From Dimorphilus gyrociliatus (Eukaryota; Animalia; Annelida): a stretch of 64,000 bases of DNA. The DNA lies in the NCBI GenBank assembly GCA_904063045.1, contig CAJFCJ010000006.1:310001-374000 (forward strand). The letters run 5' to 3'. The translations under genes were made by a program, and so were the position numbers. How positions within the stretch are numbered: the first letter of the stretch is position 1; each line of letters starts with the position of its first letter. Below are positions 1 to 64,000 of the stretch, piece after piece. Below the pieces are notes generated by a model. The model searched no databases and was not told the origin of the DNA. It saw nothing but the letters and a program-made list of their open reading frames with translations.

Positions 1-3000
1 TGTAGTTTGCTCCGGATGATTGAAATCTTCGTTTACTACTCTTTCGAATACAACTGTAGCCAATTGCCTAACTGTTGCTGCGGCAGTATTATTAGTCCCA
101 GAATCTTTCGAATCTTTCGTAAAGTGCAATCGAAAGCAAAGAACTAGTGCCTAAAAAATACAATCAGAATAACCATTTTTTAAAAGACATTTGTTCAATT
201 ATTATTCTTTTGTAGTCATAAATTTGGTATCAAATAAAAAACCTTAGCCAAGGAAGCGTGTTGAACGACAGGTGACGTCGTGATGAGAAGAATGGCCGTC
301 TGTAAGAGTTTCAACTCCTCGACTTTTGATTCCATCACGCTCCATAGTAGGTTTACAATAGCTGAGGCGGCGGGCTAAAGAATATAACGATAATGATGAG
401 ATACTAATTCTTTCAGCCAATTATTATATTAATAGCTTTATTATATTTTATAATTTCCTTTATTCTTGATATCCGATTTAGTAAAGAGTATACAAACAAG
501 TACAAACAAGTAATATTAAATAATATTTGTTCTAAATTGTGTGACGTAGAAAGTGAGTAAAAAATCAAGAGACAAGAATTGAGTCGATACTTTTTGTTTA
601 GTCAAGTCAATATACAGATGATATACGATCAGAAACTGGATAAAATTGAACCAATCTAAGTATTTAAAGTCATTTATCAATTAATCATAAAAGGTAAGTT
701 AAAAGTTAAATAAGATCATTTAGTAATTTTAGAAATCAAGACAATGACAATTCTTTTGAAAGATAGAGCTCAAGGCCAACAAAGATAAATGTGGTCGTGT
801 TATTTTTATCCCAATTATTCTAGTTTGCGAACAACAAAAATCCTTCTCCTTTTAACAGCTCAATAGTAGATATAATATTGTGAAAAGATGAAATTCTCAA
901 GAGCTGTATTTTAGTAGAAATGTTTTATTGATAGATACCGTAAAAGAAGAGGACAAGAGAGAGAAAACGATAGCACTTTATGGGATTCAATATTCGATAT
1001 TTCTCATAGCAAGGCATGAAAGAAGTAAGACTTTGAAAGCATCTAAAGAGCAATTCATTGTTTATTCGAGGATTAGGAAAAAATACTATTGCATTGTATT
1101 GGAAGCTTAAAAAAGCCCCATGTCGTCCCATTTTTAAATATACAAAGTGCTATTGATTTCAGGTGAATACGATGAATTTTACGCAATTAGAAGCTAAAAA
1201 GTTTAAAAAATACTAAATTTCCACGTATAATTTTAGCTCAATTTGAAAACATAGGAAATAATCCAGAATATTTTATATAAAATACTGTAAAATATCGACT
1301 TTTGCTTCAGTTTGGTAACATGAAGCATTACATCTTCTGCTGTTTGTCTTGTAACCTTCACAGCCAAAAATTGTTGACTTTTTGAGAAAAGAGCCCTCAA
1401 ATATAATTCAATGTTTTAGTTTTGTATGTTAGTAGGAAGTATATTAGATAACAGTTTAAGAGTATTGCAAAGAATTGAAGAGGCGTTTTTTCAGACACAA
1501 GTCAGACTTTAAAAATGGAATTACTTAGTCAGCAGGTTTGGACTTCATCAATAACAGATTCGTAGAGCATTCTCACAAGATTAGATCATTGTCCAACTCT
1601 TGCCTGACCCTTATAATGTACACAAAAAAGGTATTAACTAAGTACTTCGAAGCAAGGTCAAGTAGTAGATTAAAATAGATCCTTGAATCTCAAAAAAGTG
1701 AATATTCTTACTTCAAATAGATAAATATTATAGCGAACTTGAGATATGAAAAGAGAATACATGAAAATTATTACACTAAATAATATTTAATTAATTTAAA
1801 AGTATAAAATCGATTACCACATCTATAGAGCATTCAAAAGCACTTTTGTTAATATTCATTTTCAATTATTGATATAATTTACAATGTGAATAGTCACTTT
1901 TATTTCAGTAAGTTTTTAGATAATTATTGTTAACATCATTTAAATTAATAAACCTTAATTATAAATTGATAAACTCTTTTTCATAAATTTTTCTGAATTC
2001 TAACCTTGTAGATGAGTGGGCGGAAGTTACTTTACTAAAATATTTATAGTCTATAGTCCAGATATCGTTTTCTGAGCTTTGTTGCACAAACTGAATTGGT
2101 TTATATTGTGAAGTGAAGTACATTCCATAGATAAACTACTGGAAGTGAATAAGATCTGATTTTGCTATATACTACCGAAAAATGAAAGTTCATCTAGGGT
2201 CATACTAATTCCAGATGAATTCCCAAGGAAGTTTCAGAACCCACTTTACAACGACAGGAAATAATTTGAGTTAATACAGTTCTTTTTTTAAAAAAAAAAA
2301 GAAAAAATTATCAGAAAAGTTAATTTAAACAGTCGAAACAGGTAAGAGTAACAAAAACGTACAATTTAGTCGATAGCGTAGACTTACTCCTCCATCTTCT
2401 AAAAAAAATATCGTTGATTTCGAGGAACAATCTTCTTCACTTGTGTGGGAGAGGAACTAGCTTTATAAATATTAAGAAGCCTGATCATACTTCATTTTAC
2501 ATTCGAAATTGTCGTTTGTATGTCTTTCCTGTGATTTTCTCTTCAGAGCAACCATTATTATGAAAGTAAGGGAAACCGATAGTTACTCTAGCCATGATTA
2601 GCAGTAAAATATAATCTACTGCAGTATAAGTATTAGAATAATAATAGTCGTGCGCTAATTTAGTCAGTTGTAAAAAAAGCTCTCTCACAATTATTGTGCT
2701 TAATCTTAAATTCGAAATATCTTAATAAAAAGAGAGAAAAGTATAAGATAAACATCAGGCCTATTGTTATTCACGAGTTCTGCACATTAGACCGTTTTTA
2801 GCGCGAAAAAGGTTTACATATAGCTAACTATCGTTTGAGGGCAACGAAGATCAAAAACCAATTCGAACAAAGCTGCCCAGTGACAGCGAACGTCTGATTA
2901 AAGTATCCCAAGGCGTACTTTTTCTCATAGGGGATCCAGAATTTTATAAATTTCCTTAGTATGACCACTGTTTCATGCTTATATGTAAATTAGACATTAT

Positions 3001-6000
3001 GTCGAAAAATTGCAAAACTTAATAGCAGACTATTTCGTAATACATCCCAGAACAATTATTGCCAATATGGACTAATAATGCCTACAAAACAAATGGAACC
3101 ACGAATAATTTTGCCAAGAGCAAATTTCGAAATAGACGCAACATTTTACAAGAAACTTTTTCATACACCGACTTATGCTCCAGTGCAATAATTAATAACA
3201 TAAGAAAATATATGCACATATGTGTCAACTAGTTTGTTTAATATTATGTAGCTCATAAAAGAAACAGATCACGAGTGTTGTAAATTAATGATGGGACTCG
3301 GGCGTCATCTATCGACTAAGTACAAGTAGGAGTTTGAGTAATCCTTTTCCAGAAACACAATCTCTAGAATGTTTCAATAAAATATGAACACTTAAAGTCC
3401 TTAAAGCTCAATAGTACTAGTTTTGGAAAACTGTCGGAGTTAATGATTTGTTAATCTTTAAATGAAACTGTTCGACTCTTATGAATAAGATATCTTTGTG
3501 CGTATTACCTGAGTTTCTCCAAGAAAGAATAAATCCAGAATTTTACAATTTTCGCCTATAGAAGCTTAATTATATTTAAGTATAAAATATGGAACACAGC
3601 TTCAAATCAATGCTACTTTGGTAACAGTCTCTAAAGATTTATTTCGATGAATCTTTGAATTTCGTGAGAAAATTTGAATTAACTGTCGAAATTGCTTATT
3701 AAAGAGAATAAATAGAAAAAAATTACAGGCTGCGTTCAAATCACAAAAAGTAAGCCACCCACATAACGTCATACAAAACGTGCCCACAAGTTCGACTTTC
3801 TTTCACGAAAAAACTGCACTGCATTCTACGAATTATCTTCCAAAGCTGTTAAATAGAAAGACTAAGTTGATTGTGATGAGAGTTTTAACTATTTCCTGTT
3901 TGATAGACTTAGAAGACATCATGATTTCTGATTTTTTCCTCAGGATTTTTATCAAATGTTAAAATAATAATTGTGAAGCATAGAACAACGATAACGAGAA
4001 CGCTATATATAATTGTATATGCTGTAGAATAATAGATGTTACACCGTAAGGCCATCGGATAAACGTAAGCCTTTCCACAATCATCATATTTAAATATTAT
4101 ATTATATTAACAAACTCAAAGCATAGAATAATAAACAGCAAAAAATGAAAGAACGCTAAGGTTGAAAGTACCGGCGTTTTCTCTAAGTAAACCATTTCTT
4201 TAGCAAGAATAGTTTGCAGATAGCTAAATATCGTTTCAGTGTCACGAAAATTAGGAACCAATTAGAGGTCAATTGGGCAGCTACAGCCAAGGCTTGATTA
4301 AAGTATACGAAAGTATAAATTTCATCGAAAGACACGCTAAATTTTTACAAATATCTTATTTAGACAGCCAAAGTTATATATAATAGAAAGATAGAGTCAG
4401 CGACCTCCAAGCCAATTAAAAAAACAATAGTAGATGACCGTCTCTCCGTTGTAATCCATACAATTAATGATAAAGTTGGTGAGGAGAACCCTCTAAACAA
4501 ATTACGCCGCAAAAAAATTTCCCCTTATAACAAATTCAAATTTTCACAGGATTTGCCTTCATTGAATAACATTTTATCATGATCTTACGTTGAAAACACA
4601 ATCAGTCGTGTGAGTGACGGTTGATATAAGGTTGCATACCAATTACACGTCTTTCACAAATGAATAATGTATGCACATTCTTCATGCAAACATAAAGCGT
4701 TTGTTATACAAATTGCGTACACGAGTGAAGCATTGAGCAATTCTTGGTAACGTTAAAATGATTAGACTGCCAGTACCTTGATTCCTTACTTTAATTTTTT
4801 TTAGATGAATTAATTTCATTTGTTAGCACAGCCTTAAATGTGTTTATAAGTAAGGCATTCACAATTCAATTGCATTCAATCGTAATTTTTGTAGACTATA
4901 ATAAATAAAAACTATGTAAATTGTCCCTGTGGGTCTTGTTACCACATAATATTATAATTAAGGAAGCAATTAGAGATATCCATAAAAAGATCTAGAGCAG
5001 CAGCTCTGGGAATGGAGTCTCTATTCCCAAAGGTTGTTCCCTGAATCTTTAGCATAATTATCTTCGTCTAACTACTTCTGAAATCCACTTTGTGCTGTTT
5101 GAATCTCGATAATAAGCACGTCCCAAGAGCACATATAAGAAGGTTAAACAGGAACAAACATATGAAGGCAAAACACAGTACCATCCACCAATCAAAACAT
5201 TTTTTACTCATATAGACCTTAGGAAAGTTACATTGCGGATTACACTTATCATCGTTGCAAGTCATTATGTCTTCGTTCCTGTCGATTGATGCATTAAATT
5301 CCTTCTCTAGTTTAATTAGTCTCCATTCTAATACTTTGGAGATGGCGTAAGTTGTTGGGAATCTTTTATCTGCTGCAAAAGTTGAATAAAAGCAGGATCG
5401 AATAATACATGGTTCATCATCTGCGAAGAATACAGGAAGATTGTTTGCCGATTTTTTTTCAGATATGATAAAATTTAATTATCTTAAACCTCTTTTACAG
5501 GGGTAGGAAGCACAACCCTTCGGACAATTTCGAAAGAGTAAATGGTTGGTCAATTCTAATTCGCAAGATTCCTTGCCAAGACAATTGTGACATTGCACGG
5601 AATATCCACTATTTATCATGGAATATAAACATAAAAAAACAATTGTTTCCTTCATACTGAACGTCAAATAGAAACCGATATATTCACGACTCGTTGTCAA
5701 CTGTACACAATTACAGGCGCATGATAATTTTATACTCGTAAATAACTTAAATATGGGCTATTTTCGCAAATTATTGTTGATGCCTATGAGGCTTATCACT
5801 GCTGACATAGCAGTGTTTGTCCAAAGCACATACTATTTACAAAAAAATACCAAGGAAAAAATAATAACTAACCCTAGAAATAACATTATGGCATATTAGC
5901 CTTTGAACAGATCCAAGACAAAGATGAACAATTTTTGCATTCTTTGTATCACTGCCGAGTATAAATGGTTGAATAATATCAAGGCTCTCGCTTTCCAAAT

Positions 6001-6551
6001 CTGTAACAAATTTCAACATTTGATAATTCTCACATAAAAATCTATATTCAGTAATTTAAATATACATAAATTGATTATGTATACTGCGTGTATATATACT
6101 AATACTGTATATAATATATTGAATAACATGTATATAATTATATATAATGTGATATATATATATATGTAAATTTTGATATATAAATCGTCCTTAAGTGTAT
6201 ATGTCAATAAAAAAAAACATAAATATAATTACGTATGTGTTAAAGAAATTACAATCTTCTGATTACTAATTTACACGTCACATTGCATAGTATTAGGTCA
6301 GTACAAATAGTGACTTACTCTGAGATACATCCATTTTCTGCACAGCTATATTTTTTAATTTCGTCGTTACTGTCTCAGAGGCCTGGAAAATCGAAATCAT
6401 TTTTTTCTTGGAATTTAGGCTTTCTCTCAAAAATAGATCTTACTTCTCTGACAGGAGGGTATTTACGTCGACATTCATTACCCAATACTTTCAAATCATT
6501 TAATAAGTTATCAATTAAACGGCGAGAGAAATCTTGTTGACTGCCACTCAT
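1..6551 (-). CDS. MON2: MON2 homolog (Golgi/endosome Arf-GEF-like scaffold), 5' part; continues off the left edge
   Basis: Exons 6551-6444, 6382-6319, 6000-5873, 374-243 and 150-1 have GT-AG ends and consistent phases. They give [46 protein letters not shown].../...[69 protein letters not shown].../[38 protein letters not shown], matching the recalled MON2 N-terminus. Confidence 0.93.
560..900 (-). pseudogene. Heavily decayed class A GPCR fragment (TM2-TM3), copy 3 in the MON2 intron
   Basis: Minus-strand ACGACCACATTTATCTTTGTTGGCCTTGAG-CTCTATCTTTC aligns with the TM2 of copy 2 ([10 protein letters not shown] vs [11 protein letters not shown]). A DWF...DR-IIC-like TM3 remnant follows. Many indels; boundaries approximate. 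Confidence 0.4.
2400..3150 (-). pseudogene. Decayed FMRFamide/peptide-receptor-like GPCR, copy 1 in the MON2 intron
   Basis: Minus-strand frames give TM1-like [16 protein letters not shown]3 [34 protein letters not shown]4-like [19 protein letters not shown] and a TM5-like [15 protein letters not shown]. Interrupted by stops and frameshifts; boundaries approximate. Confidence 0.7.
3602..4500 (-). pseudogene. Decayed FMRFamide/peptide-receptor-like GPCR, copy 2 in the MON2 intron
   Basis: Reads [26 protein letters not shown] (TM1-2), then two stops, [31 protein letters not shown] (TM3), [12 protein letters not shown] (TM6) and [18 protein letters not shown] (TM7/helix 8, ORF 3602..3787). At least four in-frame stops plus frameshifts. 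Confidence 0.8.
5068..5655 (-). CDS. Nested 172-aa Cys-rich type I membrane protein (Ly6/uPAR three-finger-like ectodomain plus TM)
   Basis: Exons 5655-5490 and 5420-5068 are joined by a phase-1 GT-AG intron into 519 nt with no internal stop. Signal peptide [19 protein letters not shown], then VQCHNC...SC...CPKGC...PC...PCIIRSC...CNDDKCN, a hydrophobic [27 protein letters not shown] and a short tail. Confidence 0.72.
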
Positions 6552-7240
6552 AGTTTATTTTTTATACCAGAAGTAGCCAACAGTGAAAATTCCAAAAAAG
6601 ATAATTTTCTAAAATATTTCCTTTCAATTAAAAAACGTTCGATTTTGTAATCAACGATTCTTTTTCCGATTCAGGCAACAACCCTAAATTCACTTACTTA
6701 AATTACGATCAATGATCACACAATCGATTCTCAAGTTATTTTCTTCAAGAAATATAAAATTATCACAAAATAAGGCAAAAAAAAGAATTATCCACGTTGT
6801 TGTTTTCAATGACGGCCATTTTGGCCTGAAACGCCATCTGTTTTATTTTCCTAAGAAAAATATTTCTCAAAACAATAAGAATGTTTTACTTAAATAAAAC
6901 ACCTAAATTTAATAATGATTACTTGTGCAATGTCGTTTAAAAAGATAACAGAAGTTTAATTTGTGTCATAGAAGTTTAAAAACTAAGTAAATCCCTTAAT
7001 TTCGGTATAAAATTTAAAAACTAACAAGAGCTCGTTAAATGTTAAAATTAACTATGATACAGAATACCCTTTTCGTCTAACAATTAAATTTTATTTGCCC
7101 ATAAGTAAAACATTTAAATATAAGTTAACACCGAAAGTTATAAGTCATGTTGACAATTGTCACAAATATTCTAGGCTCTTCTAATTATTTGCTCACATCC
7201 AATGAATACTTTTAAAAAATATATATTGCAAATACAAAAC

Positions 7241-10200
7241 TCAAGCTTTTCGCTTCGTTAACCAAAAAGTTTCCATTTGTCCTTTTCCCTATAGAAAAAA
7301 TGTTTTATTTAATAAATAAAAATCCATAAATTGTAAAATTTCATAATCAAACCTTTATTTCCAAAGTTCCTCGTGGAATTATCATTAAATTATCTAGTTT
7401 AAAGGCTTTTAGCGACTCGGCAGAAGTTGGCGACATTTGAATTTTCCCTGGTTCAGAGGTACTTTCCATTCGTGAGGCAACATTAACAGTATCGCCAAAG
7501 AGACAGTATCTTGGCATTTTAAGACCGACAATACCTGCCATTACAGGCCCTGTATGAATGCCAACTCTTAGAGCAAGATGTTCCTCCTTTCTATGAGGAA
7601 GCTGCATTGTCATGGCAGATTCAAGAAGTTCAACGGATAGTCTTGCAATCTCAACAACATGGGTATCGCAATTTCTTTTCGGTAAACCACTTATCACCAT
7701 ATAGGCATCTCCAATTGTCTCAACTTTATACGCATCAAAGGAACCAATTATTTTATCAAATCGTGAATATAATTCGTTTAATAAAGTAATAACTTGCATG
7801 GGAGTTGAAGATGATGATATCTCTGTAAAACCAACTATATCTGAAAAGTAAATCGTAACAGAATCGTAATATTCAGGTGGTACTGATTGACCACACGACA
7901 GTTTATCAGCTACATCCGGCGGCAGAATTTCGTGGAGAAGTGATCTTTGCTGTTCCATTACCTTTGCCAATTCTTCCGTTCTCTCTTCTACACGTTGTTC
8001 TAATTCTTTTAAATAGTTGTCTACCGCTTCCATCATGCAATCCAAAACTGATTTTCTTGAAGGTGCAGCTCCAGTCAACTCTTTTTTAATTCTACGAAAA
8101 GGTGGCCTTGCTTCTGGATTAGCGTCCCAGCTCGAACATAATATAGAAACGAGTTTTTTGTTCCAGTTGGGATTAATTTTTGGTCTAAGATTTTCATGGA
8201 TGATTAATTCCAATATTTTTTGTGGTGTCTGATCCAACTCCTGATATGGTTCGTCCCTCGTAAAAATTTCAATTAATATTATTGCAAAGCTATAAATGTC
8301 ATTCTGTTTCGTAGGAGTAGTTGATTTATGTAATAGCCTTTCGGGAGACAACCAAAATTTTCTCTTCTCTAAAACCTCTTCGCTAAGCTCTTCTTGTAAT
8401 GGGCTTACTTGATTGTGAGAGACCTGTTTTCCGTGGAAAGTAATCCATTCCCAATCAGATATTTTTACAGACCATTTAGCATCAATGTAGCAACAATGCG
8501 ATGATAGATGTAAGTGAATTATGTCAAGAGAATGGAGATAGGCCATTCCATTTGCAATATCTATTGACATACTATATTTGAAATTGTCATTTAAATTATA
8601 CTTTTCATCTAAAAGAACGTCCGAGAGTGATCCCTTTGAACAATATTCACTAACAAACCAAACTCTTTCGCCTAGATGGCAAACGCCAAAAAACTTTTGA
8701 ATGTTATTGTTTTGAACATTTAGCTTGAGCCACATCAACTGCCGGCAAGCGGATTTTTTCAATTCTTTTACATCTTTTAGTGTACTTGAACGCAAGCAAA
8801 TCATTTGAGTGTCAAGGAAAGCAAGTTTTAAAGTTTTGACATTATTTACACCAGTTGAGTGAGGGGCTGAATAGGTACTGCCCAAAGACGAAGCCTCTAA
8901 AGTGTTTCCGGTAAGTGTTATTTTCTCGTTTGATATGAACCAATCGTTTCTGGACAACGCTCTACTTAGCTGATATTGCTGTACGATTATGTAGGACATC
9001 AAAAGCAAAATAAGGAAGCCAACAACAACACCGGAAACAATGGCAGGTATTCGCCAGACTTGTAAGGACAGATATTCAGAGTTTTTTTGGTCAGCAACTA
9101 ATTCCGACACGGCATTCCCTTCACCACAAAACATTTTATCCAACACAATTTTTTTTACAAGAGCAGCTACTTCTCTATTTAAGGGTGTCATATGTTTGTT
9201 GATGCATTCTCTATGTGCAGCATTATTTGTAGTAAACCACTCTATGTATCGCCATAATTCTACTGCAGGATCGCAGTCCTTAAGGCCTTTCATTCTTACA
9301 ATTAGATATGTATATCCTGCAATAGGATATGAACTTTTACCTCCTGCATTAGATAACGATATGGTCAGTCTTTCATCCATATCCTTGGAAAAATTTGTCA
9401 TTGCTGACTGAACATTCTGATATCTTGCATCTACCCATTCACCGTCTTTATTCCTTAGCTCAGCATATTTTAAGTTTGCTTCTTTTGCGTCAGAAATACT
9501 AAGGTATGATATAGTATAGGGCAAACTTAAAATTAGGCCACTTACTCCCCTATTTCCCTGACCCTTCAAATATACTACGTCTTCTGACCAGTGAGAAGAT
9601 CTAGCAAAAACGCCGTAAGTAGAATTCCACTGCGAACTAAATGATGCTAGTCCACTCGTAAATATTTCAGTCGTTCCAGATTTATCCTTTCGTACAATGA
9701 CTCGAATCTTTTCGTTCGGTAATGAGAAGTTTCTGTTATAGTCTTGTATAAGAGAACTATTCCAGTTCTTGATAGTACCATTAAATATTCCAACAGCTAT
9801 TTCTTGAGTTAGAAATAAGTCACTAACCCCGGGAAGATGGTAGACAATAACAACAGCCCTGTAAAGTAAACGGAGATGTTTAATTAAATAGGAAACTATA
9901 AAGATAGTTACATCTGAGGACATAAACGGCTCTAAGGTTATATCGGAAAACATGTATATAAGGGTTACTCCTCTATTTAAAATGTAATAAATCTAAATGC
10001 AGTCTGTTATAGTGATTTCAAAGAGCTGGTTTTAAAAGTTATCTAGGCATAGAAGATAAAATAAAGATTGATACGTATCTTGATGCAATACTTGACAGAT
10101 TTATTTCTGATACTGCTACTCTGTTAAAAGTTTCATTACAAGGACTTGTATTTGGACATAAAAGTATATCCCTACATTCTTAAATTTCAAATTATCTTTA

Positions 10201-11502
10201 AAGATTTGGAGAGTAATATTTCAAATTCATTTTTGTCGTGAAATATTTTATTACTAACATTGATGAAGAAAGAATGAGCCAATAAAGAGAACTAGTGATA
10301 CAACATCTCTCTGTTACAAATATGTATTATTATTGAAGGGATTTTAATGAATATAATGATATAAGAGGATTTGAAAAAAATGAAGGGAGTTTTTATATTA
10401 GTACGACGTCTTTGATATAAAGAGCTGGAAAAATTAAAAGCAGCAAAGAAAAATTCTTTTTTTCACTGTCTGAAATTATGAAATGAAAAACGAGAAAGCA
10501 TAAATTAAAAGATGATATTGATATACTTTATACCATGTCAAATATCTAATCTCATTGTAATTATACAATTTTGTAGATAGTATACTTTTTATTAAATGTG
10601 AAATTCCATATACCAATTGTGTTAATCATTGATATATTAGTCACGAGAATCCACTGATGCCTAAATTAAAGAAATTAACGCTAAATTCTTTATTATCTTT
10701 CTAAAAATGAAATATTTGATAAATTTTCCTTAGCTTCGAAGAAAGTAATAAAGCTTAGTATAAAAATAGATCCTATTTGGAGGGGTTACTTTTGACAAGG
10801 ACTTAAAAACATTAATATATAAGCAAAATATACATACTATTCGAAAAAGTACATAGGAAGATTAGTTCGATAACATGAAAAATATAATGAAGCAATTCCC
10901 AATATCAAATATTTATGACTAAAACGCTCAATTCTGTTTACTATAGATAATTTGTTTTAATATAATCGGATTGTGTTTTTGTAGACAATATGGTATTATA
11001 GCAAATTAAATGACAGATATATATGATATCTTCGAAAGAATTATCATCAAAAGAATCTTTTTTTAGATACTGGTTTAGCAATTTCTCATGTGGTGAAAAT
11101 GAAATAAGAAAAAATATTTACCCCGCTACTGAAGGTAGCATATGTAAATCAGGGTAGGTTTTATAATCTTCTTCAGTGAGTAGGGAATCAGTTCCTGCGT
11201 AATGAACATAGCTATCTTCTTTACCTTTTATTCTATTTTTTCCGATTCCACTTCCTACGCTTTCATATTGCATATTTAGGGTAACGAATCGAGATCTCTC
11301 CGAGCGAAACATAGTAATCCACGACTAAAGTGTTTCGTAATAAAAAAAAGTAACTTCAAATTGCCAGTATATAAGTAGGAACTCTTAAATTCATTACCTG
11401 ATAAACAAGAGCAGGAAATGTAGCGCCCGCTCCGATAACATTTATGGGTGATACAAACTTTAAAACAGGGAAGAGCCAAAAGAGGAGAGAGAGATACTTC
11501 AT
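7241..11502 (-). CDS. Receptor guanylyl cyclase (953 aa): signal peptide, PstS-like phosphate-binding ectodomain, TM, kinase-homology domain, coiled linker, guanylyl cyclase
   Basis: Exons 11502-11398, 11324-11122, 9858-7353 and 7288-7241 total 2862 nt in frame. PstS motifs: GAGATFP, VGSG, YAGTD, VRKDKSGTT. TM: IPAIVSGVVVGFLILLLMSYIIV. Pseudokinase HLHLSSHCC lacks the HRD Asp. Cyclase motifs: SDIVGFT, KVETIGDAYM, PRYCLFGDTVNVASRMES, GKGQMETFWL. Confidence 0.93.
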
Positions 11503-12191
11503 ACCGTTCTCAACTTTTTTCTCGTAGACGTTTCTATCCCAAGCAATCACGTGACAGACAAACTGTTACCTTTTATGAGGAAGGAGAGCATTATGGGTAA
11601 GCTCGGAAGCTGTTCACCTTTCAGGTTTAGTTTGAAGGACAATTCGGTCTTCAAATAGGTTCTTCATAAATTTGCTTCTTTAAAATCTTGACTTGATAAT
11701 CGCTAAAGGTTTTATTTAAAAGGGAAAAATAACAATAAAAAAAGAAGGAAAATATAGATAATTAAGAAAAAATAAATGTCTAATATAACAAGATCAGTCT
11801 CTTGTTTGTGTTCCAGTAGAATATCTTTACCAGTCGATAATGGTTTATTCATCGCACAAAAGACCATCAGTGTACTGTTAGCGAAAAGGGATATAATACA
11901 TAGAATACAGAGCTACCTTTGATGATTACTATGGATGTACTCTCATATCCAAATTAAGAAAATTTTATTGAATTAGTTCAATTTAAGCTATTCATATATA
12001 CGGATCAAAGATTGTGAATAATAAAATAAAATATATAAAAAATATGATGGCGTTAATTAACTTTTGTAGTTATTGTTTAAATATCCATTTCTTGTGGTCC
12101 TTCCTTATAACGTGCACACTTAAATTATTAATGATGATACGTCGACTAGCGTTTGATAGAAAATAAGTGTATTGTTCTATTTTTTTCTTTA

Positions 12192-15000
12192 TTAAGCAAA
12201 TGGCTCTTTAAGTTTAGTAGATAAAAGCTCGTAGGCTCCAACCTGCGTTTGAATGAAAAAAATGCACTTCAATAAGACGGTATTAATGAGCGATATACAA
12301 AGACATGAAAGATTAATTGAAAATGCGATTACACAAAAATTTACATATCGAAGTGAAAATATTTTTTTGAACAATATGCCAATTTTCGTATAAAAGTTTA
12401 ATAGATATGTTAAGATATGCAGAAAATATGACATGTTAATAGCTTAAATATAATTTATTAATTACTCTCTATTCTACGTTGTTACTTTTAAATAAAACTT
12501 TTAACCTGCTATTGAAAATCTATCAAAGAAAAATTTATTGATTGCATTGGAATATACTTTTAGGAATATAATATGCCGGAAATATCCGTTACCAATTAAC
12601 ATATTTAGTAATCTTATTTATGTGAGATAAATGATCATCAAACATAACAATCTCCTTAGGTACTATAATTTACAAATATCGCCAATATATGCGTCTCTTT
12701 TGTAGATATCTTTTTATATATACTTGTATTTATCTTAAAATATCTTGTCTCTGCGTATTTTACTTGTTACAAAGATTTTAAATAGTTAATTTGGCGGTTT
12801 ATATATTTTATAGGCAAGCATATTTTACAAACCTTCATATTATAGACGGATATTATTCTGTTGCTCGTTATAAATTTTCCAAATTTCGGTTTGGACTGAA
12901 AATATCTCTTGTCGCCATATTTACCATCCGTATCGCCCGCTTAGAAAAATCATGGATTAAAATTCGTATGCTTATAAATATGATAAATAACAAAACACAA
13001 TTTACCTGGTTCGGAGAGGACTATTCCTATGTGAGTTCGATAATTTTTGGGCTCAACATATCCTATGAAAGCTACACAGGCTTCTTTTATTACTGGTTTA
13101 CCTCCTAAATACAAAAATAAATATTCAATCTGTAAAATATATACCGTCTTAAACTACTATTAATGCTGACCATTCTTATTACTGATATTGGCTGTAACTT
13201 TATCTCCGATTGTGAAAAATTTCAAACGCTCTTTATCTGCTCGAATCAATCGAGAGGATAGTGGCGGTGATCGAGCAGGATTAGGTCTAGAACCAGGTGG
13301 AGAGTTTAGTAAACCTAACTGCTCATACGGTGAGTTTGGAAGAGATATTCTTTGAGCATTTGCCCTATGCGGAGCTGATTTAATACGTATTTTCTTGAGT
13401 TTAGCCGTATCCAATTTACTATCACTGGCAGTTTTAGGTCTTGAGCATCGTGCATCTTTTTTATTTTCGTCTGACAATAGAGTTTCTAAAAGACTTTCTG
13501 ATTTTCTATCAGATACGCTGGTCTCGATATAAGTATTTTGGTTGGTTGAGGGTCTGGGCTCTGCGTTTTCGTCTATTTCTTTCAGTAACGACCTTTCAGC
13601 TTGCCCGTTCATTTTCCGTAATAAAGAATCCTTTCCGGCTAAAAGTCGACGTAAAGTGTTAATTTCAAGTTTTGCTCTTTCTAACTCTTCCTGCTGACTA
13701 TTCTGCTCATTAAGATTATTTTCTAATCTCTGTTGACATTTGAATCAATTTTGTTATAATTAACTGATCTACTCTTACCTTAACATTTTCCCTATATTCT
13801 CTATTTGACAAACGAGAATGCTGCAACAACAAGTCCTTATTTTTAGACTCATTTTTTAGTCTTTCTATTTCATTATTCTTTTCTTGGATTTCGTCTTCAA
13901 GAATAGGAATTCTTGCCAGTTTCTTTTTAAAAAAATAAACAAAAGAGAATGTAAATATATTTTTTAAAACAAATGATGAAAACGACGTACTTGATCAATT
14001 TTATCATTTCTAAACAACTCCTCTCTTACCTGAGCTTTTAAGTCTAATATTTTGTAATCTTGATTCTTTAATCGAAGATTAGCCTCCTGTCAAGAATATA
14101 TTTATCGTGTTTAATAATATATATATTACCAGATTAATTGTGGCAATTAACTTTTAATTTTTTCTGGCATGTCTCTAAACTTTTTTTTGTTGATCGCAGT
14201 TCAGCCTCAGAAGCAGATAAAGATATTCTAACGTTAAGACATTAAAAAAAATATTAAATATCAAAAAGGTGCTAATCATTAATTATTGTCCTTTATCCTT
14301 TTAACAGAAAACTACTTACTGTGTATTTTCAAGGTTCTTTTTCAACGAATCTAGTGTTATTTCTAACCTGTCCGTTTCACTTGAGGCTCTATTAGCTGTT
14401 CAATTAGATATACATTAAACCTTATACCATTTCTAAATATCAAAGAAATATATATTAAGTCAATGAATAAGGAATATTTCATGCCTTTTGCTTCAAGTTT
14501 TATAACTTTATCCTCCATTTTTTTATACTCAAACTCCATTTTATCAGTAGATTCAGTTTTTTTCTTGTTATCCGTGCGTAATTTATCATTGTTACTCTCG
14601 GCTCTATTCAATTTAGTTAATAACTCATCCAATTCCAAACGTAATTGTCTTTCACTGGTTTCTAATAACTCAATACAGGATTTTTTCTCTTTCAAGTCTA
14701 ATCGAAGGCGTTCATTTTCATTCTTAACTAAATCTAATTCATTGTCCCTGAATAAAGAAGACTTGAAATAAGTATTATTCAATCTGATTTTCACAGCAAA
14801 CTATTATAACATAAAACGTTATTATCATTTAATTAAAGAAAAATAATAATACTGTTTTTGTAAATCGAATTAAAGATAGTTTTTTACCTAGTACACTTAT
14901 TCTGCTTGTATTTGCTAATAACCTGCTTAGCTAGATTGTTTATAGATGAGTTCAGTTTAAGCCTATTCTCAAATATGTCAGGACGATTTCCGACCGGCAT
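12192..15000 (-). CDS. Coiled-coil protein with C-terminal CAP-Gly domain; true start may lie further upstream
   Basis: Phase-consistent exons from ATG 15000 pass through heptad-rich segments (DNELDLVKNENERLRLDLKEKK..., RLENNLNEQNSQQEELERAKLEINTLRRLL) and a Ser/Pro linker. Exons ending 13170, 13104-13006, 12939-12833 and 12242-12192 give IGDKV...VAFIGYV...IGIVLSEPAGDTDGKYGDKRYFQSKPKFGKFI, a CAP-Gly pattern. Confidence 0.75.
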
Positions 15001-15512
15001 AATAAATCTTATCGTTAAAACTTGTATAGAAAACTATAAATGCCAGTAAGAACACAGGAAAAAGTTATAGCGACATCTCCGCTACGTCGTAAAGTGAAAA
15101 GCTTTAAAAGTATCGAAACGTGAATATATTGAACAAAAGTAAACGTTTCAAGGAGCTAATATGTACACTTTTTATTTTTTATATACTTTTAAATCAATTT
15201 ATGTACTCAGGTTGGTCTCTGAATTATGAAATATGCATATTAATCACTGAGAGGATTACCACTTCTTTCGCTTAGACTACTTTTACATACAATATATAAT
15301 ATATCGGTATATAAAATATGTTAAGAAATAGGAATCAAACAAGTTAGAAGTTGAATTCAGTCTAATAAAAAGAAATCTAGGAAAATATTTGCTAATGGAA
15401 ATGTTAAAGCCGCTTCTTACGAACACATTATTGGCGGATAAATAAGGTTTAGGTCGATAGGTAAGGAAAAAACAAGCTCCTAATACAAGCAAAAGCGCCT
15501 TATAAGTCTTAC

Positions 15513-15789
15513 TTTTCGTCAATTGACTTTATGGCTCGAATAACGTGATCCGGTACGTCTTCTTGTTTCTCTCCAGTAGTTCTATTTACCCAAAAAGTAC
15601 CAAGTTCAGGGCTTTGCATTAAAGACCACTCTTCGTTCTATATTAAAATATATAAATATATCTTACAATGATAAAATATCCTTGATGAAAGTTCTCTTTA
15701 TCTTATTTTTAAAGAAATAATATGCATCTTTTCCTTACAACTGATGTTTTTTTCTTTTTAATAAAGGTCACAGATTTTCTTCTGTTCAT
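15513..15789 (-). CDS. Two exons encoding a basic N-terminus and a WW-like motif; either a small gene or the 5' end of the CAP-Gly gene
   Basis: 15789-15739 (MNRRKSVTFIKKKKTSV|gtaagg) joins in phase 0 to 15637-15513 (NEEWSLMQSPELGTFWVNRTTGEKQEDVPDHVIRAIKSIDE, ending AA|gtaaga). The W-x10-FWVN-x-TTGE-x-Q-x-x-x-P spacing resembles WW domains. Confidence 0.5.
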
Positions 15790-16455
15790 TCTGTGTTGTT
15801 TTTCTTATAAATTTCTGGCAACCATTTAACAATAAAGGATCGAATATAAATAAATCGCATTGATTGGATTTATAATCGATCAATATTGATATCAAGAGCA
15901 TAAACTTGTACGTACTTCGGTATTAATTATAATTCTTCAAGATAATACCAATAAGGGATTAAAGCTGATTAAAATCAGATGAAAGAGATTCTCATATTTT
16001 TATAAAGTGGTATTAGAAATCCTAAACTCTCATTACCTCGAATTTTAATGTCGATTGCAAACTATTTTTTGATGTTGTTCTTGACACCGAGCGTTTATAT
16101 TTTGCCATGTTAAAATCCTATTGGCGTTCAATCAAGCGGCCGACGCATAGATTTTCAACAAACTAACATTCGTTGAGTGATACCGCGCTTTTCATTGTAT
16201 GTTGTCCTATGGTATTGTGAATCATTGAAATCAGTATTTACTTTATTGAGCTGATAATAAAGGAACGTATTTGTCTTGCAGTCGTAACGACTACTACTTA
16301 AGTTATTCTCGTTAATTTACACTCGACTTTAAAGGCTTATGAATTACAAGCTCTTCCGGAAGATATTTATTAACACTAAAATAACGATAACCAAGTGCCA
16401 TTAATATTCAACATATTCAATAACAATATAATAACTAATTCAACATATACAATAA

Positions 16456-18475
16456 TTAGGCACACCAGCGATTGTCTTGAACACATTTTCCTCTAAACCA
16501 GAGAAATAACAATTTATTTTTTTCCGACAATTTGTCAAAATACGTATCCTTCTTCCAACTTAGAGCATTTTTTTGATTGCCAAACGGCGGAGGGAAAACA
16601 CGGCGCCATCTGTAGTTGATCAAGTAGTTAATTTGTGATAGATATACAAATGTCAATAACTAATTAACAAACCTATTCCGATTCATGTGTTCCTTATATG
16701 CTCGTTGTAGATCAGACGATATTTCTTGATTTAAACACCATTTACATAACTGACACTCCTATAAAAGAATAATTTACTATTTAAAAGTTTCTTAAGGAAA
16801 GTACAAAGGATGAAGAATGCAGCAACTCACAATGATAGCGCAGTTTTTGGTGCATTGAGGAGAATCACAATGTTCAATATTCACATGTATATCTCTTTCT
16901 GAAATTTGCATTTCGTATGCGTGCCTAGATCTGGAAAAACTCCCCATGAAACATATAAAACATTGGAAAACATTAGTATTTAATTAGCTAATTAACTTAC
17001 GTTTTAATCCAATTATTCGCTACAGTTTTGGCTACTCCTGTTAAACTAAACATGCTATATAGAACTTGCTCATATAAAAGTCTATTTTGAGAAAAATGTG
17101 CAGTAGAGAGGTTTGGAGACATATTAACCTATCGGAGAGTAAACATTAAGAGAGTGATTTATAATTAATTTAGCATTCCTATGGATATATAAATACAGTT
17201 TTATTTACCTCCATTAGATAAACATTAAGATCTTTATCAACAACGAAATCAAAACGAACCATTTCGAAAAAGTTTCTAGAAATGATATAATATTTTGTTG
17301 TTTATTTTGATATAATGTATAAAGATACTTTTTCTACTTACGATGTGCCACCGTACGACGACATAGATCTAATAAGAGAAGATACTTTTGAAATATAAAC
17401 GTTTCTGATAGCCTCATGTATTTGGTTAGTTAATTTTATGACGCTATCATCTATTTGAATTACAATTAGAGTTAACATTTGTAATCATGAATAAGGGTTT
17501 CCTTTAATACTTACTTTTACTTCTAACAAAATGAAAAAAAGATTCTCGATGTGTAAACATTAAATCAGTATAAGCCTTTTTTAGAGAAGGCATTTTCCAA
17601 GTTGGTGTATAGTCATCGCCCACGACATATTTTTTAACATCTGCAGCATCAAAAGGGTAATAATCTTTGGCGCAGTACCTCATTAACCAGTCTCCGTCAA
17701 AAATATATACTCGTAACGGATCGACTGATACTAAAGTTGTGTATATTCCTATATCGAATCTCCTTAACATTAAAAAGAAAACATTCTATATTATAATCTA
17801 CTATTACATGCAGTATTTTACTGACTTTCCATCAATCAAATAGGGATTATCAATATATTCCTGAACAAATGTATTCCCAGTTGAGAAATCCAACTCATCA
17901 ACACTTCTTATCCGTATTCCGCGATGATTATTACTCTTTTGTACCCATTTTTTTAAAGGATATTTCTTTGCATATTTAAAAAAAGCATCTTTTTCCGAAG
18001 GTATTTTAAAAGCTTTAGGAGCTTGTTTAATATTTGAAGTAGCAAGAGATAGTTTGTTAGTTATCCACCCTGAACCCGGGAATTTATTAACCATTTGATG
18101 GGACTTAAGTGAATCTAAACCTTTCACAGAACCAAAAGGATAATCATGCGCCCACAGTAAATCCCAATTGGAATTGTTAGTGCCTCTAACATAACCGACG
18201 CGTTCGAGCACTCTCATAACATGATCTAGGTAACCGGAGTCGATTTGCTTTCCAAAGATCCAATAAACTGGTGATTTCTTACTAAAACTCTCACTAACCG
18301 CTTCTGGATTTGCAATGTGTAAATTCAAGTGATCCATTTGCAATTTTCGAAGTTCGTAAATATTCAAGAAAGTGACAAAAGACCCTAAAACCAAGGCAAC
18401 TATAACAATTTGAAAGAGTGCCGATGGTCTTTTTATCTTTTTATAAAATTTATTATATTGCTTATTTTCCATCAT
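16456..18475 (-). CDS. Tubulin-tyrosine-ligase-family (ATP-grasp) protein, ttll-15-like, with N-terminal signal anchor
   Basis: Exon 1 (18475-17826) has WDLLW, QMVNKFPGSGWITNK, WVQKSNNHRGI and FVQEYIDNPYLIDG. Later exons give RFDIGIY, FFEMVRFDFVVDKDLNVYLME/VNMSPNLS, CQLCKWC...AYKEHMNR and WRRVFP...WFRGKCVQDNRWCA*. Confidence 0.88.
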
Positions 18476-19055
18476 TTATCTCTAATATGTTAAGTCATAC
18501 TCGAGCACCTACTTTACATAAAAGAAAAATAATAAAATATTTCATTTAGTTAGCAGCTTTATAAGATGTAAGACTTGAACTATTACCTGATAAAAAATGT
18601 ATAACCTTCGTAGAATGAGCTGTCATGAAATAAGAGAAAAAGCCATATATATTGCCATTTATTGATTAAGTAATGTGTTTACCAAACCACTCTTTGATAT
18701 CTATGGGTGCAGGGAAACCGTCTGTTAATAATAAAAGCGCGATCTAGCGGGGAATAACAACCAAGCACTTTCTTTCTGCAACCATATAGAACAGGATATT
18801 TACATATTGTTCACTAGGCTTACTTTTATAGTAATTACAGTATTCCTACAATAGTTACAAGATGTCTCTACTAGTGCCGGTATTGTAACCTGTTTCAATC
18901 ATCCATGTATGCCTAAATATTAACTTAGTGAATCTACTATTTATAAGTAAATGAAACGGAACGACAAGCTATAAACTGTAGAATGATTTGCATAGTTTAA
19001 TATCTGAATATGATGACATGATAGATGAAATTTGAAATAAGAAAAAAAAAAAAAC

Positions 19056-19493
19056 TTGATATCTATGCTACAGAAAACAAAGCACAGATCTATTTCACCC
19101 CCAATTTCTTACACGTCAGATAGCTCGAAATGGATGAAAAAAGTGAAAGAAAGTAGACGGTTTCTGCTTTTACTTTTATTTCATATAGCTCCTCGTACCG
19201 CCTCGCGATTAGAGATAGGGAGTGAACCGGAATATAATGTATTAGAGTTGGAAAAGAATGAAAGATTTAGACTTGGGTCAAGATCTTTTAGTCGGATCGT
19301 TTCTTCTTATAGACTGAATGAAGACGAAGAAGTAGAAAACGATTACATAACCACTGATCGAGCTTTTGAAGCTGTCCAACAAAGAGGTCAAACAGATCTC
19401 CTAGAATTACTCATCCGAACCGTTGATGATAGTCTACTATACGACGTTGTTCGCGTTCTAAGCGAAGCAAACAAAGGAGAACATGCATGTTAA
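19056..19493 (+). CDS. Hypothetical orphan ORF (up to 145 aa)
   Basis: 438-nt open frame in AT-rich DNA with slightly raised GC and protein-like composition (..TDRAFEAVQQRGQTDLLELLIRTVDDSLLYDVVRVLSE..). No family recognised; it may be the last exon of a spliced gene. Confidence 0.4.
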   Translation: MISMLQKTKHRSISPPISYTSDSSKWMKKVKESRRFLLLLLFHIAPRTASRLEIGSEPEYNVLELEKNERFRLGSRSFSRIVSSYRLNEDEEVENDYITTDRAFEAVQQRGQTDLLELLIRTVDDSLLYDVVRVLSEANKGEHAC

Positions 19494-19610
19494 ATAACTT
19501 AACAGAAAGGAATATAGTCTAATTAATTTATTCTTTAATTATATATCTCATTTATTTATATACGCAAAAAGTAACCATTTGCGTTTAGTTAATAACTTTC
19601 AGCTGTACAA

Positions 19611-20292
19611 TCATCGTCTAGTTCCAGAGTCTATTTTAGGTTTAGATTTCTTTTTAAAATGTAAACTTTGGTTGAACACTAACTTATCGCCTCCATGAGC
19701 AACATGACCCTAAGATATTTTGTCTAGTTAATAATCCTACTTACGAAAGAATGATTATGATAGACTTTGCAAACCTTATTAGCCAAAGAACCTATTTTAG
19801 ATTGCGCTTTATCCTTGAATTGGGTTCTTTTGTGAAATATCTTCTTATCTCCTCCTGCGGCTCTATGATTCACATTACTCATCGATCCCACTTTTGATTG
19901 GGCAGTTTTCTTAAAGTTTATATTTTTATTAAAGATCCTCTTTTCGCCTCCAAGAGGTCTATTGTAATTAATTAATTAATTAATATATTCAGCATAATCA
20001 GTTGTTATTTCAATAATATTAGACCGAAATTAGGATTATACAAGAAATATAATATAAACATAATATTGTCATAAAGTAATAATTAAATACGATACTCGCT
20101 TATGCTGTATATTTTTCAAAGAACCGATTTTGGATGTGACAGTTATAGTCCTAATATCAGTTATTTTTTTATTTGGCATTATCTTAATAAATTGTTTAGT
20201 CGTGTCTTAAACCTTGTTATTGTTCTATTTTGAGTATTATTTTTGCCCTTTTTTAAACATTTGAATTCGACATAATTTTTTTCCCCAGTCAT
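19611..20292 (-). CDS. Small basic tau/MAP2/MAP4-repeat microtubule-associated protein (about 137 aa; may have an upstream exon)
   Basis: Exons 20292-20213, 20150-20100, 19958-19775 and 19709-19611 total 414 nt. They give VTSKIGSLKNIQHKPLGG, AQSKVGSMSNVNHRAAGG, AQSKIGSLANKGHVAHGG and a fourth partial repeat KSKPKIDSG, matching the tau repeat consensus V-x-SKIGS-x-x-N-x-x-H-x-PGGG. Absent from the ORF track. Confidence 0.85.
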
Positions 20293-20976
20293 AGGCTTAA
20301 TAACCGGAAAATTTTTGTCGTCAACGAATATAACAAGCGCCCCCTGTTGAACAGTAAATTTTCCTTGTGTATACGTGAACAGGAACTAGTTTATAGTGTA
20401 TACATCAGATAAATAGAGTAATAGACGCCCCTCTTACAAGAAAAAGACGTACAGATTTGCACTGTCCGCCAGCCAATCAGCACAGTCTAATCTTCTTAGA
20501 CCGGTTCCCCCTACAAACGTCTTAACGAGGAACCGGAGTCCGTGTTTATTTTTACTGGAAAATCGACGCGATGAAAGAAAACTTGACGTTGGCTGATTTT
20601 TTTAAATGAGAAGTAAATGAGATAAGCCTTAAAGCATAACTTTAGTAAAAAGTCGTTACCGTCGATCGCTCTGGGTTGACGCTTATGAAAGATACCAACA
20701 TTTAAAGACGTCGAGAGCCTGGACAACGCAAGCAACTGTCCACTGTTTTAAATAAGTAATAAAGAAAAAATTAGATTAAAGAGCTACTCTGAAATAATAA
20801 ATTGGACATTTTGAAAGTAAAACAAAGACATTTGCGTTGCGCACATTGCAGGTGTGTCGTCTATTGATTTCTCCTCGCAGGAAGCATGGAACGGCAGCCT
20901 GAGCAGCCTGCCAAGTCACCGAGTACTCACTCTTCTATCTTCCATTTATACGGTTAGTAACAATCGATTTCGCCTT

Positions 20977-21048
20977 CTCTCTCTCTCTCACTCTCTCTCT
21001 CTCACTCACTCTCTCACTCTATCTCTATTTCACTCTCCGTCTCTCTCT
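20977..21048. repeat. Imperfect (CT)n/(CTCA)n microsatellite in the probable 5' UTR intron of the BAZ2 gene
   Basis: ctctctctctctcactctctctctctcactcactctctcactct... lies between a cg|gttagt donor-like site near 20952 and a ttttacag| acceptor at 21075. Confidence 0.9.
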
Positions 21049-21098
21049 GCTTATTGTTAGTCTTCTCTTTTACAGCATCTCGTGCGGCGGCTGCAACG

Positions 21099-24000
21099 AT
21101 GAACTATCCTTGGTTCTTACCGACTCACCCTTCTCTACTGGCGGCCAATTTCAATGGGGGGAGCTTTCCAAGGCCTTATCTACCACCAACTGGGGATTTC
21201 TGGAGAGATTTATATTCGAATCAGTTTCTACCTCAAGCTTATCCTGTCCCTACCTCCTCTTCCGCTTCTCATTATGATTCAGAACCCGTCCAAGAAGAAA
21301 GTCAGCCTGTTAAAAGGGCAAAGGTTGAGGATTCGCCTTCAAAATCATCCTCATCTTCGTCAGAATCATCTTCCTCTAATGATGAAGAAGAAGAAGAAGA
21401 AGAGCAAGAAGAGGAAGAACACGAGCAAGAGCCGGAAAAAGAAGACCAGCAACAACAGCAACAACAAAATTCTCCTCCGAAGCCTGTAAGCGCCTTTGAA
21501 TTACCACTCTCTCATGGTTGGAAACGACAAACGAAAATAAAAACAATCAATTCTCGGGGAATCGTTGGAGACGTTACTTACGTGACGCCTTGCGCAAAAA
21601 ATCTGAGATCTATGCCGGACGTTACTCGTTACCTCCAGAAGAAAGGAAATGGGCAGTTAACTAAGAGCAACTTTACCTTTAGTTCTCGGGTAAAAATAGG
21701 AGAATTTTATGACTGCAGAGAACCTAATTCAGAGTCGAATCAATGTCTGACTGCGGAAGATTTCAAAAGTTTACTAGAGTCTATGTCTAAGCGAAAGAAA
21801 TTATCAGCGAGAAGGGCTGACCAGCAAAGGAAATTAGAAGAAAAAAGATTATTGAAATTGCAAAGAATAGAGAAGCAAAGAGAACAAAAAGAGTTACGGG
21901 CTCAGCAAATCCTGCAAGAAAAAGCCAGGAGGAAAGAGCAGATGCACGCAGAAGCGTTGAGAAAAGCTCAAGAAAAGGAACAGAGAAGACAAAAGATACT
22001 ACTAATGAAAGAGAAGGAGCGTGAAAGAAAGCGAAATTGCACGTTATGTTGTCGAGCTTTAGAAGCCAGAAAGAAATTAGAGGAGAAGGAAAGATTGAAA
22101 ATTGAAAAATCCGAAGAGCATAGCAAAGAAATTCCCCGCTATGTTGATGACTTAACACTAAAAGATTCGAAGCCTTTTCCTTGCTTTGAACGAGTTGACG
22201 AGGATTTTACAGCAGAGACGTTCTCTTGTCTTCTTCAAATTTTCGAATTTATTCATACTTTTGCTGATACTCTAGGATTAGAATGTCTGCCTTCGTTTTG
22301 CAATTTAAAGGATATTTTAACTAAAAGAAATGCCTGCCATCCTTGCATTGTTCATCTGGTGAATTTTGTAAAAGTGGACCCAGGAGTACCAGAAAATGCA
22401 AAAATTACTAATGTTGAAGTCAATGAAACGAATGTTTTTGAAATACTGCAAACAGTGCTCGATTTGAGACTAACATCTTCTTCCCCATTCCACAACACCG
22501 GCAATTGGACATGCCTTAGTGTAGAAGAAAAATCGCGCGTATTGGCGTGTTTAATGGATGAATTACTTGTCTCTCGTGTTCTCATGGCAGAAATCGATCG
22601 CTCTGTAGAAGACGTAGCCATAGCTAGGCAAAACGTCATTTTATCAAACGCTCGCTTAAAGACTTTGAAGAATGGTGCTCTTAAACATGTGGCGGAAAGC
22701 GATCATGGATCTGACTCAGATTCCGACGGTAGCGAGGAAGAGAATGATGCTCAAATGAAATGGATGAGAGCGTGCCGAAGGGTAAGAGGTCTGGAATTAG
22801 GACAGGATAGATACTTTAGAAAATACTGGATTCTCTCCTCTGCCGGTGGAATATTCGTTGAAGGTATTGATACAGCCGAACCTGATTTATCCTTATCTTT
22901 CTCAAGAGATTCCTCTAAAACTGCTATTGGAAGTGTTTCCTCTCCGAAATCATTAAGTTCCGGTGAACTGACATCGAAATTTTTCGATACTCTTCAAAAT
23001 CTATTTCCAAATATTGATACTGCCACTGAAATTAGGAACTGGTTTTCCCTTCTCCCAAGATCATCTTGCCAAAAGGAAAGTGATTCCTTAGAACCTTCCG
23101 ACAACGATCAACCATTACCACTGACGGATAGTGTACGTAATGGTTGGTGGAGAATAGAAGATGCTGCGAAATTACACGAATTTATAAGTTGTTTAAATGA
23201 AAAAGGTGTTCGAGAGCATGGCCTGTGTTCAAATTTAAAAGTATTCGAAAAAGAAGCTTTTGCTTCTTTAGAACGTTCCTCAGCAGTCTTAAGTGGAAAA
23301 TTGTCGAGCAAATTGCCGAAGCACAATACTCTAAAGAGAGAAATTGTCATATTAGAAGAAGTTGAAGCATTAGAAGAGAAAATTTGCTCTTCGTCTTTGC
23401 AAGTAAAAGGTTGGCAATGGCCGCCTAAACTATCGACTAGTCCTTTCCTCGTTCCTTTGGGTAGTCCCTTAACGCCTCGAAAACGATATGCACTAGATGT
23501 TGCTCGGGAACGGTTGCTTGCCCTAGAAGCAAATCTCGAGAAACGTTACCTATTGCCACCCCTCGGAACGGTTGCTCAAGATGGTGAAATTCCGGACGGC
23601 GATAGCTCAGCCCTAAAAGCATGGCGATCGAGCGTCAGTTGCGCTCGATCCGTTTCAGCTCTAGGCGTTTGTATAAAAGAATTGAGAGACTGTGTAGCCT
23701 GGCACAAATCTATAATGAGAGTGTCATGTCAGCTGTGTATGAAGGACGAGGACGAAGCGAATTTGCTGTTATGCGACTGTTGCGACAAAGGTTTCCATAC
23801 ATACTGCTTCATTCCACCGTTAGAAAGCATTCCAGAAAACGATTGGTTTTGTCATCATTGTAGAGCAGCTTCTAAACACTTGCCCAAAGTATGCATTGCT
23901 TGCGGTAAAAGCGAACCGAAGCTAGTTGCTTGCCATATCTGTTCTCGGGCTATTCACGCCACGTGCATAAGGCCTTCAGTTTTACGTCTTCCACGATCAT

Positions 24001-24449
24001 GGGTTTGTCTTCCATGCGAACAAAAACGCTGTACGGAATCAGAAGATAAACCTAAGCCTCGACTGGCAGCCACAAAAAATCGATTAAGTAAAAGTGCCGA
24101 TCTGCTAGACAATGCCGTTCTATCCGAAGAGCTGGACATCTGTAGAATCGTTTTACAGGAGCTAGAAAATCATAGTGACTCTTGGCCATTTATTAAACCA
24201 GTCAATACATCTCAATTCCCTCAATACAAGCAAGTGATTAAGAAACCGATGGATCTCTCAACGATGAAGAGTAAACTTTGTCAGGGGTTATATTCAAATC
24301 GAAATGGTTTTTTGGGTGATGTTCGACTGATGTTCCGTAATTGCAAGATTTTTAACGAGGATGAGTCGGATGTTGGTCAAGCTGGTATAAATCTTGCGCG
24401 CTTTTTCAAACGCACTTGGAAACAACTAACAAATACTGGTTTTTCTTAA
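21099..24449 (+). CDS. BAZ2B: BAZ2A/B (Toutatis)-like chromatin remodelling subunit, 1116 aa, coding region uninterrupted
   Basis: MBD (LSHGWKRQT...DVTYVTPCAKNLRSMPDVTRYL), charged coiled coil, DDT (LLQIFEFIHTF), WHIM motifs (LGQDRYFRKYW, RNGWW...GVREHGL), two C4HC3 PHD fingers, and a bromodomain (SWPFIKPV, YKQVIKKPMDL, NCKIFNEDESDVG). Confidence 0.92.
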   Translation: MNYPWFLPTHPSLLAANFNGGSFPRPYLPPTGDFWRDLYSNQFLPQAYPVPTSSSASHYDSEPVQEESQPVKRAKVEDSPSKSSSSSSESSSSNDEEEEEEEQEEEEHEQEPEKEDQQQQQQQNSPPKPVSAFELPLSHGWKRQTKIKTINSRGIVGDVTYVTPCAKNLRSMPDVTRYLQKKGNGQLTKSNFTFSSRVKIGEFYDCREPNSESNQCLTAEDFKSLLESMSKRKKLSARRADQQRKLEEKRLLKLQRIEKQREQKELRAQQILQEKARRKEQMHAEALRKAQEKEQRRQKILLMKEKERERKRNCTLCCRALEARKKLEEKERLKIEKSEEHSKEIPRYVDDLTLKDSKPFPCFERVDEDFTAETFSCLLQIFEFIHTFADTLGLECLPSFCNLKDILTKRNACHPCIVHLVNFVKVDPGVPENAKITNVEVNETNVFEILQTVLDLRLTSSSPFHNTGNWTCLSVEEKSRVLACLMDELLVSRVLMAEIDRSVEDVAIARQNVILSNARLKTLKNGALKHVAESDHGSDSDSDGSEEENDAQMKWMRACRRVRGLELGQDRYFRKYWILSSAGGIFVEGIDTAEPDLSLSFSRDSSKTAIGSVSSPKSLSSGELTSKFFDTLQNLFPNIDTATEIRNWFSLLPRSSCQKESDSLEPSDNDQPLPLTDSVRNGWWRIEDAAKLHEFISCLNEKGVREHGLCSNLKVFEKEAFASLERSSAVLSGKLSSKLPKHNTLKREIVILEEVEALEEKICSSSLQVKGWQWPPKLSTSPFLVPLGSPLTPRKRYALDVARERLLALEANLEKRYLLPPLGTVAQDGEIPDGDSSALKAWRSSVSCARSVSALGVCIKELRDCVAWHKSIMRVSCQLCMKDEDEANLLLCDCCDKGFHTYCFIPPLESIPENDWFCHHCRAASKHLPKVCIACGKSEPKLVACHICSRAIHATCIRPSVLRLPRSWVCLPCEQKRCTESEDKPKPRLAATKNRLSKSADLLDNAVLSEELDICRIVLQELENHSDSWPFIKPVNTSQFPQYKQVIKKPMDLSTMKSKLCQGLYSNRNGFLGDVRLMFRNCKIFNEDESDVGQAGINLARFFKRTWKQLTNTGFS

Positions 24450-24639
24450 TCTTTTCTTATTACTGTTTATTATAATTGTACTCTTGTTAAGATGAAATTT
24501 TCTTACTTTTTTTGTTTTTGTTCTTGTAAACGAATGTTTTCCGAACTATACTTTTTCTTTTTCATTGAAGAATTAAATAGTCTTAAAATACTTTTAAGCG
24601 TAACTATGTTAAAGCTTGTTTTTATTAAGAAAGAAAATG

Positions 24640-27600
24640 CTATCTTTTAAACACATTTAGGGTTTTTTTCAAATTTGTCGACAATGTAGATCTGGAATCA
24701 TGTACATCTGCCTTATTCAAAAGGAGCTTACGGCGAACACGCAAAGTACACATCTTTCTATGTTTCTCCCAAGCGACCTTAGTTTGTAAACATTCACGTA
24801 ATTCTTCATCGTTCGGATAGGGAAAAATCTATGGGATTATATAGCGTAAATAATATATTAAACATTGCCCTTAATGAAAACAGTACAAACCTCTTTTCGA
24901 AGTCTAACTAGTAACTGTTCGGAGGCATGTTTGACAAACAACTTTTTGTTTAGCATAAAGCATTCAGCTCCATTGCTAATTATGCTGAAACTTGGTTGTT
25001 TACCAAATAGAATATCGGCTAATCCCTATAAAAAAAGACAATAAGCAAAGAATTTATCAAATGAATGATTCGCTTTTGTTTAAATTAATTATGTGGCACA
25101 CACTAACAAACACGCTTCCTTTCGTCAGAGTTTGCACATTGACAAATTGCCAATTTAATCCTTGATACTGTTCAGTAGGGGAGTGGCAGGTTGCTATTTC
25201 TGTGATATGATAGCTCTTAAATATTATATCTTATGAAAGCCAAAAAAAAAGAAACCTATCTCGTCTTCATTCTCATCGCTATATTCATTGTCACTTTCTT
25301 CATCACTTTCTTTTGCACCTAAAGCTACGGCTCTTAGCGAGCTTCTAGTCAGCACTGGCCCCTAAATTATAAAAAGTCTAAACTATACATAAAAAGCTTT
25401 CTCATTCTGAAGACTAACTTGGAATAAAAGACTTACATTAGGAAATATTTTTACCACATTCTTTTCCATAAGAGATTGTTCTTCCTGCTGAGATTCGAGT
25501 AACGACATTCTCTTTTCAAGCTATAGAAAAATTAGCTTTAGTTAGCAACGGAACTAAATACATAAAAGTATATTTCTTTCAAACAAAGCCACAGCTTGTA
25601 CCTTTCGATGTCTCCTAAACGCTCGGTGATAGGAACTTTGAACTGCAATCCGAATTTCCGGTAAAGGTTCTAATTTTTTACGTACTGTACTGAAGGACTC
25701 TTTTTCCTCCATTTGACGCTCTAAATTTTGCTTGTGTTCTGTTTGCCGTCGATTTGATAATAACGATCTACTAATTGATGTTTTTGAAAGAAGCCCTTCT
25801 TTATTCTTCTTATCCCCTAACCTCTTTAATACAATACAGCTACCCTGAAATGTTTTTAATTACGTCATTATATTTTATAATACGGTTTATAAAGGACAAT
25901 AAATCAGTCATAATTTAAGCTCTGCTTAATACCTATAATTTATTAGTTTATTTACGATCAATTGATCGCTTCTGCCAAGTGTCCTAAACTCTTTGAAATC
26001 CCTTTTTAATAGAGAGATAAGGACGTTTGACAGACTGTAGGACTTAGGAGGAAAATACAGTCTGCTAAAATGAAAAAAAGGTTTCAAATGCAACATAGAG
26101 GATCGAGTAAATAATTCAATACGTTAGTTGTAATTTAATTGCAATACAACTACTTAACTCGAAGGAAATTCACTCGAATATGAACGGAAAGTTTATAGAT
26201 GATAAAGTCTCATAAAAACAAAGCGTTATAAATTTCTTTTTAATGTATATGGGATTAAAATACTTTTGGAAGTCATTTTGCGAAATTTCTCTTGAGAGAT
26301 AGCGTTGACGCCAGACTCGTTCTACCCAGTGGCCATATTGGATTATGTTACAAATACTTCATACAAAGAAAATTAGGAATGGTTATTTAATCTAATACCT
26401 AAATTTTCAGGTCAACTTGAGAGAAAATTTCTCGGTAAGTCTCTGAAAGGGCAAGTTAAGATAAAAGATATTGCATTGAATGATCTTTTGGAAACAGTTC
26501 AAGCGTAAATAATAGACCACTTGAACGAAAATTAACAGGCTTAAATTATAATAAAAAAATTACTTATAATCTCTTTTTTGCGACTTAAAATGAGCATTAC
26601 TGAACAACAGAAATTTAAAAAATATAATATTTCGTATCAAAAAACAGAAACGTGAAAGAAAATTATTATTCAATTGAACTATTTGATATACTTGTATCAG
26701 ACTTGAAAGATTAAAAGTAAAGGAAAACATTTTGCAGTACAAACCTTAAAAAATAATAAAAGTAGCATTTTAAAAATTGCATCTCTTTATGATCTTTGTG
26801 AGTAACGGCTATGTTGTAGACTTTTACACAGGATAAATAGTAAAAAAATTACGAAATAAGCTATTTAAATAGGTCTATTATTAAATCTAGTATGTACTAA
26901 AGATAATTTTCTTTACTTATAAAGCAATTAATAAACTTTAAATGAATAAGAATTCAGATAGCTGACTTACTGATTTAATGAAATACAACCACTCGCAGTC
27001 TCTAGTATCTTTTACAACTACTGTTCCTCTTCTGCAACAAAGAAGTAAGAATGTAAATTCTAACTCGTTATTTGAAATTTTTGCATTAGCTTGATACTCT
27101 TACTTAAAAAATGACGAGACAACTTTCTTAGGATTGAACTGTAGGATTTCAAGTGGCCAACCATGTAGATATTTTATGTTCCTGTATGTTTTACAAAGAT
27201 TTTTGTTTTTAACATCCTTTTTTGTAAGTGAATAAGAAACGAAAAACTGATTGTTAAATTGCAGTTGAATTTCTAAAAGGAAATGTATGCTTACGAAAGG
27301 AAAGAATCATTGAGCTTAAGATCTCCACCTGCCATAAAAATGTCCATAAAATCTTGACTTGATAAGCATAAAAATTCTACTGTTTCTTTTGAAACAATTG
27401 TTGTAGATCTTTTTGCTCGATTAATTATTCCTAATTCTCCAAAGCTATCTCCCCTATTTAAGAAACATACTGTCTTATTAACATCGTCTTTTCTATCGTA
27501 GACGGTCACGAGAACTACATAAAGGGTAAATACAATTTCAGACTTAGTTTAATATTTCATAACGATTGGTAAACAGTTTTCTACCCGATCCTGATAATAT

Positions 27601-28672
27601 GATATAAAAGCTCTGAGCTGGGTGTCCCTCTCGGAGTACGATTCTCTTCGCATTATAACTGTGAAATAGGCCTAAGGTTATTTCTTAAAGTCTTTAGTTT
27701 TCTTTATTAAAGCAATAAAAAAAATTTCTACCTCTCGTACCATGCCCTTCTAGCAATCTCACTTTGCATTGATATAGGATATTCACAAAGAGATTTATAA
27801 TTTCTCATCAATACTTTGATCTGATTTATTATAAAAGATGTTAAAGGGGAGGAATAGCGTTGAATAAAGTTTTTTTACATAATGTCGGTCGTGTTCACTT
27901 CTTTCATCTTGCTTCAATTGCAAAATTCGTCTAGCCTCGGAAGATATATTGCTCTAAAGATTAACAAGATTAATTTATTATATTATCTATTAACGAAAAG
28001 AAAACATTTTTTATTTACATTTTTATGAGGTTTAAAAATAGAGGCATCAAATAAACCCTCTTCTGATTTGATAGATTCCTCTTCCTCTTCTTTTGCATCA
28101 ATTATATTAAGTGAATCGTACTTGTTCAGCACGGATTCGACACTGATTTAAAGATAACAGAAGAAGTTTTTAAACATTATATTATAGGAGATAGTCAACT
28201 TAAACTTATTTACCCCATAGCCTGAGACTTCCATAAACGATACAGAGCACAAAATACTTTGACAATTCTTCTTAATTTCTTAAGAGTCTGCTTAGCTCCA
28301 TCTCTATTACGTTTTCGCAAACGACTATTTTTCTTGCTAGTTGTGTGTTTCAAAGAGTCGTAATTATCGTCTAAATAATGGTCACTTTCTTCATCGTCTG
28401 TACTCGTGAATTGAGTGCTATCTCTTCGAAAAGACTGAAAGGGCAAATTGTCAACATACTCTCCACTTGTCTTCTTTTTCTAGTAGTTTTCATTTAAATT
28501 TACACAAAATGAGGTTTAGAAGATGAGAAAAATAAAAAGAAAAAACGTTTACCCTTTGAGCAATTGATTCTGGACCCATACGACGTAGTATATCAAGTAA
28601 ATTCCTCCGCTTAATCTCATAGTCGTCACCAATGAAAGATAGCTGCCTATGACGATTTCCTCGCTGAGACAT
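24640..28672 (-). CDS. CNBD2: Cyclic-nucleotide-binding-domain protein (CNBD2-like), multi-exon
   Basis: Phase-consistent exons give LFDASIFK, RIVLREGHPAQSFYIILSGS, FLNRGDSFGELGII, LHGWP, RGTVVVKD..WLYFIKS/GSCIVLK, VQTLTKGSVF/GLADIL, SIISNGAEC and FPYPNDEEL..W. Stop at 24640. Confidence 0.8.
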
Positions 28673-30112
28673 TTCAAATAAATATAAATTTTTAAAAATG
28701 TCAAGTAAAAGGAAACTAATTTCAAAGTAGAAATGAGTTCTCAAATAAAAGTAAACAACTGTGAAATGAAACTTGTTGCGGAGAGATTAGAAGATTAAGT
28801 CTTTTCGAAAGAATTAAACTTACGCATGAACAATTGCATTGTTTAAAACCGATCAACTACTTTCCTAAAAGACTAATGGGAGACGAATAATATGTCAGCA
28901 AATAGGCTTGATGAGTAATAAGGCCTAATACTGCTTCTCATTGGGCCTTAACACCTTTTTCTAATTAAGAGAATTATTAAATTATATAAGTGAAATGAAA
29001 GTGTACATTGTATTTTTATTCTTGATGCAATATTCGCTAAGAAGATTACTTAAGTGAAAGACGATACAAAATGTATTAATTGATTAAAATACTCTTATTT
29101 ATTGTTATGGGGCCTATAAAAACGTTTGTCTTTATTAGTTTGTATAGTTTGTATAGTAAATAACCTTTAAGGTTAAGTTAATTCCTTTCGTTGCCCTAAA
29201 ATCGATTTGTAGGGGAAAACGTACTTGATTAAGATTATAAGTGTCAAAGCTAGAGGCTACAATAGTCAGGAAAACACTGCTATAGGGTAAGGATTCATTG
29301 TCCTATATGTTGTAAGTATGATGCAGCATAAGGCACACGATTTTCGAATCCAATGCCATCTGTTGTTTATTAATTGCGTTACTAATATAATGGTTTATGT
29401 GCAGCCAATTTCGTCCATGGTTGTCTCTCGAAATTTTCGTCTAATTAGATCTTAATTCATGTTAGATTCCTGCCAAATATATCAATAATTAAATAATACA
29501 GGATATGTTGAAACTATCTTTGTTAATTTTGTAAATGGAAGCTGTTGTTAATGGTCAAGCGTGCGTTTGCTTATTTTTTGTTTTAAGTAGTATCAATAAT
29601 AGGAGAATTTGATTTAATAATAATAAGAATAAACAAGTTAATTAATCTATTTTATTTTTTAGATAACCTTTTTGTGATACATGTATAATCTAATAATTTA
29701 TCGATTTGATTCTGCATTTAGTAGGCGGAACCATACAACAACTAATTTTAAACTATTTATCGATATATAAGCATTAGAATTATTGTTAATGTGTACTAAA
29801 TAATAATATAGAATTCATCACTACAAAGTTAAATATAATTAAAAATTGGCCTAAAAATCTTACATTAGGCTGAATTAGATTATACCCAATTGTGTGCTTG
29901 TTTTTTATCAAAGTGAGACTATCAAGAGTCAGAGCTATTTTAATTACATTTTGTCTTTGGCTATTGTAACGAATAAGATCTTAAATTAAAAATAGAACTT
30001 CCATTTTTAAATGAAAAAGATCAATATTGATTAAAATCAAATGTTTATTCATATTATTTTTTTAAAGCAGCTGCCAACATTTGAAGCCATTTAGTTTTTA
30101 AATATTTTTTGA

Positions 30113-31705
<1,593 letters not shown>

Positions 31706-32555
31706 TTTTTTACAGATTATTTCATTCTTTTGACAATATTATCAATACTTTGTCATTGGAGTTTTGATTTGGTGGGCTTATTCGCATTTAATATTTAATA
31801 TTCAATTGAAAATTCGGTTCAACGTTAAAATTTCGTATTTGGAAAAAGGAAACGCAAAATGGGGACATCTGCAGAAAACAAAAACTAACTATAATATTTC
31901 ATTAGGCAAAAAATGTAATCTTTGTCATAGAAAATATAATTTCCATATAAATATATTATTTATTCCTCTTGAAGGCAATATATTTAAAAGTTAAATTCCA
32001 TTAAAAGAAAGAAATAAAGAAATAACAATCTTAATTAATGTGGGGATTTACTGGCGTAATAGAGGATATTATAAAATGAGAAAGGGCAAAATCGCTTTGT
32101 TTGTGAATCACTTAGTTTAGGATGAGTAACAAAAAGCTATTTTGACAGTATAGATGGGGTATTATTCTGAGGAAAGATAAATATGATTACCCAGATCGCA
32201 AACGCCATCTAGTGTGTTACTATGAAATTTATGTACAACGATGACACAAAAGTTATTGATTTGCAGATTTCGCTCATTCAATTTTGACGTCAACACCCTA
32301 TTGTCGCTCATTGGAACTTTAATTTATTACGACTTAGCGGTATTGAAAATCGTAAAGAATATTCCTTAGATATTTAAAATAGGTAAAATAATTCTGACTT
32401 ATTTGAAGTATTTAATACGTCAAATAGAAATTAATAATCAAATCTCTTTCGCCAGTCACGCTACACATTACGAGCAGAACAGATGTACGATTTTCGAAAC
32501 AGCAGCATTATCAATTTTTCGTAATTCTTGCAGCAATCTCAATTTAACACTAAAT

Positions 32556-33289
32556 ATGGGTTTTTTAAGAATCACGTGGAGAATAATCCAATTCTTACTG
32601 ATCAGTGTTATATGCTACGACTGCTATGCAAGTCAGGGAATCTATAGTAAGTACAGTTAAATTATGTGTTAAATTGCTTATTTAACTAATTTTTTATTCA
32701 ATTTCAAGAATCAAAGACTTATTCTATTCTGAAAAAGGCGGGTATAGTATCTTTTTGTAACGAAGGGTATAAATACGCCTCATCTTTAACATATAAAACG
32801 GCGACGTAAGTGTGAAAAATAAATCTTTCTTTGTGATTTATAAATAAATGTTTTTCATTGATTTTCCATATTTTTCGGATCAATATTTTTAATTAGGTGG
32901 TGCCAGAAAAATGTTCCACAATGGCTTAAAAAATGTACCACCGTTGTGACGCCTTATCTAAACGACTTTTGGAGTTGGTTACGTGAGACTTCTATACATC
33001 TCTTCCAAGTTTCAGCTCCCTATCGAAAAGTATTTTTCGAGAAGCTAGCTTTCTTTTTCTTATGGGTATATTTTTGATAAAATTATATAATATTTTCTTA
33101 GAATTTATAATAGAACTATGAAATTTCTTTTAATAGTTTCAAGAGAGTGTGCTCATTTTGATGGATCTTATATCTCCCTATGTGAAAATAACTCTGGAAT
33201 TTCTCGAATATTATGGAAAGATTATATACGCCTACGTCAGCGATATTGTTTTCCATTTAGGAGCAAAATTACAGGAAATCTTTAAATAA
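32556..33289 (+). CDS. Short membrane protein resembling the C-terminal part of TMEM214
   Basis: Exons 32556-32646, 32709-32805, 32897-about 33029 and 33137-33289. They give MGFLRITWRIIQFLLISVICYDC..SKTYSILKKAGIV..TATWCQKNVPQWLKKCTTVVTPYL.., which tracks the recalled TMEM214 segment (WTRLLLLL..LCHDL..SLTGRLLRSSG..YSWL..TLPLW..LLTVVRP). The third donor is ambiguous. Confidence 0.55.
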
Positions 33290-33504
33290 GCCGAGAAAAA
33301 TTCAATTCCAGAAATATTTTTTACATCATCCGAGAATTTTTTAGAAGATGCTTGCCATTATAAAATTTAACGAAGCTTTTATCTTAGACAGAGTTAACTA
33401 TTATGAAGAGTTTTGGTGTATCAAAATCATTTTCTTTTGCTCAAAAACTTATATTGTTGTGACATATATTTTAGTTTTTTAGAAGAACTACAAATAAACT
33501 ATAT

Positions 33505-35210
33505 TTATTGTCCACCAAAAAGTTTTAATGTGTTATTATATATAATATCAGCCAACGAAATAATATCTTCCTTCCTAGTTTCTGCGAGGACTTCTAACAC
33601 TTGGCTAATACGAAATTAACAATAAATAATTTGTTAATGAATGCAATATAAAATATATATTATAAATGGTTAACATACATAATATTGCAAGGTTCATTTC
33701 GACCCTTTATATGTAGACCTTTCTGCCATTTTTCTTTCTTTACTGACTTGAATTTGGTTTTTACGTATTGGCTGCTAGCATGAGTTGCTTTTATTTCGCA
33801 CCATGGTCCATCTGTTAGGAAAACAATTAATTGTTGTTTTTCTTTTCAATAGTATAAAGTATGCTATTCAGAATTATTATTGTTAGTTAAACCTGTTTCA
33901 ATCAATAGTCTATTGGTCGGAATCGTTAGCATTGCATCTATATTCTCTTGTAATTTTAGCGAGCTATAATTGACAACGCTTTATAAATATAAAATCTCTA
34001 AGAATATAGACATATATATATATTTTATACCATCCGTTAATGCTAATATAAAGATCTTCAGCTATGTAACTTGCAGCTTCCTCCTTTGTACCTGTAAACG
34101 AATGTACAACTCCACCAGACTTCATTTTATGTTTATTCCTTCTCAAAATAGTTAGAAAGTCATCGGCAGCTGCTCTACAATGTAAAAACATTGGTAACCC
34201 ACTTTGTTCCGCTAAATCAAATTGCCGTTCAAAATATCTTCATTGAAAAGAGACATCAAATTAGGATATAGGAGGTACTAATTGTTTAAATAAGATACTC
34301 ACTGTAATTGAATATCCTTGGGGCAAAAAAATAATCTATCATAATCTGAAACATAATAAATGAGTGAATTATCGAATCTTTCTTTCTATACTAATAATAA
34401 AACGAACCTAAACCACACTCTCCAACAGCTACAACTTTTTCCCTATTCTCTTTAATTAAATCTAATAGGGATTTAAAATAGTTATCAGGATCTTTTGTAA
34501 ATTCTTTGCACCTAGTTGGGTGACATCCAACAGTACAATATAAATTTTCTGTTAATTTAATTAAAGAAATTACTTCATTTATCATATTAACATTATCTGC
34601 TAACAATACCATGAGATTTAGCTAATTCTAAAGCCCTTTTACTATCCTTCAATGATCCTCCGGTAATGTACATCTACATGAATATACACAAACAAATAAA
34701 ACATATTGGATTTTAAATTTTCTAACGAACTTTTTGCATCCCATTGCTCCATGCTCTATCAAGAACATCTTGCAAATCACCTAAAAGTATAATAAGGTAA
34801 CGATGCTTTAAAAATTTAAAACTATTTATAAAACTAACCATCGTGATGTTTCTTTCCATGATAAAAACCTTGGTACATTCCATCTATTGAATAATAGTTG
34901 TGCAATTATGTTTTCAACTGGTTGTGCAATTTTTATAAAATTTATAATTTAGTTCTAAAACTTAAGATTAAAAAAATGATAACTTAAAATAATATAGAAT
35001 AGATTTTCAAACATTTCATTAATTTCAATTTATAAAATAATAACTTTATAGCCAAAAATAGCTAAATTTTATTATGAGGTTTTATCCATACCTGTCAAGT
35101 TTATTCCTATGTCTGAAAATTTGTATAAAGTTTTTAAAAATAGCTTATTAAACTAAATTTAATAGAAATTGGTACTTGCCAATGAATTTAAATCTTGCTA
35201 CGTCTGACAT
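33505..35210 (-). CDS. TATDN1: TatD-family deoxyribonuclease TATDN1
   Basis: Spliced peptides [23 protein letters not shown]..., [72 protein letters not shown]. The first intron has a GC donor. Confidence 0.95.
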
Positions 35211-36579
35211 GGCTCTCTTCATTCGATCTAGCAGAAGAAATTTCACAATAAATTTTCTCGAATTGTTCATCCTATTTTATCGTGAACACAGGGTTTTATA
35301 TGATTTAGAAAACAAAAATACACCCTAACAAGATATTAAAATGTTCAAGCAACTTTACAAAATAAAAAGTGTATATTTTATATATGCTTAAGTTACAAAT
35401 CCCTAAAAATATTATTAGTTAATTAAAGTTGAGTTTAGCAAGAAAGTTATGCACAAAAAGACGTACCATTTCTTATTCTTTACACTGATCTTTTCATATA
35501 AAACATTAAAATTCTTTTTAAATTGCTGAGATTACCGTATCTTTACTTTCTGTGAATTTTATGAAATTTGCTTTTAAATGTTATAAATAGACTATTTTTT
35601 CGGAAAAGAGAAAAAACCCATACGACGCAAATTTTAAAATTGTTAATTTAGAAAATGAAAATTTTTGTACGAAAGTAGATTAATTATGATCACTTCCTGG
35701 AAACGTCATTCGCGCCTAATTCAGCATCAACAATATTTATTCAAAGAAAGAAAAAAAACATTTCGCAAAGGTAGAGCTTTTTATGATTTTCTCCTAAATT
35801 ATGTTTATAAGATAGAAAATAATTAATAGTTTTTGGTTATTATAAAAGTTTACATATTTGTGCTTTTTTAATTATTAGAAATTAGAAAGCGTCTAATTAG
35901 CCACAGTATTAGGCTTCTTGTATTGTAATTTAATACTGTTGAAAAGGACGAAATTTAAACTTTGTTATTTTTGTGCGTATATATTTTGAATTTAGCGGCT
36001 ATTAAACAGCATTAGCTTAGTCGATCGCGATATATATAGAATTAATTTAATATTACCCAAAGCAAATTTGTACTGTCATACACGTTCAATATATGTGTAT
36101 TCAGTAATTCTGAATATTCAGTATCTTTTTACAACGACTTCTGAAAATAAAACCTTGTCAAAGCTATTGTGTATTTAATGATTATTGAAGAAATATACCA
36201 AGGCGTAGATTATTAAGGGGCTAACCTATCCCTTTTTCAGTTCATTCACAACAGTTAATGGAGTAGACTATGAAATCAACAAATGCAAAAAAAGTATGTA
36301 ATTTAACATCTCTCATTTGTGAATTAAATCTTAAAAATGCTTTTATAAACAGCTTCCTCAGTTGCCGAAAGTTCCTGTGACCGAGTTTGCAAGAAGTCCA
36401 AGCGATCGTTGGTGTTTTAGTTCGTTCGTTTAATAGATTAATCAATTAGCCTTTAAATTACAGTGTTTTGGTTAGAGAAGAGTAATACAGGAGCAGTTAA
36501 TGCATGTCGACAATTAACAAATGTAGGGTGCTGTTTATCTACTTTAATTATATTGTATGCGTATCTGTAATGTTGACAG

Positions 36580-39500
36580 ATAAAAAAAAAACAAGGGAGA
36601 AGAGTTACATCACTACCGGGAGGCAAATTACATCCAATTTTTAAAAATTATACTGCACCAGTATTATCTTCTTCCAAAACAGGTAAGAAATAATAAGAAA
36701 GTCTTTTATATACTGTATATTCTCTTCTCTTGATGAAAAATTCTTTTCTAGCATTACCCGAGATTGACCCTCCCAAAGGAGCAAACGTAAACTTTGATGA
36801 TCAATGGAAGGACTTATTGCACGGAAAGTTTTCAAATATTCCAGAAAATACTCCCAACTCTGTTAGAATATTCTTGGCTTCTGATTTTTATGGTATTAAA
36901 AATTTCTATTTTTCAAAAAATTCTTTACCAATTATTTTCCATTAAGATATGAAAGATGAAAGGAATATAATATGGGAAAGAGCAGTACCTGAATTGATTA
37001 AATATTGCTCGCATAGAAATCTTCAATTTCAATTAGTTGACTTATACTGGGGTTTGCCAAACCATGACTTACCCTTTATACAATACATTCAAAAATTCAG
37101 ATTAGATGAACTTAAAGATTGCTGTAAACAATCCATCGGACCAACATTTATTGTAAATTTTTGTTCTTAATATTATTTAATGATATGTTATATGTAATTT
37201 AACTAGGGTTTAATTGGAGAAAATTATGGACATTTTCAATTACCCATGGTGATATCTGCCAATATATACGATCTTTTCGTAAAAGTGTCACAAGAGGACG
37301 AACAAATTGATCAAAAAGATATTGAGCTGTTTAAGAGCTCTTATTCTCAAGACGAAAATTTCCTTGAACCTAAATTTATCTTGAAAGTTTGTACTACAAT
37401 GATTATTAAATCATTTATACAATTGCTTCTCCACTTTATAACTACAGCTTGATAAAATTGAAGATGAATATGACGATTTAAAACTATTCGTTCTAAATAT
37501 TATAAAGAAATGTGTTGAACTCAAATTATTGAGCGAAGATGAGGGTCAAGAATTAGTTATGTCAGGTCTGTACGATTTAATATTTGTTCGTATTTAGTTA
37601 TATATCTTTTTATACATTTGTAGGCTTACACAAGGAAATAGCAGCAGGAATATTTCAAGAGAAAGATCCAAGAAGTAGCTCAATTTGCTATAGAAGAGAA
37701 ATTACTGATAAAGAAGATGTCCAGCCCGCAATTAGTAAAACTTTCTTAGGCAAACTACTTTCAGATATTCAAAATCATTTAGGTAGCACTAATTTCAAGC
37801 AATATTTCATAAATAATTACGAAGCAACAAAAGAAGACTATCTCGAAAAGTTTATAAAGGACTTCCTATCAGATTGTAAGCAAATGATTAGTACAGCAGT
37901 GGGAGGATATAAAAAGTGCAAAGCTATTCAAGAGCCAATTTATCAAGAAATACTTTTTCATGCAAATGTATGGCAAGAAAATATGAAATATCACGTAGAA
38001 TCAGAAAATACTTTACACGCAATCGAAAAGTTTTTAAAAGATCCGAAATGTTCACAATTTCCATTCATAATTTATGGTCGAGAGGGATTCGGCAAAAGCA
38101 ATATTATGTCCCAAGTTGCACAAAAAATAAGAGAATGGTTTAGAACAGAAAGTACAGTTATTGTAAGATACTTGGGACAGACTTCGTCTTCCAGCAACAT
38201 ACACTCCCTTATGGAAGGTGTAACAAAACAAATTTGCCTCGCTTATAAATTAGATACTGCGAACAAGCCGTTTAACACTCTCTTTGAAACCTTGGAATTT
38301 TTTAAGGAAACTATTAATTTGGTATCCGAAAAGTATGCAAGTAGTAGACCAGTATTCTTGTTATTTGATGGAATTCAGAACTTACATCCTCTGGAAGAAA
38401 GTATGAAAGCACTTCACGCAATCAGGAAGTTTCCTAAGCACATTCATGTAATAATATCATCTGTTCCCTATGGTGAAAAAGAAGGAAGGTATTCAATGAG
38501 TAACCTATTGACCCAAGATGAATTTTCGACAGAGATTGAGAATATGTCGGATAAAAGTGCCCAATTGTTTATGAATAAGTATTTAACATCCTTCAAAAGA
38601 ACACTTAAAAAGGAACAACAAGATGCCATTTTAAAAGTTTGGAATGAATCTGAGAAATGTCCACTATTTCTATCACTTTTAGTAAGAGATTCTTTAAGAT
38701 GGGAATCAGATTTTAAACCAGAGAACTTACCAAAAAATATCAGTGAATACTTTGACAGACATGTTGATGATATCAAAAACAAATATGGCTCAAATATGGT
38801 ACAATATACATTAAGCTATCTAGCCATATCTGTACACAACGGTCTCTCTGAAGTGATTCTTACTGATTTACTTGCACAAGAAGAGGCTTGTCTATCAGAT
38901 GCTCATATTCACTGTCCAGAAGTGGTGAAGAAATCTATCATACCACCAATACTCTGGACAGCTATAAGAAAACTACTTGGCCCTATCTTGAAAACAAAAT
39001 ATATATACGACCAATACGTTGTGTCTCTAACACACGACATATTTACGAAATTAATTTCGGAAAAGTTAGAATTAGTTTGTAGTGGAACAGAAAAATCAAA
39101 GATAACCTCAAAGTCAACTGAAAATAGTATTCAATTATGTCAAAATTTGACCGATTATTTTACAAACGAAGGAAATGAATATTCGATGCCTCAGCCCACT
39201 ATTTTTACAAACTTGAATAAGATTGTAAGATTGTCAAATATTAGTAAATTACTTATGCCGCTCAAAGGAATGAAAATGTTAAAAAACTATTTACATTTTA
39301 ACTTCGAATGGTTAAATGCCGAACTTTGTGCGATTGGTCCTTTGAAAGTTATTGAGAATCTCCTTTCCATTAAATCTTTAGCTCAATCTCTAGCAGACAA
39401 TCGCCTTTTGCTCGAACATGATATACAAAGCATTAAAGAAATTCAAATACTAATTGATACTTTGAAACTTTCTACCAAGTCTCTCCTCAACTCACCTCAA

Positions 39501-42045
39501 AATTTACCATTTGAAATCTTTGGCAGATTAACAGATATTGATAAATATCCTTCTCTCAAGAGTTTACACCAGCAAGCTTTAGACTATATTCAATCGCAAA
39601 AGATATTTTTCTTACAGCCTTTATACGCTGTTCTAAAGACACCTAATGAATACCATCAAAAGACTTTCTACGGTCCGACACATGTACTTTTTGTGTCACA
39701 AGATCAATTCATATATACAATGACAAATAAAAAATATTTATCTATTTACGATATCGAAACTGACAACCTTGAACAAAAAACAACCATAAAAGTGGAACAA
39801 AAAGAATCAAATCTTATTCCAGGAAGGAAATCAAATTTTTTAATTATATCCTTTTTCTCACATCTGGATAAAATAAATCAATTAAAAGTTTGGAGTGGTG
39901 ATACAGGCATAAATGTTGTAGATTTTGAATTCAAAAAAGAATTTGAAGCATTAGATATTAGTAAGGATGAGAAGGTTTTAGCTGTTTGCACAATCAGCGA
40001 TATTGACCATCGAAAAGATGTCAAAAGCATTATGGGAGTCGACATTTTCTCGAAAGAGATTTTGTACAGAATACCAGTTGATAAGTACCATGAATCGGTC
40101 TCCAAAATAATTTTTCATCCCCAAAATTCTAACAGAATGATTTCAATTGGTAGTAGATTGAAGAAAAATATCCTTTTATGGGATCTTGAAACTGGAAAAC
40201 TATTGCAAGAATATTCCTGCGAGAATTTTCCTGAAGATGTATTTGTTTGCGGTAACAATATTGTTTGTGGAAATTCGACTTTTTGGTTATGTGTTATAGA
40301 TATTTCATCTAACGATTTGAAATCTAGTAGTTTTGACCAATTTGGCTCATATACTACAATGAACATATCGAACGATGGTAGTCTTATATGGGCTGCTACT
40401 GAAAACAATATTGTTTCTATCAAGTTAGACTTGGCTCTCTTAGATAAATTATCATTTTCTTCATCAATATCTTCGTTTAAATTTAATGATAAAGAAGAAT
40501 TTTTATTTATTGGTTATTTTAATGGAAATATGGATGTTTTCGATATAAAAACGAAGAAAACAATTTATAGTTGTTCACTTCATAATGATAAAATAACATC
40601 ATTCATTTCTCAGAATAATGTGTTATTTTCGGCTGGGCTTGATGGTCTTGTGCAGAAATTCTGCTTCGAAAGTCTTTTCCAAAAGAATACCGAGAAAGAT
40701 TCGTCAGATGTACAAACGAAAGACTTCGTCTCATGCACTGATATATCAGACGTGTTTTTTTCTGATAAACAAGCTTTGATAAGCTCAAAATCATTAAATT
40801 TACTACAGTATAACTACGAAAAAGGTATGTTAGTAGTAAAAATATCTTCCTAAACTGTTTCATATAATCTTCAACAGGTGAGATTATCAATAAATATCCG
40901 TGCCCCGAAGCTGTGCAAAGAGTGATTTTTGCGTATAAGGAAAGATTAATTATTGCACTTTGTGAGGGAGTAACAAAGGAGGAAGGGAACCATATAAAAG
41001 TATATCAGCCATTCTATGAATAATATAATTAAAAAATCGTTTTCAGATGTGGATGACCGAGAAAACAGAAACTCTTGAGTTTGAGGATCCTAAAATTTCT
41101 AAAAATGTATTAACTTTTACTTTAAATCCACAAGGAGATTCTCTACTGTTGCTTAACCAGGGTAAGTTTCACTTTTGTCTGTTCAATATACTTTAACTGT
41201 TGTCCTAACTTTAGACTTAGAGCTGCATTTAGTAGATCTCTTTGATAAAACTGTAAAGCTGTCCACCAAAATAACTCTACCCAACTTTAAGTCAATTGAG
41301 TTTGTTGGGTCAACAAATGGGGGTTCTGGAGAACCTCAAGAGTACTACGTAACACTTGGTTTCAAGTGTTTTCATGACACATTTACATCCTTCCTTACGT
41401 TGAAAATCACTTCAAATCAGATGCATTTAGTGTCTCAAGATAGACTAATTTTTGATATTCTATCAATGAAAAGTGTCTTAGTTTCTGAAGGAAAGATGCT
41501 AATTGGAAATATTCAAGGTTCCTTAATAGAAATTGACTTGGAAAGTCAAAAAGTAATTAACAGTTTGACTGATAAACAATTGTCAAAGCTCTTAAAACAG
41601 GGAAAAACAAAAAGTTTCAATTTAGTTGGAAGGCCCATTCATGACAATTGTATCACGAGTATAAAGATGAAAGGTGACTGGTTACTCACTGCATCATTGG
41701 ATAAAACTGTAAAAATATGGGATAAGACTTGTCAGAATTTGCTTGTACTCAAAACGAACTTTTTAGTTAGTATTAAGTAGTAATTTATATTTTTTTATTA
41801 ATTAATTAATTCCTTAACAGGTGGAAGATGTATACGTGGACGCAAAGAAAAAGCATCTTGTAGCAGTGCATAAAAATGGTCTCCTCGGTTTGTACAATAT
41901 TGAATCTGGAGAGCTACTTTTTGAAAGTAGTTTAGAGGGGGAATGCAAAAATTTAATATGGACCGATAATGCTTTTGCTGCATTTTCTACAACTGAGAGT
42001 GTATCTGAAGGAAGAGTCGGATTTTTCAAGTCGATTGAAGCCTAA
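36580..42045 (+). CDS. NWD1/NWD2-like STAND NTPase: N-terminal DUF4062-like domain, NACHT, WD40 repeats; first exon uncertain
   Basis: Motifs VRIFLASDF/DMKDERNIIWE...VDLYWG, Walker A IIYGREGFGKS, VIVRYLGQTSSS and Walker B FLLFDGI. Helical region PPILWTAIR..L, FNFEWL; WD repeats (ILLWDLETGKLL, HNDKITS, LLTASLDKTVKIWD). Confidence 0.85.
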
Positions 42046-42413
42046 AGTTCCATTAATCAGTTCTTTTTCTTTGATATAAATACACACTGTAAATATGTAT
42101 CAATGATCAGATGTAACGTATCTTTCCTGCAATATAATGTTTTAAATGGAATATTCAGATCTGATTTTGTTAACATATTTTATAAAACTACAAACAAAAC
42201 TTCTATCCCTAGTTATTAAGGTCTTGTGAGGTACTCGTCTCACCCAAAAAGTTTAAAATATATTTTAATTATTTATCTGGATTAATTTGTTGAAAAGATC
42301 TTAAATTAGTTATCTCTTACTTTCAATCGAGATGGGAAATGCTTTATAACTAATAATTTATGAGAATACATTTGTACTCATTCCTTAATTTATTCGCAAC
42401 ATACGAAAATTAT

Positions 42414-43061
<648 letters not shown>

Positions 43062-43289
43062 GTTTTTTCTGTTCAATCAATGCTCAACTTTTCTATTTAA
43101 GGAAATGTTAGAGAACTATTTCCGAAAAAATAAAAATGTCGGACATTAGAATAATACGTGCACCATCTTTATTTTTTTAAAGATAATATTCTCATCTGTC
43201 TCTATCTAATGATACTATTTATTTTTCTGTGGAAGGACTCAGAATATTCATTTGAATTCAACGATTAGAAAGCATAGCAGCCGCTTTAA

Positions 43290-46200
43290 ATGACGGAAAC
43301 GGCTGAAGGAGAACAGCATCAACCGACTACACAATCTGTAGTTGAAACGTCGGTTTTCGCTAATTATATTAAGCGAGCTGTTCAATTACATCTGGAGGAT
43401 GGTGATGACACACCGGCAAGTCTGAATTCAATTTTGAAGGAACAAGCTACTTTGGAAACTCTAAGAAAGTTTCTAAGTGATGCTCAAGCACCCGTCTTAT
43501 TTATTGAAAGAATCATTAGCAAAGGTTTAACAAAATAATCATAAAAAGACTTCATAGAAATTTTGTATTTTATAGATGAGGGAGAGGAAGAAGAAGAGGA
43601 GAAGGAGGTTGCATATAACATACATACTGATGTTCACTATACGAATAATAAAGTGAATAGGTTTGTTGAACATTGATTTTCACAGATGTTTTATTCATCA
43701 AGAGCCAGCAGTAGGCACATTGGTTCAAGCATCATATCTGAAAACGTGCTGACACGAACATTTTTGTCTGGCCATATTTTGGCTCTATTTTCAAATCAAC
43801 TAACATCAGAACATAATTTTAAGTTGTACTCAGTCACAAAACATATAGCTAGACTTTGGAGCATAATATTTGCTTCAGTGCAACCTCAAAAACCGAACGT
43901 CATCATTCAAAGATGAACTTATAGAATTTTATTGCATAAGTATACTTACTTTATCGAGTTACTGTCTAACAAAAACTACATAGCCAACAAATAATCATGT
44001 TTTTTATAAAAGAAAATTAAATTTATCGAACAATCAATAACGCGCTTGCTTTTTAAGCATATTCAAAAAAGCACAATCATTAACTTTAACGCATCTGACG
44101 AAATATTAATTAAATTATTCTGACTATTAAAATTATAAGTCAATAAATCCATTATATGTTAAATTGTTTCGTGTGACCAATACCATTATGAATTACTTCG
44201 TTTATCTAATCTTTTGAGGATAAGACTGAGGAAATTTTTTTGGTTTCAGGCGTCTATCTGCGTTTTATCTAAGAATATGATTATTGAATAGATTTTATAT
44301 AATTTTCACTAATTACCTATTTTCTCAAACAGCCTCTTGGTTATGAAAAGAGGAATAAGCGTTGAAGCCGATAAACCCCTGTCGACTCAATTAGTACTCA
44401 TTGACTTACCTGAGGGATCACCATATGAAAATTTGCATGCAATTGTGACTAATGCAGTATCACCTTTCTTCAAATCTTTCATAAGGAGTACGGGAAAAGC
44501 TGACCGAGATGGGGATAAGATTGCACCATCCGTGGAAAAAAAATTGGCTGAGGTTGAAATGGGTCTTCTTCATTTGCAACAAAATATTGATATACCTGAA
44601 ATAACTCTGGTCATACATCCTAATGTCTACCAAATGATAAAAAAGGCCACTGATGAAGGAAGAAGAGCAAAGGTAGCAGATTTCGGGGATAAAGTAGAAG
44701 ACGCAAATTTCTTAAATCAGTTACAGAGCGGAGTAAATAGATGGATTCGAGAAATTCAAAAAGTATGTCAATACAAATTTCGTATACTAAGTTAATAGTG
44801 ATTGTTTTAATAGGTTACGAAATTAGACCGTGATCCCGCTTCGGGAACTGCCTTACAGGAAATTAGCTTTTGGTTAAATTTGGAAAGAGCTCTTTTAAGA
44901 ATTCAAGAAAAAAGAGAAAGTATAGATATCACACTGACTTTAGATATTCTAAAACATGGAAAACGATTCCACGCAACTGTATCTTTCGATACTGACACTG
45001 GATTGAAACAAGCTTTAGCAACTGTAAATGATTATAATCCTCTAATGAAGGATTTTCCTTTAAATGATCTTCTATCGGCAACGGAACTTGATAAAATACG
45101 GGCAGCTGTACAACTAATATTCAATCATTTACGTAAAATAAAAAACACGAAATATCCTATTCAAAGAGCTTTACGACTTGTTGAGGCTATATCTAGAGAT
45201 TTGTTGAATCAGTTACTTAAAGTGCTTGGCACACGCCGTCTGATGCATATTGCTTTCGAAGAATACGAGAAAGTGATGAATGCTAGTTTTGAAGTTTTCT
45301 CTACATGGGATGATGAATACGAGAAACTGCAAGGTTTGTTAAGAGATATAATTAAGAAAAAGAGGGATGAAAGTATGAAAATGGTTTGGAGAGTAAGTCC
45401 TGCTCATAAGCGCCTCCAGGCAAGGCTGGATGAGATGAGAAAATTCCGCCATCAGCACGAGCAGCTACGGCAAGTTATTGTTAGAGTTTTGAGACCTGCA
45501 CCTATACCAAGCACTCAAGATGAAGAAAAGGACATGAAAACTGCTGATAAACCCATGCTCCTTGACGCTTCTGATGCAAATGCAATGGAGGTAAGATTAA
45601 CGAGTTTTACTGGAAGAAATTTAACGAGAGTTATATTTTTATTTTAGGAAGTTCATCTTGCATACGAAAGTGTCAAAGTTATTGACTGCCTCGATGTTTC
45701 TTTAGAAGGAACTGACGCTTGGGAAGGTGCTATTAAGCGGTAAGCTTACTTATCTTAAGCATATGGAATATATATATAAATCAATTTTAAAAACTCCAGA
45801 TATGATGAAAGAATTGATCGCGTAGAAACCCGCATCACTGCTCGATTACGTGACCAGCTTGGCACAGCTAAAAATGCCAATGAGATGTTTAGAATCTTCT
45901 CTCGGTTTAATGCTCTATTTGTTCGACCGCATATACGAGGAGCTATCAGAGAATACCAAACTCAACTCATTCAAAGAGTTAAAGATGATATTGAGAACTT
46001 GCATGATAAATTTAAGAGTCAGTACTCTGGCTCTAAGGACTGCCGAATGTCTCGTGTTCGAGATTTACCTCCTGTGTCTGGATCAATTATTTGGGCTCGA
46101 CAAATTGAACATCAATTGGACGCATACATGCGTAGAGTCGAAGATGTATTAGGAAAAGGATGGGAAAATCACGTTGAAGGGCAAAAGCTTAAGGGTGATG

Positions 46201-49200
46201 GTGATTCCTTTAGACAGAAACTCAATACTCAAGCACTATTTGAAGATTGGTCGAAGAAAGTCCAGCAGAAACAATTGAGTGTAACAGGAAGAATTTTTGC
46301 TATTGAAACTATTCGAGCTAGAACTGCCAGTGCCAAGAGTGTTTTGAAATTGAGAGTAAGTTTCCTGTTAATTCCGTATAACCATTATGAGATATGATGT
46401 TAAGATTATTCCATTTGAGCACTAAGCCTGAAAAAACTTTCGTTCCAAACTTGTCTGATAGACTATTTATTTTTCGAAGAAATAATATATGAAACACATG
46501 TTTATAGTTATATCTGTATTTTAGGTAAACTTTCTACCGGAAATCATTACTCTCTCGAAAGAAGTCAGAAATTTAAAATGGCTTGGATTTCGTGTTCCGC
46601 TCACAACTGTCAACAAGGCTCATCAAGCCAATCAACTTTATCCCTTTGCCATATCTCTTATAGAAAACGTTCGTACATATGAACGCACAAATGATAAAGT
46701 TGATGAACGACCTTCGATTAGCCTTCTTGTTGCTGGAATGCGAAAAGAGGTTCAAGTACTTATTTCTGAAGGAATGTCAATGGTATGGGAATCATACAAA
46801 TTAGATCCCTATGTCCAACGGTATAGTATTTGCTATTTACTTTTTAGTAATTGTTGATTGATCGTACTTTTCTAGATTGGCCGAATCGATCGGTGCTTAC
46901 CAGGATAAAGTGGATGACTTGCTAGTTATAGATGAGCAAATAGATGCAGAAGTTAAATCTCTGGATCGCTGCCAATATTCACAGTCGTTCTTTTGCGAGA
47001 TTCTCAACAGAATTCAGAAGCTTGTAGACGATTTGAGCTTGCATCAGTACTCAAATCTGGCTTTATGGGTAAATAAACTAGACCAAGAAGTTGAGAAACG
47101 TTTGGCCAGCAGATTAGAGGCAGCTATTCAGGCGTGGACAAAATTATTGGCGGGTGGAGATAATGATGATGATATTGAAGAAAGTATGGATACAGATCAA
47201 CCGACTGTTTTCAAAAGAGGAGGAAATCCACACATAAGAAGCATTGTGCATGAATTAAGAATTACCAACCAAGTAATGTACTTGAGCCCCAGTGTAGAAG
47301 AAGCAAAAGCACATATTTACGACGAATTTCAAGTTTGGATTAGTGTTGCTTTAAAATTACCAAGAATCCGTCATTCTCGATATCAAGTGGGATTTGAACA
47401 AAGTGAATCAGAAGGTGAAAAAACTTACCGACACCTTATGCGTCACCTTCCTGAAGGAATGGTTTCTGTTCAGCAGTCTTATTCTGCTATTGAGAAATTA
47501 ATTGATCAGCTGGTTGATTATATCAATCAATGGTTTCGCTATCAAAAATTGTGGGATAGAAATCCTGATGAATTGTACGACATGCTGGGTACAAAAATGC
47601 CAAGCTGGATGAAAACTGTTGAATCAATTAAAGAGTTCAGAAAGACTTTTGATACTTCGGAAAATAGAAAAAATTTGGGTCCAATAATTGTGGATTTTGG
47701 AAAAGTACAATCTAAAGTTACACTTAAGTATGACTCTTGGCATAAGGATGTCCTCAGCAAATTTGGCCAATTGTTGGGTAGCAACATGCAAGATTTTTAT
47801 CAAAATGTTTCAAAATCAAGGGCAGATCTTGAATTACAGTCAATTGAAACTGCGAACACAAGTGATGCTGTAAATCTCATTACTCATGTGCAGGGGCTTA
47901 AGAGAAAGATAAGGTAGGTAATTAAACGTGAAATTTCATAAGACATATATCAGTTCTTGTTCACAGAACTATGGAGAAAGAAGTCGAAATGTTTAAGGAC
48001 GGTCAAAGGTTGTTAGAGCGTCAACGCTTTCAATTTCCTTCATCCTGGTTATACATTGATAATATTGAGGGTGAATGGGGTGCCTTTAACGATATGATGA
48101 GAAGAAAGGACAGTGCCATTCAATCTCAAGTAGCTTCTCTACAAATGAAAATTGTATCGCAAGATAAGACTATTGAAAGTCAGACAACTAGCATTTTAGC
48201 AGAATGGGAAAAGGAAAAGCCTGTGGAAGGTAATTTGCAGCCATCAGATGCCGTGAATGCACTAGCGATTTTCGAAGGAAAGTTGATGAGACTGAAAGAG
48301 GAACGAGATAATGTTGCTAAAGCTAAAGAAGCTTTGGAACTTGCAGAACCAGGAACTTTGAGTATGAGCGACGAAAGAATGCAAGTAGCTTTAGAGGAGC
48401 TTCAAGACCTAAAAGGTGTTTGGAGCGAACTAGGAAAAATTTGGGAAAGAATTGATGAAATGAAGGAGAAACTTTGGCTTTCGGTTCAACCCAGAAAGTT
48501 AAGACAGCAAATTGATGGATTACTAAATGATTTAAAGGATCTACCAGCAAGGTTATCCAATGTTATATCTAAAATTATTGAATATTTTAATATATTTTTT
48601 CTTTTAGATTGCGGCAGTACGCCTCATTTGAGCATGTTAAAAAAACGCTACAAGGATACGCAAAAGTTAATTTACTTATTGTTGAGCTTAAGTCTGAAGC
48701 TATTAAAGAACGACACTGGAAGATGCTTATGAAAAGACTCCGCGTATCTTGGATTTTGCCAGAACTAGCATTGGGACAGCTATGGGATTCTAACCTGCTA
48801 AGGAATGAAACAGCAGTTAAAGATGTTCTTTTAGTCGCTCAAGGAGAAATGGCTTTAGAAGTGTTCTTAAAACAAGTTGCTGGCATCTGGAAAACATATG
48901 AACTTGAACTAACAAACTTTCAAAATAAATGTCAGTTAATTAAAGGATGGGATGATCTATTTAATAAAGTGAAAGAGCATATAAACAGTGTCACCGCAAT
49001 GAAAATGTCCCCATATTACAAAGAATTTGAGGAAGAAGCACTGGCCTGGGAGGATAAATTGAACAGAATCAATACTCTCTTTGACGTTTGGATCGATGTT
49101 CAACGACGATGGGTCTACTTGGAAGGAATATTTTCAGGTTCTGCCGACATTAAAACTCTACTGCCAGTGGAGACAAATAAATTTGCCAGCGTTAGCACTG

Positions 49201-52200
49201 AATTTCTAGCTCTAATGAAAAAGGTTAGCAAATCGCCTTTGATAATGGATGTGTTGAACATTGCTAATGTTCTAAGGCAATTAGAAAGGCTAGCCGATCT
49301 TTTGTGTAAAATTCAAAAAGCACTTGGAGAATATTTAGAAAGGGAACGTGCTTCGTTTCCACGATTTTATTTTGTTGGAGATGAAGACTTGTTAGAAATT
49401 ATAGGAAATAGTAAAAATATCGGTAGATTGCAGAAACATTTTAAGAAAATGTTCGCAGGTGTTTATGCATTATTATTAAGCGATGATGAATTGTTCATAA
49501 ATGGATTGGCTTCAAAAGAAGGTGAAGAGGTATATTTTACTAAACCAATTAACCTGAAAGAATTTCCCAAAATCAACGAGTGGTTAACGGAAGTGGAAAG
49601 GCAAATGCGTCTTACTCTTGCTGGACAGTTGGCTGATGCTGTCTCAAAAGTTAACGCATTTAAAACATCAGAGATCAAGCAAGAAAATTATTTGCAATGG
49701 GTAGACGCTTATCAAGCGCAGCTAGTTGTCTTGGCAGCGCAAATTTCTTGGTCAGAAAGCACAGAAGCTGCATTAGCTGCTGATAAGAGCTCATTGGATT
49801 CGGTTTTAGGAAATGTTGATGCAACGTTAACAGTTTTAGCAGACTCAGTACTTCACGAACAACCCCCTGTAAGAAGAAGAAAATTGGAACACTTAATTAC
49901 AGAATTAGTCCATCAAAGAGATGTCACAAGAAATTTAATTTCTCATAAAGTTGAATCTGTTAAGTCGTTTGATTGGCTACAACAAATGCGTTTTTACTTT
50001 GATCCAAAGCAAAAAGATGTTCTGAAACGTTTAACCATTCACATGGCCAATGCAAAATTCCACTATGGTTTTGAATATCTTGGCATTCAAGACAAGCTTG
50101 TACAAACCCCGCTAACAGACAGATGCTATCTTACTATGACCCAAGCACTTGAAGCCAGATTGGGAGGGAGTCCATTTGGTCCGGCTGGTACTGGAAAAAC
50201 AGAATCCGTTAAAGCTCTTGGAAACCAGTTGGGCAGATTTGTTCTTGTATTTAATTGTGACGAAACTTTTGACTTCCAAGCCATGGGAAGAATTTTTATT
50301 GGACTGTGTCAGGTTGGCGCTTGGGGATGTTTTGATGAATTCAATCGACTTGAAGAGCGAATGTTGTCAGCTGTGTCCCAACAAATTCAAACTATACAGG
50401 AAGCCTTAAAAGAAAACTTAGGCACTGGAGACGAATCAAAAAAATCGCTTTCTATTGAACTTATTGGGAAACAAGTCAGGGTTAGCTCTGACATGGCTAT
50501 ATTCATTACTATGAATCCTGGCTATGCAGGGCGCTCTAATCTACCAGATAATTTGAAAAAATTATTTAGATCGCTTGCTATGACACAACCAGATCGGCAA
50601 CTGATTGCTCAGGTTATGTTGTATAGCCAAGGTTTCAGATCAGCTGAAAAGTTATCAAACAAAATTGTACCTTTCTTCAAACTATGCGATGAACAGCTAT
50701 CTCCCCAGTCGCATTATGATTTTGGTTTGAGAGCTTTGAAATCTGTCCTTGTGTCCGCCGGAAATGTTAAACGAGAAAGAATAGCAAGAGTTAAACAAGA
50801 ATTAGAAGCTGAGGGGGAAACCATAGATGACGTAGTTGTCTCGAATAGATTAAATGAGCAGGAAATTTTAATTCAATCGGTTATGGAAACAATGGTTCCT
50901 AAGCTGGTAGCTGAAGATATACCACTATTAAATTCGCTGTTGTCAGATGTTTTCCCGGGTGTAAAATATAACCCTGTTGAGATGAAACAACTCAGAACTG
51001 AAATAAGAAAAGTTTGTGAAAGTATGCATTTATCCTATGGTGAAGGTGAAGAAAGTGGCTCAACTTGGATCGAAAAAGTTCTTCAACTTTACCAGATTAC
51101 CCAGCTGCATCATGGATTGATGATGGTAGGACCAAGTGGATCAGGAAAATCAATGGCATGGAAAGTCTTACTACAAGCTTTGCAAAAGCTAGAAGGAGTT
51201 GAAGGTGTGGCTCATGTGATTGATCCTAAGTCTATTTCAAAAGATGCTCTTTACGGAAGTTTGGACCCTAATACAAGAGAATGGACTGATGGGTTATTTA
51301 CACATGTACTAAGAAAAATCATAGACAATGTTAGAGGAGAAATTGGTAAACGCCAATGGATTATTTTCGATGGGGATGTCGATCCTGAGTGGGTTGAAAA
51401 TTTAAATTCTGTTTTAGATGATAACAAACTACTAACGTTGCCCAACGGTGAAAGATTAGGTATTCCACCAAATGTTCGGATAATGTTTGAAGTTCAGGAT
51501 TTACGATATGCAACATTAGCAACAGTTTCCAGATGCGGTATGGTTTGGTTTAGCGAAGACGTCCTCACAACAGAAATGATATTTGAAAACTACTTAACAA
51601 AACTACACAAAGTACCTATCGATGAATCAGAGGAGGAGCCGAGAGCGTTAGGAAGTGGAGGTAATGAGGAAGACTTGTCACCAAGCTTGCGTGTACAAAG
51701 AGATTGCGGCACCATTTTAAATCCATATTTTGGATCTGGCGGTTTGATAATGAAATGTTTAGAATATGCATCATCTCTTGAACATATTATGGACTTCACT
51801 CGACTTCGAGTATTAGGATCACTTTTTAGCATGTTAAATCAATGCATTAGAAACGTTCAATCTTATAATTATACTCATTCTGACTTCCCAATGCCTTATG
51901 AAGATTTAGAAAAATATATCCCTAAATGCTTGATTTATGCCATTTTATGGAGTTTCTCTGGGGATGGTAAATTAAAAGTTAGACAACAGCTTGGAGAATA
52001 TATTAGAAGTGTAACAACAGTACCTTTACCATCTTCAAGTCATGATATCATTGATTACGAAGTCACACTACCAGCTGGAGAATGGCAACCTTGGGCTAGT
52101 AGAGTGCCACAGATTGAGGTGGAAACTCACAAAGTAGGCGCTCCAGATGTTGTTGTTCCAACAATCGACACAGTCAGACACGAATCTCTTTTATATACAT

Positions 52201-55200
52201 GGTTGGCTGAACACAAACCTCTTGTTCTCTGTGGACCCCCAGGTTCAGGTAAAACTATGACGCTTTTCTCAGCTTTGAGAGCACTCCCAGAGCTCGAGGT
52301 TGTTGGCTTGAATTTCTCGTCTGCCACAACACCTGAATTAATGTTGAAAACATTTGATCATTATTGTGAATATCGTAAAACACCAAATGGAGTTGTTTTA
52401 AGTCCTCTACAGCTTAACAAATGGTTGGTTTTGTTTTGTGACGAAATAAATTTGCCAGATATGGATAAATATGGAACTCAGCGAATCATTTCCTTTTTGA
52501 GACAGATGGTGGAGCATGGAGGTTTTTATAATACAAATGATCAGACATGGGTTCGTTTCGAAAGAATCCAGTTTGTTGGTGCATGCAATCCTCCAACAGA
52601 TCCTGGACGAAAGCCATTATCTCATAGATTCTTACGTCATGTTCCTGTCGTTTATGTGGATTATCCCGGAAAAGTATCTCTTATGCAAATCTATGGTACT
52701 TTCAACCGAGCAATGTTACGACTTGTGCCTGTTTTAAGATCTTACGCTGATCCACTCACTCAATCTATGGTTGAATTATATACTATGTGCCAAGAGAGGT
52801 TTACGCAAGATATGCAACCCCATTATATATACAGTCCTAGAGAAATGACAAGATGGGTTAGAGGTATATGTGAAGCTTTGAAACATTTAGAGACATTGGC
52901 CATTGAAGGATTAGTTAGAATATGGGCTCATGAGGCATTGAGGTTATTTCATGATCGTTTAGTAACAGAGGAAGAAAGAATTTGGATGATTGAACAAATA
53001 GATTCGGTTGCTATTCAGCAATTTCCGAATTTTGACAAAAATTCAGCTTTAGCGAAACCAATCTTATACTCAAATTGGTTAAGCAAAGATTATGTCCCTG
53101 TTGAACAAGAGGAACTTAGAGAATATGTAAAAGCTAGGCTAAAGGTGTTTTATGAGGAAGAGTTAGACGTGCCATTGGTTCTATTTAATGAAGTTTTGGA
53201 TCATGTTCTACGGATTGATCGAATTTTCAAACAACCTCAGGGCCATTTGCTATTAATTGGAGTTAGTGGAGCTGGAAAAACGACTCTTTCTCGATTTGTT
53301 GCCTGGATGAATGGCTTAACAGTATTCCAAGTCAAAGTGCATAATAAGTACACAGCTGATGACTTCGACGAGGATCTCAGAAATGTTCTTAGAAGAAGTG
53401 GAACCAAAGGGGAAAAAATCTGTTTTATCATGGATGAATCCAATGTTTTAGATTCGTCTTTCTTAGAACGAATGAATACTCTACTAGCTAATGGAGAAGT
53501 TCCCGGTTTGTTTGAAGGTGATGAACTCACGACACTCATGACTCAATGTAAAGAGGGCTCTCAAAAAGATGGTAAGATGCTAGACAGTCATGAAGAATTA
53601 TACAAGTGGTTCACTCAGCAAGTCATGTACAACTTACATGTTGTATTTACCATGAACCCATCTTCGGAAGGTTTAAAAGACAGAGCTGCAACATCTCCTG
53701 CTTTATTCAATAGGTAAGCTTGAAATAGTTTAATATATTACGATGTCTCCCTCATTGAGAAACGACTTTGCATGTATATTCTGTGCAATATCGTGGTTTA
53801 AGGGGAGTAAATTAAAAGCCTGTTTTCAAATTAAGTTTTCATTTATTTTTTTTTGAAAATGACTTTTGAGATTAAGCTACAAAATATTTCAGATGCGTAT
53901 TGAACTGGTTTGGTGACTGGAGCAAAGAAGCCTTCTATCAAGTTGGAAAGGAATTTACATGCAAAGTCGATTTGGACAACCCAAAATATTTGGCTCCTGA
54001 CTATTTACCTTTGGCTTATGAAAATTTACCACAGCCTCCAACTCATAGAGATGTCGTTGTCAATGCTTTTGTGTTTGTCCACCAAACTCTACACAGAGCA
54101 AATGAAAGAGTAGCTAAAAGGGGAGGCAGAACAATGGCAATAACTCCCAGACACTTTTTGGATTTTATAAATCATTATGTTAAATTAACAAGAGAAAAAA
54201 GGACAGATTTGGAGGAACAGCAACTTCATTTAAATGTCGGTTTGCAAAAGATTAGAGATACTGTTAAACAAGTGGAAGATCTTCAAAAAAGTCTATCCAG
54301 TAAGAGAATAGAATTGGAAAATAAGAATCAAGCAGCGAATGCTAAATTAAAGCAAATGGTGAAGGATCAACAAGAAGCAGAGAGGAAAAAAGTTACATCT
54401 CAAGAATTAGAAGCTGCACTAAAAGCGCAGACTAAAGTTATTGGGGAGAAGCAAAGTGCTGTCAAAGCAGATTTGGCTCAAGTGGAGCCAGCAGTTTTAG
54501 ATGCTCAACAAGGTTTGTAGTACTCCTATAAATTTAATTACATATTTTATTATCTCGCGAATATCTTGAAAAGTATGGTTTATAGCATAACGTCACAACG
54601 TGACAATGAAAAAACGATAGTTTTAAAGGTTTTATTATAAATATTATTCTCAAGTGGATAAGGAAAATAACTTTTTTAACACTTAAAAATGATTTTATCA
54701 AAGAAACAGTGATGCAAATAGTACTTTATGTTAGTTTAAGCCTTCGCCGCTGAAAAAACTGTAGGAATTTTTGCGGAATACAATATACAATTGTATTCTA
54801 TTTAGCCGTAAAGGGTATAAAGAAACAGAATCTAGTCGAGCTTCGAGGATTTTCCAACCCACCCCAACTAGTTAAGGTCTGCATGGAATCTATCATGACA
54901 CTTTTGGGAGAAGGAGATGTTGACTGGAAGTCTATACGATCTATGGTTATGCGAGAAAATTTCATAACGACCATCGTTAATTTTAATACAGAAGATATTA
55001 CGTAAGCTATAAACATTCGCGTTTAGGCCGTTAACTGTGCTTTCTCTGTTTGCTTAAAATTAAAAATTTTCGCTTCTTTAATGCTTAGTACTATATTTTA
55101 ATATTTAGCTGTCAAGTCCATAAAGCGTCAAAATTTAGTGGAAGTAAAATCGTTGTCAAATCCTCCTCCGCTGGTGAAATTGGCGCTGGAATCGATTTGT

Positions 55201-58200
55201 TTTCTTTTGGGTGAAGATACAACTGACTGGAAAGCAATAAGATCAATTATAATGAGAGACAATTTTATATCTACCATTGTTGGATTTGATGCTGAAAATT
55301 TGACGTAGGTTCCAGCATGTCGGTTTCAAATTTTACTGGTTGAGGAGGACTTAGATGTTTTTTTTTATTTAGATTGCATGCTTTCTGTTGTTTGATTTTC
55401 TTTCTGTCTTGTTTAAAGACATGAAAACTAATTACAATTATTTTCAGAGATGAAATAAGACAAAAAATGAAAACAAAATTCTTGACAAATCCAGACTATA
55501 GCTTTGAGAAAATGAATAGAGCCTCAGCTGCATGTGGGCCTATGGTTAAATGGGCTATTGCTCAGGTAAGCGAACATTTTTGTGTCTACAACATAATTTT
55601 TATACGTCATCATAATACTAGATTAACTATTCGGATATGTTGAATCGCATCGAACCTTTACGTAACGAGTTGGCATCTCTAGAACATGAAGCTTCAGAAA
55701 ACCGAAGCAAAGATGAGGAGGTGAAAAATTTGATTGCCGAACTGGAGAAATCCATTGCTAAATATAAGGAAGAATATGCACATCTTATATCTGAGGCTCA
55801 GGCCATAAAAGCAGATTTGAGTGCTGTTGAAACAAAAGTGGAGAGATCTGTAGCTCTTTTAAAATCTTTATCCTCAGAAAAAGAACGATGGGAAGCTGGC
55901 AGCGAGACATTTAAAGCTCAAATGTCTACAATAGTTGGAGATGTGCTCCTCTCATCGGCATTTATGGCTTACGCTGGCTACTTTGATCAACATATGAGAG
56001 AAAGCCTGTTCCATACATGGGTTGGGCATTTACAACAAGCCAATATACAATTTCGACAAGATTTAGCAAGAATAGAATACTTGTCAAACGCTGATGACAG
56101 ATTAAAATGGCAAGCTAATTCTTTGCCATCCGATGATTTATGTACCGAGAATGCCATAATGCTGAATAGGTTTGCTTTCCAAAATAAATCCGTATGTGAT
56201 ATATAACTAAGTTTTGTATTACAGATTCAATAGATATCCTCTTATTATCGACCCTTCAGGCCAAGCTACAGAATTTATTATGAACTTGTATTCAGACAAA
56301 AAAATAACAAAAACATCATTTTTGGATGATTCCTTCCGAAAGCATTTGGAATCAGCTTTAAGATTTGGAAATCCTCTACTTGTACAAGACGTAGAGAATT
56401 ATGATCCAATTTTGAATCCTGTTTTAAATAGAGAATTAAGAAAAACTGGTGGTCGGGTGCTGATTACAATTGGAGATCAGGACATAGATTTGTCTCCAAG
56501 TTTCACTATTTTCCTTTCATCTAGAGATCCAACAGTAGAATTTCCACCTGATATATGCTCCAGAGTAACTTTCGTTAACTTTACAGTAAGTTGGTAAAAT
56601 TACAAACTAGTTATTTAATTAAACATATTCTCTAAATAAAGGTAACTCGTCACTCTTTACAATCCCAATGTCTGAATACTGTACTTAAAGCTGAGAGGCC
56701 AGACGTTGATGAGAAGAGGTCTGACCTTTTGAAATTGCAAGGCGAATTCCGTTTGCGATTAAGGCAGCTGGAAAAGAGTTTGTTGACGGCTTTGAATGAA
56801 GTTAAAGGTAGAATTTTGGACGATGATTCCATAATTTCTCATCTTGAGATGCTGAAGAAGGAAGCTGGTGAAATTGCTAGAAAAGTGGAGGAAACGGATG
56901 TGATTATGGCAGAGGTCGAAACTGTTTCAGCACAATATGTCCCTCTAGCCCAGTCATGTTCATCTATTTATTTTACTTTGGAGTCACTAAATCAGATACA
57001 TTTCTTGTATCAATATTCTCTCCACTTCTTCTTTGATATTTTTAATGCCGTTCTAGATAGTAGTCGTCTGAATGGAATTAAAGAATATGATAAGAGATTG
57101 AAAATTATCACCGATAACCTGTTCAAAATTACTTATGAAAGAGTGGCTAGGGGAATGCTTCATGTTGATAGAATTGCTTTGTCAGTTTTACTCTCCAGGA
57201 TTCATCTCAAGCAGTCTGCAACGTAAGAATCTATTATTTTTTGTTTAATATTTGTTTTTTAAGTAATTAATCAAATTAGTTTTGAATAGCAATAACTAAA
57301 TTTGATAAATGTTATTTTAATCGTTTGAAATTGTTTTCTCGTTTTTTTATAACTTACTAAAACAGTATTGAATTTATGGACAACGAAGAAAAGATCAGGT
57401 AGACAAACTATTCTGGGTTTATTTCTTTTATTGCTTAAACCTATATTCTAACATCCTTGCTCTCCATTCTTACTCCAAAGCCTCTATTCTCCACAACGCA
57501 CATTGGAGGAACCTAAATATCAATATTCGCATTTGTTTTGTGCTATTTTGTATTATCAAAATTGCTGGATCTTAGGTAAAATGTTTAGATATATATTACC
57601 TTTATCTAAGGTCCTTTATAATTTTGATGCGTAATGTAACGGCTTGGAAGGATTTTTTGTTTTACGTGGCTACAAAGACACTCTTGCTCTACTAAATCTT
57701 TATTAAAGGCAGAAAATAACTTTTCAGCTCTGCTTTGTATATCCCTCTTAAAATAATTATATATCAATACGTTAATCAGAAGTTTGAATACTAATAATCC
57801 CTTTCAAAAAAAATTTTACTTATCAAATCTCTGGAAAGAAAAACTATTCGAAACTTTTTTCAATGAATCTAACATAATATCTGTTTTATTTCAGCGAAAC
57901 GACTTACGAAAGAGAATGGCAGCATCTATTACGCGGAGCCGAAGCCATGATAGGTCAAACTAATATTCCGCAAATTCCTGGACTATCAGCCGTTCAATGT
58001 GAAGGAGTAGCAAAGCTATCTCGGCTTCAAGCATTTAAAGAAGTATCTAAAACTATTTCCAACAACCCAGATGTAGGGGCATGGCTTGAAACAATTTCAC
58101 CAGAGCATTGTGTACCATGTCTCTGGCAGGGAGATGAAAAGCTAACACCTATCGGACGATCAATTCATGAACTATTGGCCATTCAAGGGCTTAGGCCAGA

Positions 58201-60748
58201 TAGGTATGTTGCATTAAAAATTTGGTTTATTTTTGGTTTAAAATGTCCATAATATAACTAATTCATAAATATTAATTACTAGACTATTGGCAGCAACACA
58301 TTTGTTTGTAAATGCTGTCTTGGGAGAGGACTTTATGGCTTCTGCAGAATCAGAGATGGATATGGCTCTTGTTATTGAAAAGGAAGTTAAAGCATCTACC
58401 CCAATATTACTCTGCTCTGTTACAGGCTATGATGCATCTGGAAGAGTAGACGATTTAGCAGCTGAATTGAATAAACAGCTAACTTCCATTGCTATCGGAT
58501 CCGCAGAAGGATTTTCTCTTGCAGACAGGGCAATAAGCTCTGCGTCCAAATCTGGGCGTTGGGTACTACTGAAAAATGTTCATCTCGCTCCACAATGGCT
58601 CTTCCAATTAGAGAAACGTTTGCATTCTTTGACTCCTCACGCTAATTTCAGACTATTTTTAACTATGGAAATTAACCCGAAACTTCCTGTAAATCTATTG
58701 AGATCCGGTAGAATATTCGTATTCGAGCCACCACCTGGTGTGAAAGCGTCCTTACTTAGAACGTTTTCCTCTCTTTCCGCTAACCGAATGTGCAAAGCTC
58801 CATCAGAGAGAGCCAGATTATATTTCTTATTGGCATGGCTTCATGCTATTGTTGGGGAACGCTTACGATACGCTCCCCTTGGATGGAGCAAAAAGTAAGC
58901 CGGTGTATTCTTTTCTGCTCACAATTACATCTCTTTTTTTTTAGATACGAATTCAATGAGTCCGATTTGCGCTGCGCCTCAGATACCATTGATACCTGGT
59001 TAGATTCCGTAGCAATGGGAAGAACTAACTTACCCCCCGAAAAGATTCCTTGGGACGCTCTGAGAACCCTCCTGGCCCAATGCATCTACGGAGGAAAGAT
59101 AGACAACGAATTCGATCAGAGATTACTCACTACTTTCCTGAAGAATACTTTCACAGCAGAAACGTTCAATCCCGATTATCCACTTGTGATGGACGTAGAT
59201 GGAGTACAAGGAAAGAAAATCATCATGCCTGATGCTGTTCAAAGAGATGGATTTGTGAACTGGGTTGAGCAAATGCCAGTACAGCAAACACCGTCATGGC
59301 TTGGCTTACCAAATAATGCTGAAAAAGTTCTATTAACAACGAGAGCAACAACTATGGTTGGAAATCTATTGAAAATGCAAATCTTAGAAGACGACGATGA
59401 TTTAGCATACTCTGGAGATAAGGAGAAGAAGGCAATTACAGATTCTCGGCCAGCTTGGATGAGAACACTTCACGCCAGCTTAAAAGCTTGGTCTAAATTG
59501 GTACCAAAGGTAAACCACTTACTGATATTTGAGAAGTCTTACTCAGAAAAAAATAGACATTCAATAACTTTTCTATTAGTAAGAAGTAAGATTAATGCAT
59601 TAGGTTCGAGTATTTTCAACGATTGTTTTTCAAAATCATCTATTATACAACGTTCATTTTATTATATTTCCACCAATAGTTGGTAAGTACAGGAAAAGGC
59701 AAGGGATTTTCTCCTTTGTTAATAACAGTACGCTACCGTTAATAAAAAAAGAGAGTCAAAGAAGATAATGTACTCTTATATTTAGTCAAAATTAACGGTT
59801 GTTTACATAGGTGTCTGGCTGTACAGGTTTATGTAGTAAATTATATCAATTTTATTTTCATTTTGAAATTTTCTTTCTACTTGAATATTCTTGAGGAAAA
59901 GTGTTTCGGTTAACAGTTCATTCTTTTCTCTCTGTAATTTTAATCGATTTAAATTTTAAGTTTTATTAATCATAAAATTTCTCTTTTAGTCCATAGCTTC
60001 GATGAAAAGAACTGCTGATAATATTAAGGATCCATTATTCCGATTCTTTGAAAGGGAAGTTAAAGCTGGAGCAAAGTTATTGACAGATGTCAGACGGGAT
60101 ATAGAGGAAGTTATGCTAATATGTGAAGGAGAAAAAAAACCAACGAACCATCACCGAGAACTCATGGCTGATTTAGCTAAAGGTGTTATACCAAATACTT
60201 GGAGTCGCTATACAGTTCCACCCGGATTAACCGTAATCCAATGGATTAGCGATTTCGCTGAGAGAGTAAAGCAATTATCAGCAATCGCTCAAGCGTCACT
60301 GGCGGGAAGCGGCGCCCTGAAAAACCACAATGTTTGGCTGGGCGGTCTCTTTATCCCCGAAGCCTATATTACAGCTACTAGGCAGTATGTTGCACAAGCG
60401 AACCAGTGGTCATTGGAGGAACTTCGTTTGAAAGTGAATGTTATGGAAAAGACTGATGGAGTACCAGCGGCAGATGCGTGTACATTTAGTGTGATAGGTT
60501 TACAGTTGATGGGCGCGAAATGTTCGGGAAGTTCGCTTCAACTGTCGTCAGCTATAAGTACAGATATGCCCCTTACTAGACTCACTTGGGAACGATCGAC
60601 AGGCGAGCAAACCACTGGTGTTACTCTTCCAGTTTACTTGAATGCAACTCGGTCGCATATATTGTTTACTGTGAATTTGGAAGCCTCCGGAAGTCATACT
60701 TTTTATGAAAGGGGTGTGGCAATTATTTCCTCGGTTCTGGGGTCATAA
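43290..60748 (+). CDS. DYNC1H1: Cytoplasmic dynein 1 heavy chain (about 4622 aa with one MTBD exon variant)
   Basis: Exons 43290-43524, 43576-43660, 44333-44762, 44814-45590, 45648-45739, 45800-46355, 46525-46820, 46876-47913, 47967-48551, 48608-53713, 53893-54512, [54806-55001 or 55109-55304], 55448-55565, 55622-56169, 56225-56585, 56642-57222, 57895-58203, 58283-58894, 58945-59509 and 59990-60748 total 13869 nt in frame. P-loops [24 protein letters not shown] and GVSGAGKT. Confidence 0.98.
54806..55001 (+). CDS. DYNC1H1: DYNC1H1 alternative MTBD exon A (196 nt)
   Basis: tttag|CC...ATTAC|gtaagc, phase 1 to phase 2. Encodes [66 protein letters not shown]. Confidence 0.88.
55109..55304 (+). 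CDS. DYNC1H1: DYNC1H1 alternative MTBD exon B (196 nt)
   Basis: tttag|CT...TTGAC|gtaggt, phase 1 to phase 2. Encodes [66 protein letters not shown], closer to the canonical dynein-1 sequence. Confidence 0.92.
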
Positions 60749-63378
60749 CTTTATAGAACTTTATTGAAATGTTTATTCAGTGTTCTCTTTGCTGTCTCTA
60801 CGCCCCCTTGCTTTTTAGATTAATATTATTACTTAGAAATACACGCTATATTGTGTGAATTCACTCTTATATTTGGCCATTGAAACGGATAGTTCGTTTG
60901 TGACAGAATCGAACAATTGTAAAAAGCATCTTATATATTAATCTTCTGGCTAAAAACTGTTTTAATGAAACAACATTGTTTATATAACTACTTCTTGAGA
61001 TTTATAATTTTATATTAATACTCTGTCATTATCAACCATTCATTAAATATCATTAGAGAATAGGCTTGATGAAATAAATTTCGTAGAAAGGCAGACAAAA
61101 ATAAGACAACTATTAAACTAGACACTGAAGAATACATTTAAGACGACCAATGTAGGATAGTTTTTTGCTCTGCCTCCAGCCAGACTTCTTCACCTCTCTT
61201 AGAATGAGCGTTTATACGGAAACGCTGGTAAATTAACTCATTATTTCCCTCTACATTTTATACAGCCTAAAGGCTTGAAATATTGGGCAGTCGACTCACA
61301 AACGTATGTTAGAACGAATAAACTTTTTAAAATCTGATTCTGACATAACTAATTCGATGAAAAAGCATCGTAAAAACGTTGCATCGACCTATTAGTTGTT
61401 CTGGTCTCTGGGTATTGTTAACTTTCTCTTTAATTTCCTACTTCTGAAAAAGGAACCCTTAGCGCGAAAATATAATTTACAAAGGAAACTGTATACGAGT
61501 AAACAATTGAAAGAATAATTGCTTCTATATTTTGTAAGACGCCTTTTTAATTGTCTCTTTTCTCCTGTCTCTTCGATCTGTCTACTTTAGCAAGATTTTC
61601 TGTAAAAGATAAAAAGATCTAATCCGAGTGGTTTCATCGAAATGATAAATCATAGTTAGAACAGATGGATTGAAACTTTTTGAGAACAGCTTTTAAAAAA
61701 AATTTTATTTTGCTTTGTGGATCTTTTTATAGACGTATTTTATGTCTCCTTTTATTATTTATAAGCTCTCTAATAGATCCAGTAAATTCGTTCATATCAA
61801 TATTCTTAGTGTGAAAATGGATGAACGAATGCCCTTTTTTATATATATAACGCAGTAATATCGAATGATCATTAGAAATAGATGCTAGGGCATATCTGGC
61901 AGCGAATAGGACGCCTGTAGAGCTTCATTAGGACTTTGTTATACTGTATAATAATGTGCTATTTGATTCACATTTACGTCACTTATCAATTTTTCTTTCG
62001 AGATTTTTTCAATCTTGGCAGAGCAAAAATAAAGAAATATAAAAATTGTGCAACATTTTCTTCAAACCCTTTATTATTTAACGGGGCGATCGAAAAGCTT
62101 ACATCACTGTCATTTCCGCTCTGATTACCTTTAATAATTTTCCTGATAAATCGAATCTCTTCCTCATATCTTTATCAATTTGACATCGGTAATTGAGAAA
62201 GGTATGAAATGACCTTAAGGAAATAAATTATTTCCCTGAGATAAGTAACTTATTTGAATGAAAAATTGCATAATTAACAGTTGTATCCCTTTGAGACAGA
62301 AAAATACGACTGATTTATATATGTGTGTGAATGCATCGTGCAGCCGTTACTTTAAAAGGTAACAATAAAAAATATTAAATTAACTGTAATTTCGCACTAA
62401 AGTTTTCTATTGAAATAGAGACGTCAATTTCATAAATTATAAGTTGTAAAGACGATAAATCCCATCTTTAATCGAGTGAATCACGCATATAACAGTTGTA
62501 GTTTTTTCTTTATCCAGTGCTTTATGTAAAGCCAGTTTAAGGATTCTGATTGGTACGTCTCGAATCGACGTCATCGCCCCTATGTAATATAAGGTCTGAA
62601 AGGCTACAGAAAAAATGAAAATTCGAAAGAGGATTGAAAAGTGAACTAACTGTTGGAAAGGAGGTAATTGATCATTGCTTAATTTTTATTCATTTATTCC
62701 AATCTATAAAATGGTCTAAAAATAATATAGATAGGCATAATGCTTTTCTCAGAATAAGTTGAAGCACATCTTCATTAATCTTACTATATTTATTGTTGTA
62801 ATAATTTATCTCAGTAGATAGAAGGTGCGCTTAATAGCATCTGTGCCTAAGAATCAAACACTCTTATTGGTCGTAAAGCCACAGCCTGTCAAAAAAAAAA
62901 TGATTTTGTACAAATTCTGAAGAATACGCTATTTCGTATTTTTCGTGCTTTCTTTCATTTTCTTTTCATTTATTTTCTCGTATATGGAAACACGAGGTTT
63001 GTTATTCTTCTAAGGTTTGGTATAGTGAACCCAAATAGCTCGTTAATGAGTTAGGTAATAAACAGATCGCATAGCACTGCCATTATTTATTAGGAACAAA
63101 ATTATTTCTCTAACCTTTCCTGGTTAACTTTCTTAGTTTTTGTGACTTTTGTAATAAGGTAAATAGTCCAAGTGGAATAATGTTGGAAACTTCGTCTTTA
63201 TTCAAATGGTCACGTAAAAATTCTAGTTTGAAGGAAAGGCGTTAAATCGAAGATTTGTTTAGACTCGCTAGTTTTTTTTTATTTGATTGGTTGACTGACA
63301 AAAGTCATCTCTATGATTGTTGCTTTTAGATTTAATATTTTACATACTTAACATATTTGCCTCTATTTCAGTAAAAAC

Positions 63379-64000
63379 ATGACGCATAACTCTACAAACG
63401 ATACTAGTACAACGATGGACACTGCACAAATTATAATGTCAATAATACCGATAATATGTTCTTTTGGAATTGGAGGTATAATCTTAACTGTAATAGTTCT
63501 GAGTCGTAAACACATGAGCACAAGTACAAATATATATCTAACGGCTCTTGCTATCTCCGATCTCTTATATTTGCTAACGTATGCATCTACGGAGATTGGT
63601 GTGAGGATTATTGAAGATGTTTACAAAGATATCGCTCAAGCTACCATATACCATAGGTACCTTAGTCATGTTATACAGATCTTTCTGCTTAGTAGTGTCT
63701 GGCTTACAGTCGTTTTGGCAATTGAAAGGTGGATAGCAATTTGTCAGCCGTTTCTAGCCACAAAATTTTGTACCGTCTTCCGCTCTCAGATATTTACCCT
63801 TCTTATATTCGTATTCGCTATTCTCTGTCGTCTAACAAGTTTCTTTGATTATCAAATTGTTACATTTTTTGATAACACGACTAAAACTACAATTACATAT
63901 GGAGAAGTTACGGATTTTTCCAGGAGTTATTTCTATCGAAAAGTATATCCCTGGACTATTGAAGTATTTGTATCGTCATTAATTCCGTTTCTATTGTTAC
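63379..64000 (+). CDS. Class A GPCR, FMRFamide/peptide-receptor-like; runs off the right edge
   Basis: Open frame MTHNSTNDTS (N-glycosylation sequons), TM1 IPIICSFGIGGIILTVIVLSR, STNIYLTALAISDLLYL (TM2), SSVWLTVVLAIERWIAICQPF (TM3), then TM4 and the start of TM5 (SSLIPFLLL). Confidence 0.9.
   Translation, partial: MTHNSTNDTSTTMDTAQIIMSIIPIICSFGIGGIILTVIVLSRKHMSTSTNIYLTALAISDLLYLLTYASTEIGVRIIEDVYKDIAQATIYHRYLSHVIQIFLLSSVWLTVVLAIERWIAICQPFLATKFCTVFRSQIFTLLIFVFAILCRLTSFFDYQIVTFFDNTTKTTITYGEVTDFSRSYFYRKVYPWTIEVFVSSLIPFLLL

What the first reader, a model, noticed from the sequence alone, without database searches (positions are those of the whole stretch)
7241..11502. Receptor guanylyl cyclase with an intact PstS phosphate-binding ectodomain: candidate animal extracellular-phosphate receptor
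Seen: a signal peptide, then a domain with GAGATFP, VGSG, YAGTD and VRKDKSGTT, one TM helix, a pseudokinase lacking the HRD Asp, and a cyclase with the GTP-specifying residues (E in KVETIG, C in RYCLFG). Established: these ectodomain motifs are the hallmarks of the bacterial ABC-transporter phosphate-binding protein PstS, whose phosphate-binding-site residues in E. coli are T10, F11, S38, D56, R135, D137, S139, G140 and T141. All have counterparts here: T28, F29, S60, D81, R159, D161, S163, G164, T165. Characterised animal receptor GCs (NPR-A/B, GC-C, retinal GCs) use a different ANF-receptor-type ectodomain. Two introns interrupt the PstS domain, so this is an integrated eukaryotic gene and not bacterial contamination. 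Inference: cleft closure on inorganic phosphate could drive cGMP synthesis, giving a direct Pi-sensing receptor. I know of no functional characterisation of such a protein, although similar architectures may exist unannotated in invertebrate proteomes.
Basis: partly seen in the sequence, partly recalled or inferred. Interest (0 to 1): 0.92.

Follow-up and report, generated by a model that had tools for sequence, protein, structure and literature searches.

The report
Receptor guanylyl cyclase with PstS phosphate-binding ectodomain
A small marine worm has a real, expressed cell-surface enzyme that makes the messenger cGMP, and its outer part is an intact copy of the bacterial phosphate clamp PstS, so it and its many unrecognised relatives in molluscs, worms and tardigrades are strong but untested candidates for a direct animal sensor of phosphate outside the cell.

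Summary
Window 11502-7241 (minus strand) is a four-exon gene of the annelid Dimorphilus gyrociliatus. All three introns are confirmed by a spliced transcript contig. The 953-residue protein has a signal peptide, a PstS domain, one membrane helix, a dead kinase-like domain and a guanylyl cyclase.

The predicted ectodomain (pLDDT 96.8) superposes on E. coli PstS (TM 0.83-0.86). All 49 best structural matches are phosphate-binding proteins.

The gene belongs to a large family that I did not find described in the searchable literature. Members occur in annelids, molluscs, nemerteans, priapulids and tardigrades. Databases name them "ANP receptor-like" or "retinal GC-like". The family forms one clade by its ectodomain and one split by its intracellular part, and it keeps the phosphate site.

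Related PstS domains sit on other membrane receptors in protists and fungi. The nearest bacterial PstS proteins are 42-45% identical.

Ten full-text literature searches found no description. Phosphate binding and phosphate-dependent cGMP output remain untested.

The scan had already noted the same kind of gene on other DNA of this genome (s1-080197, s1-081362, s1-080487).

The parts
11398..11502 (-). Exon 1 (aa 1-35). It holds the signal peptide (about aa 1-19, 11446-11502), the first strand of the PstS domain and the GAGATFP loop (11413-11433) with phosphate ligands T28 and F29. This exon is missing from the public annotation DgyrCDS4228.
   Evidence: joint 11324/11398; annotated protein starts at M40; (same exon in a related species).
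11325..11397 (-). Intron 1 (73 nt, GT-AG), inside the PstS domain.
   Evidence: splice sites; spliced out in the transcript contig.
11122..11324 (-). Exon 2 (aa 36-102 plus two bases of codon 103). It holds phosphate ligands S60 (11250-11252) and D81 (11187-11189).
   Evidence: (TIGR00975 PstS, 20.1 bits on this exon alone).
9859..11121 (-). Intron 2 (1263 nt, GT-AG), inside the PstS domain. A minor contig reads from exon 3 into its 3' end (9844-10136).
9132..9858 (-). The exon 3 part of the PstS domain (aa 103 to about 345). It includes the R159-x-D161-x-S163-G164-T165 phosphate loop (9672-9692) and the conserved Cys298 (9273-9275). The conserved Cys347 lies just downstream at 9126-9128.
8982..9050 (-). 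Single transmembrane helix (aa 373-395). It is preceded by a juxtamembrane helix that the model predicts with high confidence.
   Evidence: hydropathy.
8052..8834 (-). Kinase-homology domain (about aa 445-705). It is catalytically dead: H551-L552-H553 (8508-8516) replaces H-R-D. It aligns with the HGNLKSSNC segment of NPR-A.
7887..8051 (-). Coiled-coil linker ('signalling helix'), aa 706-760.
   Evidence: HNOBA C-terminal helix, 19.2 bits; continuous alignment with NPR-A.
7353..7880 (-). Class III cyclase catalytic domain, exon 3 part (aa 763-938). Metal-binding Asp D776 and D820, GTP-specifying E816 and C888, and catalytic N895 and R899 are all present.
7289..7352 (-). Intron 3 (64 nt, GT-AG).
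7241..7288 (-). Exon 4 (aa 939-953, the GKGQMETFWL end of the cyclase domain, plus the stop codon).

Best explanation
This is a single-pass receptor guanylyl cyclase of the annelid Dimorphilus gyrociliatus. Its ligand-binding ectodomain is a complete PstS-type phosphate-binding 'Venus flytrap' rather than the usual ANF-receptor domain.

Shown:
- the gene, its splicing and its expression
- the PstS fold
- all nine phosphate-contacting residues, and their conservation across a large protostome family
- an NPR-A-like intracellular module with a dead kinase-like domain
- a cyclase domain with all catalytic and GTP-selecting residues

Inferred:
- Orthophosphate outside the cell is trapped between the two lobes, as in bacterial PstS.
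- Lobe closure moves the C-terminal juxtamembrane helix. That helix is probably pinned to the domain by the family-specific Cys298-Cys347 pair.
- In a receptor dimer the movement passes through the membrane helix, kinase-homology domain and coiled coil, as in NPR-A, and changes cGMP synthesis.

The direction of the response (activation or inhibition) is not known. Nor is the biological role: an external chemosensory cue or internal phosphate homeostasis.
For: Gene and expression:
- Four GT-AG exons.
- All three joints appear in a spliced public contig.
- A related species has the same exon structure.

PstS identity:
- Pfam PBP_like_2.
- The ectodomain of the Owenia family member scores best against solved Y. 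pestis and E. coli PstS at E about 3e-32, against 1e-7 for DING proteins.
- TIGR00975 PstS equivalog (cut-off 205 bits): Owenia 207 and Haliotis 214.5 pass. The N-truncated Dimorphilus protein scores 195.6.
- On a bacterial PstS profile built here, the full Dimorphilus ectodomain scores the same as Owenia (290.5 against 289.8 bits) and 30 bits above the truncated form.
- It is 42-45% identical over about 300-337 residues to Chloroflexi-type bacterial PstS, and 28.7% identical to E. coli PstS.

Binding site:
- All nine ligands map one to one.
- Among cyclase-type family members covering each position: R135 68/68, D137 59/68, S139 59/68, G140 64/67, T or S at 141 64/68, S38 14/15, D56 13/18 plus 4 Glu.

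Fold:
- AF2 pLDDT 96.8, pTM 0.92.
- Foldseek against PDB: E. coli PstS 2abh TM 0.83/0.86, rmsd 2.4 A. The top 49 hits are all phosphate-binding proteins.

Output module:
- It aligns end to end with full-length NPR-A structures at E 3e-112, with identical YKVETIGDAYMV and MPRYCLFGDTVN motifs.

Extracellular location:
- Signal peptide, five N-glycosylation sequons, and Cys298 and Cys347 conserved in 71/73 and 70/73 members.

Precedent:
- PstS already acts as a sensing module for phosphate chemotaxis through the chemoreceptor CtpL in Pseudomonas aeruginosa (PMC8050422).
Against: - There is no binding or activity data for any member of this family.
- The AF2 model covers aa 40-370 only.
- The truncated Dimorphilus ectodomain falls 9 bits short of the TIGR00975 cut-off. 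That the full one passes is inferred only from a proxy profile.
- How closure of a type II binding protein would be coupled to a single helix is not established for any guanylyl cyclase.
- Some receptor cyclases are regulated from inside the cell or by temperature. An intact-looking ectodomain does not prove ligand gating.
- A minority of family members have substitutions at D137, S139 or D56. Not all need share the ligand.
- The closest bacterial relative examined is an orphan pstS gene, not part of a pstSCAB operon. Its own ligand is also only inferred.
Confidence: 0.6

Rival explanations
1. The ectodomain binds a different small anion or phosphorylated compound, such as arsenate, sulfate, pyrophosphate, phosphite or a phosphoester. 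The receptor would then report that molecule rather than orthophosphate.
For: PBP-fold pockets can be retuned by few changes. Some family members vary at the D137, S139 and D56 equivalents. The family has many paralogues per species, which in other chemoreceptor families goes with ligand diversification.
Against: In this gene all nine phosphate ligands are unchanged. They include D81, the equivalent of E. coli D56. By established knowledge of PstS, that residue accepts a hydrogen bond from protonated phosphate and excludes sulfate. All 49 best structural matches are orthophosphate binders. The closed PstS pocket buries the ion completely and leaves no room for an ester substituent (established knowledge of E. 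coli PstS structures).
Confidence: 0.12
2. The PstS domain is a structural or dimerisation scaffold that no longer signals through ligand binding. The cyclase would be controlled from inside the cell or by physical cues, as in retinal cyclases and thermosensory cyclases.
For: Some animal receptor cyclases have no known extracellular ligand (established knowledge). No functional data exist for this family.
Against: A scaffold role does not explain near-invariant retention of the phosphate-contacting side chains across phyla, for example R135 in 68 of 68. It also does not explain 42-45% identity to bacterial PstS, almost as high as between animal phyla.
Confidence: 0.15
3. The gene is an artefact: bacterial contamination or a chimeric assembly joining a bacterial pstS to an animal cyclase gene.
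For: The ectodomain is unusually similar to bacterial PstS. The eukaryotic 'DING' phosphate-binding proteins have a history of contested origin.
Against: - Two spliceosomal introns lie inside the PstS domain and are removed in a single transcript contig that runs through to the cyclase.
- GC content is about 30-36%, like the rest of the window.
- A related species has the same exon structure.
- The same architecture appears in chromosome-scale assemblies of many animals.
- The ectodomain and intracellular trees agree.
Confidence: 0.01

Closest known systems
PstS, the periplasmic phosphate-binding protein of the bacterial PstSCAB ABC importer (E. coli 1IXH/2ABH; NCBIfam TIGR00975; Pfam PF12849)
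   Same: Same fold (TM 0.83-0.86) and the same nine phosphate-contacting residues. It is 28.7% identical to E. coli PstS and 42-45% identical to Chloroflexi-type PstS. Family members pass the TIGR00975 equivalog cut-off.
   Different: The animal domain is not a free soluble protein that docks on PstCA. It is covalently fused through a helix to a membrane anchor and a cGMP-producing module. It is made by an animal from a gene with introns. It carries N-glycosylation sequons and a conserved Cys pair that E. coli PstS lacks.
ANF-receptor-type receptor guanylyl cyclases (NPR-A/B, GC-C, GC-G, Gyc76C, sea-urchin sperm receptors, C. elegans GCYs)
   Same: The same membrane helix, kinase-homology domain, coiled coil and cyclase module. 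It aligns end to end with NPR-A at E 3e-112 and is 41-44% identical to NPR, GC-G and Gyc76C-like proteins. By established knowledge, some C. elegans GCYs already act as direct sensors of inorganic ions and pH, so an ion-sensing receptor cyclase has precedent.
   Different: The ectodomain is a type II binding protein (PF12849), not the type I ANF_receptor domain (PF01094). On the tree of the intracellular part, a single branch (SH-aLRT 100) separates all 24 PstS-type proteins from all 20 ANF-type proteins sampled.
PstS-like domains on other eukaryotic membrane receptors (PBP_like_2 + 7tm_3 class C GPCR-like proteins and others)
   Same: The same ectodomain clade. Examples: Calcarisporiella PBP_like_2 + 7tm_3; Rigifila 2x PBP_like_2 + ANF_receptor + 7TM; Chromosphaera 4x PBP_like_2 + TRP-like; Fabomonas 2x PBP_like_2 + kinase + cyclase. 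A PBP_like_2 class C GPCR in the chytrid Spizellomyces was listed in passing in PMC3251606.
   Different: The output modules and domain numbers differ, and none is functionally characterised. The animal cyclase-type proteins form their own clade (SH-aLRT 99).
DING proteins / human phosphate-binding protein (HPBP)
   Same: These are PstS-superfamily phosphate binders reported from eukaryotic sources.
   Different: They are much more distant: E about 1e-7 against 3e-32 and TM 0.57-0.67 against 0.83-0.86. They are soluble proteins without a clear eukaryotic gene. This is not a DING protein.
PstS-CtpL phosphate chemotaxis in Pseudomonas aeruginosa, and SBP-dependent sensor proteins in general
   Same: Phosphate-loaded PstS is used as the sensing element of a transmembrane signalling protein (PMC8050422).
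   Different: There the binding protein is a separate polypeptide that docks on the receptor. Here it is fused to the receptor, and the output is cGMP in an animal.
Venus kinase receptors (VKR) of invertebrates
   Same: The same design idea: a Venus-flytrap ectodomain, one membrane helix and an intracellular enzyme, activated by small molecules (PMC4026697, listed).
   Different: The VKR flytrap is of the class C GPCR/ANF type and the output is a tyrosine kinase. There is no relation to PstS.

Membership tests
PstS family (PF12849 PBP_like_2 / NCBIfam TIGR00975 equivalog) | Profile match above the curated cut-off | tested here: met
   Pfam PBP_like_2 scores 59.4 bits against a cut-off of 27 on exon 3 alone. 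For TIGR00975 (cut-off 205), the Owenia (207) and Haliotis (214.5) members pass. The N-truncated Dimorphilus protein scores 195.6. The full spliced ectodomain could not be handed to that tool. On a bacterial PstS profile built here it scores the same as Owenia and 30 bits above the truncated form. The stricter equivalog test is therefore only inferred for this gene.
PstS family (PF12849 PBP_like_2 / NCBIfam TIGR00975 equivalog) | Two-lobed type II periplasmic-binding-protein fold of PstS | tested here: met
   AF2 pLDDT 96.8. Foldseek gives TM 0.83/0.86 and rmsd 2.4 A to 2abh, and the top 49 PDB hits are all phosphate-binding proteins.
PstS family (PF12849 PBP_like_2 / NCBIfam TIGR00975 equivalog) | Complete set of phosphate-contacting residues (E. 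coli T10, F11, S38, D56, R135, D137, S139, G140, T141) | tested here: met
   T28, F29, S60, D81, R159, D161, S163, G164 and T165. They are conserved across the animal family.
PstS family (PF12849 PBP_like_2 / NCBIfam TIGR00975 equivalog) | Works as the soluble substrate-binding partner of a PstCAB ABC importer | tested here: not met
   The domain is fused in one reading frame to a membrane helix, kinase-homology domain and cyclase. By homology it is a PstS domain, but it is not a transporter subunit.
PstS family (PF12849 PBP_like_2 / NCBIfam TIGR00975 equivalog) | High-affinity, selective binding of orthophosphate | not testable with these tools
   This needs ITC or MST on recombinant ectodomain.
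Receptor (membrane) guanylyl cyclases | Single membrane helix followed by a kinase-homology domain lacking catalytic residues | tested here: met
   Hydrophobic helix at aa 373-395. PK_Tyr_Ser-Thr 4e-35. H-L-H replaces H-R-D and aligns with HGN of NPR-A.
Receptor (membrane) guanylyl cyclases | Coiled-coil linker and class III cyclase domain with metal-binding Asp, catalytic Asn/Arg and the GTP-selecting Glu/Cys pair | tested here: met
   Guanylate_cyc 9e-60. D776, D820, E816, C888, N895 and R899 are present. The motifs are identical to NPR-A. That Glu/Cys specify GTP is established knowledge, not tested here.
Receptor (membrane) guanylyl cyclases | ANF_receptor (PF01094) ligand-binding ectodomain, as in all characterised animal members | tested here: not met
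   There is no PF01094 hit, and PBP_like_2 is found instead. The ANF-type cyclases of the same search carry PF01094. It is a receptor guanylyl cyclase of a distinct subfamily.
Receptor (membrane) guanylyl cyclases | Makes cGMP | not testable with these tools
   This needs an enzyme assay.
DING proteins | Close sequence and structural similarity to DING/HPBP proteins | tested here: not met
   E about 1e-7 against 3e-32 for PstS. TM 0.57-0.67 against 0.83-0.86.

The most novel reading that the evidence does not exclude
PstS-type ectodomains are an ancient, eukaryote-wide module for sensing phosphate outside the cell, and they have gone unnoticed. In protostome animals the module is wired to cGMP through this receptor-cyclase family. 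That would make these proteins the first dedicated, direct extracellular phosphate receptors known in animals. In protists and fungi the same module is wired to class C GPCR-like, TRP-like and kinase-cyclase outputs.
Probability: 0.4. Interest if true: 0.9.

Novelty: new variant of a known kind. Interest (0 to 1): 0.8.

Why it matters
How animal cells detect phosphate outside the cell is a long-standing open question. In mammals only indirect or multi-purpose candidates are discussed (PiT1/PiT2, CaSR, FGFR1c), and the mechanisms are called poorly understood (PMC8199323).

This gene offers a receptor whose ligand pocket can be read directly from sequence. It is the best-understood phosphate-binding site in biology, joined to a well-understood second-messenger output. 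The hypothesis is therefore testable with standard assays and clean binding-site controls.

The finding also shows three wider things:
- A whole subfamily of receptor guanylyl cyclases in molluscs, annelids, nemerteans, priapulids and tardigrades is mislabelled in databases as natriuretic-peptide or retinal cyclase-like.
- The public Dimorphilus gene model lacks the signal peptide and part of the binding site.
- Related PstS sensor domains sit on several other receptor types across eukaryotes.

If confirmed, the ectodomain-cyclase pair could also serve as a genetically encoded phosphate-to-cGMP sensor.

Tried and rejected
- A first AF2 run on a 9-sequence alignment gave pLDDT 42 and was discarded. 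A 97-sequence alignment fixed it.
- Contamination or a chimeric assembly is rejected by the spliced transcript and by the conserved exon structure in a related species.
- DING-protein membership is rejected.
- A recent bacterial transfer into annelids is rejected. The animal domains form one clade nested among protist receptor domains. The deeper origin, whether an ancient transfer from a Chloroflexi-like PstS or vertical descent, is not resolved.
- I looked for a pstSCAB context around the closest bacterial relative (P0168). It is an orphan pstS gene, so this was uninformative.
- Exon 1 alone against NCBIfam gave no hit because it is too short. The spliced full ectodomain could not be given by reference to the profile or structure tools.
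- There is no paralogue inside this window (tblastn).
- A sequence look-up in the scan's own notes was blank.
- Ten literature searches found no paper on a PstS-type receptor cyclase. Subscription-only papers are not covered.
- The oyster kinome paper notes eight oyster-specific receptor cyclases but does not mention their ectodomains. Whether these are the PstS type was not checked.
Full report
**1. What is in the sequence**

The window is AT-rich, at about 30-36% GC around the gene. On the minus strand between 11502 and 7241 I built a four-exon model:
- exon 1: 11502-11398
- exon 2: 11324-11122
- exon 3: 9858-7353
- exon 4: 7288-7241

All introns are GT-AG. The coding sequence is 2862 nt and the product is 953 aa.

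A contig of public run X1 joins the exons at exactly these positions (7288/7353, 9858/11122, 11324/11398). It shows no mismatch and is colinear across the in-frame stop upstream of the ATG at 11502. The splicing and the start codon therefore have transcript support.

The organism is the annelid Dimorphilus gyrociliatus. The public protein DgyrCDS4228 (914 aa, P0001) is identical to the model but starts at Met40. It lacks exon 1, which means it lacks the signal peptide and the GAGATFP loop.

A genomic contig of a related species (L004; P0002 is 73% identical over exon 3) has the same four-exon layout. Its exon 1 encodes a signal peptide and NGAGATFPALLYQ.

**2. Domain content**

Pfam on exon 3 alone gives PBP_like_2 (6e-16), PK_Tyr_Ser-Thr (4e-35) and Guanylate_cyc (9e-60). 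There is one hydrophobic helix at aa 373-395.

The intracellular half aligns end to end with the full-length cryo-EM chains of NPR-A (E 3e-112). In that alignment:
- H551-L552-H553 sits where kinases have H-R-D, aligned with HGN of NPR-A.
- The cyclase motifs YKVETIGDAYMV and MPRYCLFGDTVN are identical to NPR-A.

The metal-binding Asp (D776, D820), the GTP-selecting Glu/Cys (E816, C888) and the catalytic Asn/Arg (N895, R899) are all present. The roles of these residues are established knowledge.

**3. The ectodomain is a true PstS**

Solved structures by sequence: the complete ectodomain of the Owenia family member finds Y. pestis and E. coli PstS best, at E about 3e-32. DING proteins score only about 1e-7.

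NCBI's PstS equivalog model TIGR00975 has a cut-off of 205 bits:

| Ectodomain | Score (bits) |
|---|---|
| Owenia | 207 |
| Haliotis | 214.5 |
| Dimorphilus, N-truncated annotated form | 195.6 |

On a bacterial PstS profile that I built, the full Dimorphilus ectodomain scores 290.5 bits. That equals Owenia (289.8) and is 30 bits above the truncated form. The full domain would very probably pass the NCBI cut-off, but this is a proxy.

BLASTP gives 42-45% identity over about 300-337 residues to PstS proteins of Chloroflexi/Anaerolineae type (E about 1e-82), and 28.7% to E. coli PstS. That is almost as high as the 40-48% identity to family members of other animal phyla.

I fetched E. coli K-12 pstS and aligned it.

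An AF2 model of aa 40-370, built on a 97-sequence alignment (A2), has pLDDT 96.8 and pTM 0.92. Foldseek against the PDB gives E. coli PstS 2abh at TM 0.83/0.86 and rmsd 2.4 A. The best 49 hits are all phosphate-binding proteins, and DING proteins reach only TM 0.57-0.67.

The ectodomain also has five N-glycosylation sequons. Two cysteines, C298 and C347, are conserved in 71/73 and 70/73 cyclase-type relatives. This fits an extracellular domain with a disulfide that ties the C-terminal linker to the fold. The disulfide is inferred.

**4. It is one member of a large, unrecognised family**

A profile of nine ectodomains searched against 1.84 billion cluster representatives found 8786 hits, 682 of them below 1e-30. 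Of the 150 best representatives, about 70 have the layout PstS - membrane helix - kinase-homology domain, with or without a cyclase. Many are cut gene models or short contigs.

Named members:

| Group | Taxa |
|---|---|
| Molluscs | Haliotis (three species), Mercenaria, Argopecten, Mya, Ostrea, Sinanodonta |
| Nemerteans | Lineus, Tubulanus |
| Annelids | Owenia, Paralvinella |
| Priapulids | Priapulus (two genes) |
| Tardigrades | Paramacrobiotus (two genes) |

Their automatic names hide the ectodomain: 'atrial natriuretic peptide receptor-like', 'retinal guanylyl cyclase 2-like', 'guanylate cyclase 2G-like' and 'gcy-like'.

The phosphate ligands are kept in the cyclase-type members that cover each position:

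| E. coli position | Conservation |
|---|---|
| R135 | 68/68 |
| D137 | 59/68 (5 Glu) |
| S139 | 59/68 |
| G140 | 64/67 |
| T141 | T or S in 64/68 |
| S38 | 14/15 |
| D56 | 13/18 (4 Glu) |
| T10 | S or T in 10/11 |

Most models lack the N-terminal exons, as the Dimorphilus annotation does.

**5. Origin**

In a quick maximum-likelihood tree of 99 ectodomains rooted on E. coli PstS:
- All 41 cyclase-type domains, plus three short mollusc forms, make one clade (SH-aLRT 99).
- That clade is nested in a eukaryotic clade of 65 rows (SH-aLRT 99) together with protist and fungal receptor domains.
- The Chloroflexi-type bacterial PstS proteins lie next to that eukaryotic clade.

The protist and fungal relatives are:

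| Organism | Group | Architecture |
|---|---|---|
| Chromosphaera | ichthyosporean | 4x PBP_like_2 + Ephrin_rec_like + TRP-like |
| Entosiphon | euglenid | multiple PBP_like_2 domains |
| Rigifila | | 2x PBP_like_2 + ANF_receptor + 7TM |
| Calcarisporiella | fungus | PBP_like_2 + 7tm_3 |
| Fabomonas | | 2x PBP_like_2 + kinase + cyclase |
| Mesostigma | | multiple PBP_like_2 domains |
| Palpitomonas | | PBP_like_2 domain |

On a tree of the intracellular part (kinase-homology plus cyclase; 24 PstS-type and 20 ANF-type rows), a single branch with SH-aLRT 100 separates the two ectodomain types. This fits one fusion or domain-swap event and a distinct cyclase subfamily.

Caveats: both are quick trees with SH-aLRT support only. 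The ANF-type sample is limited to the nearest hits. The root of the second tree is unknown.

**6. How it most likely works**

Shown: the architecture, the fold, the intact and conserved phosphate site, the complete cyclase active site and expression.

Inferred: orthophosphate outside the cell is clamped between the two lobes as in bacterial PstS. Closure shifts the juxtamembrane helix, which the model predicts with high confidence at its residues 314-330. In a dimer the change is relayed through the kinase-homology domain and coiled coil to the cyclase pair, as in NPR-A.

The sign of the response and the physiological role are open. The role could be an external food or biofilm cue, or internal homeostasis.

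PstS is already used as a sensor element in bacteria: phosphate-loaded PstS activates the chemoreceptor CtpL (PMC8050422). By established knowledge, C. elegans receptor cyclases sense inorganic ions and pH.

I put about 0.75 on phosphate binding and about 0.6 on phosphate-controlled cGMP output.

The rivals are a different anion or phospho-compound (0.12), a ligand-independent scaffold (0.15) and an artefact (0.01).

**7. Novelty**

Ten full-text searches of about 8.4 million papers and preprints found no description of a PstS-type receptor cyclase in animals.

The nearest mentions are:
- a PBP_like_2 class C GPCR in a chytrid, listed in passing (PMC3251606)
- an oyster kinome paper that noticed an expanded oyster-specific cyclase group without looking at ectodomains (PMC4883820)

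Subscription-only literature was not covered. Domain databases already hold the Pfam hits, precomputed, for these proteins. The architecture is therefore visible but not interpreted.

The scan itself had noted the same kind of gene on other pieces of this genome (s1-080197, followed up with the same reading; s1-081362; s1-080487). Dimorphilus therefore has several paralogues. I did not examine those loci.

**8. Verdict**

It is a new variant of a known kind: a receptor guanylyl cyclase with a different, fully legible ligand domain. It bears directly on the open question of extracellular phosphate sensing in animals (PMC8199323).

Noticed in passing
window 11398-11502 (exon 1): The public gene model DgyrCDS4228 starts at Met40 (11312). 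It misses exon 1, which encodes the signal peptide and the phosphate ligands T28 and F29. Most database members of the family are truncated at the N-terminus in the same way (62 of 73 lack these positions).
   Followed up: yes
window 11503-12244 and 12239-16194: The transcript contig of the cyclase gene runs on colinearly upstream to 12244. Other contigs of a multi-exon minus-strand gene (exons up to 16194) splice into an acceptor at about 12239. The upstream gene's last exon or 3' UTR therefore abuts or overlaps the cyclase gene's 5' region, and the assembler may have merged two transcripts. One intron of that upstream gene (14395-14485) has GC-AG ends.
   Followed up: partly
window 9844-10136: A low-depth contig (4.5 against 47.5) reads from exon 3 into intron 2. 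This could be unspliced RNA or a minor alternative 5' end. An in-frame ATG lies at 9953, and starting there would give a receptor without the first third of the PstS domain.
   Followed up: no
P0014, P0099, P0126, P0111, P0013 (protist and fungal proteins, not in the window): PstS-like domains of the same clade are fused to other outputs. Examples: 7tm_3 class C GPCR (Calcarisporiella and an unnamed protein); ANF_receptor + 7TM (Rigifila); Ephrin_rec_like + TRP-like membrane domain with 4-5 tandem PstS domains (Chromosphaera); and two PstS domains + kinase + cyclase (Fabomonas). This is a possible eukaryote-wide repertoire of phosphate-sensing receptors.
   Followed up: partly
P0164, P0019, P0025 (Haliotis, Aplysia, Nucella): Short mollusc proteins (436-545 aa) have the PstS domain and a membrane helix but no kinase-homology or cyclase part. 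They fall inside the cyclase-type clade. They may be truncated gene models, or they may be real membrane-anchored phosphate binders or decoys.
   Followed up: no
L002, L003 (hydrothermal-vent metagenome contigs): The closest bacterial PstS relative examined (P0168, 44% identical to the Dimorphilus ectodomain) is encoded alone. No pstC, pstA or pstB genes lie within 5 kb.
   Followed up: partly

What the first reader, a model, noticed from the sequence alone, without database searches (positions are those of the whole stretch)
54806..55304. Tandem mutually exclusive exons swap the microtubule-binding domain of cytoplasmic dynein-1
Seen: two homologous exons of identical length (196 nt) and identical phases (1 to 2), each with canonical AG/GT ends, 107 nt apart and stop-free. 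Because 196 is not a multiple of 3, including both or neither shifts the frame, so exactly one must be used. Established: this segment (human [53 protein letters not shown]) is the end of stalk CC1 plus MTBD helices H1-H4, and H1 and H3 contact tubulin. Exon B is canonical-like; exon A diverges in H1 (ELRGFS vs EVKSLS) and H3 (KSIRSMV vs KAIRSII). Inference: one gene yields two motors with different microtubule affinity, processivity or tubulin-code preference. I recall computational reports of mutually exclusive exon clusters in lophotrochozoan dynein heavy chains, so conservation and prior description need checking; functional consequences appear untested to my knowledge.
Basis: partly seen in the sequence, partly recalled or inferred. 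Interest (0 to 1): 0.87.

Follow-up and report, generated by a model that had tools for sequence, protein, structure and literature searches.

The report
Two swappable track-gripping exons in dynein
This worm's main cargo-hauling motor, cytoplasmic dynein-1, has two alternative copies of the exon that builds the part gripping the microtubule track, and RNA uses one or the other; the same switch sits almost unremarked in molluscs, ribbon worms, flatworms, insects and ray-finned fishes.

Summary
Exon A (54806-55001) and exon B (55109-55304) are each 196 nt, run from phase 1 to phase 2, have AG/GT ends and lie 107 nt apart. They are 62% identical in both DNA and protein. Synonymous sites are saturated, so the duplication is old and both copies are under selection.

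RNA contigs show all four predicted junctions. No contig joins A to B or skips both, and either outcome would shift the frame into a stop. So mutually exclusive use is supported. Three nuances:
- The more divergent exon A is the major form, with depth 459 against 87 for B.
- In the same-species run, the B contig keeps its downstream intron, which gives an immediate stop. A fully spliced B form was seen only in a close relative.
- Exon A is almost invariant at the DNA level in relatives (2/198 changes against 8.4% in neighbouring exons).

The pair is not unique. Same-sized tandem pairs occur at this site in a nemertean, an oyster, a termite, a pipefish and a bowfin. Gene models of flatworms, nematodes, a beetle, a moth and a sea spider contain both copies. 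A coral and a sea urchin have one copy.

A 2011 software paper predicted such an exon in Schistosoma dynein. I found no functional study. Different microtubule behaviour of the two forms remains an inference, because the main basic contact residues are kept in both.

The parts
43290..60748 (+). Cytoplasmic dynein-1 heavy chain gene (approximate coding extent in the window). It has few, very short (~55 nt) introns and one 1702-codon open stretch.
   Evidence: ORF list. The 1702-aa ORF is 78-80% identical to spiralian DHC1 proteins. Spliced RNA contigs cover 53000-57000.
53893..54512 (+). Constitutive upstream exon (stalk CC1). It ends with the first base of a split codon.
   Evidence: Translation. 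Joints 53711>53891 (cut +2) and 54510>54804 / 54510>55107 (cut +2) are in RNA contigs.
54806..55001 (+). Exon A (upstream copy). It encodes the end of CC1 plus MTBD H1-H4 and is the major form in RNA.
   Evidence: Joints 54512>54806 and 55001>55448 are present in four runs, with depth 459 in X7. Relatives show only 2/198 nt changes, both synonymous.
55002..55108 (+). Intron of 107 nt between the two alternative exons. It is longer than the ~55-nt introns this gene splices elsewhere, so steric exclusion is unlikely.
   Evidence: Introns of 55-56 nt are spliced in the same gene. No 55001>55109 joint is reported.
55109..55304 (+). Exon B (downstream copy). It encodes the same protein segment, has a more canonical sequence, and is the minor form in RNA.
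   Evidence: Joint 54512>55109 is in X7 (depth 87) and X2. Joint 55304>55448 is in X2 only.
55305..55447 (+). Intron of 143 nt after exon B. It is retained in the B-containing contig of the same-species run, and reading through it gives an immediate stop.
   Evidence: X7 record 9 lies continuously on 55107-55477 after the 54510>55107 joint.
55111..55396 (+). Predicted long hairpin. The 5' half of exon B (55111-55193) pairs with the downstream intron (55308-55396), and the exon B donor site at 55305 sits between helices. This is a lead only.
   Evidence: Fold z-score is -2.45, with 0 of 100 shuffles as stable. Helix list and pair probabilities of 0.96-1.0 for UCCUCCUC/GAGGAGGA are. The structure is not seen in oyster, pipefish or nemertean.
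55448..55565 (+). Constitutive downstream exon (rest of the MTBD). It accepts either A or B.
   Evidence: Translation. Joints 55001>55448, 55304>55448 and 55563>55620 (cut +2) are.

Best explanation
This is a genuine pair of mutually exclusive exons in the cytoplasmic dynein-1 heavy chain gene. An old tandem duplication of the 196-nt exon for the end of stalk CC1 and MTBD helices H1-H4 left two copies that share acceptor and donor phases.

The spliceosome joins the upstream exon to either A or B, and then to the common downstream exon. Because 196 is not a multiple of three, messages with both copies or neither run into early stops. They are presumably removed by nonsense-mediated decay (inferred). 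Only single-copy messages can make a motor.

The result is two dynein-1 heavy chains identical except for 25 of 66 residues in H1-H4.
- **Shown:** the anatomy, the junctions, old age with purifying selection on both copies, and the same arrangement in many other animals.
- **Inferred:** the two forms differ in how the MTBD couples stalk registry to microtubule binding or behaves under load. Gross affinity is less likely to differ, because the main basic contact residues are kept in both.
- **Also inferred:** use of B in this species is held down at its donor site, possibly by an exon-intron hairpin.
For: - **Anatomy and frames:**
- **RNA junctions:** 54512>54806 and 55001>55448 are in four runs. 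54512>55109 is in two runs. 55304>55448 is in one. X2 holds two 253-nt bubble contigs, one per exon, at depths 10.4 and 7.09.
- **Age and selection:** pS 0.77 (saturated) against dN 0.33, and no stops in either copy.
- **Same-sized tandem pairs with AG/GT ends at the same site:** Tubulanus, Crassostrea virginica, Zootermopsis, Syngnathus, one unnamed fish-like contig and Amia, where only the coding match was checked.
- **Both copies inside gene models:** Batillaria, Macrostomum, Echinostoma, Trichuris, Trichinella, Romanomermis, Nymphon, Spodoptera and Asbolus.
- **RefSeq isoform sets that differ only in this exon:** Zootermopsis and Ostrinia. In oysters the two exon types appear in Crassostrea gigas X11 and C. 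virginica X1.
- **Constraint on a second copy elsewhere:** the fish second copy gives dN 0.034 against dS 1.23 between two fishes.
- **Deep origin of one pair:** mollusc and flatworm downstream copies form one clade with support 100/95.
- **Role of the swapped helices:** H1 is the moving helix and H3 makes salt bridges to beta-tubulin (PMC6629372, PMC7042235).
Against: - In the run identical to the window (X7), the only assembled B form retains the 143-nt downstream intron, and no 55304>55448 joint is reported there. A productive B mRNA is therefore not yet shown in this species itself.
- Two runs (X1, X3) assembled only A.
- Logan contigs drop rare variants. They cannot exclude A+B or skipped forms, and their depths are a poor measure of expression.
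- No tissue or stage information was available.
- The basic residues known to contact tubulin are conserved in both exons, so a functional difference is not evident from sequence.
- The tree of 64 columns cannot tell whether A and B descend from the old spiralian pair or from a later duplication (AU p 0.31 and 0.42).
Confidence: 0.8

Rival explanations
1. Exon B is used in this species mainly as a non-productive or gated choice. Choosing B leaves the next intron unspliced, which gives an immediate stop. B inclusion would then lower dynein output or park transcripts in the nucleus until a signal completes splicing, rather than supplying a second motor in bulk tissue.
For: - The X7 contig runs upstream exon, exon B, retained intron, downstream exon at depth 87, and X7 has no spliced B donor joint.
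- There is a stop right after exon B when the intron is kept.
- The predicted hairpin flanks the B donor with helices: z -2.45, core pair probability about 1.
Against: - Exon B keeps an open frame and canonical sites despite saturated synonymous divergence from A.
- The close relative X2 splices B cleanly at a depth similar to A.
- Orthologous downstream copies are coding and constrained in other phyla.
- The hairpin is not conserved in three other species.
- A single assembled path says little about the minor path.
Confidence: 0.13
2. One copy is a decaying relic of a duplication, a pseudo-exon that is spliced in only as noise.
For: A is far more abundant than B in the same-species run, and two runs assembled A only.
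Against: - Both copies are stop-free and have intact AG/GT ends.
- dN is far below the saturated dS.
- Exon B has only 9/198 changes in relative X2 and is spliced correctly there.
- The pair is kept in many phyla.
Confidence: 0.04
3. The duplication is an assembly artefact, such as collapsed haplotypes or a mis-joined repeat.
For: None found.
Against: - The copies are only 62% identical.
- Both are transcribed and spliced to the same neighbours in independent runs of several studies.
- DNA runs hold the whole 499-nt stretch.
Confidence: 0.01

Closest known systems
Predicted mutually exclusive exon in the Schistosoma mansoni cytoplasmic dynein heavy chain (SmDHC1), Pillmann et al. 2011, PMC3228551; cited again by Kollmar 2016, PMC5100056
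   Same: It is in the same gene family. The exon pair has identical length, split codons at both ends and strong homology, and was judged mutually exclusive from a large DHC alignment. Other flatworm gene models (Echinostoma, Macrostomum) carry two copies of exactly this MTBD exon, so it is very probably the same cluster.
   Different: - The paper used it only as a software test case. It gives no exon identity beyond 'the middle of the gene', no RNA evidence and no structural or functional reading.
- I could not fetch the S. mansoni locus to prove it is the same exon.
- Here the pair is in an annelid-like worm, with junction evidence and a survey across phyla.
RefSeq/Gnomon isoform sets of cytoplasmic dynein 1 heavy chain in molluscs and insects (e.g. 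Crassostrea gigas X11 and C. virginica X1, Zootermopsis X6 vs X8, Ostrinia X2 vs X3)
   Same: The isoforms differ in the same 64-65 residues. The two exons lie in tandem at the same site with the same phases.
   Different: - These are automatic annotations without comment.
- The downstream copy in molluscs and flatworms has a distinctive 'KKD...KDSF' sequence that the worm's B lacks.
- The insect downstream copy is one codon longer.
Mutually exclusive exon clusters in muscle myosin heavy chain (Drosophila Mhc and other metazoans), PMC3912159
   Same: One motor gene swaps alternative copies of exons inside the motor domain to make isoforms. This is the best-known precedent for tuning a cytoskeletal motor by exon choice.
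   Different: - It is a different motor, with several clusters per gene.
- Tissue-specific use and kinetic consequences have been measured for myosin (from my own knowledge, not re-checked here). Nothing of the kind has been measured for dynein.
Competing RNA-structure control of exclusive exon choice (docking and selector sites, as in Dscam and 14-3-3 zeta)
   Same: A long exon B-to-intron helix is predicted here and could bias exon choice.
   Different: - There is no docking/selector architecture. The whole cluster folds no better than shuffles (z -1.1).
- The helix is not conserved in other species.
- The frame rule plus decay is enough to explain exclusivity.

Membership tests
Mutually exclusive exon (MXE) cluster | Neighbouring internal exons that are homologous and encode the same part of the protein | tested here: met
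   A and B are 62% identical in nt and aa, align without gaps, and both align to human DYNC1H1 3296-3359.
Mutually exclusive exon (MXE) cluster | Same length class, same reading-frame phases and compatible splice sites | tested here: met
   Both are 196 nt, run from phase 1 to phase 2, and have AG acceptors and GT donors.
Mutually exclusive exon (MXE) cluster | Mature transcripts contain exactly one member of the cluster | tested here: inconclusive
   Single-inclusion junctions for A are in 4 runs. For B they are complete in X2 and cover the upstream side only in X7. No A-B or skipping joint is listed. However, assembled contigs drop rare forms, and the same-species B contig retains an intron.
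Mutually exclusive exon (MXE) cluster | A mechanism that forbids double inclusion or skipping | tested here: met
   Both or neither shifts the frame into stops within 110 and 13 codons. Removal by nonsense-mediated decay is inferred, not tested. Steric exclusion is unlikely, since the intron is 107 nt against 55-nt introns spliced nearby.
Mutually exclusive exon (MXE) cluster | Both copies maintained by selection or conserved in other species | tested here: met
   dN 0.33 against saturated dS. Pairs are present in a nemertean, an oyster, a termite and three fish assemblies. The fish downstream copy gives dN/dS about 0.03.
Cytoplasmic dynein-1 heavy chain (DYNC1H1 / DHC1) microtubule-binding domain | Sequence membership of the gene and of this segment | tested here: met
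   The flanking 1702-aa ORF is 76-80% identical to named DHC1 proteins. The exon peptide's best PDB matches are mouse and human dynein-1 MTBD structures at E about 1e-21.
Cytoplasmic dynein-1 heavy chain (DYNC1H1 / DHC1) microtubule-binding domain | Basic tubulin-contact residues of H1 and H3 (mouse K3298, K3299, K3334, R3337, R3342) | tested here: met
   Exon positions 5, 6, 41, 44 and 49 are K/R in both A and B. Residue roles are taken from PMC6125590, PMC6629372 and PMC7042235. Position 13 (mouse R3306) is also basic in both, but its contact role is from my memory of Redwine 2012, not from a paper read here.
Ancient spiralian pair (upstream 'T-type' and downstream copy) | Worm A orthologous to the upstream copies of molluscs, nemerteans and flatworms, and B to their downstream copies | tested here: inconclusive
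   - The order is the same, and the signature '(T/V/M)LLGE-x-(D/E)-(L/V/P)-(D/E)-W' is shared by A, mollusc and nemertean upstream copies.
- A's nearest rows are mostly spiralian upstream copies.
- AU tests reject neither this grouping (p 0.31) nor A and B as sisters (p 0.42).
- B lacks the 'KKD' signature of mollusc and flatworm downstream copies.

The most novel reading that the evidence does not exclude
The MTBD-exon switch is an old and widely kept (or repeatedly re-invented) way for animals to make two kinds of cytoplasmic dynein-1 from one gene. The two kinds would differ in how helix H1 and the H2-H4 core couple stalk registry to microtubule binding, and so in load response, pausing or preference for particular microtubule populations. 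The switch reaches from annelids, molluscs, flatworms, insects and nematodes to ray-finned fishes, yet has escaped the dynein field. In this worm the divergent copy A is the housekeeping form. B would be a gated form whose donor site is hidden in an exon-intron hairpin and released only in certain cells.
Probability: 0.3. Interest if true: 0.8.

Novelty: new member of a known kind. Interest (0 to 1): 0.6.

Why it matters
Cytoplasmic dynein-1 is usually treated as a single motor whose many jobs are sorted out by adaptors and regulators. A conserved, frame-locked choice between two versions of the microtubule-binding helices would add a second layer: motors that differ at the track itself.

Point mutations in the MTBD are already known to give context-specific defects under load. 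An example is Drosophila S3372C (PMC10418259). Modest sequence differences here could therefore matter.

The pair also exists in tractable animals: oysters, insects and ray-finned fishes. The idea can be tested directly with exon-specific knockouts and with purified MTBD or whole-motor constructs.

For this genome, it is one more case where a very compact genome has kept an alternative exon pair despite heavy intron loss. That argues the pair is needed.

Tried and rejected
1. **Docking/selector RNA structure across the cluster.** The fold of 54500-55460 has z -1.1. The inverted-repeat list shows only short AT-rich matches apart from the exon B-intron helix. Rejected as a general mechanism.
2. 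**RNA structure or a known RNA family to explain the DNA-level conservation of exon A.** The exon A fold has z +0.6. Rfam gives no credible match, only PinT at E 0.46. The conservation remains unexplained.
3. **Conservation of the exon B-intron hairpin.** Oyster z -1.5, pipefish z -0.1, nemertean z +0.9. Not conserved, so kept only as a species-specific lead.
4. **Short-fragment protein search with exon A.** The best hit was only 70% identical, so no A orthologues were found. The hits are single-exon ORFs from other eukaryotes and show that the exon borders are old.
5. **Representative search with exon A.** It gave mostly fragments. It was useful only for P0021 (a fish-like tandem pair) and a full-length handle (P0111).
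6. **Tree and AU tests.** With 64 columns they cannot decide between an ancient and a lineage-specific origin of the worm's pair.
7. **Loci not on record.** Lineus, Nematostella, Acanthaster and Conger.
I used the fold tool instead.
9. **No named annelid DHC1** appeared in either full-length search, so no second annelid could be checked.
10. **Paper searches** found no functional or structural study of alternative MTBD exons in dynein-1.
Full report
**1. What is in the sequence.**

The + strand from about 43290 to 60748 encodes a cytoplasmic dynein-1 heavy chain. It has few introns, and those are very short. Its 1702-codon open stretch is 76-80% identical to named DHC1 proteins of molluscs, nemerteans and other animals.

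At the place flagged, the layout is as follows:
- The stalk exon ends at 54512, with G as the first base of a split codon, followed by GT.
- Exon A runs 54806-55001.
- Exon B runs 55109-55304.
- The next exon starts at 55448.

Each alternative exon is 196 nt, is preceded by AG and followed by GT, enters in phase 1 and leaves in phase 2. The exons lie 107 nt apart. Their translations are open. They align without gaps to human DYNC1H1 residues 3296-3359, with mouse and human MTBD structures as best PDB matches at E about 1e-21. This segment is the end of CC1 plus helices H1-H4.

A and B share 122/196 bases and 41/66 residues. The proportion of synonymous differences is 0.77, which is saturated. 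dN is 0.33. The duplication is therefore old, and neither copy has drifted as a neutral sequence would. Joining both exons, or neither, shifts the frame and gives stops within 110 and 13 codons.

**2. Is it used as an either/or choice?**

I had one call to lay public runs on 53000-57000. These runs are stored as assembled contigs, so they show presence but not absence.

| Run | Relation to the window | What it shows |
|---|---|---|
| X7 | No differences from the window | Joints 54512>54806 and 55001>55448 at word depth 459; joint 54512>55109 at depth 87 |
| X1 | RNA from a coral tank metatranscriptome, over 99% alike | A 5.2-kb spliced contig with exon A only |
| X2 | Close relative, 95-99% alike | Two 253-nt contigs, upstream-A-downstream (depth 10.4) and upstream-B-downstream (depth 7.09), the bubble expected from exclusive exons; includes joint 55304>55448 |
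| X3 | More distant relative, about 92% alike | The A form only |

No joint 55001>55109 (both exons) or 54512>55448 (neither) was listed.

Two caveats matter.
- First, the canonical-looking B is the minor form. The divergent A is the major one in every run.
- Second, the X7 contig that holds B continues without a break through the 143-nt intron 55305-55447 into the next exon. Reading through gives a stop immediately after exon B. In the species of the window itself, a productive B message is therefore not yet shown. It is shown only in the relative X2.

**3. Two unexpected details.**

*(a) Exon A is almost frozen at the DNA level.* X3 has 2 changes in 198 letters of exon A. The four exons that follow have 117 changes in 1386 letters (Fisher p 2e-5). 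X2 carries the same two changes, both synonymous (54900, 54904), while its exon B has 9/198. The changes listed in the neighbouring exons fall mostly three bases apart in one codon position, taken to be the third. So synonymous sites of exon A are under extra constraint. I found no RNA structure (z +0.6) and no known RNA family to explain it. Splicing-control sequences inside the exon are the ordinary guess, but this remains unexplained.

*(b) Exon B with its downstream intron folds better than shuffles* (z -2.45, 0 of 100 shuffles as stable).
- The 5' half of exon B (55111-55193) pairs with intron 55308-55396.
- The helices include UCCUCCUC/GAGGAGGA, with pair probability near 1.
- The B donor at 55305 lies between two helices that cover positions -9 to -1 and +4 to +12.

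This would fit the retained intron, but it is one sequence and one prediction. The equivalent regions of an oyster, a pipefish and a nemertean show nothing similar. The cluster as a whole folds no better than chance (z -1.1). I therefore reject a docking/selector mechanism. The frame rule, with decay of misjoined messages (inferred), is enough to explain exclusivity. The 107-nt middle intron is twice the size of introns this gene splices routinely, so steric exclusion is unlikely.

**4. How widespread is it?**

A region-limited search with a full-length dynein as handle returned hundreds of named DHC1 proteins.

Several gene models score too high because they contain two copies of this exon in a row. 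These are Batillaria (snail), Macrostomum and Echinostoma (flatworms), Trichuris, Trichinella and Romanomermis (nematodes), Nymphon (sea spider), Spodoptera and Asbolus (insects).

RefSeq isoform sets differ in just these 64-65 residues. Examples are Zootermopsis X6 against X8 and Ostrinia X2 against X3. In oysters the two exon types appear in Crassostrea gigas X11 and C. virginica X1.

I fetched loci and found tandem pairs at the same site:

| Species | First copy | Second copy |
|---|---|---|
| Tubulanus (nemertean) | 35873-36068 | 36397-36592 |
| Crassostrea virginica (oyster) | 24596-24791 | 25021-25216 |
| Zootermopsis (termite) | 40985-41180 | 42257-42455 (199 nt) |
| Unnamed fish-like contig, GCA_002895965.2 | 1037-1232 | 1416-1611 |
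| Syngnathus (pipefish) | 15489-15684 | 15784-15979 |
| Amia (bowfin), coding match only | 22965-23156 | 23562-23753 |

Except in Amia, where I checked only the coding match, the pairs have AG/GT ends and 196-nt exons (199 nt for the termite's second copy).

The second fish copy is under strong purifying selection: dN 0.034 against dS 1.23 between two fishes. A coral (Pocillopora) and a sea urchin have a single copy.

**5. One origin or many?**

In molluscs, the nemertean and flatworms, the upstream copy shares the signature '(T/V/M)LLGE-x-(D/E)-(L/V/P)-(D/E)-W...MRENFI' with the worm's A. The downstream copies of molluscs and flatworms form a clade with support 100/95. That pair therefore predates the split of those phyla. 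By parsimony it should have been present in the ancestor of this worm.

But 64 columns cannot settle the worm's own copies. AU tests reject neither 'A with the spiralian upstream copies' (p 0.31) nor 'A and B as sisters' (p 0.42). B also lacks the 'KKD...KDSF' signature. Whether the insect, nematode and fish pairs share that origin is open.

**6. What it probably does.**

- H1 is the one helix that moves when the MTBD binds, passing the change in stalk registry (PMC6629372).
- H3 supplies salt bridges to beta-tubulin (PMC7042235).
- The basic residues named in those studies and in PMC6125590 are mouse K3298, K3299, K3334, R3337 and R3342, at exon positions 5, 6, 41, 44 and 49. Position 13 (mouse R3306) is included from my memory of Redwine 2012. 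All six positions are K or R in both A and B.
- The 25 differences lie at the end of H1 (LRGF against VKSL), in the H2 core (VCM...MT against LAL...CF), in the H2-H3 loop (GDV against DTT), beside the H3 arginines (MV against II) and in H4.

I therefore think a change in coupling or load behaviour is more likely than a plain change in affinity. This is inference only.

**7. Prior knowledge.**

Pillmann et al. 2011 (PMC3228551) used a predicted mutually exclusive exon 'in the middle' of the Schistosoma mansoni DHC1 gene as a test case. It had equal length and split codons at both ends. Kollmar 2016 (PMC5100056) mentions it in passing. The flatworm models above make it very likely that this is the same exon, but I could not fetch that locus. 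Searches of the paper library found no functional, structural or expression study of alternative MTBD exons in dynein-1.

**8. The organism.**

A note by another agent of this scan names the genome as the small annelid Dimorphilus gyrociliatus. That fits the tiny introns, the spiralian affinities and the aquarium metatranscriptome hit, but I did not verify it. The same scan has flagged many other exclusive exon pairs in this genome. The dynein pair is thus one of a retained set.

**9. Verdict.**

- The exclusive-exon reading is well supported. The open point is whether B is productively spliced in this species.
- The functional reading is plausible but untested.
- The kind of feature is known from a 2011 prediction and from automatic isoform annotation, so this is a new member of a known kind.
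- New here are the junction evidence, the dominance of the divergent copy, the retained intron and possible hairpin at B, the frozen DNA sequence of A, and the breadth of the pair up to ray-finned fishes.

Noticed in passing
L007:15784-15979, L008:23562-23753, L001:1416-1611: Ray-finned fishes (pipefish, bowfin and one unnamed assembly) carry a second, tandem copy of the dynein-1 MTBD exon. In the pipefish and the unnamed contig it is 196 nt with AG/GT ends; in the bowfin only the coding match was checked. The copy is 87-92% identical in protein between fishes, with dN/dS about 0.03. No listed fish protein model uses it. It looks like an unannotated alternative exon of vertebrate dync1h1.
   Followed up: partly
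proteins P0022, P0023, P0024, P0068: These non-dynein proteins of 750-1630 aa are built from 5 to 20 tandem repeats of an MTBD-like module. One repeat motif, FSNPPQLVK, is identical to exon A. Their origin and function are unknown to me.
   Followed up: no
window 54806-55001 compared with runs X2 and X3: Exon A differs by only two synonymous bases from relatives whose neighbouring exons differ by 4-9%. Neither a predicted RNA structure nor any Rfam family accounts for this.
   Followed up: partly
window 54798-55016, minus strand: A 72-codon open frame lies antisense to the whole of exon A. It is probably a by-product of the coding strand, but it coincides with the stretch of extreme DNA conservation.
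   Followed up: no
window 48609-53717: A single uninterrupted 1702-codon exon covers most of AAA1-AAA4 of dynein, and the remaining introns are about 55 nt. Intron loss has been heavy here, yet the alternative exon pair and its introns were kept.
   Followed up: no
window 37584-42045 (+) and 42414-42659 (-): Upstream neighbours are a large protein that looks like a P-loop NTPase with WD40-like repeats, judged by eye from the ORF translation only. On the other strand there is an exon that looks like ribosomal protein S17.
   Followed up: no
proteins P0001-P0020: Single-exon ORFs from metagenomic eukaryote contigs begin and end exactly at the borders of this exon (AVKGIKKQ...NFNTEDIT). The two intron positions flanking the MTBD exon are therefore very old.
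   Followed up: no
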